From Cenococcum geophilum (taxonomy: Eukaryota): a DNA stretch of 64,000 nt. The stretch is from contig CP158635.1 in NCBI GenBank assembly GCA_050273025.1, positions 21,638,001 through 21,702,000 of the forward strand, given 5' to 3'. The notes beneath the pieces are model-generated. The model saw only the letters and a list, made by a program, of their open reading frames with translations, did not search any database and had not been told where the DNA came from. Positions 1 through 64,000 of this stretch are shown here, piece by piece; within the stretch, counting starts at the first letter, position 1, and each line of letters starts with the position of its first letter. The translations under genes were made by a program, and so were the position numbers.

Positions 1-123
1 TTTAACTAAGGCTACTCCCTAGCCTTAGCCGCCTAAATTTTTACTTATGTAATAGAAGAGTAGAGGATAATAAAATGTTATTCTATCTTCTCCACTAGCA
101 CCTTTAGCTATTAAGCATTTTAC

Positions 124-1254
124 TAACCTATTTCTTCCTAAACTTAAATTCCTAAATAGTTTCTACCTCTTCTATAACCTTCTTGCTAATATCCTTCCAT
201 TTATTAATCCCCTCTTCTCCCTTCTCTATTTGCAACCCCTTAGTAGTTATAATATTTAGTTAATATCCCGCCTATATACCCCTATAAAGCGGTAGTTTAC
301 GCAGCACGCTTTTATCTAGGTTACTACTCTAATAAATCCTTAATAGGACAACTTCGCTAAACCTTAACCCCTTAATTAGCGGGCCTTTTACAAGACCTGG
401 TTTAAGAGCTATAGTATTAGCTCTAATAAACTCCCTTATTATAAGATCCCTTAATACCCACTCCTTACTAGGTAGGAAAAACTGTTTTAGCTTTAGAGAG
501 GCTAATATAAGTACTTATAAGCGTTCTAGTTCTGGGAAAGCTTTTAAATTTTTTTCTGCTATCTTAGATAGACGTGTTATATCCTCTTAACCGGATATCC
601 TAAAATAGAAGCGAATATTTGGCCAGAATAACGTAGGCCCTAGTGCTTTAGCGATGTTGTTATAGCGTACTTATATAAGTTTGTAGAGATTTATAGGTCC
701 ATTAGACGCGTATAATACCTATATACCGCCATCCTTATAATTATTATCCAAGTCTAAACCGGCCTAGAGTTCTTCCATTTCGTCGGTAGTAAGGAGACCT
801 ATAGGGTTATCTAGGGGCTTAGCGGAGGTATAAGAGCCAACGTAGATTAAGGCTTTATCTACTAGTGGATAAAGGCTAAATAGGATTTTTTGTTTAAGTT
901 CTTACCGACCAATACGCTAGAAATAAAGATCTACTAACAAGAGGCAGAAAATATCCGTATAGTCGTTAAGAAAGGAGAATATCCTATAGTGGATTTTAAT
1001 AGGAAGAGATATAAATGGCGCGTAGGTTAACCTAAGGTAAATATATTAGAATAAATAGATTTAACTATTAATGGGGCCTACCTAGTATTAAGAAAAGCTT
1101 AACTGCTAGAATTCTTAATCTAATCGGTGACCGGGACTGCTAGTTATATTACGATAATGCCTACGGACCTATTAAATAGGTACTCTTTAAGTTTGTTAAA
1201 GGAATGGAAGATAGTACAGTTATAGAGCATTATAATATGCCAGTTCTACCCTAT
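124..1254 (-). pseudogene. F-box-like conserved fungal protein, RIP-degenerated (cargo)
   Basis: N-terminus MGQNW..GKL.EYLFDG-like, an F-box-like segment IFSFL.DY.DIFCL near 900-1000, and a C-terminal WVLR.L...EF.RA..IALKP..V.GP.I.GL.F.EVV..RI motif. The 3' end is approximate. Confidence 0.55.
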
Positions 1255-1442
1255 TTCCCCTTGCTAGCTAGCTAATAAAGAGCCTTTAGTGCGCTTAAGG
1301 GGATATTAATAGAAGTTTAAGTAGGAATAGAATTAAGGGTCGTGCGACAATAGGTTAATTAACGGGGCAAGTTGCCAGAGAAACTACGCGGCACAACTTA
1401 ATTCAATTAGATATTAGAATATAAGACTCGCTATAAAGCTAT

Positions 1443-3819
1443 CTACTCCGCTAATACCTTTAGATCCTTCCTTGCTTCCTAAAGCACCTCCTTTATCTAA
1501 GAAGAAAAGTTTTTATCTATTCCCTTTTACCTCCCACCGCCTAGAAATACCACTTTTCGCAATCTATTAACCTAAGGGATTAGTGGCTAATAGTACGGCG
1601 AAAAGTTATCTTCTATAGTCTTAAGAAAATCCCCTTTATCAGTCACTCTTCCCTTTTTTAGGTCGGCCAACTTTGCAGTATTTTTATAGTTCCAGCACTT
1701 AAACTTAGTTAGACTAACACCTTTACTTAGCTTATTATAGTATACGTAAATCTAGAATAGTACCTAAAAGAATAATTTAAAATCATGCTAGGCTAAGTAT
1801 TTCTCGCCTAGGAGCACTCCTATAGCTATAAACGCTCTTATACTGGTCTTACCTTATACTCCTAAAGCTCCTTTCCACTACTCTTTAATCGCGAGATTAA
1901 GATCAATTAAGAATGACAGCTAGGAAGGATTATCCTCTTCCTTATTTATTAAGACGTTGCCTATTAAAACGTTATATTAGAGGATGCCGGCTTTTATATA
2001 TAAAGACTTATACCCTATAATGCCACCCTTTAATATAGTAAGTAATAAAACCCGGGACCTTGCCTTATAAAGAGGCTTACTATAATTATAAGTAATAACG
2101 CGCCGGTGTACTCAATTCTACTTAATAGGGTGCTTCGGAGAGCCCGAACACGTACGCTTACTAAGTAGTAGCTTAGTATAGCTAGAAGATCTCTTTTTAT
2201 TAAAACTTCGGCCTTTCCTTATACTGATTTGCACTCTACCCGGTATTAAAGGCATTATTAAGCTTTTTGGCTTATAGTTTATGGCACTTATAATATCTAG
2301 CCCCTTGCGAATATTGTAAATATTATTATCTTATCCACTAACGCAAACAGTCTTATGGTGATAGTACCTAGCCATATTAACCACTTCTTTCTCTATCACT
2401 TTATGTAGCAGTTCGCCTTCTTCTTTACGCTCTAGGTACTGCTACAAGTCTTTAATAACGAGAGGTATCTTAAAGGTATTACCCTTATGGTGCGCTTTTT
2501 AGCAAGTTGTCGCCTAACCAGCAATATAGGGTGCCCGCTTTATAAGTTCGTTAAGGATAAGACGCTTAGTCTAATTGTTGCGCACGACCTTAATATATTA
2601 TTTGCCGTCTAATATTAAAATAGTAGGGTTAAACTTAAGCTACTCTTTATTTATTAAGAGAAACCCTAACATTGCTAAGGTAAATTATAGTCCGTCTTTA
2701 TTAATATTAAATAGTGATAATACGATGCCTCCTACCCAGTTATACTCCTATAGCCGTATAATAGATCTATAGAGAGTAAAGCCTAGGATAAAGCGACGAG
2801 TGTTCTAAGCGGCGAAGACTTCTCTTATATATTTTCCTAAATTAAACTATGCCTATAAGGCTATATCGGTGTTTAGATTACTCTTTAGCTCTTCTAGCAT
2901 AAGTATATACAACTAATAGCATTAAGAGCTTTCGCTAGCTATTAGATTATCTATAAAACTAATATCTAGCTTTTGCTTTGCTATAGACCCTCGTAAAGGC
3001 TGCTTAGTGTATGTAATAAGCGTTTATTATATCTTTGGGGCGGACCCGTGCTCCTCTATAAAGCCTAAAAATGATTTAATTAGGTTATTAAACCATATTA
3101 GGATATTATCTTACTTTGCGCTTTTAGGCCAGTCACGCTAGCCGCCCTCGGCGTATAGTAGATTGTCCCCTTCCTTACATTTCTTGAAAACGGTAGCGCT
3201 TGCCTCTTTAAGACCTTTTACTCCCCTAAAGAATGCTTTATATAAGCCAGGAATCCCCACGTAAAGAGGGCCTAGCTCCTCCTTCAGAATATAATCTATA
3301 TATTCCCTGCGTTTGGACGAGTTAGTAAAGCTACTTATATTGCGCAGATATGGGGTTTAAACGTAGAGTAGCAGCGGTTAGGGCGGGGGGGTAGACTTTA
3401 TAATAGTAGCGTATACCTTTTCCTAAATAACCTTGTTAGATTTAATGCGGAGGATTATATTTAGAAGAGGTAGGAACCGCTTAATATTAAAGTTGTCGGA
3501 ACCAACCGCTAAATTAAGTCTCAATAGATTAATAAAAAGGCTTTTATTACCGCCGTTGGATAGCAATAAATAAGAAGCGTAAAGGCCCTATAGAGCTAGT
3601 ATTAGATTAAGTAAAATATTCTTTAGTTCTATAAGCGTTAGATAGAAACTTATAATAGGTATATTAGTAATTACCTTTATTACCTATCTGGTGCAACAAG
3701 TTTAAAGAGCTAGAGATATTTAGATTTTAATAAGCTAAGTTAAATAAATCGCGAAAGTCATTTAGTCCTTCTCCAATAGGTTTTATTTTAATTATCCCTA
3801 ATCTAGAGAGATTCGCCAT
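1443..3819 (-). pseudogene. Fungal-type protein kinase (FunK1 / Pkinase_fungal), RIP-degenerated (cargo)
   Basis: Starts MANLS..II..KPIGEGLNDFRD and contains LKEELGPLYVGIPG, AGILH..S.GNVL, SFLIDLDLAIKE, GKTGTRAFMAIGVLLGEKH..WHD.ESFFWVLFWIC (after reverting RIP changes). Confidence 0.85.
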
Positions 3820-4069
3820 TACGGGCAAATATGCTAAAAGCTACGTTAGGAGGGCCAACGTGGCAGGCGGGTAGGTAGGCGAGAAGGGTAGATTAAAGGT
3901 GCTAGTATATAAGGACGGTATAATAGCAGATAAGTGCAGGGAGGTTAAGAATACGTTAGTGGCGTCTTGTAATAAGGAAATAACTAGGGAGAAAAGTATA
4001 AGAAAGAAAGCAAGGTGCGAGTAAACGCGAGGATTAAAGATTAGGCGCGAAAAAGTCAAGCTAACCCAA

Positions 4070-4560
4070 TGCTTAAACTAAGGCTTCACAGGGCTTAGTT
4101 AAATACTAAGCCACAATAGGTAGGTAGCGTTTTCTGGTCTATAACTAGTTATACTTATCAGTTTTAGTTTATTCCGCGACGCGTAAGGCTCTAATACAGC
4201 GGAGCTCTTATATAGCGAGGCTGAAGAGGCGCCTAAGAACGCTAACGAACGATTACTAGTCCTAAAACAAGCTAAATCTAACATACTAAATACGAATATA
4301 GTTAACCTCTTTTTATAGCAGTTAATCGACCTATTTCCCGAAAACAGGTTCCAGTTTCTAAAACTGGATCTAGTATACGCGGACTCCCCCTCTGCTGGTA
4401 TATATTGTAAGGGAAACGCATTATTATTACTGTCTCCTTAGCAACGCCTTACTTATTTCCTTTAGAATATAACCCTCGCCAGTGTTTATTTTATATAGGT
4501 GACAAGCGTTTATCTCTATTTATTTGCACTAAATACAAAAATCCCCTGCGATATACCCCT
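4070..4560 (+). pseudogene. Possible short fragment resembling the C-terminal part of a second DUF3435-like protein
   Basis: Degenerate peptides FRDA.GS..AELL.SEAEEA.KNANER and PRQCLF(C)IGD(E)RLS resemble captain C-termini. Short and weak. Confidence 0.3.
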
Positions 4561-5681
4561 TAGAATTAGACTAAATCAATAGTAATTCCCTCCTAAGTTG
4601 GTTAGGTTTTAATATATTTTATTAACTTTGGGGCATTATAGACCTTATTACTTTTTTAAGAGAAACTGACCGTAACAAGCATTGCAGTAAAGGTCGTCCT
4701 ATCGATTATAGTATATAGCTATAAGCTTCGCCGTCTTCTACTTATTATATTAACGGTATATAAAACTAGTAGACAAAGCAAGCCAATACAATGTCCATTT
4801 ACCTCGCGGTTTATATTACTTCACTACTTTAAACAAAGGCGGCACTATATTTTAGTCGCTAGGTTCCCAAAGGATACTAGTAACATTAGTGTCTTAGAAG
4901 GGCTCTAAAGCCATTTTCTTTATAAGAGGATATATAGATAAAATATGCTAAATCTTAGAGGGCAGTAGGAGTATAAATACCGCTCCTCACGTTCTCATAA
5001 CGCTAAGGCTAAAGAGCGGAAATTCTTAGGCACAACTGAATTATAATTATATCGAAGCTTATCCACAACCCAGGCTCCAAGGCGTGTGTCCTTCTCTAAT
5101 ATATCCTATAGCGCTTAGTATTCGTCTAGCAATATACAAATACGCTTCTAAGTATTGTCCTATAATTAGCCTTAGTAGTGTAGTTATATAAGGCTAAGCA
5201 GGCGGCAAATACGGTAAAAAAGAGGTTGTGGAGAAGAGGCAATAAGGACCGTAGCCGGTGGAGAGATTTATAGAGGTATCGCTGGGTTTTTAAGTACCAA
5301 AAGAGTTAGGCTCTTTTGCGGTAATAGGAGGAAGCTTAGCTAATATAGCAAATTGCAATAATGCGCTGCCGGTGTTTATAACATTATTTAAATAATAAGT
5401 TTTTTCTTTATAGAGGACTAAACGAGTTATAGGCTAGCTAACTTATCGCTGCCAAGTATATAAAGGTGGAGAACTTATAAGCTTACTATAAGTAAGTCTC
5501 TTAACTTTAATCTAATATATAAAAACTTGTCTATACACGCAAATAATAACGAGATATTCTTAATATAGAAGCAATTAGATAGAAATAAAACACCAAGCTA
5601 AGGAAATCCTAATTAACGCCTTAATTCTTAATGCCGAAAGACAAGAATATAATTGCAAAAATCTTCCTTATAAGAAATTTC

Positions 5682-6700
5682 TTATACCTTAAACCTCTTA
5701 GGATCTCTATCTATAGTAGGATCTACCTTTCTCTTGCGTACCCTTTTCCTTAATATCTCTTCTAATAAATCCTCTAATGCCTTTTCTAGTTGATCTCCTT
5801 ACTTGTATAGTTTGCCCCTCTTAGCTATCTCTATTATAATATCTTTAAGTAGTTTATATATCTTAGCATGACGGTAAAAGAGATAGGGATTCTTAGTATA
5901 GTATAATATAAGTCTGTTTGGTAGTATGTCCACGGCTAAAACCTAGGTAGGATACCAGTATATTACTATAATAGGGCCGAATATAGATACAAATGATTTA
6001 TAACTAGGGCTTTAGAGACGTTTTAAGTCCTTTATTATAAAACAAGAAGGCAACTACGAGACGAAATACTTTAGTTATCTACGCGAAATTATGGCATCGG
6101 AAATTATTAATATTTTAGATAGGGGAGATATAACTCCAAGAAACGTTATAAGATTAGCTAAGCTATTCCCTACTTACTTATTAGTATTGCTAAATAAATA
6201 TAGGTGTTTTATAAATATACCTAGAGGTATTGGTAAACCTTTAATATAAACCTCTTTTAGTTAAGGTAAGTCTATTTTAGCCTCGCTATAGCTCTCTATT
6301 AGCTTAGGTAAGACTGTTTTAGTTTCGCTGCGGCCTTTTAGGCTCTTAAGGTAATTAATATACATTTCCGTATCTTCTTATATATTACCCTCCGTATTAT
6401 TATCAATTTTATAAGAGTTGACCTTATTAGGTGTTTAAGTAGGCGTATAAGGTATTTGTTTCTGTATAGGGTCGGAAAGCTATAATTATTTCTTTTCCCT
6501 ACTAGCAGATACTATATCTTTATTATTAATGCGATTCTAGGATAATTTAAGGTTTCCAGCAAGTTAACGAATAGGTATATTATCTTTAGGGTGATAGTAT
6601 ATTATGATATTTCTATAAGTACCGATTAAGGACCTATAGGTTATATTAGCAATATATCTAAGCTTAGTTAAGGTAATATATATAATGTCTGGTATTTTTA
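5682..6700 (-). pseudogene. Hypothetical cargo gene, paralog A
   Basis: The 3' part and downstream flank align with 20470-21020. Shared peptide LP.C...EDLKRL..P.Y.S.VS..GP.AV..WYP.QVL...HHA.MYK.LED..MEMA.RGK.YEQ. The 5' end is approximate. Confidence 0.5.
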
Positions 6701-8429
6701 TAAAGATAGTAAGGGATATATAGTTAAAAGGTTAGATTTAAAGGTAAGTTAAATTAATGGCATATAAGAGCTAGGAGTACGACGTTTATATTCTATTTCT
6801 TTTTTAGGGCGGAGTTAGGATAAAAGGCAGAAAGGAAAGGCGAAGTATACCAGCCGCTCTTTTCCACTTTATATAGTATCTATAGTATAATATTTAGTAA
6901 CTGTAATTACTCTTAGCTTATATATCGTCTGCGCCCAAGATTATAGGCGCCTAAAGTAATCCACAAGTAAAGCATTAAGTGAGGCATTGTTGGGGGTAGC
7001 TATTAGCTAAGCTGTTACTAAATTTAAACAGTTAACGATTCCTAATAGACGCCGCATGCCTTAGTAGGGTTTAGAGGCGTTTATATAAAGTTATAAACTA
7101 GAACTAGAAGTTAACAATAACCCCTAATAACGCCTCTCTTAGTAGGAATAGTATTATATAATCTACTTCCGACGCCTATTCTTCCCGGGGTAAAATACTA
7201 CCTAAGCAGTAGACTTATCCTAGCCAGTTAATCTTATATATTAACCCCCCATCTATAGTAAAGGAGCTATTAGTGCCTTTAGGGTGGTTTAATTAGCATT
7301 CTGGCTAAGCCCTTTATAAGCGCTCCACCTTATACAGGTGGCAATTAACTCCTATTAATCTGCCTTGCGTTAGGGGAGATCTTTTACTTAAAGCACTAAA
7401 CAGCCGGTACTTAGAGGTTTATAGGCTTATTCTATATCCTAATAATATTAACCACAATTTCTCCTTAAGTGATATCCGTAACCCTAAGTACCTATAAGCG
7501 CAGCGTCCCTAAATTATTAGCTAGTAAGTAGACGTTTATAGATAGAGAAACCGACTTTAGAGACGACGGCAATGTAGAGGCATTAGCTGGTTTAGAAAGT
7601 GACTTTAATAATAAGGATTAAGAATAGGATATAGAGACATTATATGACGGAGAAAATGGTTTTAGCACTAAAGATTAAGAAATAGGGGTAGACAGTAATG
7701 AAAAGATATTAAGCGATAAGGCCATATAGGCGACAGTTAGATATAGTGGCCTTAGCTTTATAGTCTTAAATCTATAAGTATAGGATATAAATATAAAGAA
7801 GATTTCTAATAAAAGCTGGTAAAAGGGTTAAAACTTTGGCCTCTTTTCGTTTAGCCTATCGCGAAACAAAATAATATTTTACTATTCCTATCAGAGTCTC
7901 TGCCCGCTTGACTTATAGCGAGCTATAAAGTATTCGCGATGATTTATGCTTTCACTTAGATAAATTTATTCACTATTTTAAAAGTAATAATGGAAGGTAA
8001 ATCTATACTAACGACCCAGAATTTTTTAAATTTCTTATGGACTAGGGATGCATGCCACGTTAGCAACTATTAGTTATATTTAAGACTACGGTACTTATAG
8101 ATTTATATCTTAAGGATATAAACATGTTTTTTTATAGTGTTTTCTTTTTATTTAAATTATTTCTCTGCTTATAGTATATAGCGGTTATTTATCTATTCCG
8201 GTATAGTGGGGAGGAATAGTTAGGTTACGCAAAGAGGCTCGGACTTATAGCTACGCTTATAGGGCTATTTATATAGGAACTTCTCTAAGTATATATAAGG
8301 GGTCTTTATCTAGGAACTTCTTTAATATTTCTAGATCTAGGACTTATATATTTCTTTTTTTTATAGTTCTAGTATTTTCCTAATATTTGCTTCTTATTTA
8401 TATACTAGGCGTTAATAGAGGGCGCTAGG

Positions 8430-9000
8430 TTAGATTACCCTACTTATATAATTACTCTGCTTATACGATTACTCTACTTATATAATCGCCTAGCTCGCAC
8501 AATTACCTAGTTTATACAATTACCTAGCTTGCACAATTACCTAGCTTATATAATCGCCTAGCTTACACGATTACCTAGCTTATAGGATTGCCTAGCTCCT
8601 ATAAGTACTATACTCGCACAGTTACCTAGCTTGCACGATTACCTAGCTTATAGGATTAGCTAGCTCCTACGAGCATTTAGCTTACACAATTACCCAGTTT
8701 ACACAATTGCCTAGCTTGTATAATTACCTAGCTTATAGGATTGCCCAGCTCCTATAAGTACTATACTTACATAATTACCTAGCTTATAAAATTAGCTAGC
8801 TCCTACAAGCATCTAGCTTATATAATCGCCTAGCTTATAGGATTAAAGCCGCGAAGTTATTAAACCTATTAATACCCTATTTATACGCTAGGTATTAATT
8901 AAAGGGCGCTAGGTTAGATTACTCTACTCGCATAATTACCTAGCTTATAGGATCCCCAGCTCCTATAAGCCCCTAGCTTCTATAACCTCCTAGCTTATAA
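8430..9000. repeat. 17-bp minisatellite (consensus ~AATTACCTAGCTTGCAC), RIP-diverged
   Basis: TACCTAG recurs at 17-nt spacing (e.g. 8521 and 8538). The flanking motif GGCGCTAGGTTAGATTAC is duplicated at ~8421 and ~8905. Confidence 0.85.
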
Positions 9001-12000
9001 AACCGAAGCCGCAGCCGCTAAATCCGTTAAGATCCTAGCTGCGTATTTAGAGGACGCTACGCCCAACTACCTAGCTCGCTCTTTTTATAGAATTCCTTAA
9101 TTAATCGATAGTACCTATTTAGAAAATATTTCCTAATGTCTTCCTATAATATAAATCTCTTATTACGTAATTCTATAAGGAGATCCTCTTCCTTAACTAT
9201 CTATGCCGGCTCTTTAGCGCGAAGAAGATTACTATAATAGCGCTGATATATACCCGGTGTTCTCCCCTACAGGGTTTTTATAACATTATCCTATAATAAA
9301 ACTAAAAGCAATACTTAGTAACCTAGCTCTATAAGGATTTGATTTTTATAAGGTGTCTATATAGTTTAAGACTGGGGCTCCTATAAGGCTAGGACCTAAA
9401 AATATAAACCACTTATACCTTAGGTCAATAAAGCACCCTATATAATTCCACTAATATTAGTCCAGTTTATATAAATAAGGGCTTATTTTATAGCTCTATG
9501 CTAGAGCTATAAAATAGGTCTCTATTAGTAAAATATAGAGCTATATTAGTGGGGCTATAGGGGGTATATTGTTTTAATAGTAGTGGGGAATACGCGGGCT
9601 TACTCCGGCACGAGTTTACGATATTTTAGTAAGAATAGTATTAGCAGGGCCTTAAATTCCATTCTAACTTTTAAGCACCTAGTTATTAAAGAAAGTCTAC
9701 TATAGGGAAACGAATATGCATTGCATAGCTAGATTAGTATAAATTTCCTATCTATTAGTATATAATCCTTAATAGTTTTAAGGACTTCTTTACACTGCTT
9801 ACCCTTTATATAACCGATAAACGCGAAACTGCATCTTAGTGACTACCTATTTCTTTCGGCCTTATCTAACACATGCGTAATAACCACCTTTAGCAATAGA
9901 TACTGGACTATCCTTATCTCCTCTTTACCCTTATTTATTCTAGTCTGCACTATATATATAGAAGAATGCTAGCGCTTTAGAGAATTATTATAATGTCTAT
10001 CCACTACTCTATTAAGCGTAAATACTGGCCTATCTTTATCCTTAGAAATTCCCATTAGTATTTACTTACTAGCAGGGCTACGGATTATATTAATGTACTT
10101 TAGGAGTTTAGGGTCGTCTAATAACTAGCGGACGATCTTTATACTATAATGTTTATATCCTAATACCGCTTTAAGCCTATACCTTTAGCAATTATTAAAA
10201 TAAGATTTTGCTGTTATAAGAAACCTATTAACAAAATCCTTATAGCTGTTAGTTTTCTTCTATAAAAATATAAACTAGTTACTTATATAAACTTCCGAAT
10301 GCTTAAATACTCCGGTTAAACTAAAAGCAGTTAGCTAAATAATATTATCTCTAACTAGTGCTCCTACGGCTAAACTAAAAATAGTTGGCTAAAGGATATA
10401 ATCCCTAACTAGTGCCACTGGAGTAAGGTAAGGTAATGTCTTAGTCTTATTATCTTTAACCGTCAGGGATTTAAGAGGTAATAATTGCGTAGGGGTTAAG
10501 GATGCACTTAGTTCCCCCTTAAAGTAGTCTTAAGTAAGCCTATCCTCTACTCTAGAGTATATAGAGAGGGTACTAATATTACTAGGGTAGGTTAGGTCCT
10601 TATTAGCATTCGCAAAAGAGGGAAAGGGCTAGCTTGGCGTATTAATACTAGAAGGAGTCGCCATCACTCTAATACCGCTAGGAGAGTTAAGCTTAGGAAG
10701 TATTTGTTTCTTATTAACATTTACTAAAGGGTAAAAAAGATAGGACTAAACGCTTGTCGTTATATCGTTAACACTAGAGTTAAGCTTAGTAGGTATTAGT
10801 TCCTTGTTAATATCCACCAGAGTAAAAGGGTAAAGATAGGGCTAGATATCGCTCGTTATATTATTAACGTAAGAGTTAGTAGTATTCTTATTAGCCTTGT
10901 CTAATAATAAATCTCTAGTGCGTATAATTCGCCTTTAGTTACTTATAGAGCTAGTTGCCTAATAGTTTAGAGTTACCATAGAAAGTTATTAATGGATTTT
11001 CGTTACCGGTTATGGAAGGGAAGTATTTATAGGAAATAGAAATGGGGTATATTAAGTAAGTATTTGTATAAGGAAAGCACGGCAGAGCTGCTAGTACTAA
11101 GCGGCTTCCTATACAGGGCTGCCTAAATCCCCCATAAGCTAAAGTGCGTGGCGTATATACCTATAGCTAAATCTAAACACGCTAATAACTTAGAAATACT
11201 GTAGAAGTCCATATATAAGGTTTATTATTGGTTGCACTTATATCTAAATACCTTATTATATCCTAAGGGAACGGCTTAGCGTTTAAATGCAATAGGGCCA
11301 AATAGAAGCAAATGGTGAGGCTTACTCCTATAGTTCTTAGAGCTTAGAGAATTACACTAAGACGGTCAGCCTATATAGGACATTCTACTCTTAATTTCGT
11401 GGTAGAGACTTAGTGACTAAAAGAGTAAATGCCCTATATTTTTAGGTACTGCTTATATAGGTAGTAGTATTATAGGGCACAAATTTATATAAGGTATAGC
11501 TGCGTTAATTAGGGTAAGATATACTGCTAATTTCGTAAGGCGAGATAGGCACTGCTTATATTAGGCTTTAATTTAAGCGCCTATCTTTAATGATCTATAT
11601 AGCTACACCCCTACACGCACTACCCGCTACTTATTTTTATATATTATCTCATATAGGATCCTATAGGAGCCCCTAAATAGGTTTATTGGTTAATTCCCCT
11701 TAGGATTCCTTATTCTCTAGAACTAAAATATAACTTAGTGAAAACGTACTAGTTATAATGTTTATATTAAAACTAACTAGTAGCACTTCTAATAGCTTTC
11801 GGTATACGCCAGCTTATAGCCTTTTAGTTTACTTTATTTAACCTATTACCTCTTAGTTTCTTATTTACGCGTTCTAAAATTTTTTGCCTTTTAGATAAAT
11901 TTATATCATTTTAGCCGCGCCTTAAGCTAATAATACTTCTAGCTTCCTTATTTATAAATTTCTGCTAATCCTTATTAAAAAAGGCGCCTCAGCCTAGGCC

Positions 12001-15000
12001 TATATACTTGCTAGGAAACGCTACTACTACTCTAGGTTATACTAAACTGCATCCTATACCTGCTTTGCAGTAGCATTAGCCCTAATATCCATTATGCGTA
12101 GTAGTGTTTAGAAATAGGTATTAGTGAAATTACTAGGTCCTAATATGTTATAGCAAAGCGGGGTTTCGCAAATAGAGAATTTTAAGTTATTTAAGTGTCT
12201 TAGCTAACGCCACCAGAATTACCCCTGCTAGTTTAGTTTTATAAAACTGGTCCTCCCGCCTTCCCTAGGATTATACTAACTATTTAGCTAAACGCCGCCA
12301 GTTCTAGCAGCCGCGCCAGACGCAGCCTACCTAATACTTCTACTACGTTACGGAATATGCAGAAGAACTATATAAAGTTATAATTTAGGCAGCCCCTAGC
12401 TAATACATTAGATCTTTCTCTTACTAATAGCCCTAGGGTTACTGCGAGGAGTTAAAGCGCCAGAAGTTGCTTACTATAGCCAATCCGCTATATTATAGAA
12501 GCGAGAGGAGCTAGGGCTCCTGGGTATAATAGCTAAGTCAACGATAATAGTTACATTTTCCCCAGTTATTAAAAGGATAATTTATTTCGTAAATTATAAA
12601 ACCTCTCCAACGCTCCGTATAAGCTAGAAAAATAATTTGCTTATAGAGTAAAAGATTACCTTTATACTATTTTCCAATACCAAAAATAGAACTCTTAATG
12701 AAGTATAATTATAAAAATGGCCAATGCGAGGCCTATATACCTATATTATATATTAGTAAACTAATAGCTAAAATCGGGGGAGGCTTTATATATTAAAATT
12801 AACCTTACGGCCTTAATTTCCGTCTTAGTAGTTTACGCTACTATCCTAATTATGCCTATATACCCGCAACCTAATAGCTAAGCCAGAAATGCGTGTTTAG
12901 AGCGATCCTGTTAAAGCTATAATCGTAAATACCAACTAAGAATAATACTAGCGCAATAAAGCCAGACGCGCTAGACCTTAAAATCTTTAACTAACATTTT
13001 AAAGAGGTATATTACCTAAAAGAAAATAATAAGTAAGCAAAAAAGGGCACTATATAACGCTATTTCAATAATAAAAGGGTTTAGATACCATAAAAACTAA
13101 GTAGTTGCGATGAGGAAGAGGGCAGAGTAAGTAAATCTGCTAACGGGAGCTATAATCCCAAATATCTAAGAAAATAGAAAAGAATGAGGATGAAAGTGGG
13201 AGTAGGGTAGCTTATAACGATATTGTTTCTTAGAAATAAGGTAGGCTATATAAACGCTATATTATTACCGCTAAATAACTTAACCAAGCGGCTTCCTAAT
13301 AAGTTATCGCCCTAACCTTAGGCGATAAATAACTAAAGAAGGCACTTAGGGCGTATGGGGGTCAGTTACCTTCTCCATTTTATTACTAAATTAAGTATTT
13401 AATACTATTTATAATTTTGGGTGATGCTAAATAGAAAAAGAGAAGAGTATAAATCTTTTATTTTAGCTAGTAACTTACAAGTTTTCTATATCCTTATACC
13501 CCGAATTAATCTTCGTCTCCTAGCTGTACGCTTATAGTGCGGCGCTATGGTTTACAAGCACTAAAATTATATAGATACTCTACCGGACCTTCTATTAACT
13601 TGGTCTTAATATTAAACCTAAAGTGTCTTAAAATAGGCTGGCTTACTAGTATAGTTAATACCTATATCTTCTTTCCCTCTTTATCCTACTTTTCTACTAC
13701 TATTTTAATAAGTATTCTGCCTAGACCAGACTTCTGATAAGACTCGTGTATAATAAAAGTAGAGATTTTTATTAGGCAATCTTAGGAGTACCTAGCGCAA
13801 AATTAGCCACGCCCCTAGGCCTATAACTTAAGAACCATACTAATGCCCCTTAGCGTGAGTTTGTTCCTTATAAAACTCAATATTATCTAAGTTTTCATCT
13901 CAACGCAGATTTTCGATACCCTTTAGGAGGCTGTTGAAAATACCTTCGTTTTATTAGCTTGCAAACTTATACTAAATAGATAGTGGTACTATATAAATGT
14001 CCCCCTTTAGCAGTGGCTAAGGTTCTAGGCCACTTATAATAAGAACGCTAGAAATTACAGTTTTGCTAATTAACACCGTCAAATCTTGCCTGGCCTATGG
14101 CGACTTAACTACCTTAGCTTTGTTTTTATTGTATAGGCTTTCTATACTATAAACCCTTAAGATAAAACTAAGAAACGCATTAATAAGATTAACTACGTAG
14201 GAGTCGTATATATTTATTAGGAATTCTTTAAAATATAGTCTCCGAATCTTAAAAGATAGGGAGGTTTTAAAAGCTAAAATAATAATATAGGTTGCTTAAA
14301 ATACGTCTATATGCGTAAGCAGTCGGATTTAATAAGTAGCCATCGCAGAAGAGAGTAAAGAAAAGTAAAATTAGTAGCAGAAGGAGGAATACCCTTAAAA
14401 GATATATGGAGAAGTTACAATATTAATTAGACAAGACTATTGGGACCGTCGCGGATATAATAGCTATAGCCCCTACTCCGACTAATAGAATTAAGTTCTT
14501 TAGTATTACTATTCCACCCTTCCTTTAGATAGCATCTAGTAAAGGATTCCGTACGGCAGGTATAGCTAAGAATTATTACCGCACGTATTATGCTAATTTA
14601 TCGTTATGCATTTTGTGTCTGCTTAGTATTACCTAATACTTAACCTTTAGGAACGTATATATATAAGCCTAACGCTACCAAATGCTATTAGATGTAAAGA
14701 TAAGGTGCTAAGGCAAAAGATATAGTTTCCTAAGCTAGATACAAATGACTACTATTAAGGGTCTATAGTGGATAGACGCGGCCTCCACTTTAAAACATTC
14801 TCTATACCTTTTTCTTTAATATAGTCCTCTAAGCCTTAGAGATTCCTCTAAATTATAGTCTGCAATTTAATTAGAATAGATACCGTATAAAAAATATTAA
14901 ACGTACTTAAAACGTATATGCGTTGGAGTGGTTATATATTAATTTAAGGAAAGTAGTTGAATAGATAATATCCTATACTTATTGCCCTCTAGTTTTTCTA

Positions 15001-16188
15001 TAAAGAGCACTAAAAAACTCCCATTAAGACTTAGAAAAGGAATAAATTAAGAAGTAAGAGAGTTTATCCGCAGTCCTCTTATCTAGGTGGATATAGAGAA
15101 TTTTACTTAATATTAAATCATTAAGTATTCGAGCGACTTGTTAGTATTTTAGGCGGTTAGGATTTCCCAAACCCACACCTGCCGTTTGTTAGTCTTTTAG
15201 GCCTATAGTAATTTGAACCTCTAATAGGCTAGTACTAGGACACAACTTTAGAGGTTCCGTTTGCTGGCTTTATATACCCTTAAGTTAGTAAGTACTAGAA
15301 CGCGAAGAAGTTTTAAGCTTAGTAGTTAATCTAGGATAACTTTCTAATGTAATTAAAGACGCCTTTTCCAGATCTATACCGGCGTATAATAAGGCACTTA
15401 CTCTTAGGCCAAGGTTGGTAATTAATATACTATAGCTTAAATCTCAATCCTAGCTGCTAGTGATGGTTATAAGAGGCTGCCAAATATACTAGTTTAAGAC
15501 TAGTAGGGTCCAGTGAATTGCGGCTTAAAAAAGCGAGCCAATTGTTAAAGAAGTAGCACCTATATTAAAGAATAAAGTGGCCGTAAATAGCTAGCAGAAA
15601 TAGGGTAGACTAGAAAATAGTTTAAAAGGAGCGGTAAAAATAGTAAAGTTAAGGAAGTGATAAATAAAAGCTATAGAAGAACGCGATAAGGTAACTGGTA
15701 AAGTAGACGGTAAAGGCAATTATACATCCCCAGTGTGATGGGGCGAAATTAGCTTTATATATCACTTATCTCCATCCTATACCCTTAAGATTTAAAGCAT
15801 TCTTAGGTTTATTAAGGCGTTTTAGCCTTTAATTCTTGCGGGACGTATTATTATATTATTAAAAAGAAATTAACGGAAGCTTCTAGACTTTATAGTAGTA
15901 GGTAGGCTATATCTAATTAACTAGGGAGACGGCTGCATATCCTCACTTTAATTAGCTATTTAGTTTTTTATTATAGATCTTCAGAGGAGCACAAGTTGTA
16001 GTGGTAGAGTTTGGCATAATGTGGCGTCTTAGGGGTAATGAGGCGAGGGGCTAATGCACGCTAAGCTAAAATTATAGGGGTATTATCGTTGCGATCGCAA
16101 CGATAATCCCCTATAACATTTCCTACTTCTCTTACTCTTATACCCTATTGCCTTTTTTTCTTAGTTTAACCAACCTATAGAATTATAA

Positions 16189-18160
16189 ATGCCTCTCTGC
16201 TTTAGCAGTATAGTGAAATAGATTTTAGCGCCACGGTAATTCTATTCCGTGGCCTTTCCCTTTCTAAAGCTAATTATTATTTGCTATAGGATAGAGAAGT
16301 AGTCCTTTCTAGTATACTATTATAGCTCACTCGTACCGTCCGTCCTTATTACGCCGTAGGTTTACCTTCTATTACTCCTCTCCTAAGGGATACTTATAGA
16401 TAATAGTTATTGTTAAATAAGATTAAGCTATTTACGTAATTCCTGCGTTTTACTAATAAAGGTAAAGCGGTAAAAGCCTATAAAAGAGTGGTAGATAAAA
16501 TTTTAGAGGCCTTACCTACCGACTGTAGAGAGGCGCTTAGCTTAAATAAAACCCTAACGGTTTTAGGCCTCTAGAACACCCTAATAATCCCAAAAGCCGC
16601 GAAAGCCCTAGAGGCCTTGATGACCCCTATAAATCCAAAGACTAGAAAAGCTATAGTTAAATTCATTTTATTATTCCGGATTCTTAAAAGATAAGGAACC
16701 CTACCTTCTAATAAAAGCCCAGACTTACTTTACGGAGGAAGCCCTAAAAAACGCTAGAATTTATCACTAGCAGCTATAAAGCGACTAGTTACAGTTTATA
16801 CGAAAATTCAGTCTTTAGATAATTATAAATTAGAATAGTTCCTTAAGCTTTATAATCTAGCTAAGGGCGGATCATTTAAAGCTCTCTGGGAACTATATAT
16901 TAAACTAGCAGGAGCTAATAACTGGGTAATAATTTATAACCTGGCTGATGTCCTTAACGTAGGTAAAAATGCAGTTAGTTATAGGTTAATAAAGTCTATT
17001 CTGTCTAAGACGCTAGATAATAAGGTAGAGCGATTAAAGAAAGAAGGTTATAAGCCTAAAAAGGGCCAACAATTTAGAGCTTTGGTATAGGAGATAGCCT
17101 GTCTATTAGGAGGAGAGCGCCTTAAACTAAATAATATTGCTAGCTAAAAATGGAGTCGTCTTAAACCTGGAGTACTTATTAGTCTCTATAACCTAGATTC
17201 TAGTATAATATTAGTTTTTAATTACCTCTATTAAATTAATAACTAACCTATAATAGTATTGAAAGGCATATAGCACCCAAAGAATTCGATATATTGATTG
17301 CTTAGATAGAAACATAACCACAGTGCTAGAAATGGACGGAATTATCTCCTTTAGCGAGGAACCTAAAGGATATATATCTCTGTCGTGCTAATACTAACTC
17401 TATAAGTTAGCTTGAAGCCAGCAGCGCTATCTAAAGCCCTAGGGGTATAAAAAGATTAGCTACTACTAAGTAGTCTAATACTAAACGTGCTAGGCGTAAG
17501 TTATCTAAAATAAGTAGTCCGCAAGCCGTCCCTAACGGGAGTTCCGATTAAATATTTTTAATATCTTTAAGGGACCAACATAGCATAGCTAATCTTTATT
17601 TGGACCCTCCTAAAATACTATTACCTTTTAGATCTACCTTAATCCCTAAAATCTACTTATACCCTTTAGAAATTCCTCTTAACCTAAGCTATTACTTAAC
17701 CCCTAGGATGTCCTTCTCTTTTAAACCTACCTTAATTCCTTCCAATACAAACCTAGACTATTACTTAAATTCCAAAGTACCTCCCCCTTTTAAACCTCTA
17801 TTAATTCCTAAAATCTATTTAGATTCTCTATTAATTCCTCTCGATTTAAATTCTAATCTCTAGCCAATTACTCCGCTAGCTACTACAGTAATAAATAACT
17901 AGCTTAATTTATACCCTATATTTCTATATACAGCAAGCCTTAACCTAAACTAGAATTCGCAATATGGCACTCCCCGTATATTTTAATATTATTCCTACTC
18001 TGCTTTTAAGGAACCTACGGCCTTAAACAGCTCCTGTGAGGCTATAGCCTTAAACGGCTCCTATAAGGCTACGGCCTTAGACGGCTCCTATAAAGCTACG
18101 GCTATATAGACCTATAGAGATATATAAGCATATCCACCCCCCTTCCCTATAAAGTGTTAA
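16189..18160 (+). pseudogene. Hypothetical cargo gene with low-complexity repetitive C-terminus, RIP-degenerated
   Basis: A long frame is interrupted mainly by TAA/TAG stops (GGSF.ALWELYIKLAGA..WV.IYNLADVL...KWSRL.PGVL), with internal repeats at 17600-18110. No family recognised. Confidence 0.35.
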
Positions 18161-19007
18161 GGCGTATTATTAAGTGCGCCCATTATATTGCCGCTCTAAA
18201 GTTTAGGGTATTTATATTTTATAGAAATCTTAAACCCTAGCAAACTATTATCTAAACTTAGCAGGCCAAGTGCTAATATTACTATAGCCTTTACCATACT
18301 ATCCCCGGGGTTCGCCTAGATTTCCTTATTTATATTATTATAATATACTAGATATTATTTTTTAATGGAGACTACATCTTTAGTAGTGTAGAGGATTTTA
18401 ACAGCGTGCTGCCTGGCGACTTTCTAAATATTTTTTATTAGCATACTGCTGATCTACCTAGCGTTGGAAATACCTCAACATATAGTAAAATATAAGGTGA
18501 CGTTGCTTCACTATTAAGTATTTTATAAAAGGGGAAGTCCTCCTTTTAAGAGGATAAGGATTGGCTCTATGCTAATAGAAAGGCGCGTAAGTAATCTAAA
18601 TATCTGCTATCTATGCCAGAAGCTATCTATAGTGCGGATATAATAAGTCTAAAAAAGATATAAGTAATAGACGCATTAGTAAATAGATATAAAGACCCTT
18701 TAAAGGGGCTAATTTTTCTTTAGCAGGGCTAATTTTTAGTAAGGCTAATTTTCGGTCGGGTAGGGCCTACGTAATACCGCCCGTTTCTAAAAACCGTTAT
18801 CGCACTAATGCGCGCCTAAGTATCAACGCGCCTTACGGAAGAGGTGTGGGCGACTTATAGAAATTATCTTAATATTTATAGGTGAAGAGAATGTGCTATA
18901 GGGCGTATATAAATATATATCCTCTAGTCCTATATAAAGAGGCCACTAGACCTTTACTCCCGTCATTATTCTTACTTAGTACTTTTACCTTAAGAATAAG
19001 ATTATAA

Positions 19008-20260
19008 TGAAACTGCCGGAAATTATAAAGGACAATTTAATTCTTAGACCAGATTATCCTCCCGTTTCTCCTTAAGATTTTTTATAGGGCTTTAATAAAC
19101 CTAGTACAGATTATAACGGTGTTAAGGTAAAAGATACTATATACCCTTTAGTTATATTAGTCTAATAGTTCTATAGGTTAAAGATATTTTTACCCTCTGC
19201 TATATACGGCAGTGCTAGCAACATGGCCTACACCTATATTATAGCAAACGTGTCTTTTTAGGGATATTTAATTCTAATAGTTTAGTAGTTAAACGCACGG
19301 TATTCTCGGGTAATCTCATATATATAAAAGGCGGGCTGGAAATAATTAAATAGGTAAAACGTAAGGTAAAGGATGGGAATAATTGGCTTTAGATAAAAAA
19401 TGCTCCATCTTCTTAAAAATTCTTTAAATAGGTTTCCTTTAACGACCAACTTAAGCGGGTTAAGGTAAATATTATAAATAATATGGCTTTTTATAAGTTA
19501 ATAGTTTTATAGGTCTTAGACATAATTGGTTTCCGCCCTACTTTAAACGCTTCCCCCCTATATAGGAGACGGTTTACCCTACTTAGGATTTTTTTTTTAA
19601 ATAGGTCGCAGAAGCTAGGCAAAGTACTATCGGATATAGTTAAAAAGATAGAAAACAGAGAGGAAGCTATAAAATAGGTAAAGTGTAAGCTGCAGCGTTG
19701 TAAGGACAAAGACTTAGCCGGGTAGATATTGTCTTTAAGTTTTACTTAGCTAATATAAGAGCTACCTTTATAAGGAGGATCTTAAAATGTGGAATCTAAT
19801 ATTACTAAACAGAGTTAGTTACATAAGTAGGTTTCTAATAATAGTTCTAGAAGAGTCCTCTATATGCGTTTCCTGCTTATATAAGCAGACATCCTTTATT
19901 CCATTTTTAGTCGGTCTCTATAGTAAACACTTCGGTTTCCGTACCAATATAGGCCTATATTAAGGCCTATATTCGTTATAATTAGATTCTAGATTTATAT
20001 TCATTCCTTCTAATATTATTTAGTTTATTAGGTTATAAGCCCGGGTTGCTACCAAGCGCCACGGTTTAGCTATTTTTAAAAAATTTAGAAGATTAACACC
20101 TTACCACGGGTTACATCAAGTCATATCTTACTATTCTGCATTATTTAACGCCTTACTATAGGCCGTATTAAAGGTTACCATACCTACGTGCTAAAGCCAT
20201 TTTTTTATCAAATTTATTTATTTATGTATTGCTATAGGTAAAGACCATTTAGGTATTTAA
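19008..20260 (+). pseudogene. Hypothetical cargo gene, RIP-degenerated
   Basis: ATG at ~19008 (MKLPEIIKDNL..) followed by protein-like frames broken by RIP-type stops. No family recognised. Confidence 0.3.
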
Positions 20261-20646
20261 CGCCTCAAAAATAACGGTCCAAATTGGCACCAATATTAGA
20301 CGTAGCTCTGCGCGTACCTACCTTATTAATATAAAATTTAGAGTTAACCCGCACCCTAGTTACCTATAAAAACGCTAAAAACTTTAATACCTTAACTTTA
20401 ATTCTTTGTGGAGGACTAAGCGGGTTATAGGGTGGCTGACTTATTGCTACTAAGCATACGAAGGTAAAGGACTTATAAGCTTAACTTTAATTTAACGTAC
20501 ATATAAACGACAATAAGATACTCTTAACATAAAAGCAACTAGATAGAAAAACAATACCAAGCCAAGGAAATCCTAATTGGCGCCTTAATTCTTAACGCCA
20601 GAAAACAAGAACGTAATTACGAAAATCTTTTCTTATAAGAAATTTC

Positions 20647-21800
20647 TCATTTCTTTAGCTTCTTAGAGGCTCCATCTACGGTACAATCTACCTTTCTTTT
20701 GCGTGTCCCTCTCCTTAATAAATCTTCTGAATAATTATCTAGCGCCTCTCCTAGTTAGTCTCTTTACTTATATGGTTTACCCCTCCAAGCTATCTCTATT
20801 ATAACATCTTTAAGCGGTTTATATATTCTAGCATGATGACGGAGGTAACGCGGGTTCTTAGTATAGTATAATACGAGTTTCTTATACGGTATACCCGTGG
20901 GTAAAACCTAGGTAGGATACTAGTATACTACTGCGATAGGACTATATATAGATACAACTAATCTATATCTAGGGTTTCGGAGACGCTTTAAGTCCTCTAT
21001 TATATAGCAAGTTGGTAACTATAATAAGAGATACTATACGGGCGTCTGATTGATTGTATAGGCGTTTAGTTAATTAATTGTATAAACGTTTATACGGGCG
21101 ATTATATAGACGTTTATAGAGCCGTTTATAGAGCTGTTTATAGAGCCATTTATAGAGACAGTTATATAGCGATTGACCGTATAGGCGGTTATACGGCCGA
21201 TTGCAGAACCTTCCTAGTATATTAGTGCTGCGTGTTAGTAGAGCTTTAGAGCTCCGTATAGGGCTTTAAGTAAAGCTTTAAGCGGGGCTTCGAGCGGAGC
21301 TTTAAAGGGGAGACCCCCTTAGACCCCTGCGCATAGCGTGCTCTATTTACTATATAGCCAGTTAGATAGAATAAAGGCAAATTATATAAAGTAAAGGTAA
21401 GTAATTGCCTATATTATAAGCGAGCAGGTCCCTAAAATCTCAAAGCTTTATAAGATTATCGGCATTCTATATATTCCACCTAATGTTCGCTAGGCTACGA
21501 TTCCTATACGCGATATAATTATTAAAATATCTTTAGCCGTACCGGGCTACCGTGGTGGCACATTAGCTATAATGGCACTTAATTATAATGGAGAAGCGAT
21601 AATATCTAATTGCCTTTCCGGCGATATACAGTTTATAGAAGGTGGAAAGGAAGCTTTAGAGTAATTAAATAAAGAGGTTAAGGAACTTAATAAAGCTAAC
21701 TGGGCTGCTAGGCCCTCCCTTATGGTTTAATTAGTATCCTAGGCTCTACCAATGCTTACAGTAGCTATAGTACTTCTATAGAGGAAATGATTTAAGTTTA
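20647..21800 (-). pseudogene. Hypothetical cargo gene, paralog B
   Basis: C-terminus ...LDDYSEDL.RRGTRKRKVDCTVDGASKKLKK-TGA is homologous to 5682-6060. Contains 12-bp coding microrepeats at 21040-21310. The 5' end is approximate. Confidence 0.5.
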
Positions 21801-22586
21801 TATAGAGGAACCACGCTGCTTAAATTGCTTAATTTTGTTTAGAGAATATAAAATCTTATACGGCTTATATAATGGTTTAGCGATTTGCTATTATTCTATA
21901 ACTAAGCCTAAAGCCCTTCCCGCCTTATGCCTTTACGTTCACCTATACTTACAACCCCCACTAAAATTAAACCCCCCTCTCTACGCTCTCTTCTCCCAGC
22001 CTTACTAAAATACTTAGTGTAAATATACTTCTTTCGTAACAAAGATAGAAAGGCTATATAGAAGTGGTCTTTTAAAACCTAATACTTAATTTTATAAACT
22101 GTGTAAGTATAGCTGATCTTACAAGCTAGGTGATCGTGCGGGTTATATTAGCATATAGTTAAGGAAAAAGTGGAATAGTGTAATTGGCGGGCCGGTACAC
22201 AGGAATATAATACTATTTAACTTTGCTTAATATGGCTTAGAGGAGTATAGAGCCTTAACCTAAGCTACAGGAACACGTCCTCTAACTAAGCCTCTATTAT
22301 ATAACTACTAACTACTTCTAGGCGCTATAGCCGCATACCCCACCACTTACCCTTTCTAGAACTTTAGAAGTTATACTAGTCCTTAGTTAAGCAACTGACG
22401 TTTAAAGCTCTAACTAACCAGCCAAATCTGTCGCAGATTAGATGAAGCTAATGACGACTTCTTAATATATATATAGAGGCTCTAGAGCCATATTTAATAA
22501 AGTAGAGTTCTTATTCTTAATTGTCCTGTTTAACACTAAATTACTCCCTTAAATATTGCTTAAGACGTAGTCAAAACTAAAGAAAC

Positions 22587-23588
22587 ATGCCATCTAAGAG
22601 TGTTCCGTTCGGCTTAGCGCGGCTTATAGACAGCAAGAGATATAGCGACTTAAAACTTATATACTAGGGGCTAGAGTTTAAAGTCTATAAAGCGATTATA
22701 TACACCTAATCTCCTATACTTACAGCTGCCTGTAATAAAGACTTTTAGGTAAAAGCTAACTAAATATCTAGTAGAATTAACCCTAACTAACTAACTAACG
22801 GGTAGAAGGCGGCGACTAATATTATAAATATCAACGAGTTCAATTCTGGCACCGTTAAGAGGATAATCTAATTTATATACAAGAGGGACTATAAAAATAG
22901 TAAAGAGGAGTAAGGATCTAATATCGACAACGCTGATACCTTATTACTATCTAAACTAGATAATAGTGGTGGCGATAATAAAGATATAACAATACGGCCG
23001 ATAACGGCCTATATTATACTTCGTCACGTCTATATTAATGCAATTACCGATTACTACGATATACTATAGCTAAAAGAGCTTATAAATATAAAAATCCAAT
23101 ATATTTTAGGAACCAGCTAGTCCATAAGCAGGTTTCCTAATATTATTAAGGATGTCTTTAGCCTAATAGGCGACTTAGCATTATATAATATAATTACCTT
23201 AATAGCGGCCGAGCATATTAAAGAGCTTGTTAAACTTAAGGACTTTATAGAGCTGGACATTATAAGCGATTTCGCTATTAGCATTATACGGACAGTGATT
23301 ACCGCATCTAAGGACATAGAGGAAAATTTTATACTAAAACTTTAAGCTGTCTAATCTTGGCTACGATAAATAGAATTACTGCTTTAATCCGCCGAGGCAA
23401 GGTATGCCGCGGCTAAGCGTAAAAGCGAAAACATTAATAACTATCTTAATACCCTCTATATAACTAGGACCTGTTATAATATCGGTTACAGAGCCGAGTT
23501 TATATATTATATTAAGGATAGTAGTTATCTATCTAACCCTAATTACCCTTATATACTTCGTTATAAAAGGTGCGAGCGTTATACATAA
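22587..23588 (+). pseudogene. BTB/POZ domain protein, RIP-degenerated (first cargo gene, convergent with the captain)
   Basis: MPSKSVPFGLARL.DSKRYSDLKL.CQGQEFKVHKAIVCTQSP.L.AAC, an intron at ~22749-22804, RHV.VNAIADYYDI.QLKELA, and a C-terminal Cys cluster (CRN..C.AEF.CYI...LRC.RC). Confidence 0.8.
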
Positions 23589-23985
23589 GTAAAGATATAT
23601 AGCTTAGGAAATCGGCTTAGGTAGGAAGTTATTATATAATACTTCTCTTCCTTTCTCCGTTTGGGTTAATCTAAGAAATTCGAATATATATCTTGTCTAT
23701 AGTCGGTCCGTCAGATATTGTATAGCAACTATATCATCCATCTCCCATCAGCCTCCCCTCCCCTCCCCTTACCCCTTACCCTACCCTTTATCTCATCCTT
23801 CACCTTACCCTCACCCTTACCCTTACCCTTACCCTTACCCTTACCTATTACCCCTCGCCCCCCCAAACGAATTATAAAATCCCAGTTATTGTATCTATTC
23901 TATTAAATACTAAAATAGGATTAGATAATAATAGACTAAAATAAAATAAAAAGTGGTAAAGAATAATAAGATAAGCGCGCAATAA

Positions 23986-26593
23986 CTAGGAAAAGGTCCT
24001 ATATATACTAAGTGCATAGTTCTAAAGATGCATTTTATGCTTAAGGGTTACTTCGCAAATATTGCACTTAATCTTACCCTACTGTAGGAGTTTAGAGAGA
24101 TATGTTTGTTGGAAATGCTTTATAAAAGTAGCTAGAGTATGGAACTTGTATATACGCTTGCTAATTGCGAGATTTTTATTCCCAAGGCAGATAAAGTATA
24201 TTTTTAGTCTTTTCTCCTTATATAAGGATAACTTTGCCCTCTCTAACGCTTTAGCAGCTTCTAAAATCTTAGTATCTTCTTTAATCTTGACTTTGCTAAG
24301 GGCGATATCTATCCTAGACTGTCTCTGGTGATGATTCCGCCAATATACTCTACCTTCCTTAACATTATAGTAATCTACGACCGCATTAATGGCATTATTG
24401 CGTCTGCGTATCTTATCTTCTAGTAACACGCTAGGAAGTGTTATAATCGCTTAGATAAGGCGTTTATATTTAACCGATCTATTATTACTAAATTCTAAGG
24501 TTACTTTAATATCCTCGCTAAATTTATCCCCAGAAAGTTGCCGCTTAATATTAATTACAGCTTATTCGTTATCCCAATTCTTCTTAATATTTTCCAATAG
24601 CGCATTTCTCTGACGTTGCCTTTCATTTGTGATTTCTCGGCTAAGTTTTTGGTATTCTATACTTCCTGCGGTTTTGCGCTTAAGGCTAAGCTTTAGCTTA
24701 TTTCGAATTTTAATTAAGGTATAAATACGCGGGTTCTCGTTTACCAATAAGGATTATTCTATTATTAGGTGCTATAGCCGCCACGGGTTAATTAATTGGC
24801 TTATTTAGCATACCGCTTTTATTAACTTTTTTTAAGGCTCTAAGCCTTAAACAATTGCCTATATATCTACGCTAACACGCCGTAGAAGGTAGTGCTTTAG
24901 GAATATTCGAGCATCAGTGTGCTACATTATTAGGTTCTGGAGGGCGTTACTTACGTTACCTAGGTAGTATAGGCGTTAGAAAGGTTTTAGTAGAACTAGC
25001 TCTATATAATAGAACTTACTATTCTTATTAAATGCCTTGCCTGCGCCGTAACGGAGACTATATAGGCGCGCAACCTACTAAAATCCCGTAATTACGCTAA
25101 GGTCCTTAATTTAGGGCAAAAGAGTTAAGTATAGTAAAGGCTGGTCGAGTAAGACCTTATAGCCGTAGGGGTTTTTAATTAATCGCCAAAATACGGGGAT
25201 ATTATCTAGGTCTAAACGGAGTAGTAGCGGCAACTTATTACGCCTAGGCTTAATATATAGCTTACTAAGCTACTCTGTGGACGTTAAATTAGGGGGTGCA
25301 AAAGCTTAGTCGGTAAAGAAAAGGCCTAAAAGAAAGACGTAAGGGCTAAGAATAAGTAAAGGGTTAAAGATAATCTTAGGAATTAGGAAAGTATTACTAG
25401 TTCTCTATAAGCGTAAGGTAAGAGGAATAGGGTAGAAAGAGAACGTACGCTTCTTTTATGCCAAGATATTCCTTAGTAAATTCGAATATAAACTTAAGCA
25501 CGATCTTATAAGGCCCGCCTTCTAGGTCGCAAATAAGTGTGACCTTTATATATCAGTAGCATAGATTAAGAAGAGCTTTAGGTCGGCTTATAGTGTAAAA
25601 GTCTAGCTATAGTAAGAAATGGACTTGCATCTGATGTTGTCCAACTATATATCTCTTCCTTATTGTAACTAAGTTAGTCTTAAGAACTAGGGCGAGATCC
25701 TCCGCGTCTATAACAGTCTTTTCTCGCTTTTTTTTACTTAAGCTATATTTCTTAGCCAGTTTCTGAAGTACCTAAGAAAGATATCTTAGCTCCGCCTTAC
25801 CTTACTAGGTTAAAAGGTTAATTAAAAATGTAATTACCTTATACATCTAGCGGTTTAGTTTACCAGGAATTTTCCTATTAGTCGCTTTCTCGTATATAAG
25901 GCGATAGTACTTCTAGTATAAGCTAAGCGAGCTAAAAGCCTTTATCCCGCGCCGTTTTCTACCCCCTTTCCCTCATTTCTGGTTTAGAAACTAGTTAAAG
26001 AAGCTATAAAGGAGCCAAAGCGAGAGGACACGGTATATTTTCTTGGGGTCTTTCCTTATATAGGTGCAGTATCTAGAAATTATTAGCTCTCCGCTAAGTT
26101 AGGCCTAAGAGGAAGCCACTAAATAGGTTATTACTTACTAATACTAGTGCTCTTTAATGCGGTTAAGGAGATTCTTACTACCATCGGCATAGTCCTGCGT
26201 CGTGAAATTGGATTCCTTGAACTCTTTTAACTGTTTAAGGTAGTATTCTAGTGGATAGTCTTAATCCTTATAAAGCTATACTTAAGCGGGCGCTTTACAA
26301 GCATCGTTAGATCCAGCGATATTACCAGCGTTAGATCCAGCAATGCTATTAGTATTAGATCCAGCAATGCTATTAGCGTTATAGTTAATGCCACTATCGG
26401 CGTCGCAGTCGGCGTCGCAGTCGGCGTCACTATTGGCATTACTGTCGGCGTTACTATCGGCATTACTGTTAGTATTACTATCGAAGACGGTCGGTTCTGT
26501 CCCGTAGCTGTTACTATCGCTATCCGTATCTATATACTTATCGTTAGTAACGCTAGACGATAAGCTACGATTTAATAATTAAGCGCGCCGCAT
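23986..26593 (-). pseudogene. Starship captain tyrosine recombinase (DUF3435), RIP-degenerated
   Basis: Manual translation with RIP stops reverted gives DHPPEYYLKQLEEF..QDYADGSKNLLDRIEEHW, FLIPEIIFDPSLVLSPHVFLLGLLFADQAF, ARPYSLRYGAGKAF, LQNLMMQHADARIFLKHYL, IDPWRP, RRRNNAI.AVVDYC.VEEG, CFICLGN..L..KR...F and a C-terminal CNICEVTL.H.MHLQNHA..VH finger. ORF-track pieces 24079-24429 and 24562-24747 belong to it. ATG at 26593; several introns. Confidence 0.9.
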
Positions 26594-27763
26594 TCTAGGG
26601 AGCTAGAAGAGAACTTAGGGTAATAACGGTGGGAAGGATATAAAGAGCAATATAGGGTTAAGGAGATAGAAGGGTAGAGAATAAGAGAAATGGGGCCTAG
26701 ATTAAACGGATTAGAGGTAGGAGCTATGGAGTATATATAGCTTCGGCGCCAGGCGTATGGAAGGATTATAGTCTGCCTGTTAAAAAGCGAGGGGCATAGG
26801 GTGGTAAGCGAGAGGCTTAACGTTAGACCGGCAAGCAAGAGGCTTAGGGCGGCGGGGAGTTTTAGCGATGTAACCTCTAAAAACGGCGACAGAACCCTCC
26901 AAAACCGGCAGTCAGATCTCCATTTTCTTTTTTAATAGAGTAAATAGCTATATAACTATAGCCCACTTAGCAGTTAGTAAAAAGATCTCTAACTTATAGC
27001 TATTATAAAAGGATATTATATAAAAGAGGCTACAGTCCGCACTAATAAGTATTTATCTCTCTATTAATATCTAGACCTTTTTAAATAATTACCTTTTCCT
27101 TGCGATTTGCGGCCATTTTATTAATAGCTAGAAAAAGCTTATAAGTGCTCTTTTTAGCCTTTGTATAGTAGCCTCTTATAATAGAGATAAGTAATAAAAT
27201 ACTCTCCTTTTAGTGCTTAAGGACTATAGGATTATGTAAAAGCTGGGTGCCGTTATATTTAATAACTATACTATAAATAATAAGCTCTATTATATAATAA
27301 GTAACTAGCTTTTTTAGAAAGAACGGATTAAATAGAATTCTGTCTACTAACGGATCTGCTATTAAGGTTATATTCTTAACCTTACTATATAGGCTTTCCT
27401 CTTTAAAAACTTAATTAGTTTTAATAATATTAAGTTATATAAAGAAGATAAGGTAAAAGGGAAAGAGTTAGATCTAAAAGAGAAGAAAGAGAAAAGTAAT
27501 ATATTTTAAACACTTAGCGTACTTACAAAGCTTTATAATATTACTATATATACCTATAGCTTAGCTAGTTATATAAGGGAGTTTAAAAGTCTTATAGGGA
27601 AAAGAATTCCGCTTAATAATTATATAAGATAGAATAGCTAGTATTTTATACTTAGTATAATAATTTAAAAAGAGTCTGCCCTTAATATATATACTAAGCG
27701 TAACCTTAATATACTTAAAAAAGACTATCTTAGTTTAAAGGACTAGGAGGTGCTTTATATAAT

Positions 27764-28011
27764 TGTTGGTATGACTTTTATAACGTATAGAATATATATA
27801 TTACAATGATATATACTATGCGGTGTTATAGATAGATAATTGTTTTTCTCTAAGATCTACGCGTCGCGAGAGGTAAGGCTCGTCGTGTGTTCTCCTTTGA
27901 CCTCTATTAACCAATTACAATTTTCTATACCTGGTATAGAAAATCGCTATTGGCTCGCTTACCACTAGCGCCTTAGCCGCCCTTATAATGTGTTTAACGC
28001 TTCTAGCTATA
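27764..28011 (-). repeat. Copia 3' LTR (248 bp)
   Basis: Direct repeat of 41377-41595, with an extra 29 bp and more C>T/G>A changes. Confidence 0.93.
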
Positions 28012-28254
28012 CTAGGAATACTTTAGAAAACGTGAAGATCCGGTATCCTATAACTGTGTAATTTAAAAATCTATATACGCACTTCTCCTTCCTTCCTTCC
28101 TTGCTATTATAGTATAGGCCGTAATTATATTAGGTAGTATTATAGGTACAGGCAGATTACTATAGGTTGCCGTAGATTGCTGTAGATTGCGGTTATGTAA
28201 TATAGAGATTATATATACCCTCTTTGCCATATTTACACGTTAATTAACTAGGTT

Positions 28255-28486
28255 ACTAATATAGTGCGTTCTACCTATTCCACTATCTTTAACTCGATTT
28301 GGTTTGTGTTAATAAGTCGTTTAAGGGCTAATAATGGTTTACTTTTAGTTATAGCGTCTATAGGGTTGCTGTCTCTGTTAATCTATTTAACTTTCGCTAT
28401 TTCGCGTCTTTTATATAACTAGCGTAGGCATATAATATTAATTATGAGTCTCTTCTCTTATATAGTTCCTAGTTTAATAAGGTATT
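28255..28486 (-). pseudogene. Copia RNase H C-terminus, separated from the rest of pol by the Gypsy insertion
   Basis: CL.KLGT.QEKRL.IDVMCLRQSY.RREIAEVKWI.GDSNP.DA.TKSKP..ALKRLI.TN.IELK..EWVER continues the frame that stops at 36306. Confidence 0.88.
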
Positions 28487-28888
28487 TATAACAGAATTCC
28501 CTAAAAGGTACATATTAGATAAGATAGAAGGAGGTCTTATCTATATTCTAGAAGGAGGTCTCATCTATATTCTAGAAGGAGGTCTCATCTATATTCTAGA
28601 AGGAGGTCTTATCTATATTCTATCTACGTCCTAAAAGATATAGTTAGATAAATAAGGGGTAAAGGGCTTTACTAGTGTTTTAGAAAGATTATATAGGGAG
28701 CTAGTTCTCCTTTAGAGAAGAACTAGCGATTAGTCTCTAAATAGAAGTGGTTAGAAGTATTTGTCCTTTAATATATAAAACTTATTCTGCCTTTAATTTA
28801 CCTTCTATTTACCTTTAACTTACCTTCTACTTACCGGTAACACTGTTAATTAAATAATTATACGTTCTAATTAGGCTAGCCTCTTATA
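28487..28888 (+). repeat. Gypsy 5' LTR (402 bp; four copies of a 24-bp internal repeat)
   Basis: Direct repeat of 35923-36300; AGAAGGAGGTCTYATCTATATTCT x4. Confidence 0.93.
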
Positions 28889-29099
28889 ATTCTAATTGCT
28901 TACAATCCGTTAGGAACGTACAGCTATTAATTAATAATAACGAACTATACTCCTATACCCTATAAAGCAACGCCCTTACCGTAAGAGGCTTAAAGAGTCT
29001 CCCTAGAGGAGTGCATTCCCTCTTCTTATAAAGAAGCCACGGCTGGTCTGTTTAACCTTATAAGACCCTTAGGAACGATTACCGCTAGGGAGTTATTAA

Positions 29100-32000
29100 A
29101 GTGGTCGCTATACGAAACCCTATAAAAAATAAAGGAGTTGGAGATACGATTGAGATAAGCATATTAAGACTACTAAGAATAATTGTAAGGATAATTAGGG
29201 AAAGTATAGACACCCTAGATATAAAGCGGACTTAAAGGGGTAACACTATACTATACTATAACGTTAGAAAAACCTAAATTCCGTATAAAGGAACCTAATA
29301 AGTACTATAGTAATAGTCTTTGGGACTATAATTGCTTTATCCAATAATGCAAAACTAAGTTTTAGCTGGATCCGAAACGTTACTCTAATAAGTATAATTA
29401 GACACTAATTGCTTCTACCTTCCTATATAGCACCGTTAAGAGTTTATAGACACGCTATAAGAAGAAACTTACTACACCCCTTAAATTTAGCGAACTTAGG
29501 ACCTAGTTAGTTAATTAGGTCTAAGACCCTACTAATTAAGGGATAAACTATAACCAGTAATACTACGACGCCAAACAGCGGGATAGTTAGACTATAGTCT
29601 AGTTTATAAACTACTTAGAAGAACTAGAAGATAATATACCCTACTTAGATCTATAGGATAACGCTATATAACTTTACTAGCTACTCACTAAGCTATAGCC
29701 TAAGATTTAACAGGCCATATAAGAGAAGGGCGAAATTCCTACCTTTTAAGAAAAGCTTATCTCTAAAGCTACTTAGATTAAGAGTGCTAAAAGAGACTAT
29801 TTAGGCAAGCGAAAGGAACGAGACGCTAATAATAAAGAGCGTAGGACTAGACCTAGCTTTAATAATAGGGGCAGATTCCAACCTAACCGCTCTGCGGAAG
29901 GATAACGTAAGTAGGCCTTATAGCCCTAGAGCAACGCTAGTTAACCCTAAAATAATAATAGGCAGAGACTTAATCTATAGGAGGGGAACTAGAAGATACG
30001 CACCTGTTATAACTACGGCAAGAAGGGCTATATAAGCCGCTTCTACCAATAAAAAAAGTAAGAGTTGGCCTAATTAGGAAAAGAGATAGCCTAGTAGATC
30101 TTTACTCCCTTACACTAGGCTAGTAAGAGAAGAAGGGAGTAAACTGCCGTATAGTTATTCCTATCTCTATTTAAGTTAATAATAAATAGGTAACGCAAGA
30201 CTACCTTATAGATAGTGGCGTAAGTATAGGGTTTATTTCTTAATTACTAGTAAAAGAATTAGATTTAGATCTTAGCGGCTTATAAGTGCGCACTATTTAA
30301 AGTATTAAAGGCCACCGGATTCTATGCTATAGGGAATAGGCTTTTCCCGTGGCTAGCTAGGACCGCGATAGTCTATAGAACACGCAGAAGATACGCTTTT
30401 ATGCCGCAGAAATTAAGGGGTATAACCTTGTTTTGGGATACCTATAGCTTCGTTAAGTTAATCCAGATATTAATTGGCCTTTAGCCTTGTATTAATATTA
30501 GAAGTCTTAACCGCGTATTATAGTTAAAGATTAGGAGACTTTCTTAAACTATATATAAGAAGAAAGGTAGGTATATACTATATATACCACTCTTAACACT
30601 AAGAACGGGGACATAAGATATTTATTTTTGGATATCCGGCTATACGTAGTTAAGGAACTAGAGATTCTACAGGAATATACGGACTTAGAGGATGTTTTTA
30701 GTAAAGAGGCTGCATAAACCTTACCTAACCCTATATTAGTTAAGTATAAGATAGATATAGGGGATAAATAACCTCCTTTTAGACTACTGTATAACCTATT
30801 AGAAAATAAGCTGGCGGTACTGCATTAATATATAGTGGATAATCTTTAAAGAGGATGGATTTGGCCCTCTATAAGCCCAGTAGGAGTACTAATTATATTT
30901 ATACCTAAGAAGAACGGGACCCTTTACCTCTATATTAACTATTAGGCGCTAAATAAGATTACTATAAAGAATCGCTACCTATTACTTTTAATAGGGGAGC
31001 TTATTAATAGGCTATTAGGCGCAAAGATATTTATAAAATTAGATCTAAAAGATATATACTATTAAATCCGGATTAAAGCTAGTAATAAGTGGAAAACGGC
31101 GTTCTAAATATAGTACGGCCACTTTAAGTACCTAGTAATACCATTCGGGCTTACTAATGCACCAGCGATATTTTAGGCCTATATTAATAAGGTATTATTA
31201 GGCCTATTAGACACAATATATATGGTCTACCTTAATAACATTATAGTCTACTCTAATAACTATAAAGCACATACGCACTATATATAAATGGTACTAGAAA
31301 GACTATAGGAATATAAGCTCTATATAAACCTAAAAAAGTGCACGTTCTATACTACTAGTATTAATTTTTTGGGCTTTATTATTAGCGTTAACAGAGTATT
31401 AATAGAGAAAAGTCGGGTGGATACTATTAGGGAATAGCCCTACCCTATAATATTTAGAGAAGTATAGGTTTTCTTAGGCACAGCGAACTTCTACCAAACG
31501 TTTATTGTTTATTACTTATAAGTAATACTCCTAATTACCAATCTACTAAAAGGATCTAAGAATAGTAGGAAGTTAGAACCCTTTATATTTAAAGAAGCTA
31601 CTAAGCAGGCTATAAACTAGTTAAAGAATTTATTTACGTCGGCGCCTATCCTAATATACTTCTACTAGGAGCTATATATATACCTTAAAACGGATATATC
31701 TGGCTTTACCCTAGGGGCAATTATATTTTAATTAAAAGACGGAAAATAGCATCCTATAACGTTTTAGTTAAGGAAAATAACCCCTATAGAGTAGTGTTAT
31801 ATAACGTACAACTAGGAGCTGCTTACGATAATCGCAGTAATAAAGCACTGGCGATATTATTGTATAGGAAGCAATTATCCTATTAAAGTCCTTACAGACT
31901 ATAATAACCTAGAATACTTTATAATTATAAAGGTGTTAAGCAGTCAACAAGCTAAGTAGGTAAAGGCACTATTATAGTATAATTTTAAGATTATATACCG

Positions 32001-34020
32001 CCTAGGAAAGATAAATCCTACTAATAGGTTATTAAGACGTCTAGATTATAAGACAGGAAGGATCCAGGACAGTATAGGGGAAATAATCCCCACATTATAA
32101 AATTTGCTTAGGAAGAAAGAAGACTCTTTCCCTAAAACTATAGAATTTTGTAGTAGGGCAGAGGTTCCAGTAATATAGCTGCGAAGTAATATAATTATAG
32201 AGCCGTAGGATATAGTTATAGACTAGGTTATAGACTAAGTAGATATTATAAAGTTAGCGTACCCTAGAATTAGCGAGAATTCTATAGGATGTGCTGGAGG
32301 TGTCGCGGCACCTTTAACTTAACGGCGTATTAGCTGCAAGTTTTTAGATCTAAGGAGAATAGGCAAGATGCCTATCCGTAGCGTGGTACACTATATAACG
32401 GTAGAAGAATCTACTAGCACTAATGGTTTAAAACGTCTCGTGCTACGCCTTAAGTCTATAATAGCGGTAGGTAAAATAGAAGTAAGCGATCTATATAAAA
32501 CCTTTCTAGATCTTCTTCTTTAAGCTTAATAAAGGGACGCCTTCGCCTCTAGGGAGAGGTAGAAAGATATAGTGGAGACCAACTTAGCCGGAGTTACTAA
32601 GAAGCTATAGTAGCAAGACTAAAAGGGTCTATTGCGCTTTAAGGGTGCTATATATATCCTAAAGGACTAAGCAATTTAAGACGAAATTTTAAAGGTCTTT
32701 TACAACAACCCTTTTAGGGGTTACTATAGTGCTAACAGAACCCTTAAGGCCGTTTAAAGGAAATACTTTTAGGACGGAATATTTAAAGAGGTTAAGGACT
32801 ATATATTAAGGTATAATACGTGCTAAAGGATATAGATATCTAGGTATCGCCTATATAGCGAGTTATTAGTGCTTCCTATTTTATAGGGACCTATATTAGA
32901 ATTAATAATAGATTTTATTATAGGCTTACCCCCTACTAAGATAAGAACTAAAGAGGTTGCTAACGCTATCCTAGTAATTATTAACAGGTATACAAAGTTT
33001 TTAGGATACTTTGCTGTTATAATAACGATCACAGTAGTAGAACTAGTAGACCTGTTTTTAAAATAGTAGCTTTTATTTAGCATGTTAAGGGGAATTATAT
33101 CTAATAGAGGCACCATATTTAATAGTGCATTTTAGTCTTTATTCTATCTCTTATTAAAAATATAGTAAAGAATAAGCACTACCTTTTACCTATAAACAGA
33201 CGGGCAAACAGAGCATCTAAATGTATTATTGGAACACTACCTCCGCTACTATATCAATTATTAATAGGATAATTAGATATTATAGTTAGCTTTAGCGCAG
33301 CATATATATAATACAAGTATCTATAGTAGTATAAAAATGACCCCTTATAAAGTATTGTTTAGGGTAAAAGCAAATAACCCCTAGAACGTTAAGGATATTA
33401 TTCCCAAAAGAGAGGCACTAGTGGCGTCCGAAAGAATTAAGCAAATAAGAATTCGTAGAGAGGAACTTAAAAAGCACTTACTAGACGCCTAGGCTATATA
33501 AAAAAGGTACTATAATAAAAAATATATACTAAAAGAATTTAAGATAGAAGACGAAGTCTTACTATTTATAAAAAATATCTAAATAAAACGCATTAAGAAG
33601 AAGCTAGATTACCGGTAGCTCGGACCCTTTAAGATAATTAAGAAAACTAAAGGAAACTAAGCCTATAAATTAAAATTACCGAAATCTTATTTAATATATC
33701 CTATATTTTATATTTCCTTACTAGAGCTATATTAGAGAAGAGATAGTATAGAACCGCCCCTATTTAGCGAAATTAATGGGGAACTAGAATAGAATATAGA
33801 AGATATTTTAGACCAAAGATGGCGCTAGAAGAAGCGCGAATTTTTAGTTTATTAGGAAGGATACTCTTAGGCGTATAATAGTTAGGAACCTAAAGAGTAC
33901 CTTTAGTTGGGATATAATACCGCAATTAAAACCTTCCTAAGAACTAAAGGTAAAGACTTAAAAATGGTTCCGGATATACTATAGGTAAAGCAATAGGGAA
34001 GACCTTATAAATTAAAACTA
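29100..34020 (+). pseudogene. Gypsy gag-pol with chromodomain
   Basis: Zn knuckle CYN(C)GKKGH.SRF(C) at ~30005, protease L.DSG at ~30205, RT ALNKIT.KNRY.L.LI, KWKTAF, MPFGLTNAPA and VYL(DD)I, RNase H, integrase HP.TDGQTE, and a chromodomain W..EDILD.RWR.KKREFLV.WEGY...H.SWEP at ~33790-33900. Ends are approximate. Confidence 0.92.
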
Positions 34021-34519
34021 TAGGATTAAGCATAGGTATTAAGAACGGAAATGTTTCGCTATTATAATAAGAATCCTAAAATCCTATAAGAGGAAGCCTA
34101 TAGGGATCTATAGGAGAACTACTAGGGATACTATTTAAAGAAGACGCTGTACGAGAAGAAGTAGTAGTACTATAAGAAGTGGCCTTAGGGATTTAGAAAG
34201 ATCCCCTAGGGATAAAAGGAGAGTATTTAGCCTAGCACCGGAGATATATAGTAGAGTTAATAGTATAAAGAGGAGCAAAAGGACAGCCTATAAAGAATTA
34301 GAAATTTTAAGGAATTATAAGGCACCTATAGGAATATTACCCGTTTATTATATATAGGGATTATAATAGTGCACTATATTTATATGGATTATTACTAAAG
34401 CTTAAAATAAAGGCATCCCTAAAGTATAAAGTTAATTCCCAATAATAGGGCATTCTAGAGGCACCTAAGAGGCACTATATAAAGCTATTCTATAAGAAGA
34501 AGGAAAGAGCTAGGTAATA

Positions 34520-35327
34520 ACTTAAACACTAGCAGCAGTAACAGGAGCCTCCTCTTCTATCTTAACGTCATTATTAATAGTATTATTAGCTCCTCTATTC
34601 CTAAAAGCATTAGCACTTCCACTAATATTCTTCTTAGAATAATAGGTACTGGAAGAACTAGCACGGGTAGGAGACTAGCGAGGAGAACGTTTATCTTAAC
34701 CTTTATTACTATCCTTAGTATCCCTAGGTTTTAAATCGGCGTCTAAGTAGGGATTAGAGAGATATTAGCTAAAGGAGTTAGTATAGTTCCTAAGTAAGTT
34801 ACTAGAGAAACTTACCTAGCTAAAGTAGCCCGCGTAAAAGTACAAATATTATTATTAATAAGGACGAGCTGTTTGTATATACGCTCCTAGACATTATATA
34901 TCTAAAAACGTTACGTTTCTATAGTAGTGGAAACCCTTATAAAATTAAAGAGTTTACGAGCAAGGGAAGATACCTTCTATCCCCGCCTATTACTATTAGG
35001 ATATTAGTAGAAATCTTAGATGGCGTATTAGAGCCTATAAGTCTTATATATATAAATAGTAGGGATCTAGTATAATTAGCGAAATCTAAAATAGGATAAA
35101 ATGGGAAATACCAGGACGCAGGTCTTTCTCCTACTGCAATAATAGGAGCACTTAGATTTATTTTTGTTAAAGTAAGGCATCTTATAGACGTGGGAAGGGT
35201 CCTACGTAAGAGCATAAACGTAGCAATAATAGTATTTTAGGGAAACTGCTGTAGGAGTAACAGACGCTGTCTAGGGCGTTACTAGGAGATTAATAATACT
35301 ACCGCCGGTTTAGGGACCACAAGCCAT
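34520..35327 (-). pseudogene. Putative spliced antisense accessory gene inside the Gypsy element, Cys/His-rich N-terminal domain
   Basis: ATG at 35327. Peptide KYYYCYVYALT*DPSHVYKMPYFNKNKSKCSYYCSRRKTCVL/IP, where several TAT codons are compatible with RIP of TGT. Candidate introns at 35067-35111 (GTATTT..GCTAAT..TAG) and 34769-34815 (GTAAGT..ACTAAC..TAG). Confidence 0.55.
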
Positions 35328-35922
35328 TATAAGAAAATACTCTAAGAAGTTAGCATTATTATAAGAAGATAAGGTAAAGATCCTATTACTTATAGATATA
35401 TTATAAGAAGAGAATAAAGTAGCTATAAAAGAATAGCTAAAGATACGGAAGCTAAAAGTAAAGATATAGAGGAAATAGTCTGCTGAAAGATAAGACGAAT
35501 AGTGTTATTAATAAAAAGACGTGTAAGAGGCGACAGCTTATAAACTGGAGGAAAATTAAAATAAAGACATCATTATTAGAATCTATTTTAGGTAAATAAG
35601 GATAGTGGCTTATGGACGCGTTATACAGGACAACCTCTAGATTAACTTATAACAAACTCTTATAATAAAAAAGGTAAATCCTATCCAATTTTTATTATTA
35701 TTATTTTAGTTCTATTATAAAGGCATTATAAGGAACTATAGTGGGAAAAGAGTAGAGGAACTAAGGATAAAGTAAGGTTCTATACTAGTAAAGAACTAGC
35801 TATAAGCCGCATTATAGAGTACCTTTCTACTAAGAATTTCCCTAGTGGTTTTAGCCGAAACTTTATAAAAGCTTAGTAGAGGCGAAGTCTTAGAGGACTA
35901 AAACCCTTAAAGGGGAGGTAAT

Positions 35923-36300
35923 TATAACGGAATTCCCTAAAAGGTACATATTAGATAAGACAGAAGAAGGTCTTATCTATATTCCAGAAGGAGGTCTTAT
36001 CTATATTCCAGAAGGAGGTCTTATCTATGTTCTATTTACGTCCCAGAAGACACGGTTAGATAGATAAGGGGTAAAGGGCTTTATTAGCGTCTTAGAAAGA
36101 TTATATAGGGAGCTGGTTCTCCTCTAGAGAAGAACTAGCAATTAGTCTCTAAATAGAAGTAGTTAGAAGCATTTATCCTTTAATACGTGAAACTTATTCT
36201 ACCTTTAACTTACCTTCTATTTACCTTTAACTTACCTTTTACTTACCAGTAACACTGTTAATTAGATAATCATACGTTCTAGTCAAACTGGCCTCTTACA
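35923..36300 (+). repeat. Gypsy 3' LTR (378 bp; three copies of the 24-bp repeat)
   Basis: Ends ...CTCTTACA, followed by TSD GTATT. Confidence 0.93.
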
Positions 36301-36305
36301 GTATT

Positions 36306-39300
36306 TATAAATTAACTTAGAATTAGTGTAAAGAATAAGCGGGAGGCTAATATTGAGTTGCAATTTAATTGTGGCTTTAATTATAGCGCCAATATTAAAA
36401 CTATAGGCTATAGTATATAATTTGGAGGCTAGTATACTTTTGATAATTCTCTTACACTTAACTAAGGACCAGTGGATAATATTCGCCTTATTTAATAAGT
36501 TTGCTAGTACTAGGATATATCCAATCTATAATAAGAGGTCTTTATTATTTGTAAATAAGGAATTAGTAAATATAAGTAGTTAAAGTGTCTTTATATTAAG
36601 CTTAACAAAGCTTAAGCCTCTTATTAAGTTCTTAATTTGCTACTAAATTCTCTTATTAAGTAGTTTTGCGTCTTTCTTATTAGGGTTAATTACCTAGGTA
36701 GCGTAGAATAAATTAAAAGAAGCTTTAGGCTAGTATACGGACGCAATATAAGCTCCTCTTGCTCGTTAGGCGATATATTAGTCCTTAGGTGTAAGTGCTA
36801 TATAAATAGTGCCTCTAGAACTAGTTGTTATAGTAGCTTCCTTAATATTAATAAGGGTTAAGTTCTAGTATTGGCGCTCTTATATAAGCGTAATTACGTA
36901 ATTCTATTATTAGATAATGCCTCCGTTAAACTTAATTGGGTATTCCAGTGTAAGTTACTTATATTCTTTAGTTAGGAACTTAGCTTTCTTAATCTTCTCC
37001 TGTTCCAAAGCTGTAAAAACTAAGTTAGCTAGTAGGAGGGTATTATTAGTCTATAAACCAACTATTCCGAAACTTATAGGGTTATTAAGGTAAAGTAGGT
37101 AGGGGTTATAAGTAAATTGGCTTATATTTAGTTCTTTAATGTGGTGGTTATAGTAAGTCTTAAACTAATAATTGCCTACCTTAGGAATGCTGTATAAAGG
37201 TCTAACGACCTTTAGAATTGTGCCTTGTAAGACTCTAAGTACTATACTAAGTTTAAGAGGTGCTTTAATATAAAAGTCTCGGTTTGGTTTTATAGTTGAT
37301 TATATATAGGCCTATAAAATATCTCGTAAGTAGAGATGTATACTATTGTTCTAAGTTATGGCTGTAATATAAAGAATAAGGCGTTGGCTGACTTATTAAA
37401 TCGTAAGTAATTAGGTTAGTATAAGGTCTTTCTCTAGGTTATTATAGGCTTATATAACTAGTCTTGACTTCTTAAAGGCTTTATTAGTGCTAGGGTTCTT
37501 AATCTCGTTAATAAATCTAAAGTTAAATACTCTATTACCTTATAGTATATCCTTAGGGTTAACTAGTTTAAAAACTCCTTTCTTAAGTAATCCCTTAATC
37601 TCCTTTTGGCGTAATGCTATAAACTAATTAGGATTTATAAGTTAATTATTATCCTCATCCTATAGATAAATTGAGATATTTACAGTATTTGCTTTAATAG
37701 GGTACTTGCGTGGTTTACCTCTTCTATATTTAACGGGTTAAGGTCTAGGCTCGGTTTAAGGTAAAGATAGTTTAATATTGTTATCTTTTAGTTGCGTATC
37801 TTTTATGATTTCGGGGTCTACTATATATGGTTTTACAACTATGCTACGGAAGTTAGTAGGTTTATGGGGAAGTTATATAGTATAGGTCTTATTTTTAATA
37901 CTAAGTAGGTTGTACGGACCAGACTAGTAGCTAGGTTGGCCTATAGGTCCTTCTCTCTATACTAATATAGGTAAGTTAAGTAGTAGGTTATAAATCGCGG
38001 TTATCTTAGGTCTGTTGCGTATGTTAAAGGCATCTGCTACTTAGCGCTTAGCTTTAAGCTTCTTAACTTCTTCTATAGCCTTTTTAAGAGCTACTACTCG
38101 TTTTATAACCGTAGGATTAGGTGTGTCGGATTCTACTATATATGGGTAAGCTTTAAATACTAATAAGGTAGGTATAAGACTATTAGGGCCTATAGAGTTG
38201 TTAATTACTTTAAAAGCTATTTGCAAAGCTATATCTTTATTAATGTCCGGTAGTTTTATAATAATAATATAGTATATATAACGGAGGGGGCTATAGTAAC
38301 GTTCTACTATTCTAACTAAATTGTGGGCTTTAATAGGTACGCCTTTTATAACTGTTCCGAGTATTATAGCGTATTATTTAAATTCTTTACTTATAAAGTT
38401 CTTGCCTATATTATATATAATAATATTAGGGGGTCCTAGGTATGTATTAATCTAGTATATTTATAGTATATCCCATATATACTTGGCGCTAATGCTTTAT
38501 AGCTATCTGCCGGCTTAAAATCGTGTTCCTTTATTAATAATGTGTAGTAGAGGTGTGCTATTAATATACATAATATTAACCACGATTAAGTAGTTAAAAT
38601 TAATGTCATTATATAAGGTAAATCTGAATCTACTAGGCGACTTTCCATATTTTTGATAATGGTGGCAGTAGCGTATAAGATGGTCTAAAGTCTTGCTATT
38701 AATATCGTGCCCTAAGCGTTTAAGTATTCGTGCAAGACGCTTAACTAAAGGGTAGCCGAAGCAACAATATAGTCGTCTTAATTTAATGTTAGTTAAGTAG
38801 CAGGGGTTTTAGTTAAATAATATAGTTAAGTAATTGCATAGGGATGTGTTTTAAAGGAGGAATAGATGGCTAAAGCGACGTATAACTGGTACTTCGCTCT
38901 AAGGGGTAATTAGTATATTTTTTAGGTTGTTAAAGTATACTTATAGTTAGTTTATATCTGCCAGGCAAAGCAAAAATGGGGTGTTAACTTTAATAATGTA
39001 AAACTCGATTATGCCGATTAGGGTAGTTACTTTAGTTAATCTAATTAATAAGGTTAATCTAATGCCGAATTATATATTAACTATGCCTTATGTGGTAGTA
39101 TTAAGTTATATACCGGTATTAAGTCTTTAGAATGCTAGGAATTGGCCATATCCTACTATAGATCGTTTAGATGCTCCTATGTTAATTATTATGCCTATAA
39201 AGTAGTCTGTAGTATAACGGGACGTAGATATGGTTATATTATAGGTAAAGGGGTCCTAGTTGGTTATAAGGGGTATTATATTGTCTATAGTTGTGACCAA

Positions 39301-41024
39301 ATAGCTAAAGGCTTTATTAGCTAGGGTAGCAGCTATAGTAGTTGCTTTATACTATTCTACTTGGCCGAAAGAGGTATAGAAGTAGTTAATGTCTAGTTAA
39401 GAGTTCTTGTTGGTTGCCTTATAATTTATATTAATAGTTAGTGCTTAGAAAGCTTCCTGAAAAACTTAAAATTTAATATTATTATATTAATATTATTATA
39501 TTAATATAATTTAAGCTCTTCTTCTAAGTTAATATCGTTATCCTCGTAGTCTATAATATATTAATTAAGTCGTTTATTAAATCGGTTGTTAAATTTACTA
39601 AACTTATCTCTATTAGCGGTTCTAAACTTAGCTTTAGACTCTTCTTATTCTTCTTAGGTATAGTTCTATAATTAGCAGCCTTCCTTATTATATATAAAGC
39701 AATATGGTTTATAACGTGGAGAGAAATAAGGGTGGGTGTAGTTGCGGTTGTGGTTTTGGTCGTAAGTTCGGTTTTAATATTAGTTGTAGTTTTAATACCA
39801 ATTATAGTTATTCTCCCGTCTAAAGTACTGACGATCTATATAGTAAGCTTAAGTTTAAGCTTGCTCTGGGTTCTGTTTTTTATAAGCCGTAATTAAGGAC
39901 TATAGTTTATTAATAAGGGGGCCTAGTTCTTAAGGTGGGTCTAATACAGCGAATTGGTATATGTAAATTCCCTAGCAAGATATAATAAGTTTGTTAGTTA
40001 GGAATAGTGTTATTTATAGTTCTAGGGTAAGGCCATGCTGTAGTTAGGAGAGTGTATTAATTAATATTTAGAGGTAATTACTGGTTAATTTGTCTGTGTT
40101 CTTGTCTATTATCGTCCTTAATAAGATTGTATTCTATTTACTAAGGTTCTTGCGTTCTAAGCTAGGGCCTTTAAAGAAATTGCGAAGGTGCCTATAAGCG
40201 TCTTTAAATGAGAGATTACTAAGTCCGCTGTTAAAGTACTAGTTTAAGGCTAGACCTATTAATATAATTAGTAGAGCTTTATTATAAGCCTCTTATAAAA
40301 CATTAGATCGGCTATAGATGCTATAGAAGATAGTAAGTTTATAATTAAAGCTGCTATTTATGCCATTATATTTAAGTTCCTTTGTATATATTTTTACTGC
40401 ATTAGAAATCTCTTTGCCCTATCCTAGTATAGTTAGCATCTATAGGAGGGGAACGGTTTAGGGTCGTGAGGTTACGTACGGTAAAGGTCCTATTAGTGTT
40501 CCTTTAAATAGTAGTGGGGTTATAGTCTGGACACTTAATGGTTGTTATAGTTAAAATAGGGTTATACAAACTGTTAGGTCTTGTAATACTTTATAGTTAA
40601 AACCGCGCTTAAGTATATTATTTATTTTATTTAACTAAAACCCGTTTCTATTTAGCTTATTATATACCTTATCTAAGTTCTCTTAAGTCTAGGAATATTA
40701 ACGTTCTTCCTAGGTTAATTTAAATAAGAGTTGCGTATATATTATGCGTTTCTCCTTTATGCGTATATATACTCCTCTATATTATAGGAAGGTATATATG
40801 CTTTAAAGGTACTATATATTTACTTTTGAAAATATATTAACACTAAATATTTTAAAATTATCTTAGAAGGAGGACTAAAGTCTATTATCTATTAACTTGT
40901 ACTTATTATATTCCTATAACTTAAACAGTGTGAAGTCTATAAGGTCTTTACTAGTTACCATTTGTATATTAATCCCGTTCCTCTATTATTCTATTTTTAC
41001 CTTCTAATCTATAGGTGTAGCCAT
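36306..41024 (-). pseudogene. Copia gag-pol (gag, protease, integrase, RT, start of RNase H)
   Basis: ATG at 41024. Integrase LQ.AFK.IN.S.GP..L.PTLLVF.AYP (ORF 38041-38226). RT motifs SRFVDEIKNPGTDKAF.KSRLV.QAYND and PLY..PE.GN.WFKTY. Confidence 0.88.
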
Positions 41025-41376
41025 TTTAAAAGAAATAAGGAAGATGCGTAAAATAGTTTAGGGGATAGTTTAAGTGGTCGTTCAAGGGACAGTTTAAGTG
41101 GTAGTTAGGGTGGTCGCGTTCTTGGTATGGTCGCGTTCTTAACGTAGTTACGTTAACTACTAGTATAGTGGTCTGTCTCTAGTTAAGGTGGAGTATTAGA
41201 CGTCTTCTAAATCTAGGGTAGATTTAAGGTATTTCCGGGTAAGGTGGAGCGTTAGACGTCTTCCAAATCTAAAGTACTTTAATTCTCTTTAACTAAAATA
41301 GGGCCTTTATAAGGTGGAGCGTAAACGTCTTCTAAGCAAGTGCGTATCTCCTGATCTGTGCGCGCTCACTAATTAG

Positions 41377-41595
41377 TGTTGGTATGACTTTTACAACGTG
41401 CAGAATACATATATCACAATGATATGTACTATGCGGTGTTGTAGATAGATGATTGTTTTTCTCTAAAATCTACGCGTCGTGAGAGGTAAGGCTCGTCGCG
41501 TGTTCTCCTTTGACCTCTGTTAACCAATCGCCATTGGCTCGCTTACCACTAGCGCCTTGGCCGCCCTTACGATGTGTTTAACGCTTCTAGCTACA
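41377..41595 (-). repeat. Copia 5' LTR (219 bp)
   Basis: TG...CA termini intact; followed by TSD ATAAT. Confidence 0.93.
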
Positions 41596-42457
41596 ATAAT
41601 AAAAAGTTTTCTTTAGATATTTTACTAGGTAACCCTAAAATACTAGGGATATAAAGTAATACTTAAGAATATGCTTTTTATAATAGATATTATAATTAAG
41701 CACCTTAATAAATCCTAGGTTAGTTTATCTCCCCTTTTTATTTCTTAATTTAGCTAATATTATATAATAGAAGGAGTATATATCTAATAAGGAGTTCTCT
41801 AAACGCATTAGAAATGCTTAGAATACCTTTAATAGATATTACTATAAAATAGATAACTCGCCCCTTTACACGCTGCACTTATTCTTTATCTAGCCCATTA
41901 TATAAGATATATTAAATAGGTTTAGAAGAAGGAGTAGCATAAGCCTGCACTTAATAGCATTAAAAAGCTTTAGGAAAGATATTAAAATAGGAATTCTATG
42001 CCTAGAAGTATATCGTTATATAAAAAGCTAGCTCTAACTTAAGACCTTAACGAGTTTAATAGAATTGCTAAGGATTTTAATAGTATAATATTTTAACTAA
42101 AAAGTTAAGATAAGTATAAGGACTTTATCTCTAAGACGCTATATAAGATTTTAATAACTATACTTTAGTAGTGGTCTTAAAAACAGCAATAAAAGCGCTA
42201 GCTATGGCTCTTACTTATAGCAATTAAAATTCTCTTAATTTTAGCAATAAGCAATAAGCTAGAAAGAGTCTTTTTAGGAGGACGTTGTATAGTATTATAG
42301 GAGAGAATATAGATAGATCCTAAAACTCTTAAGAAAATAAAGTGTTTAAAGAATTGGCATTAAAGAAGAACTATAAGAGAAATAGGTAATTTTTCTTTAA
42401 GTATTTAGCTATTATATAGTTAGGGGGGGAAGGTAGATACCTACTTATTCCTACTAT

Positions 42458-42495
42458 AATATCCGCAATATCTGCAATATCTGCAATATCTGCCA
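42458..42495. repeat. Subterminal 10-bp repeats (AATATCTGC-containing) of the hAT element
   Basis: ATATCCGCAATATCTGCAATATCTGCAATATCTGCC lies ~150 bp inside the TIR. Confidence 0.7.
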
Positions 42496-43522
42496 AATTC
42501 TGCCAGAACTGAGTCCTATTCTGCCTGGTTGGGGTAGAAAAGCTCCGCGCGGGCACTTTTATCCTTATCGATTGCGATATTTTATGCATTTTCTATTGGA
42601 TAAAGGATATTTTATGCTCGCTTATTTGCATTATCCAAAACAACCCTGGTCTAGGTTGATGGTAGTCCAGCATTTGCTATATGCGGTGGGAAGCGTGTAC
42701 AGGTATCAGCCACATCGGCTTCGGTATCTTATCTAGAAGGTAGTGTAAACGGCCCACTTCGCTATACTGGGTGAGGGGCAGTGGGGTATATGCGCACGCC
42801 TTCGGGTGGATGGGAGAATATGTGTAACTCCCAAGGCATTTTTACTACTTTATGAAGCAAATAGTGCTCCGGAGACTGTCATGAGGTTCCGTATGGGTTT
42901 ATGACGCATTGCTGTTAAAATAGCACTTGAATAAAAGGAAGCCAAATCAATCGATTTTGAGGTGTTGTGATAAGAACATAAGTGAAAATAAGAGTAGAAT
43001 ACTATTATGCCACGTATGATGAGGCTGTGCGGGACCGTCAGAGGGGCAAACTGATGGATCACCTGATGGACATGACTTTAAAGGGTCGTACGTAGGGGGC
43101 CATTTTTGGCTTAATCATAAAACAAGTGGTGATGTCGGAATGTTGGTGAGCCTTTGAATATGGATTTGCGGTTTGGGTACTGTACTGTAACTCGCTTCCA
43201 GATAAGAGCCTCCCACATCAGACGATCATTATACAAGTTGATAAATCTATTATGAAAGCAGCTTGTGATTGGTGATCGTCTGGGACTGAGATAACCCAGA
43301 GGGTCGTTTGTGCCGAAACCCAAGAATCTCCAAGCTAGTTGTGTTACATTCATAAGGTAACATCGCAGCCTCTTCCAAGCCTTGATGTCATTAGCTTACT
43401 AAAATTCAGGTATTAACTAGCATCCCTCGGCTAGACGCTCCGCCTATCGCTCCCTCTACCACACTCCTCGATATCGTTGTACGGCCTCCTCGATCCTCGT
43501 CCCCATCCCCAACGGCCTTACC

Positions 43523-43905
43523 TTACCCGCTAGCTGCCCACGTCACACCTCCCACAGCCTGACTATATCTTGGCATGGCGACGAGCGGGCTGAGGTTGAG
43601 CAGGTCAATCAAACGTGGTCTCGCCTTGCTCACTACATCAACAAGCGAGTGAAGAAAGTCTTCCCCAGCGATCTGGATCTCAGTGGCAAGACCCTGGACT
43701 TCTGAGGCACTAGGGATAGGCACTGGAGCCTAGCCGCAAGAGAGCAGCAACCGCAGCGCTGTCATAAAACCTTGGGTCGGCTTGAGTCTGTGCGCGAGAA
43801 TGAGGTAGTGGTAAGGGCCGTTGCTCAGAGCAAGCATATTATCCTCATGACTCAGATCCTCAAGGTCGAGATCCTCGAGCGGTAATTCAGCGTTGGAATG
43901 GAGAC
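43523..43905 (-). pseudogene. Possible gene fragment of unknown family
   Basis: ORFs 43730-44041 and 43523-43723 are in one frame separated by a single TAG. The peptide is protein-like, but no motif was recognised. Confidence 0.25.
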
Positions 43906-43911
43906 AGCGAT

Positions 43912-44440
43912 GTGGGGAGGCGCGGTCGCCCGCCAGCAAATGCGGCAAACTATCAGCCGCCGCTGAACGAGGTCCCTGAGATCCTGAAAGAGAACACCTT
44001 ACACTCTGGGATAGACGTAGCGAGCCGTATGAGCATCTCACGGGAGAAGGGGATCGCTAGCAACCTGGCATTTCTGTCAGCCACCTCAGACGATTGCCTG
44101 AAGGTGATGGCTGTGTGCGTTGAAGAATACCGCAACGGAGAAGGAACCACGATTCGGATAGCATTAAACACTGGATATCTCTCAGAAGTCAAAAACGGAT
44201 TCATGATGTTTGCTAAAGTCTTCTGACCCGTAGAGAATCCAAACCGGAGGACATAACGGTTCTTCTTCGACAGGTTGTAGTCCTAGACCTCTATCGAATT
44301 TTATCACAACTGCGATCACGACGTGCTAAGAGAACCAGAAAGGCTACTGAAAAACCACCGCTCATACTCAACTGAACGAAGTTGTTCACGACAAGTCCGT
44401 AAGGCCTATATCAGGGTTCACGGAAAGCAGCTGGCAGGCA
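43912..44440 (+). pseudogene. Truncated N-terminal fragment resembling fungal OTT_1508-like deaminase-family proteins
   Basis: SISREKGIASNLAFLSATSDDCLKVMAVCVEE..G.G.TIRIALNTG.L.EVK.GF, then a stop, then in another frame LLRQVVVLDLYRILSQLRSRRAKR. No catalytic C-terminus is visible. Confidence 0.5.
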
Positions 44441-45004
44441 CATCCCACCTCTATCTTTTCGCCTTCCTCTCCTTCATCCAGAAAGAGGTCGACGAAATCA
44501 TCCGCGACTACTGACTCCGGGGCGAGCGACTCATCACAATCCTTCACGCCGCCCATATGAGACGCAACGCGTCTTCAACTTCCTTCTCAGCGATGAGCGC
44601 TTCAAACCAAACCTATCCTTACTTGACGGCGAGCGCCTCCTCACAATCCTTCACGCCACGCATATGAAGTTCGCGCAATATTCGCTAGCAAGAGATATGA
44701 GGGATAGAATCTCAAGGGATAGGGAGCAGAAGGAGAAGCTGGTTGGAAAGAGGATAATTATATCGTTAAGCTCGCCATAGAGGTTGTTAGGCAGGAGAGG
44801 GGCAGTGGGGTGGTTGGGTTGCTGGCGTAGGAGCGAGCTGGCGTTGCACAGCCATACCAACTTTGAAATCATTGAAATGGTACGGAATGGACTGACTGCT
44901 CTACACACTGAGTTAAAGAATATCTCAAAATCTTAAACACGGTATAGCTCTCCAGGGACGTTTCTTTGGCAGGTTCAAGTTTATTAACGGGCAGGGGAAA
45001 GACT

Positions 45005-46321
45005 TTATCTCTCAATTCCCCAAGGTCGCTGTCCAGCAATTTCAACATCTCTTGTGCTCGTGTCCAAATCTATCGTCTCTCTATCAATCCTAACCTCATC
45101 GCTGGTCACTAAGTGTAGTTCCTTCTGTGTCACTCCGGCAGTAGACCTGTAACCTCGATCGGTAAGTTCGACAGCGCCATCTTGGCCACTGCGGGAAGAT
45201 GCTCGCTGGTAGCCATTTGCATTGGGGAGAGCATTATTGGTTTGGCCGGAGCTGCGTTCGGGGAGGGAAGCCATGAAGCTAGGGATGAGTTTTCGGATGA
45301 GAGGTTTAAGGGCGGGGACGGCCGCGCAAATCAGACCTATGTTGACCTCTACGGATGCCCAAATGTTGATGTCCCATGCAGCCCCTACAAAAACAGTCAG
45401 GAAAGAGTAGAATAGGGAGGCGGAGAGGTGGGATCTCACATGTTGGATCCCTACTCTTAATTGTCTGCCCAGTACGAATCGCCCGGACTAATGACGCTGT
45501 GATGGCCAGCCAACCTAGCGAGATGATTACATACAATGAGATCTTCTGTGCTCGAGCTATCCGCAGCGGGAAAATTCTCCAGAGAGCAAAACCCATTAAG
45601 AGTAAGTCCACAACAACGCTTAATGTGGCAGATCCGTAGACGAAGAAAGCAATATTCCTCGCGAAGGAGGGACCAGTACACCTACCCCCTTCTGGAGACC
45701 AGAATGCACCTCCGAGATCACAGGCAAAGAAGCCCTCGATGAACAGTACCACAGTAAAAACGGTCATGAAAGCCATCAGAACGACGGAGGAGATCTTACT
45801 TAATGAATCTTGGAATATCCGGCGGTAGAAGAGACAGATGGAGAGCTTCGTAGTTGTAAGGACAACTATATGAACAATTCGAACGCAAAACCCTAGGACC
45901 TGGATGATGTGCGCATTTGTGAACGGGACATACACGACATGCTGTCCAACTCCGTGTCTGGCAAGGGTACAGATGAGACCTGTCAGGAAGATCCCCAATG
46001 CCTTTAGATTATTAGTGCATTTTCCCATCCCTCTAGGAAGTACATCTCAAGCTTACTGCTGATATTGCCAGAAATGTGTCATCCCATCCCAGATTGCGGG
46101 TCAATGCAAGTCGTGTATACAGTCGACCAAGTATGATAGCAGTAGCACAGAATGTCGTAACAATTGTCCCAATCATCAGTCCTGTCGAGCGCGAATTCAC
46201 CTAAAAGTAAAAATAAGAATTGATCAATCTCTCTCGGAAGCACACATACCATTGAACCAAAGTTGCCTCCTCCAGGAGGCGGAGGCGGATGTGAAGGTGG
46301 AGGTGGTGGGGAAGTCGACAT
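45005..46321 (-). CDS. PTH11-like integral membrane protein (fungal rhodopsin domain, no CFEM), ~385 aa, 4 exons: 46321-46250, 46200-46057, 46001-45440, 45384-45005
   Basis: Three GT-AG introns (49, 55 and 55 nt) join an open frame with the family motifs GRLYTR...LGWDD, HGVGQH, KLSICLFYRRIF, D....P..I...QK..L, SLVR, DPTW, IWASVEVNIGLICAAVPALKPL. No RIP damage. Confidence 0.92.
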
Positions 46322-46654
46322 TTTTTCCTGTCCCACAACTTTTCATTTCTGTGGGCAGGGTTATCGGCATCGTATCGCTTGATCCCGTAGGTAGGGTAGA
46401 GGACGCGTCCTTACTTGTATGCGAAATGTTCTCAGATTCATGCGACGATTTCTGTTGGATGCACATGCGTCCCTTTTTGTGGCAGAACAGACTTTCGTAT
46501 TAGGGGCTTTGGGCACTCTTGCCTGGGTTAGCATACTGCAGGCACCCTAGCTAGCGTTGTTTTTTTTAGCAAGCCTCACCAGAACGCGTCAATATCACGA
46601 TGCTGATAAAATACTATAAAAGACCACCACTGAAAACACACACACATATATATA

Positions 46655-46870
46655 TATTAAGGAAGTTAGGCAAAAGGTTATAATATATAACGTTATAACT
46701 ATAAGTTTCTACTCTTCCTCTATTAATAGCCTCGGAGCCTCTAAGCTAAAGATATACAACGTTTTTCAGGCAGTAAAGAGACAATATTTTACTAATAATT
46801 AAATAACTAAATAGACAGCAATAATATTAAAGCTTTTTAATTAACTATGCTAGATATTATCGGCTTCCTA
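46655..46870. repeat. Small AT-rich RIP-like repeat relic next to a (CA)n(TA)n microsatellite
   Basis: Abrupt TpA-rich patch within otherwise balanced DNA; identity unknown. Confidence 0.35.
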
Positions 46871-49699
46871 GCTCTATTGCTGCTGTTTACCGTAATATCA
46901 AGCGTTAAAAACGTCAATAAGGCGCCGGCACCCTTACTGCCGAGCAACCACACTAACTGGAGGCTTCAACACCAAGCTCTATACGGTATAGAGCCTCTAG
47001 ATTGACTTATGAGGCGTGCATATACGAAAAGTCTTTGAAAATTTGCCACACAAAGGGATCCTTAGTGAAAATCAATCGGCCGCTTAATGTCCTAGACGAG
47101 CCGCAGTGAAACACCTGCAATTACAACTTGGGTGGCAGAAATAGTGCGTTGGTTTCCGGGCCACAAAGGCTGAGACAAAACGTGATTCATTCAGTATAAA
47201 AATCTTTATAGATACTAAAGGCCTAATATATCTTATTAATACTTTTCAAGTATGAGGTTTCTATCAAAATAACAATATAACTTCTGGAGACTTTTGGTGT
47301 GGTTTTTGCCCTGCGCACACTCTTATGGCCACACATTTATGATATCGGTGGGACAGTGGCTGGCTGAAAAAATATCGTATGATAAACTAGCAATAAACAG
47401 CGGTCTCCAAAAGCCACAAGACCCGAGAGTTTTAGGCTTACCCGACCGAAAAGTGCCGGTCTTTCACGAACTATAGCCACGTGCATGACCAGCTTCCACC
47501 CGCCTTTCCGCAGGTTCCGAATTCGGTACACATTCGGCTTCGCCTGGTTGCCACTAGCTGTATATAGCAATCGTAGCGAACGCCTATGCTTGGCTATAAG
47601 AACGCGATCGGTCTCTATAGTGCCGTGATCTTTATTAAATATCATGAGGTTTCTACCCATACAATATTGCTAAACTTCATCGTCCACTATAGAGAGACAG
47701 CGTTATATTCGCGTCTTAGCATAGTCATAAGGAAAAGAGGGAGAACGAGGAAGCATGCACCAGGCAAGTTCTAAATTACCTTAATTCAATTCCCCTAACC
47801 AACCAGAATAATTCTCCAAGGCAACCAAAATAGCCCGTGCATACAGCCATAAGCGTTCGCTACAATTACTATGTGCGATTGAGCAAGCCCGCGTGCCGTA
47901 GCGAAATAAACTTTTACTAGAGGAGGGGGGGTGGAAGCTGGTCATGCACATAGTAAAAAGCAAATATTCCTTACTTCTTCAATGGCAACTTTCCATGTCA
48001 GATTGTAACACAGGCAAGAAGCTCAGCCAGCTCACCGTAAAAATAAATGCTGGGTCGAAAGGGCCACGCGTTCAAACAACCAAAACCAGTCTCTTATCAT
48101 GTTGATATGCATTTCTTGAGGCGACGTCACTTGGCATGTCAAAGCCCAGTCAGTGAGCCAGCTAATGAATCCGGGGCCTCGGGGAACAGGGAACAATAAG
48201 CCATCTCCAAATCCGGGGCACCCGCCCGTACGTAAAAGTGGCTGAGACACCCTTAGCGCTGAGAATTTTCCAGTATGCATCGCTCTAACGGGACTGACTC
48301 GAGGACCACACAGTTCCATTCAGTGGCATCGACTGTTGCAACATTTCACAGTGATTTGAGGAAATTGGAAGGAATCATTTTTAGAGGGGGTTCAGATTGA
48401 GACTATGGATCCATTGATGCATCCAATTGCAACGACGTTTGTATCCCTTTATCTTATTCATCCAAGCTCGATGACAGTGCGAGGATTTAAAGAGTCGAAG
48501 AATAAATGATTTGTCATGAGTTGAAATGCAAGAGAACGTTTGTTCCTCGACAGTTGCGCATCTTTCTAAACTCGCGACTCGATGCAGACTATTTCCGAAA
48601 GCTTCCTTCAACATGAAATACACCCTCTCGTCAATTCCGGTGGTTAGCGTGTTTTATTAACTTTCCCTTAAACAGCAAAAATACCAAAACTTCCCCTAAC
48701 AAAAGGCCGTGCAGACGTGGCTGCGCTAACCACCGAAATTGATGAGAGGGTGTAGACGGATGCCCGGGAGGATCTAATGCCACGTGCTCTAGCTCCAGAA
48801 CGCCACTCAGCCACCGAAGACTGCTTACCCCGCTAGTGCTGACATTCCCTCGGCTTGTGCCTACGACATAGGCATTAGACCGCAAAACCACAGAGCACTT
48901 CTTAGCCATGAATCCTGAAATGTCTCGCTTGGTCGGTTGTCGATCGGAATATCAAAGAATGAGGACTTGTCTATTGAATGTGGCTCTAGGGCCTCTATAT
49001 ATACATAAGGAAGGTGTAGGCAATAGGAAGAAAAAGGGGGAGGGGTAGGTGACTGAGTCAAAGGGGTAGGTAACTGAGTCAGGGTGGTAAGACAAGGGCG
49101 GCAGACAAACGCCAACAATCATCACGGTCTTCCAAGCTATTTAGTCGGTTGCTGACATCAAATGGTGCAAATACAATGCATTGCAATGAGGGTTTTGCAC
49201 TGAGCTTCCAATGAATAGCGAGGTTGAGCGACACAGCTACCAAAGCAGACTCGCTCGTTCAATCTTCCATGAGAAACACTTCATTCTTTAGAGTATCTAA
49301 GCGAAATGCAAGAGCAGAAATTTCATTATTCTAACAGTTGTCGTCGAATTCGTTCAGCTTCCCTCAAATTAAGTCAGCCAACATGAGCAATCAGGTTCCA
49401 TTACAAGCAAGGCTCATGACCCAGACTGTCGTCGATAAAGTATCTTAATTACTACTATCCCATAATATACAAACTACTTTTCCGGTACATGAGTGGTACA
49501 ATGGCACATGCCCAGCTGTCACCAAGTCTGGATTGTCCCCCATCAAACTCGAGCCACTTTATCCTAAAATTTGCGAGTTTGGAATATCACCGCCGGAAGA
49601 AATGAATTTCGAGGAACCGTCACAACTGACCGAACCCACATTAATTGCCAGTGATGAACTTGAACCACTCCAACACACTCCCTTGGAGTTACCCAATGC

Positions 49700-50300
49700 T
49701 GCGATATGACTTATCCATGTTGAGCCAGATGTGTTTCTGGAGGATGCGGTTTCAATTGCCTTGTTCGAAGAACCACTCGATTCCGCACCTTCATATGCCG
49801 CACTCTCGTACAGTTGGGGCTCTCCGATTTCAGATCATGAGGTATCTACAATGGCCAGCGTCTCCGCATCACGAAACCCCCTCACCACGCTTTCAAAAGA
49901 CATCGACAACACAGATACGAGTATCTATAACTTGTGTGGGCTGATGCCATCTACATTAACCAATCTAACTGATCCGAAGTCACTCATAGGTAGGATCATT
50001 CCGAGGCTGACAGAGTGTATGTAGACCTTGGTGACACGAGTCTGACTCTTTCAAAGAGCCCGATTCGATGAGATCTTTGGGAATGGTAAGCCTCCATCTC
50101 GCCCCACTATTCGGCGGCAGTAGCCGCAGACTGTGAGCAATTCGAGTATCTATTCACATGTCACGCTGATTCACAAAAGCTATGCTCGACGAGACTACCA
50201 GTGAAAATCAAAACATGCTGATGGGCCTACCATAGGGTTATGTCAGCAAATTCTATGAGACTGCCGAGGTCCGATTGCTGGAGAACTATGGGTTGGTGAA
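49700..50300 (+). pseudogene. HET-domain (heterokaryon incompatibility) gene remnant
   Basis: I*LIHVEP...AVSIALFEEPLDSAPSYAALSYSWGSP matches the IRLL..L.P...Y.ALSY.WG lead-in of HET domains. It has an in-frame TGA and lacks a downstream W.DA.CI.Q core. Confidence 0.55.
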
Positions 50301-50816
50301 TCTTCACTGTATGATGAGTGTTCACATGGCTACGTTTTGGTTCATGAAGCAGAAGAATTCGTCGCAACAGGGATTAAAAGTGGCCTTGTGTCACACGAAG
50401 GGTAAACTTACATATTCCTATAAGACAAAGAATTAGTACATATGGATGAGGTGTAGTGTTGCAGGAGTCTTCAATAGTTGATCGCAAAGAGTAATACGAA
50501 GGGTAGATGCAGGAACAATTACTTGTCGTTAGAGGGAGTTTCTGAGCGGGTGTATGATATCCGATTTAGGGCACGTTCGATAACTATCACATATCGGGGG
50601 GGGTCATTTGGCGCGGTTACGACCCGGGTTAATACGAGGTTAGGGCCACCCCTGCTGATAACGCGCCCGAACCCCGCACGAGGTCGCGCAGCGACCGCCC
50701 CCGAGTACCTTCGCACGCGATTTTGGGCGAAAAGGTATATAATATGTGTTGGATCGGTACCTCTGGACGGTCGCGTAATGTTGCTCTGAATTTACAACAC
50801 CTAAACGCGTTCCATT

Positions 50817-51139
50817 CCTATATTAAGGCGTCTCAGTTACTGTAATGCAGTCCTATATTAAGACGTCTCGGTTGCTATAGTATAGTCCTATATTAAGGCG
50901 TCTCAGTTAATACAGTGCAGTCCTATATTAAGGCGTTTTGGTTACTATAGTGCAGTTATATATTAAGGCGTTTCGGTTACTGCAGTGCAGTCCTATATTG
51001 AGACGTCTTGGTCACTAGTAGTCCTATATCGAGACGTCTTGGTTACTATAGTGCAGTCATACGTTAAGGCGTCTTAGTCACTATAATGCAGTCATATATA
51101 GAGGCAGTTATATATTAAGGTGTCTTAGTTACTGCAGTA
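50817..51139. repeat. 35-bp tandem repeat (~9 copies, CCTATATTAAGGCGTCTCAGTTACTGTAATGCAGT-like) just downstream of the Crypton stop codon, present in every unit
   Basis: CCTATATT at 50817, 50852 and onward; same block at +3555, +7110 and +10665. Confidence 0.9.
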
Positions 51140-51149
51140 AAATAACTAT

Positions 51150-53731
51150 TTAGATATTCTTATAAAGCTAATCTAAAGAACGCGGACCTTATAGCTGTTC
51201 TAGCTGGTTAACAGCCTATCTCTTATCTCTTGCCGTACCGTCTTCTACGCGCTATCTAACATCCTTAATTATCCTACGGCGACGGCTGTAGAATATAGCC
51301 TTACCGTTAACCCGCCAGCGCGCCCCCCAGCAGCAATTAAGAGCTTTAATTAACGGCCCACCTGCTAGCCCTAAAGTCCACTTAGTCCAGAGCTGGAACA
51401 CCAAATTACCGCCCCAAAGTATCTTATATTTTCTTAGCAGTGCCTATGGGTTAAGAATAAATGGAAGAGGTTGAGCGTTAGCCTGCGGCAGCTGCGGTAG
51501 CTGCGGCGGGGGTATAGTAGAAGCTTGCGGCAGCTGCTATAGGGGTATAGTAGACGTTATGGTAGACAGCTGAGTAGGCTCTACGGCGGTAGACAGTTAA
51601 GGACCCCTTAGTATCTCTATAGGGGTTAAATATATAAGAGAGGGTTTATCCAAAGACGGAATCTAGCTATTAACGCGTTTAGGAACGGACGCGGGTACGG
51701 GCATAAGTACGGGTATAGGCATAGGTATAGATGCGGGCATAGGTACGGGTATAGGGCCGTCCAAAGACGGACGTATGGACTCCATAGGCCCTATCTAAAT
51801 ACCCATCTTCCCTTGCTAAATCTATATAGGTGCGAATAATGCTAATAACCTTTCTATCTCGCCAAGGCGTTCTAAAATCGTCTGCATGCGTAATTAAACC
51901 CCCTTTATCTCTAAGATCGCGGCCTTATATCTTAGCTTAGCTATGGCCTTATAGGCGGGCCAGTATTTCCGCATTATTATCTCATCTGGCGTAACTACGC
52001 TAGCTAGCGAGCTTTCTACCCGCGTGGTAAACCTTTAGTACTCCTTATAGCTAAAAAGGGGATTCTTCTATAGAGGGTAGAGCGGGAACTGCTTGCGTAG
52101 GATTACTAAGTCCTGCAATAGGATTACCCTAAGCGCGCGGAGGAGGCGTAGAAATCCTAAGCCTGTAAGGTTAAGCCGTACGACCTTATTATCTGCCCTC
52201 TCTAGGTAGTAGGTCTCTATACATTTTAGCCAGACGTCAGTCTTAGGCCATATCTTTAAACAGAGTACCTCCTCCGGCACCTCCCGTGCGCGGGAAAGAA
52301 AGTAGCCCTTTCCTTCCTTTAGGAAGCCAGCGATTAACCGTATAAACGCACGGGGTAGATAGCTAAGGTAGGCTCCTGTTATCGCGTCCGTATTCCAGTA
52401 TCCGGCCCATCTAATTTAGGTCTCCTTAACGCCGCTAAGCTTAGCGTGCCGGACGCTCTACTTATAGGCGCTATAGGTCTTCTCTTTTAAATAAATCCCT
52501 ACCCCCTAGAATATCTTTTTATTCTATTTAAACTGCGTATAATAGCTTAACGGCCGTTGCGGTACTTTAATACTGCCAGAAAAGACGTATAGGCCGTAGT
52601 AGTCCTCTAGCTACCGAAAGGATGGGAAGCTCTTAGCGCCGTCCTTACCCTAGCGGTTAAAGAAGTAAAAGGCTATTATAGAGAGAGGGCAGAGGATAGG
52701 GTCAGTATTACGCATACAGCCCATATACTCAACCTTGCCGTACTAATTCTGCTTCCCCTATATTATTAATATAATTATATACGGCGCTAACTTATCTAGT
52801 TTTAGCCCTTTGTTCTCTAGTTTAATAAGGATAAGGTTAGCAAGCTAAATGTCCCATCTACTTTTACCCTAAGTAATAGTAGTATGGCCTAAGGAACGGG
52901 TTAGAAAACGGCAGCCGTATAGACTAAATAGGGTATATATAAACCTAATAAATACTCAGCTGTAGTTTAAAGGTAAAACTTAATTAAGCCTAGCTTCTTA
53001 GAGCCCGTCTCCTAGCACTAAGTAATTGCCTTTTTAAGCCCTTTAACGTCGTAACTACTAGTAATTATAAATAGGCCTTAATTAATAAAGTTAACGCGTT
53101 AAATCCGGTCCTTATTACGGCGGACGCTATCTAATACCACCAAGAGCTTTACCCCCCGCAGTGGCTGCGAGGTTTTACCTTCCGACTACTATATATAGAG
53201 CTTAGTAATAGCGGAGACGTAGCTATTTATAACTAAGTATCGGACTATCTCGTTAAATAGGGCGTCTAGGGCCTCCTCGTCCTATATCTCTTCCTCCTTT
53301 ATAGCTTCCTCCCCTACAGCTGCGGCTGCCCCTACGGCTGCCTTTCCCCCTAGCGGCCCTCCTACGGTCGTCTTCTGCCTCTTCTTCACCCGCTTACTAT
53401 CTTTCTATATCTCTTTCCGTTTTAACTTCTGTTTTTAATAGCCAGCGGCCCGCAATTCTTAATTAATAACTTACTGCTCTAAAAATAAGTAAAGCTTATC
53501 TTCCGTTACCTAGGCGCCATCCGTATTGCCTTCTAGTCTTACGTACTAGTCTTCCCACTCTTTCTACTTTAGCTTATACGCCCTTATAGTATTCTTTAAG
53601 CGCTAGGCCTTATAAATATCCTACAGCCGTGCTATCTGGGCCTTAAATTCGTTCTAAAGGCTATAGGGGAAGGAGGCTAGGGGGGCTTCCGTAGTGGACC
53701 GTAGGGTAAGAAGATTCTTAAGAGACTCCAT
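51150..53731 (-). pseudogene. Crypton tyrosine recombinase (NDC10-II-like) with C-terminal GCR1_C domain, RIP-degenerated; copies at 54705-57286, 58260-60841 and 61815->64000
   Basis: The A/B consensus gives R.KNT.RAY.PKQKEWEDW..RL.GNTDGARVTEDKLCLFL, SYVSAIT.LY.WQ, GKQN.HGKVEYMGCMR..DPILCPLS..AFYFFNR, EKTHSARKQS.RHA, IRRAGRWNTDA.TGAYLSYLPRAF.R.IAGF, LRVILLQD.VI, and LWT.WTLGLAGGP.I.AL.RCWGARWR...FYSRRRRII. Confidence 0.9.
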
Positions 53732-54138
53732 ATCTGTAAGAGGTAAGGGGGCAAACGCGTAAGCGCGGTATGGGTAAATAAAGCTACCGAACGCGTAAAT
53801 ATTAATAAAGAAGGAGAAGAAGAGGGCTCTATATTATAGAATTAGAATTATAGTAGGCCTTTCTATATAAAATTAGAAGCCCCGCGCGAGCTAGGAGCTA
53901 GCGCGGGCATAAGAACAGCAGAGGGTTGGAAAATGGGATTGTTGAGGCAATGGTAAGGTTAATGGCGCGCGACGAGGACCTCCATACTAACCCAGTACTA
54001 ACCTAGGCCTCAAAAACGCGTCCGAAAAGTAGGGGCCACCACTAAAGGGGGGGGGTAATATTTAAACGATATGTCGAAGACCTTAGGGGGTCGTGCGTAA
54101 CCTAAGGTTATGCTAAGCTTAACCCGGACCTCCGATAC

Positions 54139-57100
54139 CTATTATATATCGGGGGGGGTCATTTAGCGCGGTTACAACCCGGGTTAATACGAGGTTAGGG
54201 CCACCCCTACTAATAACGCGCCTGAACCCTATACGAGGTCGCGTAGCGACCGCCCCCAAGTACCTTCGTACGCGATTTTAGGCGAAAAGGTATATAATAT
54301 GTATTAGATCGGTACCTCTAGACGGTCGCATAATATTGCTCTAAATTTATAACACCTAAACGCGTTCCATTCCTATATTAAGGCGTCTCAGTTACTATAA
54401 TATAGTCCTATATTAAGACGTCTTAGTTGCTATAGTATAGTCCTATATTAAGGCGTCTTAGTTAATATAGTGTAGTCCTATATTAAGGCGTTTTAGTTAC
54501 TATAGTACAGTTATATATTAAGGCGTCTTGGTCACTACAGTGCAGTCCTATATTAAGACGTCTTGGTCACTAGTAGTCCTATATTAAGACGTCTTGGTTA
54601 CTGTAGTGCAGTCATACATTAAGGCGTCTTAGTTACTATAGTGTAGTTATATATAGAGGCAGTTATATATTAAGGTGTCTTAGTTACTACAGTAAAATAA
54701 CTATTTAGATATTCTTATAAAGCCAATCTAAAAAACGCGGACCTCGTAGCTGTTCTAGCTAGTTAATAGCCTGTCTCTCGTCTTTTACCATACCGTCTTC
54801 TACGCGCCGTCTAACATCCTTAATTATTCTACGGCGACGGCTGTAGAATATAGCCTCGCCGTTAACCCGCCAGCGCGCCCCCTAGCAGCGATTAAGAGCT
54901 TTAATTAACGGCCTACCTGCTAGCCCTAAAGTCTACTTAGTCTAGAGCTAGAACACCAAATTACCGCCCTAAAGTATCTTATATTTCCTTAGTAGTGCCT
55001 ACAGGTTAAGAATAAATAGAAGAGGTTAAGCGTTAGCCTGTGGTAGCTGCGGCAGCTATAGCGGGGGTATAGTAGAAGCTTGCGGCAGCTGCTATAGGGG
55101 TATAGTAGACGTTATAGTAGACAGCTAAGTAGGCTCTACGGCGGTAGACAGTTAAGGACCCCTTAGTATCTCTATAGGGGTTGGATATATAGGAAAGGGT
55201 TTATCTAAAGACGGAATCTGGCTATTAACGCGTTTAGGAACGGATGCGGGTATAAGTATAGGTACGGGTGTAGGTATAGGTATGGGTGTGGGCATAGGTA
55301 CGGGTATAGAGCCGTCTAAAGACGGATATATGGACTCCGTAGGCCCTATCTAGATACCTATCTTCCCTTGCTAGATCTATATAGGTGCGAATAATGCTAA
55401 TAACCTTTCTATCTCGCTAAGGCGTTCTAAGATCGTCTATACGCGTAATTAAACCCCCTTTATCTCTAAGATTGCGGCCTCGTATTTTAGCTTAGCTACG
55501 GCCTTATAGGCGGGCTAGTATTTCCGCATTATTATCTCGTCCGGCGTAACTACGCTAGCTAGCGAGCTTTCTACCTACGTGGTAAACCTCTAGTACTCCT
55601 TATAGCCAAAGAGGGGGTCCTTTTATAGAGGGTGGAGCGGGAATTACTTGCGTAGGATTACTAAGTCCTATAATAGGATTACCCTAAGCGCGTGGAGGAG
55701 GCGTAGAAATCCTAAGCCCGTAAGGTTAAGCCATACAACCTTATTATCTACCCTCTTTAGATAATAGGTCTCTATACGTTTTAGCTAAACATTAGTCTTA
55801 GGCTATATCTTTAAACAGAGTACTTTCTCCGGCACCTCCCGTACGCGGGAAAAAAAGTAGCCCTTTCCTTTCTTTAGGAAGCTGGCGATTAACCACATAA
55901 ACGCATGGGGTAGATAGCTGAGGTAGGCTCCTATTATCGCGTCCGTATTCCAGCATCCGGCCCGTCTAATTTAGGTCTCCTTAACGCTGCTAAGCTTAGT
56001 ATACTAGACGCTCTGCTTACGGGCGCTATAGGTCTTCTCTTTTAAATAAATCCCTACCCCCTAGAATATCTTTTTATTCCATTTAAACTGCGTATAATAG
56101 CTTAACGGCCGTTACGGTACTTTAATACTGCTAGGGAAGATATATAGGCCGTAATAGTCCTCTAGCTGCCAAAAGAATGGGAAGCTCTTAGCGCCGTCCT
56201 TACCCTAGCGGTTAAAGAAGTAGAAGGCTATTATAGAGAGAGGGTAGAGGATAGGGTTAGTATTACGCATATAGCCCATATACTTAACCTTACCGTGCTA
56301 ATTCTACTTCCCCTATATTATTAACATAATTATATACGGCGCTAACTTATCTAGTTTTAGCCCTTCGTTCTCTAGTTTAATAAGGATAAGGTTAGCAAGC
56401 TAAACGTCCCGTCTACTTTTACCCTAGGTAACGGTAGTATAGTCTAAGGAACGGGTTAGAAAACGGTAGCTATATGGACTAGATAGGGTATATATAAACC
56501 TAATAAATGCTTAGCTATAGTTTAAAGGTAAGACTTAATTAAGCCTAGCTTCTTAGAGCCCGTCTCCTAGCACTAAGTAATTGCCTTTTTAAGCCCTTTA
56601 ATATCGTAACCACCAGTAATTATAAATAGGCCTCAATTAATAAAGTTAACGCGTCAAATTCGGTCCTTGTTGCGGCGGATGCTGTCTAGTACCACCGAGA
56701 GCTTTACCCCCCGTAGCGGCTGCGAGGTCTTACCTTCTAACTGCCATACATAGAGCTTAGTAATAGCGGAGATGTAGCTATTTATAACTAAGTATTGGAC
56801 TGTCTCGTTAAATAGGGCGTCTAGGGCCTCCTCGTCCCATATCTCTTCCTCCTTTATAGCTTCCTCCCCTATAGCTGCGGCTGCCCCTGCGGCTGCCTTT
56901 CCCCCTAGCGGCCCTCCTGCGGTTATCTTCTGCCTCTTCTTTACCCGCTTGCCATCTTTCCATATCTCTTTCTATTTTAACTTCCGTTTTTAATAGCCAG
57001 CGGCCCGCGATTCTTAATTAATAACTTACTGCTCTAAAAATAAGCAAAGCTTATCTTCCGTTACCCGGGCGCCGTCCGTATTGCCTTCTAGTCTCGCGTA

Positions 57101-57693
57101 CCAGTCTTCCCACTCTTTCTGCTTTGGCTTGTACGCCCTTATAGTATTCTTCGAGCGCTAGGCCTTATAAATATCCTACAGCCGTGCTATCTGGGCCTTA
57201 AATTTATTCTGGAGGCTATAGGGGAAGGAGGCTAGGGGGGCTTCCGTAGTAGACCGTAGGGTAAGAAGATTCTTAAGAGACTCTATATCCGCAAGAGGTA
57301 AGGGGGCAAACGCGTAAGCGCGGCATGGGTAAATAAAGCTACCGAACGCGTAAATATTAATAAAGAAGGAGAAGAAGAGGGCTCTATATTATAGAATTAG
57401 AATTATAGCAGGCCTTTCTATATAAAATTAGAAGCCCCGCGCGAGCTAGGAGCCAGCGCGGGCACAAGAACAGCAGAGGGTTAGAAAATGGGATTGTCGA
57501 GGCGACGGTGAGGTCAATGGCGCGCGACGAGGACCTCTATACTAACCCAGTACTAACCTAGGCCTCAAAAACGCGTCCGAAAAGTAGGGGCCACCACCAA
57601 AGGGGGGGGGTGATATTTGAACGATATGTTGAAGACCTTGGGGGGTCGTGCGTAACCCGAGGTTATGCCAAGCTTAACCCGGACCTCCGATAC
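54139..57693 (-). mobile_element. Crypton unit 2, variant B
   Basis: Collinear with unit 1 at +3555; the differences seen are C>T/G>A transitions. Confidence 0.9.
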
Positions 57694-57707
57694 CTATCAC
57701 ATATCGG
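57687..57707. other. Candidate recombination core at the unit junction: CCGATA-CCTATCACA-TATCGG
   Basis: Perfect 6-bp inverted arms around a 9-bp spacer. RIP-altered copies at 54132-54152 and 61242-61262; host-flank version TCGATA-ACTATCACA-TATCGG at 50577-50597. Confidence 0.7.
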
Positions 57708-60700
57708 GGGGGGTCATTTGGCGCGGTTACGACCCGGGTTAATACGAGGTTAGGGCCACCCCTGCTGATAACGCGCCCGAACCCCGCACGAGGTCGCGCA
57801 GCGACCGCCCCCGAGTACCTTCGCACGCGATTTTGGGCGAAAAGGTATATAATATGTGTTGGATCGGTACCTCTGGACGGTCGCGTAATGTTGCTCTGAA
57901 TTTACAACACCTAAACGCGTTCCATTCCTATATTAAGGCGTCTCAGTTACTGTAATGCAGTCCTATATTAAGACGTCTCGGTTGCTATAGTATAGTCCTA
58001 TATTAAGGCGTCTCAGTTAATACAGTGCAGTCCTATATTAAGGCGTTTTGGTTACTATAGTGCAGTTATATATTAAGGCGTTTCGGTTACTGCAGTGCAG
58101 TCCTATATTGAGACGTCTTGGTCACTAGTAGTCCTATATCGAGACGTCTTGGTTACTATAGTGCAGTCATACGTTAAGGCGTCTTAGTCACTATAATGCA
58201 GTCATATATAGAGGCAGTTATATATTAAGGTGTCTTAGTTACTGCAGTAAAATAACTATTTAGATATTCTTATAAAGCTAATCTAAAGAACGCGGACCTT
58301 ATAGCTGTTCTAGCTGGTTAACAGCCTATCTCTTATCTCTTGCCGTACCGTCTTCTACGCGCTATCTAACATCCTTAATTATCCTACGGCGACGGCTGTA
58401 GAATATAGCCTTACCGTTAACCCGCCAGCGCGCCCCCCAGCAGCAATTAAGAGCTTTAATTAACGGCCCACCTGCTAGCCCTAAAGTCCACTTAGTCCAG
58501 AGCTGGAACACCAAATTACCGCCCCAAAGTATCTTATATTTTCTTAGCAGTGCCTATGGGTTAAGAATAAATGGAAGAGGTTGAGCGTTAGCCTGCGGCA
58601 GCTGCGGTAGCTGCGGCGGGGGTATAGTAGAAGCTTGCGGCAGCTGCTATAGGGGTATAGTAGACGTTATGGTAGACAGCTGAGTAGGCTCTACGGCGGT
58701 AGACAGTTAAGGACCCCTTAGTATCTCTATAGGGGTTAAATATATAAGAGAGGGTTTATCCAAAGACGGAATCTAGCTATTAACGCGTTTAGGAACGGAC
58801 GCGGGTACGGGCATAAGTACGGGTATAGGCATAGGTATAGATGCGGGCATAGGTACGGGTATAGGGCCGTCCAAAGACGGACGTATGGACTCCATAGGCC
58901 CTATCTAAATACCCATCTTCCCTTGCTAAATCTATATAGGTGCGAATAATGCTAATAACCTTTCTATCTCGCCAAGGCGTTCTAAAATCGTCTGCATGCG
59001 TAATTAAACCCCCTTTATCTCTAAGATCGCGGCCTTATATCTTAGCTTAGCTATGGCCTTATAGGCGGGCCAGTATTTCCGCATTATTATCTCATCTGGC
59101 GTAACTACGCTAGCTAGCGAGCTTTCTACCCGCGTGGTAAACCTTTAGTACTCCTTATAGCTAAAAAGGGGATTCTTCTATAGAGGGTAGAGCGGGAACT
59201 GCTTGCGTAGGATTACTAAGTCCTGCAATAGGATTACCCTAAGCGCGCGGAGGAGGCGTAGAAATCCTAAGCCTGTAAGGTTAAGCCGTACGACCTTATT
59301 ATCTGCCCTCTCTAGGTAGTAGGTCTCTATACATTTTAGCCAGACGTCAGTCTTAGGCCATATCTTTAAACAGAGTACCTCCTCCGGCACCTCCCGTGCG
59401 CGGGAAAGAAAGTAGCCCTTTCCTTCCTTTAGGAAGCCAGCGATTAACCGTATAAACGCACGGGGTAGATAGCTAAGGTAGGCTCCTGTTATCGCGTCCG
59501 TATTCCAGTATCCGGCCCATCTAATTTAGGTCTCCTTAACGCCGCTAAGCTTAGCGTGCCGGACGCTCTACTTATAGGCGCTATAGGTCTTCTCTTTTAA
59601 ATAAATCCCTACCCCCTAGAATATCTTTTTATTCTATTTAAACTGCGTATAATAGCTTAACGGCCGTTGCGGTACTTTAATACTGCCAGAAAAGACGTAT
59701 AGGCCGTAGTAGTCCTCTAGCTACCGAAAGGATGGGAAGCTCTTAGCGCCGTCCTTACCCTAGCGGTTAAAGAAGTAAAAGGCTATTATAGAGAGAGGGC
59801 AGAGGATAGGGTCAGTATTACGCATACAGCCCATATACTCAACCTTGCCGTACTAATTCTGCTTCCCCTATATTATTAATATAATTATATACGGCGCTAA
59901 CTTATCTAGTTTTAGCCCTTTGTTCTCTAGTTTAATAAGGATAAGGTTAGCAAGCTAAATGTCCCATCTACTTTTACCCTAAGTAATAGTAGTATGGCCT
60001 AAGGAACGGGTTAGAAAACGGCAGCCGTATAGACTAAATAGGGTATATATAAACCTAATAAATACTCAGCTGTAGTTTAAAGGTAAAACTTAATTAAGCC
60101 TAGCTTCTTAGAGCCCGTCTCCTAGCACTAAGTAATTGCCTTTTTAAGCCCTTTAACGTCGTAACTACTAGTAATTATAAATAGGCCTTAATTAATAAAG
60201 TTAACGCGTTAAATCCGGTCCTTATTACGGCGGACGCTATCTAATACCACCAAGAGCTTTACCCCCCGCAGTGGCTGCGAGGTTTTACCTTCCGACTACT
60301 ATATATAGAGCTTAGTAATAGCGGAGACGTAGCTATTTATAACTAAGTATCGGACTATCTCGTTAAATAGGGCGTCTAGGGCCTCCTCGTCCTATATCTC
60401 TTCCTCCTTTATAGCTTCCTCCCCTACAGCTGCGGCTGCCCCTACGGCTGCCTTTCCCCCTAGCGGCCCTCCTACGGTCGTCTTCTGCCTCTTCTTCACC
60501 CGCTTACTATCTTTCTATATCTCTTTCCGTTTTAACTTCTGTTTTTAATAGCCAGCGGCCCGCAATTCTTAATTAATAACTTACTGCTCTAAAAATAAGT
60601 AAAGCTTATCTTCCGTTACCTAGGCGCCATCCGTATTGCCTTCTAGTCTTACGTACTAGTCTTCCCACTCTTTCTACTTTAGCTTATACGCCCTTATAGT

Positions 60701-61248
60701 ATTCTTTAAGCGCTAGGCCTTATAAATATCCTACAGCCGTGCTATCTGGGCCTTAAATTCGTTCTAAAGGCTATAGGGGAAGGAGGCTAGGGGGGCTTCC
60801 GTAGTGGACCGTAGGGTAAGAAGATTCTTAAGAGACTCCATATCTGTAAGAGGTAAGGGGGCAAACGCGTAAGCGCGGTATGGGTAAATAAAGCTACCGA
60901 ACGCGTAAATATTAATAAAGAAGGAGAAGAAGAGGGCTCTATATTATAGAATTAGAATTATAGTAGGCCTTTCTATATAAAATTAGAAGCCCCGCGCGAG
61001 CTAGGAGCTAGCGCGGGCATAAGAACAGCAGAGGGTTGGAAAATGGGATTGTTGAGGCAATGGTAAGGTTAATGGCGCGCGACGAGGACCTCCATACTAA
61101 CCCAGTACTAACCTAGGCCTCAAAAACGCGTCCGAAAAGTAGGGGCCACCACTAAAGGGGGGGGGTAATATTTAAACGATATGTCGAAGACCTTAGGGGG
61201 TCGTGCGTAACCTAAGGTTATGCTAAGCTTAACCCGGACCTCCGATAC
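57694..61248 (-). mobile_element. Crypton unit 3, variant A (appears identical to unit 1)
   Basis: Offset of 7110 from unit 1; identical 70-aa ORFs at 52068 and 59178. Confidence 0.9.
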
Positions 61249-64000
61249 CTATTATATATCGGGGGGGGTCATTTAGCGCGGTTACAACCCGGGTTAATAC
61301 GAGGTTAGGGCCACCCCTACTAATAACGCGCCTGAACCCTATACGAGGTCGCGTAGCGACCGCCCCCAAGTACCTTCGTACGCGATTTTAGGCGAAAAGG
61401 TATATAATATGTATTAGATCGGTACCTCTAGACGGTCGCATAATATTGCTCTAAATTTATAACACCTAAACGCGTTCCATTCCTATATTAAGGCGTCTCA
61501 GTTACTATAATATAGTCCTATATTAAGACGTCTTAGTTGCTATAGTATAGTCCTATATTAAGGCGTCTTAGTTAATATAGTGTAGTCCTATATTAAGGCG
61601 TTTTAGTTACTATAGTACAGTTATATATTAAGGCGTCTTGGTCACTACAGTGCAGTCCTATATTAAGACGTCTTGGTCACTAGTAGTCCTATATTAAGAC
61701 GTCTTGGTTACTGTAGTGCAGTCATACATTAAGGCGTCTTAGTTACTATAGTGTAGTTATATATAGAGGCAGTTATATATTAAGGTGTCTTAGTTACTAC
61801 AGTAAAATAACTATTTAGATATTCTTATAAAGCCAATCTAAAAAACGCGGACCTCGTAGCTGTTCTAGCTAGTTAATAGCCTGTCTCTCGTCTTTTACCA
61901 TACCGTCTTCTACGCGCCGTCTAACATCCTTAATTATTCTACGGCGACGGCTGTAGAATATAGCCTCGCCGTTAACCCGCCAGCGCGCCCCCTAGCAGCG
62001 ATTAAGAGCTTTAATTAACGGCCTACCTGCTAGCCCTAAAGTCTACTTAGTCTAGAGCTAGAACACCAAATTACCGCCCTAAAGTATCTTATATTTCCTT
62101 AGTAGTGCCTACAGGTTAAGAATAAATAGAAGAGGTTAAGCGTTAGCCTGTGGTAGCTGCGGCAGCTATAGCGGGGGTATAGTAGAAGCTTGCGGCAGCT
62201 GCTATAGGGGTATAGTAGACGTTATAGTAGACAGCTAAGTAGGCTCTACGGCGGTAGACAGTTAAGGACCCCTTAGTATCTCTATAGGGGTTGGATATAT
62301 AGGAAAGGGTTTATCTAAAGACGGAATCTGGCTATTAACGCGTTTAGGAACGGATGCGGGTATAAGTATAGGTACGGGTGTAGGTATAGGTATGGGTGTG
62401 GGCATAGGTACGGGTATAGAGCCGTCTAAAGACGGATATATGGACTCCGTAGGCCCTATCTAGATACCTATCTTCCCTTGCTAGATCTATATAGGTGCGA
62501 ATAATGCTAATAACCTTTCTATCTCGCTAAGGCGTTCTAAGATCGTCTATACGCGTAATTAAACCCCCTTTATCTCTAAGATTGCGGCCTCGTATTTTAG
62601 CTTAGCTACGGCCTTATAGGCGGGCTAGTATTTCCGCATTATTATCTCGTCCGGCGTAACTACGCTAGCTAGCGAGCTTTCTACCTACGTGGTAAACCTC
62701 TAGTACTCCTTATAGCCAAAGAGGGGGTCCTTTTATAGAGGGTGGAGCGGGAATTACTTGCGTAGGATTACTAAGTCCTATAATAGGATTACCCTAAGCG
62801 CGTGGAGGAGGCGTAGAAATCCTAAGCCCGTAAGGTTAAGCCATACAACCTTATTATCTACCCTCTTTAGATAATAGGTCTCTATACGTTTTAGCTAAAC
62901 ATTAGTCTTAGGCTATATCTTTAAACAGAGTACTTTCTCCGGCACCTCCCGTACGCGGGAAAAAAAGTAGCCCTTTCCTTTCTTTAGGAAGCTGGCGATT
63001 AACCACATAAACGCATGGGGTAGATAGCTGAGGTAGGCTCCTATTATCGCGTCCGTATTCCAGCATCCGGCCCGTCTAATTTAGGTCTCCTTAACGCTGC
63101 TAAGCTTAGTATACTAGACGCTCTGCTTACGGGCGCTATAGGTCTTCTCTTTTAAATAAATCCCTACCCCCTAGAATATCTTTTTATTCCATTTAAACTG
63201 CGTATAATAGCTTAACGGCCGTTACGGTACTTTAATACTGCTAGGGAAGATATATAGGCCGTAATAGTCCTCTAGCTGCCAAAAGAATGGGAAGCTCTTA
63301 GCGCCGTCCTTACCCTAGCGGTTAAAGAAGTAGAAGGCTATTATAGAGAGAGGGTAGAGGATAGGGTTAGTATTACGCATATAGCCCATATACTTAACCT
63401 TACCGTGCTAATTCTACTTCCCCTATATTATTAACATAATTATATACGGCGCTAACTTATCTAGTTTTAGCCCTTCGTTCTCTAGTTTAATAAGGATAAG
63501 GTTAGCAAGCTAAACGTCCCGTCTACTTTTACCCTAGGTAACGGTAGTATAGTCTAAGGAACGGGTTAGAAAACGGTAGCTATATGGACTAGATAGGGTA
63601 TATATAAACCTAATAAATGCTTAGCTATAGTTTAAAGGTAAGACTTAATTAAGCCTAGCTTCTTAGAGCCCGTCTCCTAGCACTAAGTAATTGCCTTTTT
63701 AAGCCCTTTAATATCGTAACCACCAGTAATTATAAATAGGCCTCAATTAATAAAGTTAACGCGTCAAATTCGGTCCTTGTTGCGGCGGATGCTGTCTAGT
63801 ACCACCGAGAGCTTTACCCCCCGTAGCGGCTGCGAGGTCTTACCTTCTAACTGCCATACATAGAGCTTAGTAATAGCGGAGATGTAGCTATTTATAACTA
63901 AGTATTGGACTGTCTCGTTAAATAGGGCGTCTAGGGCCTCCTCGTCCCATATCTCTTCCTCCTTTATAGCTTCCTCCCCTATAGCTGCGGCTGCCCCTGC
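61249..64000 (-). mobile_element. Crypton unit 4, variant B (appears identical to unit 2), cut by the window edge
   Basis: Offset of 7110 from unit 2, with the same diagnostic substitutions. Confidence 0.9.

Follow-up and report, generated by a model that had tools for sequence, protein, structure and literature searches.

Described CryptonF elements of Eurotiomycete fungi (CryptonF-2_ACap, CryptonF-1_CI and CryptonF-1_MC) encode a single protein in which a tyrosine-recombinase-derived domain is combined with GCR1_C, the domain named as a mark of CryptonF, measure 3-4.6 kb and lack long terminal repeats (PMC3212892). Their 6-bp terminal direct repeats are listed as ATAACT, TAACTA and TAACTA/TACCTA (PMC3212892, Additional file 1). 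CryptonF-1_cRei of Chlamydomonas reinhardtii pairs a short terminal donor motif, CACCG, with a target of almost the same letters, CAYCG, in which one position is free; the element is active, with insertions, clean excisions and rearrangements observed (PMC9977147). Tandem integrative elements of bacteria, such as Salmonella genomic island 1, form head-to-tail arrays with defined att sites, in which the junction between units is the circle junction (PMC2297512). The lox, FRT and phage att sites carry a short inverted repeat near the crossover, and recombination between circle and chromosome is the expected route.

The window analyzed here, 64,000 nucleotides of Cenococcum geophilum (contig CP158635.1, positions 21,638,001 to 21,702,000 of the forward strand), holds a head-to-tail array of 3,555-bp repeat units in the order A-B-A-B, the last of which is cut by the window end (Table 1). 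The unit belongs to CryptonF, a group of tyrosine-recombinase DNA transposons, and has been inactivated by RIP; the initial annotation was right to call it a Crypton. One of the six frames of unit A2 matches the Pfam families NDC10_II (E 6.8e-34, profile positions 35-316 of 317) and GCR1_C (E 2.5e-9), the domain layout of CryptonF. We take NDC10_II to be the Pfam model of the tyrosine-recombinase-type domain, in a domesticated form. No family beyond these two was found in the six frames at E up to 1; reverse transcriptase and DDE transposase are absent from the A2 frames, as are long terminal repeats from the ends of L002, a solo copy recovered from a metagenome. Single-protein coding, size and the absence of long terminal repeats are thus shared with the Eurotiomycete elements.

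Table 1. Coordinates of the array, its flank and its junctions in the window
Feature	Position	Strand	Remarks
Left flank, single copy, non-RIPed, decayed reading-frame pieces presumed HET-like	49082..50568		Depth; X6/X7 contigs
17-nt flank piece GGGCACGTTCGATAACT adjoining first unit	50569..50585	+	Ends in ATAACT (50580-50585)
Unit A	50586..54140	-	ATCACATATCGG... to ...CCTCCGATACCT; period 3,555
Unit B	54141..57695	-	Sister of A, diverged by RIP
Unit A2	57696..61250	-	Exact A repeat
Unit B2	61251..64000	-	Incomplete, window ends within
Wrecked Crypton recombinase gene, unit A2	58263..60841	-	tblastn with P0002; Pfam NDC10_II, GCR1_C
Exons of A2 gene	Exon 1 60841-60053, 50-nt intron, exon 2 60002-58263	-	tblastn with P0002
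Same gene, other units	51153-53731 (A), 54708-57286 (B), 61818-63961 (B2, cut)	-	tblastn with P0002
35-bp tandem repeat, 8.2 copies	57926..58209		Between gene end and element end
Same 35-bp repeats, other units	50816-51099, 54371-54654, 61481-61764		As in A2
Intact tail-to-head junction CCGATACCTATCACATATCGG	57687..57707	+	Sole exact copy; ATACCT 57690-57695
Inverted arms of intact junction	57687-57692 and 57702-57707	+	CCGATA/TATCGG
RIP-altered A-to-B junction CCTATTATA	54132..54152, recurring at 61242-61262	+	TpA in place of both CpA of TCACA

Every copy seen is RIP-wrecked. Within 843 codons the recombinase gene holds 42 stops in A2 and 46 in B, and the residues of A2 at the P0002 sites TRGES, HSAR and GAYLSY, the candidate R-H-R-Y tetrad, read stop, Y, Y and Y, which fits an inactivated member as far as a comparison of residues goes. 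The tetrad of P0002 is our putative assignment from the motif layout. P0002 is an intact relative of 778 aa that shares 61% identity and both domains (NDC10_II E 6e-56, GCR1_C E 1.8e-17 in Pfam); a phmmer search with it against solved structures (E up to 0.01) gave no match. A P0002/P0003 alignment used as a scan pattern matched 57 times in genome_contigs and 226 times in viral_contigs, and tblastn confirmed none of these matches. The expectation that a recombinase could be rebuilt from the A/B consensus fails, since 26 stops persist in the 843 codons when every A/B transition is resolved to C or G. The copies in the array are unable to yield a working enzyme, and P0002 would be the better starting point.

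Units A and A2 are identical at 3,552 of 3,555 positions (register from 50573), all three differences lying at the border, and B and B2 are identical over all 2,763 positions compared (2,763/2,763). A and B agree at 3,267 of 3,555 positions; transitions account for 286 of the 288 differences, most of which fall in CpA/TpG (143) or CpG (98) contexts. A blastn search with unit A2 against window positions 1-50572 (E up to 0.01) gave no match and so no further copy there. The summed depth of the Crypton unit is several hundred times that of single-copy sequence. It is unusual for Cryptons to form tandem arrays and to reach an apparent copy number of several hundred: a curation guide, in the part drawn on here, describes the group as generally low in copy number (PMC8969392), and the Eurotiomycete elements are given at 4-19 copies, with tandem arrangement unmentioned in the sections of the report used (PMC3212892), whereas the units here are head to tail, several hundredfold in depth and wrecked by RIP. 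Titles and abstract openings yielded no report of tandem Crypton arrays, which is weak evidence that none has been published. Among the loose ends listed, none lies at an element end, an absence that says nothing on whether tandem copies predominate. The tandem layout and the high summed depth would, once borne out by a long-read assembly, bear on how Cryptons multiply.

Where the tail of one unit meets the head of the next, the letters read CCGATA-CCTATCACA-TATCGG. A search with the junction 21-mer, allowing up to 3 mismatches, finds four sites 3,555 bases apart (50577, 54132, 57687 and 61242), with none expected from 100 shuffles; site 50577 is the left border of the array and reads TCGATAACTATCACATATCGG. 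Both the letters and the places of the junction had been given correctly, one junction being intact (57687) and two carrying RIP-type changes. CCGATA and TATCGG form a perfect 6-bp inverted repeat around a 9-bp spacer, with 8 of 9 positions matching when the arms are lengthened. A 6/6 repeat with a spacer of 2-14 occurs at 11% of positions in B plus A2 and an 8/9 repeat at 4%, the corresponding values in the flank (43001-50560) being 5% and 0.4%. Because equally good repeats occur at 4-11% of element positions, the inverted repeat on its own is only weakly above chance; the arm letters are identical in all copies, so they provide no covariation. The inverted arms around a spacer claimed for this junction are present, but they exceed chance only weakly and lie off-center relative to the crossover. 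As a subterminal feature CCGATA/TATCGG is real, and it may be bound by the recombinase.

Defining the ends of a Crypton is difficult, and the joined-end sequence can be read directly from a tandem junction. L002 aligns with the unit from position 8 to position 3553 (84%); its likeness to the unit begins after ...AAATATCT and ends after ...CCGATACCT, and its two ends, when compared, share no long repeat. L001, a truncated copy at another locus, begins at the same base as L002. The same 2-3 bases hold the left borders of the array in the window and of L001 and both borders of L002. The unit junction is thus very likely, by this coincidence of borders, the meeting point of two element ends and, because the ends meet there, the sequence expected in an excised circle, in agreement with the circle-junction role first proposed for it. 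Independent borders are few: L001 and L002 share homology over about 1.6 kb of left flank, so these two left borders count as one event. The left flank of L002 is repeat-rich; the right one, at 51% GC, is free of RIP and contains an ORF in which Pfam identified no family; the two flanks may come from different targets. Two other contigs, X1 record 7 and X6 record 24, depart from the unit at 54138 and 54140, ahead of any CTATCAC. X6 record 24 may represent the same locus as L002.

What the tail and the left flanks share is ATA-N-CT alone, the element having ATACCT, the left border in the window ATAACT, and L001 and L002 ATATCT. When the three left borders are aligned with the junction, no variation is seen in ATA, in CT or in the head; at position 4 of the 6-mer the tail differs from every left border, so that strict identity is confined to ATA and CT. 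A short terminal direct repeat of this kind, found at all three left borders and in the tail, is as expected of a Crypton, in which such repeats measure 4-6 bp and are alike in all copies; in L002 the left border carries ATATCT and the right border ATACCT. ATAACT at 50580-50585 is the published terminal repeat of CryptonF-2_ACap, and the 6-bp repeats of the Eurotiomycete elements correspond to the letters at 50580-50586 and 57691-57696, a likeness to the repeats as listed rather than to the element sequences (PMC3212892). The junction confirms the published CryptonF short terminal repeat in a new family. Donor and target are related here much as in CryptonF-1_cRei, with ATACCT set against ATA-N-CT, although the motif differs and that element is active (PMC9977147), whereas no activity is seen here: no circle, excision footprint or active copy appeared among the sequences examined.

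We favor, as probably correct, a RIP-inactivated CryptonF whose junction represents its joined ends and which recombined in or beside the published ATA-N-CT(A), not CTATCAC. How the array came to lie next to its present left flank is a separate matter. That flank is common to other strains and has a TpA/ApT ratio of 0.67. Its depth is 83.5, 6.2, 10.5 and 8.6 in the runs X1, X5, X6 and X7, respectively (bins 49276-50439, from which 49082-50439 is taken as single copy), with hundreds of times more on either side. The ORF at 49449-50024 matched no Pfam family, and we presume from its motifs that it is HET-like. Unique host DNA was said to supply a half-site at this border. The likeness of the 17-nt piece to the tail is indeed above chance, with matches at 5 of its last 6 bases and at 6 of the 11 before them: among 101,086 background 17-mers (positions 1-50560, both strands), 892 reach 5/6 and 11 of those also reach 6/11. 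The host origin of the piece is doubtful, since one contig from X6 and one from X7 depart at 50568/50569 and therefore lack GGGCACGTTCGATAACT, which is not part of the unit junction either. The supposed host half-site may not be local host DNA.

Of the competing accounts, the one that survives best, a sizable possibility that we nevertheless rate below even, is that a rearrangement joined the array to 50568/50569, bringing along 17 nt of an older, L002-type flank and leaving the half-site uninformative about the local target. The X6 contig, which differs from the window at 2 of about 1,500 nt, and the X7 contig cover 49066-50568 and then continue for 833 and 123 unlike letters, the inserted side starts with the 8-mer GGGCACGT that also occurs 23 nt ahead of the head in L002, and a short piece resembling the L001 flank lies at 47838-47946. 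Against this, the other 9 nt differ from the L002 flank by two transversions and a 6-nt gap, transversions being rare within the element (44 of 3,317 aligned sites); the 8-mer is absent from L001; and X6 and X7 could hold a private insertion past 50568. Among the matches listed, no X5 contig covers the border and the longest X5 piece ends at 50438, which is neutral either way. Such a rearrangement is compatible with ATA-N-CT as the crossover motif.

A core of the lox/FRT type was the original proposal, with arms CC(TCC)GATA and TATCGG(GGG) around the 9-bp spacer, exchange within a 7-bp CTATCAC overlap and a target defined by a CGATA arm plus that overlap. Tyrosine recombinases do usually act on inverted arms around 6-8 bp (PMC3212892), the inverted repeat is present, and the left flank in the window matches the tail upstream of the 6-mer better than chance (p 0.034 for its 6/11). 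We nevertheless consider this core improbable. The right border of L002 reads ...CCTCCGATAC-CT-GGCTGCATT (CCGATAC-CT-GGCTG), so the tail is not followed by CTATCAC and the putative overlap is not duplicated; the L002 right flank agrees with only 6 of 17 head positions and has no TATCG-like arm. Upstream of ATA-N-CT, the match to the tail drops to 2 of 11 in L002 and 1 of 11 in L001, which speaks against a required CGATA arm. In related elements the published repeats are placed 3-4 bases left of CTATCAC (PMC3212892), and inverted repeats of equal quality occur at 4-11% of element positions, as noted above. Because the motif straddles the boundary between left arm and spacer, the apparent arm in the window flank is mostly the crossover motif itself. 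Unlike lox, FRT and att sites, the shared motif lies at the edge of one arm rather than in mid-spacer, and CTATCAC is not found at both borders nor are matching arms in the L001 and L002 targets; the arms measure 6-9 bp and are putative binding sites. The borders of these copies show, to the extent that letters can, that a target need not carry recombinase arms. Rather than a compact new lox-like system, the crossover point appears to be the ATA-N-CT already published for CryptonF.

It is very improbable that the array arose through recombinase-independent processes (segmental duplication, unequal crossing-over or replication slippage) with the junction an arbitrary breakpoint. The exact A-B/A2-B2 duplication does show that ordinary duplication acted here at least once, but the junction falls within 2-3 bases of the ends of a solo and a truncated copy elsewhere (L002 and L001) and coincides with the published terminal repeat motif of related elements (PMC3212892).

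On the favored reading of a CryptonF with joined ends, recombination with the target would take place in or directly beside ATA-N-CT(A), a mechanism suggested by the sequence. An array could form through recombination between a circle and a resident copy or through integration of a multimeric circle; unlike in Salmonella genomic island 1 (PMC2297512), where head-to-tail arrays are likewise joined at the circle junction, this route is inferred. RIP would then have driven A and B apart by 8%, and the A-B pair would later have been duplicated without further change. A circle from an intact relative would be predicted to carry the joint ...CCGATACCTATCAC... or its equivalent. Had the element integrated primarily at this locus, the empty allele would read ...TTTAGGGCACGTTCGATAACT followed by host DNA; the departure of the X6 and X7 contigs 17 nt to the left of the head is not what a simple empty site with ATAACT would predict.

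More speculatively, and in our view unlikely, a Crypton may have turned satellite-like in this root-associated ascomycete, with circles re-entering resident junctions and building head-to-tail arrays until each genome has several hundred units, or 1-3 Mb. A complex attP-like site would then be made up of the subterminal inverted repeat together with the eight 35-bp repeats, which lie about 230-520 bp in from the element end, and the target would have to offer no more than ATA-N-CT. If true, this would explain how Cryptons gain copies despite excision. The 35-bp repeats are kept in L001 and L002, at 3-3.8 copies.

The array runs head to tail from 50573 to the window end, repeating every 3,555 bases, and its units (A, 50586-54140; B, 54141-57695; A2, 57696-61250; B2, from 61251 and cut by the window end) are copies of a Crypton, as the initial annotation had proposed. 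Among the six A2 frames, a single one, on the minus strand and with stops read as X, hits two Pfam families, NDC10_II at E 6.8e-34 and GCR1_C at E 2.5e-9, with no other family found in the six frames at E up to 1. A recombinase-derived domain accompanied by GCR1_C is described as the mark of CryptonF (PMC3212892). A protein search recovered two relatives among 7,999 scored candidates: P0003 (703 aa) and P0002, an intact protein of 778 aa with both domains, 61% identical, on a 3,644-base contig. The length of this contig is near that of the window's unit, and it may represent a collapsed array or a circle. The reading frame located with P0002 is interrupted by 42 stops in A2 and by 46 in B. Where the layout of the motif would place the catalytic R, H, R and Y, a stop, Y, Y and Y stand in A2. 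The Crypton copies of this array are dead, and the suggested rebuilding of a recombinase from the A/B consensus fails, as 26 stops would remain in it.

A and B are identical at 3,267 of 3,555 positions, and transitions account for 286 of the 288 differences, with CpA/TpG (143) and CpG (98) as the predominant contexts (54128-61237). The TpA/ApT ratio is 1.8-1.9 in the units versus 0.67 in the flank at 49082-50568. The two units were driven apart by RIP-type mutation. Neurospora-type RIP displays a strong CpA bias, which the changes here lack, CpG being nearly as frequent as CpA/TpG. Despite the 8% difference between A and B, A and A2 agree at 3,552 of 3,555 positions (register from 50573), the differing sites (50575, 50577, 50583) all lying at the left border, and B and B2 agree at 2,763 of 2,763. 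Together with the dominance of transitions, these identities point to RIP-type divergence followed by duplication: either the 7,110-bp A-B pair was copied after RIP without any change, or it was repeated by the assembly. The result is a higher-order A-B-A-B repeat over 50573-64000.

One metagenome scan with a 30-letter head pattern yielded two contigs with related copies, L001 and L002. The L002 copy is solo, covers unit positions 8 to 3553 at 84% match (362 transitions, 44 transversions) and, in window orientation, is bordered by ...GCATTGTAAATAT-CT-ATCACATATCGGGGGGGG on the left and ...CCCAGACCTCCGATAC-CT-GGCTGCATTAGG on the right; the L001 copy breaks off near unit position 1271 and has ...GACCAGAATAT-CT-ATCAC as its left border. 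Since the array junction and these element ends coincide within 2-3 bases, the tail-to-head joint is very likely the joined-end (circle-junction) sequence, as first supposed. Contigs from two sequencing runs depart from the unit ahead of any readable CTATCAC, at 54138 (X1, 6,303 bases) and at 54140 (X6, 1,344 bases), the latter possibly being the L002 locus again. On the left, the L001 and L002 flanks are repeat-rich and mutually homologous over ~1.6 kb, so that these borders count as one event; the homology does not extend to the 55-65 bases nearest the head, which gave no alignment. Many short tandem repeats make up these flanks (12-mer x31, 20-mer x6-12, CAGG x32, GCAAATTGC-like words), and a 119-base piece resembling them lies at window 47838-47946. 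The shared flank could mark a site favoured for insertion, belong to a longer version of the element, or be a block that was duplicated. The right flank of L002 is non-RIPed ordinary DNA of 51% GC, with an ORF matching no Pfam family, and the two flanks of this copy may come from different targets.

The junction letters were read correctly, with the exact form at 57687; both CpA of TCACA are altered at 54132 and 61242, and the left border at 50577 reads TCGATAACTATCACATATCGG. The junction arms form a perfect 6-bp inverted repeat, 8/9 on extension, but in units B and A2 inverted repeats as good cover 11% of positions at 6/6 and 4% at 8/9, which makes the repeat alone weak evidence. The likeness of the left flank to the unit tail (5/6 in the last six bases, 6/11 farther up) exceeds chance; only 11 of 101,086 background 17-mers meet both scores. 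The lox-like anatomy proposed for the site is not supported. CTATCAC, taken to be the overlap, is missing from the right border of L002, and a target requirement for the CGATA arm is not borne out upstream of the 6-mer, where the tail matches L002 at 2 of 11 bases and L001 at 1 of 11. Of 17 bases compared between the head and the right flank of L002, 6 agree, and the flank has no TATCG-like arm.

When the three left borders and the junction are aligned, the columns without variation spell ATA and CT and then run through the head, giving a shared ATA-N-CT. Among the fungal terminal repeats listed by Kojima and Jurka (2011), ATAACT is given for CryptonF-2_ACap, TAACTA for CryptonF-1_CI and TAACTA/TACCTA for CryptonF-1_MC (PMC3212892, Additional file 1), the same letters as at window 50580-50586 (ATAACTA) and 57690-57696 (ATACCTA). 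In Chlamydomonas, the active element CryptonF-1_cRei, with terminus CACCG and target CAYCG, is reported to fit the Goodwin model, in which a short terminal sequence exchanges with a near-identical target (PMC9977147); its motif, too, is short and leaves one position free. Given these correspondences, crossover in this family most likely occurs at an already known kind of site, 3-4 bases left of CTATCAC, at the left arm's edge. CGATA in the window's flank is then mostly the crossover motif (ATA) plus two more matches, and neither a CTATCAC overlap nor a need for arms in the target is supported.

The main caveat concerns the left border, where one contig from X6 (2 differences, 2 gaps) and one from X7 (34 differences) match the flank only to 50568, continuing with 833 and 123 unlike letters, respectively; the 17 bases at 50569-50585 are therefore missing from both alleles, and they are also absent from the unit junction. 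They start with GGGCACGT, an 8-mer that also stands 23 bases ahead of the head in L002. Either the X6 and X7 strains have their own extra sequence at 50568/50569, or the array arrived there carrying a scrap of older flank.

A circle bearing the junction sequence would recombine with a target at ATA-N-CT, and arrays would be built up by recombination between a circle and a resident copy or by integration of a multimer. Tandem 35-bp repeats, 230-520 bases inside the element end and retained in L001 and L002 at 3-3.8 copies, hold, in each unit, CCTAT- and ACTAT-like words resembling the crossover motif and may be accessory binding sites.

Features located in the window and on the related contigs
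Feature	Position	Strand	Basis or remark
Fungal rhodopsin domain ORF, 246 aa	45306-46046	-	PF20684, E 1.2e-29
35-bp unit, 8.2 tandem copies	50816-51099, 54371-54654, 57926-58209, 61481-61764		lies past the gene's stop, before the end of the element
Crypton gene of A2	exons 60841-60053 and 60002-58263, 50-base intron	-	tblastn with P0002
Flank beside Crypton head, L002	4042-6069	+ (contig)	
Flank beside Crypton head, L001	2291-4008	+ (contig)	

In each of the four runs (X1, X5, X6, X7), contig depth summed over the unit (50586-54300) exceeds the single-copy value of 49082-50439 several hundredfold. For X1 it reaches ~46,000-108,000 in most bins and ~8,000-12,500 in two, against a single-copy 83.5, with 10,928 pieces placed, mostly 90-95% alike. 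As summed depth does not equal copy number, these values are a strong hint, and only that, of a very large RIP-diverged Crypton family with hundreds of copies. Cryptons are described in a curation guide as generally low in copy (PMC8969392), in contrast to the hundreds hinted at here. The tandem, high-copy habit of this Crypton is unusual and merits examination on the full assembly.

A second repeat family at 48500-49081 has an X1 summed depth of ~130x single copy, and all four runs show loose ends there, at 48968 and 49024. The single-copy flank at 49700-50250 encodes YAALSYSWG in one frame and LVWADAIYINQ in another, with stops between, pieces of what is presumably a decayed HET-domain gene; the one ORF tried in this region matched no Pfam family. 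The rhodopsin domain ORF, ~4.5 kb to the left of the first unit, has the look of a normal host gene. No Crypton copies were found at 1-43000, a long AT-rich stretch with a few internal repeats, a GC content of 29-43% per 1-kb window (mostly 30-38%) and a RIP-like TpA/ApT of 1.61.

Follow-up and report, generated by a model that had tools for sequence, protein, structure and literature searches.

The question raised by this locus is how a tandem array of decayed transposons could come to alternate in the order A-B-A-B, with the third unit repeating the first and the fourth repeating the second. The window, i.e., the whole 64,000-nt stretch of DNA analysed here, contains a head-to-tail array with a period of 3,555 bp that runs from 50584 up to the window end. 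The array start is exact: at offsets 3555 and 7110, the final mismatch falls at 50583. Four units, each with its gene on the minus strand, are visible: A1 (50584..54138), a decayed 3,555-bp CryptonF copy; B1 (54139..57693), 92.0% identical to A1, from which it differs by 285 transitions only; A2 (57694..61248), the same as A1 at all 3,555 nt; and B2 (61249..64000), which the window end truncates at unit position 2752 and which does not differ from B1 up to that point. The 7110-bp period proposed in the earlier note, with units 1 and 3 and units 2 and 4 alike, holds without exception, as 50584-56890 and 57694-64000 show 0 mismatches over 6,307 bp; in a BLAST alignment of the two A-B blocks, the match reaches 6 nt into the flank (99.984% over 6,313 bp). 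No hybrid or third unit type occurs among the units inside the window. The right end of the array falls outside the window, within which all units were counted, and the A-B-A-B copy number rests on a single assembly.

The units are decayed CryptonF elements that encode an NDC10_II-type tyrosine recombinase and a GCR1_C domain in one minus-strand frame, as expected from the Crypton identity first assigned to them. In profile searches with stops read as X, NDC10_II (PF16787, the Pfam model of the Crypton-derived domain of Ndc10/Cbf2) is recovered with E-values of 6.8e-34 for unit A and 2.8e-26 for unit B, and GCR1_C (PF12550), located downstream in the NDC10_II frame, with 2.5e-9 and 6.9e-8; the corresponding values for the intact relative P0001 are 6e-56 and 1.8e-17. 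Alignment of A1 to P0001 by tblastn gives two coding parts on the minus strand. Part 1 (52943..53731; unit coordinates 2360-3148) matches residues 1-259 and contains 18 stops, and part 2 (51153..52892), in a different frame, matches residues 258-778 and includes NDC10_II (52038-52895, minus strand) and GCR1_C (51195-51401, minus strand). The approximately 50 nt separating the two parts are probably an intron. There are 42 stop codons in A and 46 in B, and at the H-x-x-R box of the recombinase, THSARK in intact P0001, unit A has TYSAYK and unit B has TYSARK. Because of these stops and the altered box, neither A nor B can supply the enzyme. P0001 itself displays the series ...THSARK...RAGRW...GAYLSY..., of which GAYLSY is kept in A and B, as judged by eye. 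Searched against solved structures, P0001 gives no sequence match at E 0.01 or better. A HET-type gene adjoining the element was also considered and dropped, since 49000-50583 contains no Pfam match.

The differences between A and B carry the footprint of RIP. All 285 differences among the 3,555 positions are transitions (86 C>T, 75 G>A, 69 A>G and 55 T>C), with 0 transversions and 0 indels, and they show a dinucleotide bias (CpA 143, CpG 98, CpT 27, CpC 17); the many RIP-type transitions reported by the earlier note are thus the whole of the difference. RIP indices are shifted in the repeat and unshifted in the unique DNA beside it: the TpA/ApT ratio reaches 1.84 for A and 1.90 for B versus 0.89 in the flank (42000-50583), and (CpA+TpG)/(ApC+GpT) is 0.54 and 0.46 versus 1.2. 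RIP in Neurospora, the subject of work by Watters and colleagues in 1999 and by Gladyshev and Kleckner in 2014, reportedly produces C:G to T:A changes only, with a preference for CpA, and is said to act on linked duplications with the flank nearly unaffected. Unlike this description, CpG is nearly as frequent as CpA at the present locus (98 vs 143 of 285).

The mutations private to each unit are unevenly distributed along the dimer. Counted in 711-bp bins, they number 12, 24, 21, 33 and 34 through A, then 48, 37, 43, 26 and 7 through B, so that their density is maximal at the inner A/B joint and declines outward (Mann-Whitney p = 1.4e-10); the first 388 nt of A contain no private mutation. The start of A and the end of B, previously singled out as the least mutated parts, are indeed those with the fewest private changes (12 in the first bin, 7 in the last). 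The short motifs on which that claim relied are also found where expected: TATCACA stands at unit position 2 in A1 and A2, where B1 and B2 have TATTATA, and GTCGAGG... stands at unit position 3358 in B, where A1 and A2 have GTTGAGG.... Private mutations centred on the A/B joint and sparse outward are the profile expected of RIP acting on a dimer. This centre-peaked profile was measured on A-B here and is not drawn from the Neurospora papers, and the literature on RIP edge effects yielded nothing usable; two tandems of the same family, L044 and L023 (units 1 and 2), present a similar trend toward the inner joint. The mutations common to both units are less informative. Each of the 26 stops that A and B have in common recurs in copies unrelated to them, and comparison of A with unrelated copies that are heavily RIPped gives 36-39 stops in common. 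The stop sites therefore behave as saturated hot spots, and shared stops are uninformative on whether the monomer died before dimerisation. RIP-type sites common to A and B number 331, versus approximately 220 with unrelated copies, an excess that partly reflects subfamily divergence.

The joints between units are all built on a short core. At the left edge, the core ATAACT (50580..50585, plus strand) consists of the target ATAA and the first CT of the element. The inner A1/B1 core is ATACCT (54135..54140, plus strand), with a right-hand half-site, CTATTATA, that is RIP-mutated, and the B1/A2 core is again ATACCT (57690..57695, plus strand), with both sides consensus-like. With a slash marking each joint, the flank/A1 joint reads TTCGATAA/CTATCACA, the A/B joint CCGATAC/CTATTATA and the B/A joint CCGATAC/CTATCACA; the intact joint sequence is CCTCCGATACCTATCACATATCGG. 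The contrast drawn earlier between an intact B/A spacer and a mutated A/B spacer is therefore confirmed, the A/B right half-site being mutated and the B/A one not. In contrast, the approximately 7 bp said to be common to the outer ends must be corrected to the 6-bp core ATAYCT, present as ATAACT at the left edge and ATACCT inside. The B/A joint is spanned by an inverted repeat (57684..57710) whose arms, CCTCCGATA / TATCGGGGG, stand 9 nt apart and are a candidate recombinase-binding pair; positions 57674-57682 and 57734-57742 hold a second inverted pair, TTAACCCGG / CCGGGTTAA. Sub-terminal inverted motifs are short only (7-9 nt), and there are no long terminal repeats in either orientation.

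The position at which B gives way to A is tightly defined. The last B-specific site is at 57669 and the first A-specific site at 57698, an interval of 29 nt around the core. Tandem arrays are known to gain higher-order repeats by homologous unequal crossing-over, and such a crossover, or long-tract gene conversion, in a longer RIPped array (A-B-X...) could account for a 7,110-bp higher-order repeat, the more so as the array runs past the window end and its full composition is beyond view. This explanation predicts a hybrid unit, yet A2 equals A1 over 3,555 nt and B1 stays B-type until 25 nt before its end, which confines the exchange to 29 nt, or 0.8% of the unit. Moreover, this interval abuts the point where homology left of A1 stops. 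A switch within 29 nt of the core argues against ordinary unequal crossing-over, which we regard as highly improbable, in line with the poor fit that the earlier note had attributed to it in its simple form.

Further information on the ends was provided by a comparison set of 44 metagenome loci of the same Crypton family. From 42 left and 9 right flanks, the terminal direct repeat was defined as the 6-bp ATAYCT: positions -4 to -1 of the left flanks are A (36/42), T (36/42), A (38/42) and Y (36/42), the element begins with CT and ends with ATAC, and the right flanks begin with C (9/9) and T (9/9). One core is thus common to many differing flanks. Terminal direct repeats of 4-6 bp that are alike across copies, together with the lack of long terminal repeats, are characteristic of CryptonF. 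Six of the 44 distinct loci contain exact joints between a unit end and a unit start, with a single ATACCT core; such joints make up 6 of the 15 right ends and 6 of the 53 left ends. The array order in L023 is A-B-C, not A-B-A, and L044 contains a nested insertion into the look-alike site GTAAC/CTAAGG, 37 nt from the end of a copy. The core common to differing flanks, the exact tandems and this nested insertion would be indirect evidence that the family moves as an excised circle and integrates site-specifically. No block is repeated at 98% identity or more within any of the 44 loci, which derive from short-read assemblies that would collapse such blocks.

These joints bear on the possibility of a real duplication made without a recombinase, i.e., one mediated by microhomology (template switch or end joining) at the ATAACT and ATACCT cores. 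The outer cores agree at 5 of 6 bases, and a switch inside the shared CT would yield the observed joint. However, the 10-kb region offers many alternatives of equal length, so that an exact hit on both ends has a chance of about 1e-5 by a rough estimate, and the identical exact joint occurs at 6 independent tandem joints elsewhere, pointing to a site-specific process. A microhomology event thus appears improbable.

A different concern is that the second A-B block does not exist. The locus could be one A-B dimer, or another arrangement, in which the assembler followed a false cycle, with the path from the end of B to the start of A borrowed from other tandem copies of an abundant family. The family is indeed very high-copy in the source organism (3,687 contigs of run X1 fall on one unit, with a summed depth of up to approximately 56,000), which raises the risk of a false cycle. 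The end of B and the start of A are consensus-like, and 31-mers of the A start have exact matches in 10-16 of the 44 unrelated metagenome loci, those of the B end in 1-3 of 44. In addition, exact tandem joints are common across the family, the perfect identity of both A-B blocks is equally expected of an artefact, and A-B-A-B is known from one assembly alone. Against this, 31-mers spanning the joint (57666-57693) are present in 0 of the 44 loci, and the B- and A-specific sites are 29 nt apart, so that they are tied together by words of at least 31 letters or by single reads. The 64-kb window also passes without any N through 42 kb of RIPped repeats, which suggests a well-resolved assembly. Short Logan contigs of four public runs (X1, X2, X5 and X6) were compared with a repeat-free one-unit stretch spanning the B/A joint; among the contigs listed, which are too short to decide, none bridges 57693/57694 with at least 31 nt per side. 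In the source-like runs, exact-match contigs specific to A and to B are equally deep (in X1, approximately 142-179 for A and 149-155 for B), which is consistent with an A:B ratio of 1:1; a depth of approximately 150 could correspond to a single A-B block, to two or to more. Contigs in the joint bin sum to a depth of approximately 43,000, versus approximately 150 for exact-match contigs, which again reflects the abundance of the family but is not a copy number. On balance, an assembly artefact is considered unlikely, albeit a possibility of real weight.

The explanation that we favour, and to which we give about an even chance, is that the family recombinase, working in trans, used the outer sites that RIP had spared to duplicate a killed dimer as a single block. 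The family would insert by recombination at the 6-bp core ATAYCT, and exact head-to-tail concatemers, in which neighbours share a single ATACCT core, are a frequent outcome. A two-unit concatemer at 50584 may have been recognised by RIP as a duplication, with C-to-T and G-to-A changes arising in both units, most densely near the inner joint and most sparsely at the outer ends. RIP would have inactivated both genes and changed the inner recombination site, and the outer sites would have escaped. Afterwards, without a further RIP round, the 7,110-bp A-B block would have doubled, the new joint forming exactly at the core; we infer that the B1/A2 joint at 57690..57695 is the product of this second duplication. 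The most economical enzyme source would be an intact family member whose recombinase acted in trans on the two outer sites. This could have happened by unequal sister-chromatid exchange, the right end of one block recombining with the left end of the other, or by excision of A-B as a circle, which would then be re-inserted at an outer site or integrated homologously. The succession of dimer, RIP and block duplication advanced in the earlier note is partly supported, through the joint-centred mutations and the identical blocks, and its site-specific origin gains support from the conserved ATAYCT and the exact joints at 6/15 right ends in relatives; how the steps followed one another, which enzyme was at work and its supply in trans are what we infer from these sequences.

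Intact relatives of 775-778 aa were found, and those relatives in the protein search that bear a name come from fungi (Coccidioides, Elaphomyces and Tilletia, 32-34% identity). The closest intact protein found shares no more than approximately 83% identity with the pre-RIP sequence. None of the 44 metagenome loci has an ORF of at least 250 aa that matches the Crypton frame, and no intact copy of the subfamily was found. A search of the prokaryote genome collection with the left-end pattern gave no match.

Equivalent reactions are familiar from bacterial integrative elements and prophages, in which a circle integrates beside a resident copy or the outer att-type sites recombine. Such tyrosine-recombinase events generate exact head-to-tail arrays with one core per joint, and experiments have demonstrated that defective copies can be mobilised in trans. 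SGI1 multimers are reportedly an example of such arrays. The exact one-core joints are common to both situations, whereas the bacterial arrays are prokaryotic and lack RIP or a eukaryotic chromatin context.

Among eukaryotic elements, CryptonF of fungi and oomycetes is described as encoding a tyrosine recombinase followed by GCR1_C in one protein (Kojima & Jurka 2011, PMC3212892, also citing Goodwin et al. 2003), and the available portion of that paper lists the Crypton catalytic residues as R-H-R-Y (PMC3212892). As far as that portion extends, the present family is like CryptonF in its one-protein recombinase and GCR1_C, its lack of long terminal repeats and its 6-bp terminal direct repeat as the presumed crossover substrate. 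It is unlike described Cryptons in its very high copy number, Cryptons being generally low-copy according to the available text of PMC8969392, and unlike described CryptonF in its frequent exact head-to-tail concatemers and re-duplicated dead dimer. In the literature on Crypton tandem or head-to-tail arrays, no description was found of exact concatemers or of a re-duplicated dead dimer.

Crypton transposition is known mostly by inference and, in the sections available of PMC9977147, is described as directly observed once, in Chlamydomonas. The element concerned, the active CryptonF-1_cRei of Chlamydomonas reinhardtii (Lopez-Cortegano et al. 2023, PMC9977147), inserts at the 5-bp target CAYCG, to which its terminal motif, CACCG, corresponds; these sections also report that its copy number increases despite clean excisions and ascribe rearrangements between element ends and target-like sites to the recombinase. 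The present family is similar in that insertion occurs where a short target matches the terminal motif, the core here being ATAYCT. The CryptonF-1_cRei events were observed directly in mutation-accumulation lines, whereas ours are deduced from static sequence, and tandem concatemers or dead-copy movement go unreported for that element in the same sections of PMC9977147.

The family offers a clear natural record of the Crypton reaction: dozens of independent insertions display the ATAYCT core, units are joined exactly head to tail, one copy has inserted into another at a look-alike site and, if the assembly is right, a dead dimer has been re-copied exactly at its outer sites. The ATAYCT terminal repeat, the common exact joints, the joint-peaked mutation profile and the 29-nt switch are newly defined here. 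More tentatively, and with somewhat less confidence than doubt, RIP may have made the tandem Crypton dimer a composite 7.1-kb non-autonomous element, both genes and the inner recombination site being destroyed and the two outer sites preserved by an edge effect, which the recombinase of a live member then moved or amplified as one unit. If so, it would be natural evidence for trans mobilisation of dead Cryptons. A dead dimer re-copied at its outer sites would mean that Cryptons have non-autonomous passengers and can seed tandem arrays after RIP killing. End-to-end exchange by a tyrosine recombinase, not homologous crossover, could then start transposon-derived tandem arrays, which would gain higher-order periodicity even in a RIP-running genome, and recombinase activity would postdate the last RIP-competent sexual cycle in the fungus. 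Should only one dimer be real, the locus would be an ordinary tandem Crypton that underwent RIP, albeit one whose target site is well defined.

A minor feature common to all units is a 35-bp tandem repeat of 8.2 copies, located in A1 between the left terminus and the 3′ end of the gene (50816..51099, plus strand) and present again at 54371, 57926 and 61481.

Self-comparison of the window reveals a head-to-tail array whose first base is exactly 50584 and which continues to the window end. It consists of 3,555-bp units, namely A1 (50584-54138), B1 (54139-57693), A2 (57694-61248) and B2 (61249-64000, cut by the window end). Identity is ~92% at an offset of 3555. At an offset of 7110, the last mismatch is 50583, and 50584-56890 aligns to 57694-64000 with 0 mismatches over 6,307 bp, so the A-B-A-B order and 7,110-bp period described in the earlier note are indeed present, and the sequence strings it quoted are found in their places. 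BLAST gives 99.984% over 6,313 bp for the repeated block if the match is taken 6 nt into the flank. No further copy of the unit is detected by blastn in 1-50583.

Comparison of A (50584-54138) with B (54139-57693) gives 285 differing positions, all of them transitions (86 C>T, 75 G>A, 69 A>G and 55 T>C); transversions and indels are both absent. The mutated C lies in a CpA context in 143 cases, CpG in 98, CpT in 27 and CpC in 17. The TpA/ApT index reaches 1.84 in A and 1.90 in B versus 0.89 in 42000-50583, and the (CpA+TpG)/(ApC+GpT) index is 0.54 and 0.46, respectively, versus 1.2; the units thus show a shift that the neighboring DNA lacks. Further left, 1-42000 is an AT-rich 42-kb block (GC 31-36%) with strong repeat-induced point mutation (RIP) indices of 1.62 and 0.51, in which blastn finds no copy of this Crypton. 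GC climbs to 43-50% from ~42 kb, and a gene for a Fung_rhodopsin-domain membrane protein (45005-46046, minus strand, E 1.2e-29, two ORF pieces) lies in un-RIPped DNA 4.5 kb left of the array.

A-private mutations are absent from the first 388 nt and rise toward the A end, while B-private mutations fall from the B start to the B end; counts per 711-bp bin along A-B are 12, 24, 21, 33 and 34, then 48, 37, 43, 26 and 7 (Mann-Whitney p = 1.4e-10). The same trend is seen in two metagenome loci of the family, L044 and L023 (units 1 and 2). This profile is consistent with RIP of a duplication of two units in which exposure was lower at the outer edges. The RIP reading of the A/B divergence proposed earlier is supported. 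Because RIP would have hit a dimer with less exposed edges, the right half of the inner A|B joint is altered (CTATTATA), while the A start and B end are still consensus. RIP after the second duplication does not fit: the A2 start and B1 end would then have been internal and the blocks would differ, yet they are identical.

In each unit, one minus-strand frame, read with stops as X, carries the Pfam domains NDC10_II (E 6.8e-34 in A, 2.8e-26 in B) and GCR1_C (E 2.5e-9 and 6.9e-8). Kojima and Jurka (PMC3212892) describe CryptonF elements as having this architecture, with GCR1_C after a tyrosine recombinase, which supports both the earlier identification as a Crypton and, from sequence, membership in CryptonF. 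An intact relative of 778 aa in the protein collection, P0001, has the same domains (NDC10_II E 6e-56, GCR1_C E 1.8e-17); remoter named relatives are fungal, with 32-34% identity. By tblastn, P0001 residues 1-259 match unit positions 3148-2360 and residues 258-778 match 2309-570, both on the minus strand but in different frames. The ~50 nt separating the two coding parts are missing from P0001, and a second relative, P0002, has 17 extra residues there, so this segment is probably a small intron. The two proteins look like products of spliced and unspliced transcripts, in which case the family would be expressed somewhere. Intact relatives in the P0001 and P0002 clusters come from contigs of roughly unit length (1.2-4.3 kb), a range that covers all 14 members of the P0001 cluster. 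P0041, 69% identical to P0001, is assigned by its source to an Acidobacteriaceae metagenome-assembled genome; its contig is probably fungal and binned with bacteria.

The P0001-matched frames contain 42 stop codons in A and 46 in B, and where P0001 has THSARK at the H-x-x-R box, A has TYSAYK and B has TYSARK. Neither unit is able to produce a recombinase of its own. Of 305 residues differing between A and P0001, 180 are explicable by RIP-type changes alone, compared with only 21 and 30 for the control directions; P0001 is thus a relative rather than the master copy, its identity to the pre-RIP sequence being ~83% at most.

The element boundaries can be defined from the family. A RIP-tolerant pattern built from unit positions 21-60 retrieved 45 stretches from metagenome contigs, representing 44 distinct loci (L044 and L045 are one contig). 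When unit ends and inverted left ends are left out, 42 left flanks show A (36/42), T (36/42), A (38/42) and Y (36/42) directly before the element's CTAT, and all 9 right flanks, counted by the same rule, begin with CT after the element's ...GATAC. The element is therefore flanked on both sides by the 6-bp direct repeat ATAYCT, a terminal feature that is standard for Cryptons (PMC3212892; PMC8969392). In the window, the core is ATAACT at the left edge and ATACCT at every internal joint. Short inverted motifs lie astride the joint, CCTCCGATA / TATCGGGGG, 9 nt apart, with a second pair, TTAACCCGG / CCGGGTTAA; tyrosine-recombinase sites generally have this layout. A 35-bp tandem repeat, 8.2 copies per unit, lies between the gene 3′ end and the left terminus (50816-51099, 54371-54654, 57926-58209 and 61481-61764) and could provide candidate accessory binding sites for the GCR1_C domain.

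Unit ends joined exactly to unit starts through one common core occur in 6 of 44 loci (L005, L023 with two joints, L027, L028, L039 and L044), corresponding to 6 of 15 right ends and 6 of 53 left ends, a clear tendency of the family, on present sequences, to form exact tandems. The tandems of L023 (300 transitions and 2 transversions between units 1 and 2) and L044 (323 and 8) are RIP-diverged in the manner of A and B. L023 has at least three units, all different, in an A-B-C order. In L044, the RIPped dimer (1-7113) lies inside another family copy at GTAAC|CTAAGG, which resembles the core ATAC|CT, with a 37-nt tail of the host copy after it. The family-level comparison thus adds a defined ATAYCT core and the tendency to exact tandems; literature searches gave no description of Crypton concatemers.

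The last B-specific base in B1 is 57669 and the first A-specific base in A2 is 57698, which places the switch within 29 nt that include the ATACCT core. A hybrid unit would be expected from homologous unequal crossover or from a conversion tract, except where the event fell in this interval, 0.8% of the unit; homology left of A1 also ends precisely there. Microhomology between the two outer cores could give the same joint, but would have to select this pair from a very large number of equivalent ones, and independent instances of the same exact joint are found in the family. The simplest reading is site-specific exchange between the right and left outer sites of the dimer, involving either sister chromatids or an A-B circle that was excised and re-entered at an outer site or by homology. 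Since both units are dead, the enzyme would have to come from another copy. Work on the active CryptonF of Chlamydomonas (PMC9977147) shows enzymes of this type joining element ends to target-like sites, and copy number can rise. Taking A-B-A-B as assembled, the best explanation is that two dead units, fused by RIP into one block, were duplicated again at the outer sites through a recombinase supplied in trans.

The main rival, less likely but of appreciable probability, is an assembly artefact in which graph-based assembly closed a false cycle through high-copy ends. A-start 31-mers occur exactly in 10-16 of the 44 other loci (a consensus-like start) and B-end 31-mers in 1-3, so a graph could close a cycle there; no 31-mer spanning the joint is present in any of the 44. 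Part of the stretch is contained in 20 of 24 listed public runs, with 66-69% of its sampled words in four runs of one sample and 24-44% in runs of a second organism label and root metagenomes. Four of these runs, all in the form of Logan contigs, were aligned to a segment one unit in length that spans the B|A joint and yielded 3,687, 3,395, 2,357 and 2,433 short contigs; among the pieces listed, a minority of these, none bridges the joint. In run X1, exact contigs have depths of 142-179 (A-specific) and 149-155 (B-specific), with similar values in X2; this equality fits A:B = 1:1 as a ratio, a block number requiring a single-copy reference. Summed depth in X1 reaches ~56,000 versus ~150 for exact-match contigs, which, with the contig numbers, indicates very high abundance and strong variability of the family in these samples.

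Contigs of runs X1, X2 and X6 carry unit sequence from position 85 (window 57778) on, preceded by other sequence (...CTAATAATTGGCG); these samples contain a variant of the element, or a relative of it, whose left end differs. Free left ends outnumber free right ends in the metagenome loci (42 vs 9), and many loci, such as L004, L007, L015, L017, L018, L020, L029, L034, L035 and L041, have only the first 150-500 nt; this pattern may point to deletion derivatives with a common left terminus, or to a non-autonomous family of shorter elements. Left ends also occur head to head in L005 (~5852-5858, parted only by ATAT), L001 (~10040-10150) and L012 (~4246-4304), which may stem from recombination at a partly palindromic core. 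In an alignment of 16 copies, every copy has its stops at the same saturated hot-spot codons, and subfamilies can be told apart by transversions: only 12-14 separate A and B from the L023 units, with which they group, versus 40-63 for most other compared copies among those listed.
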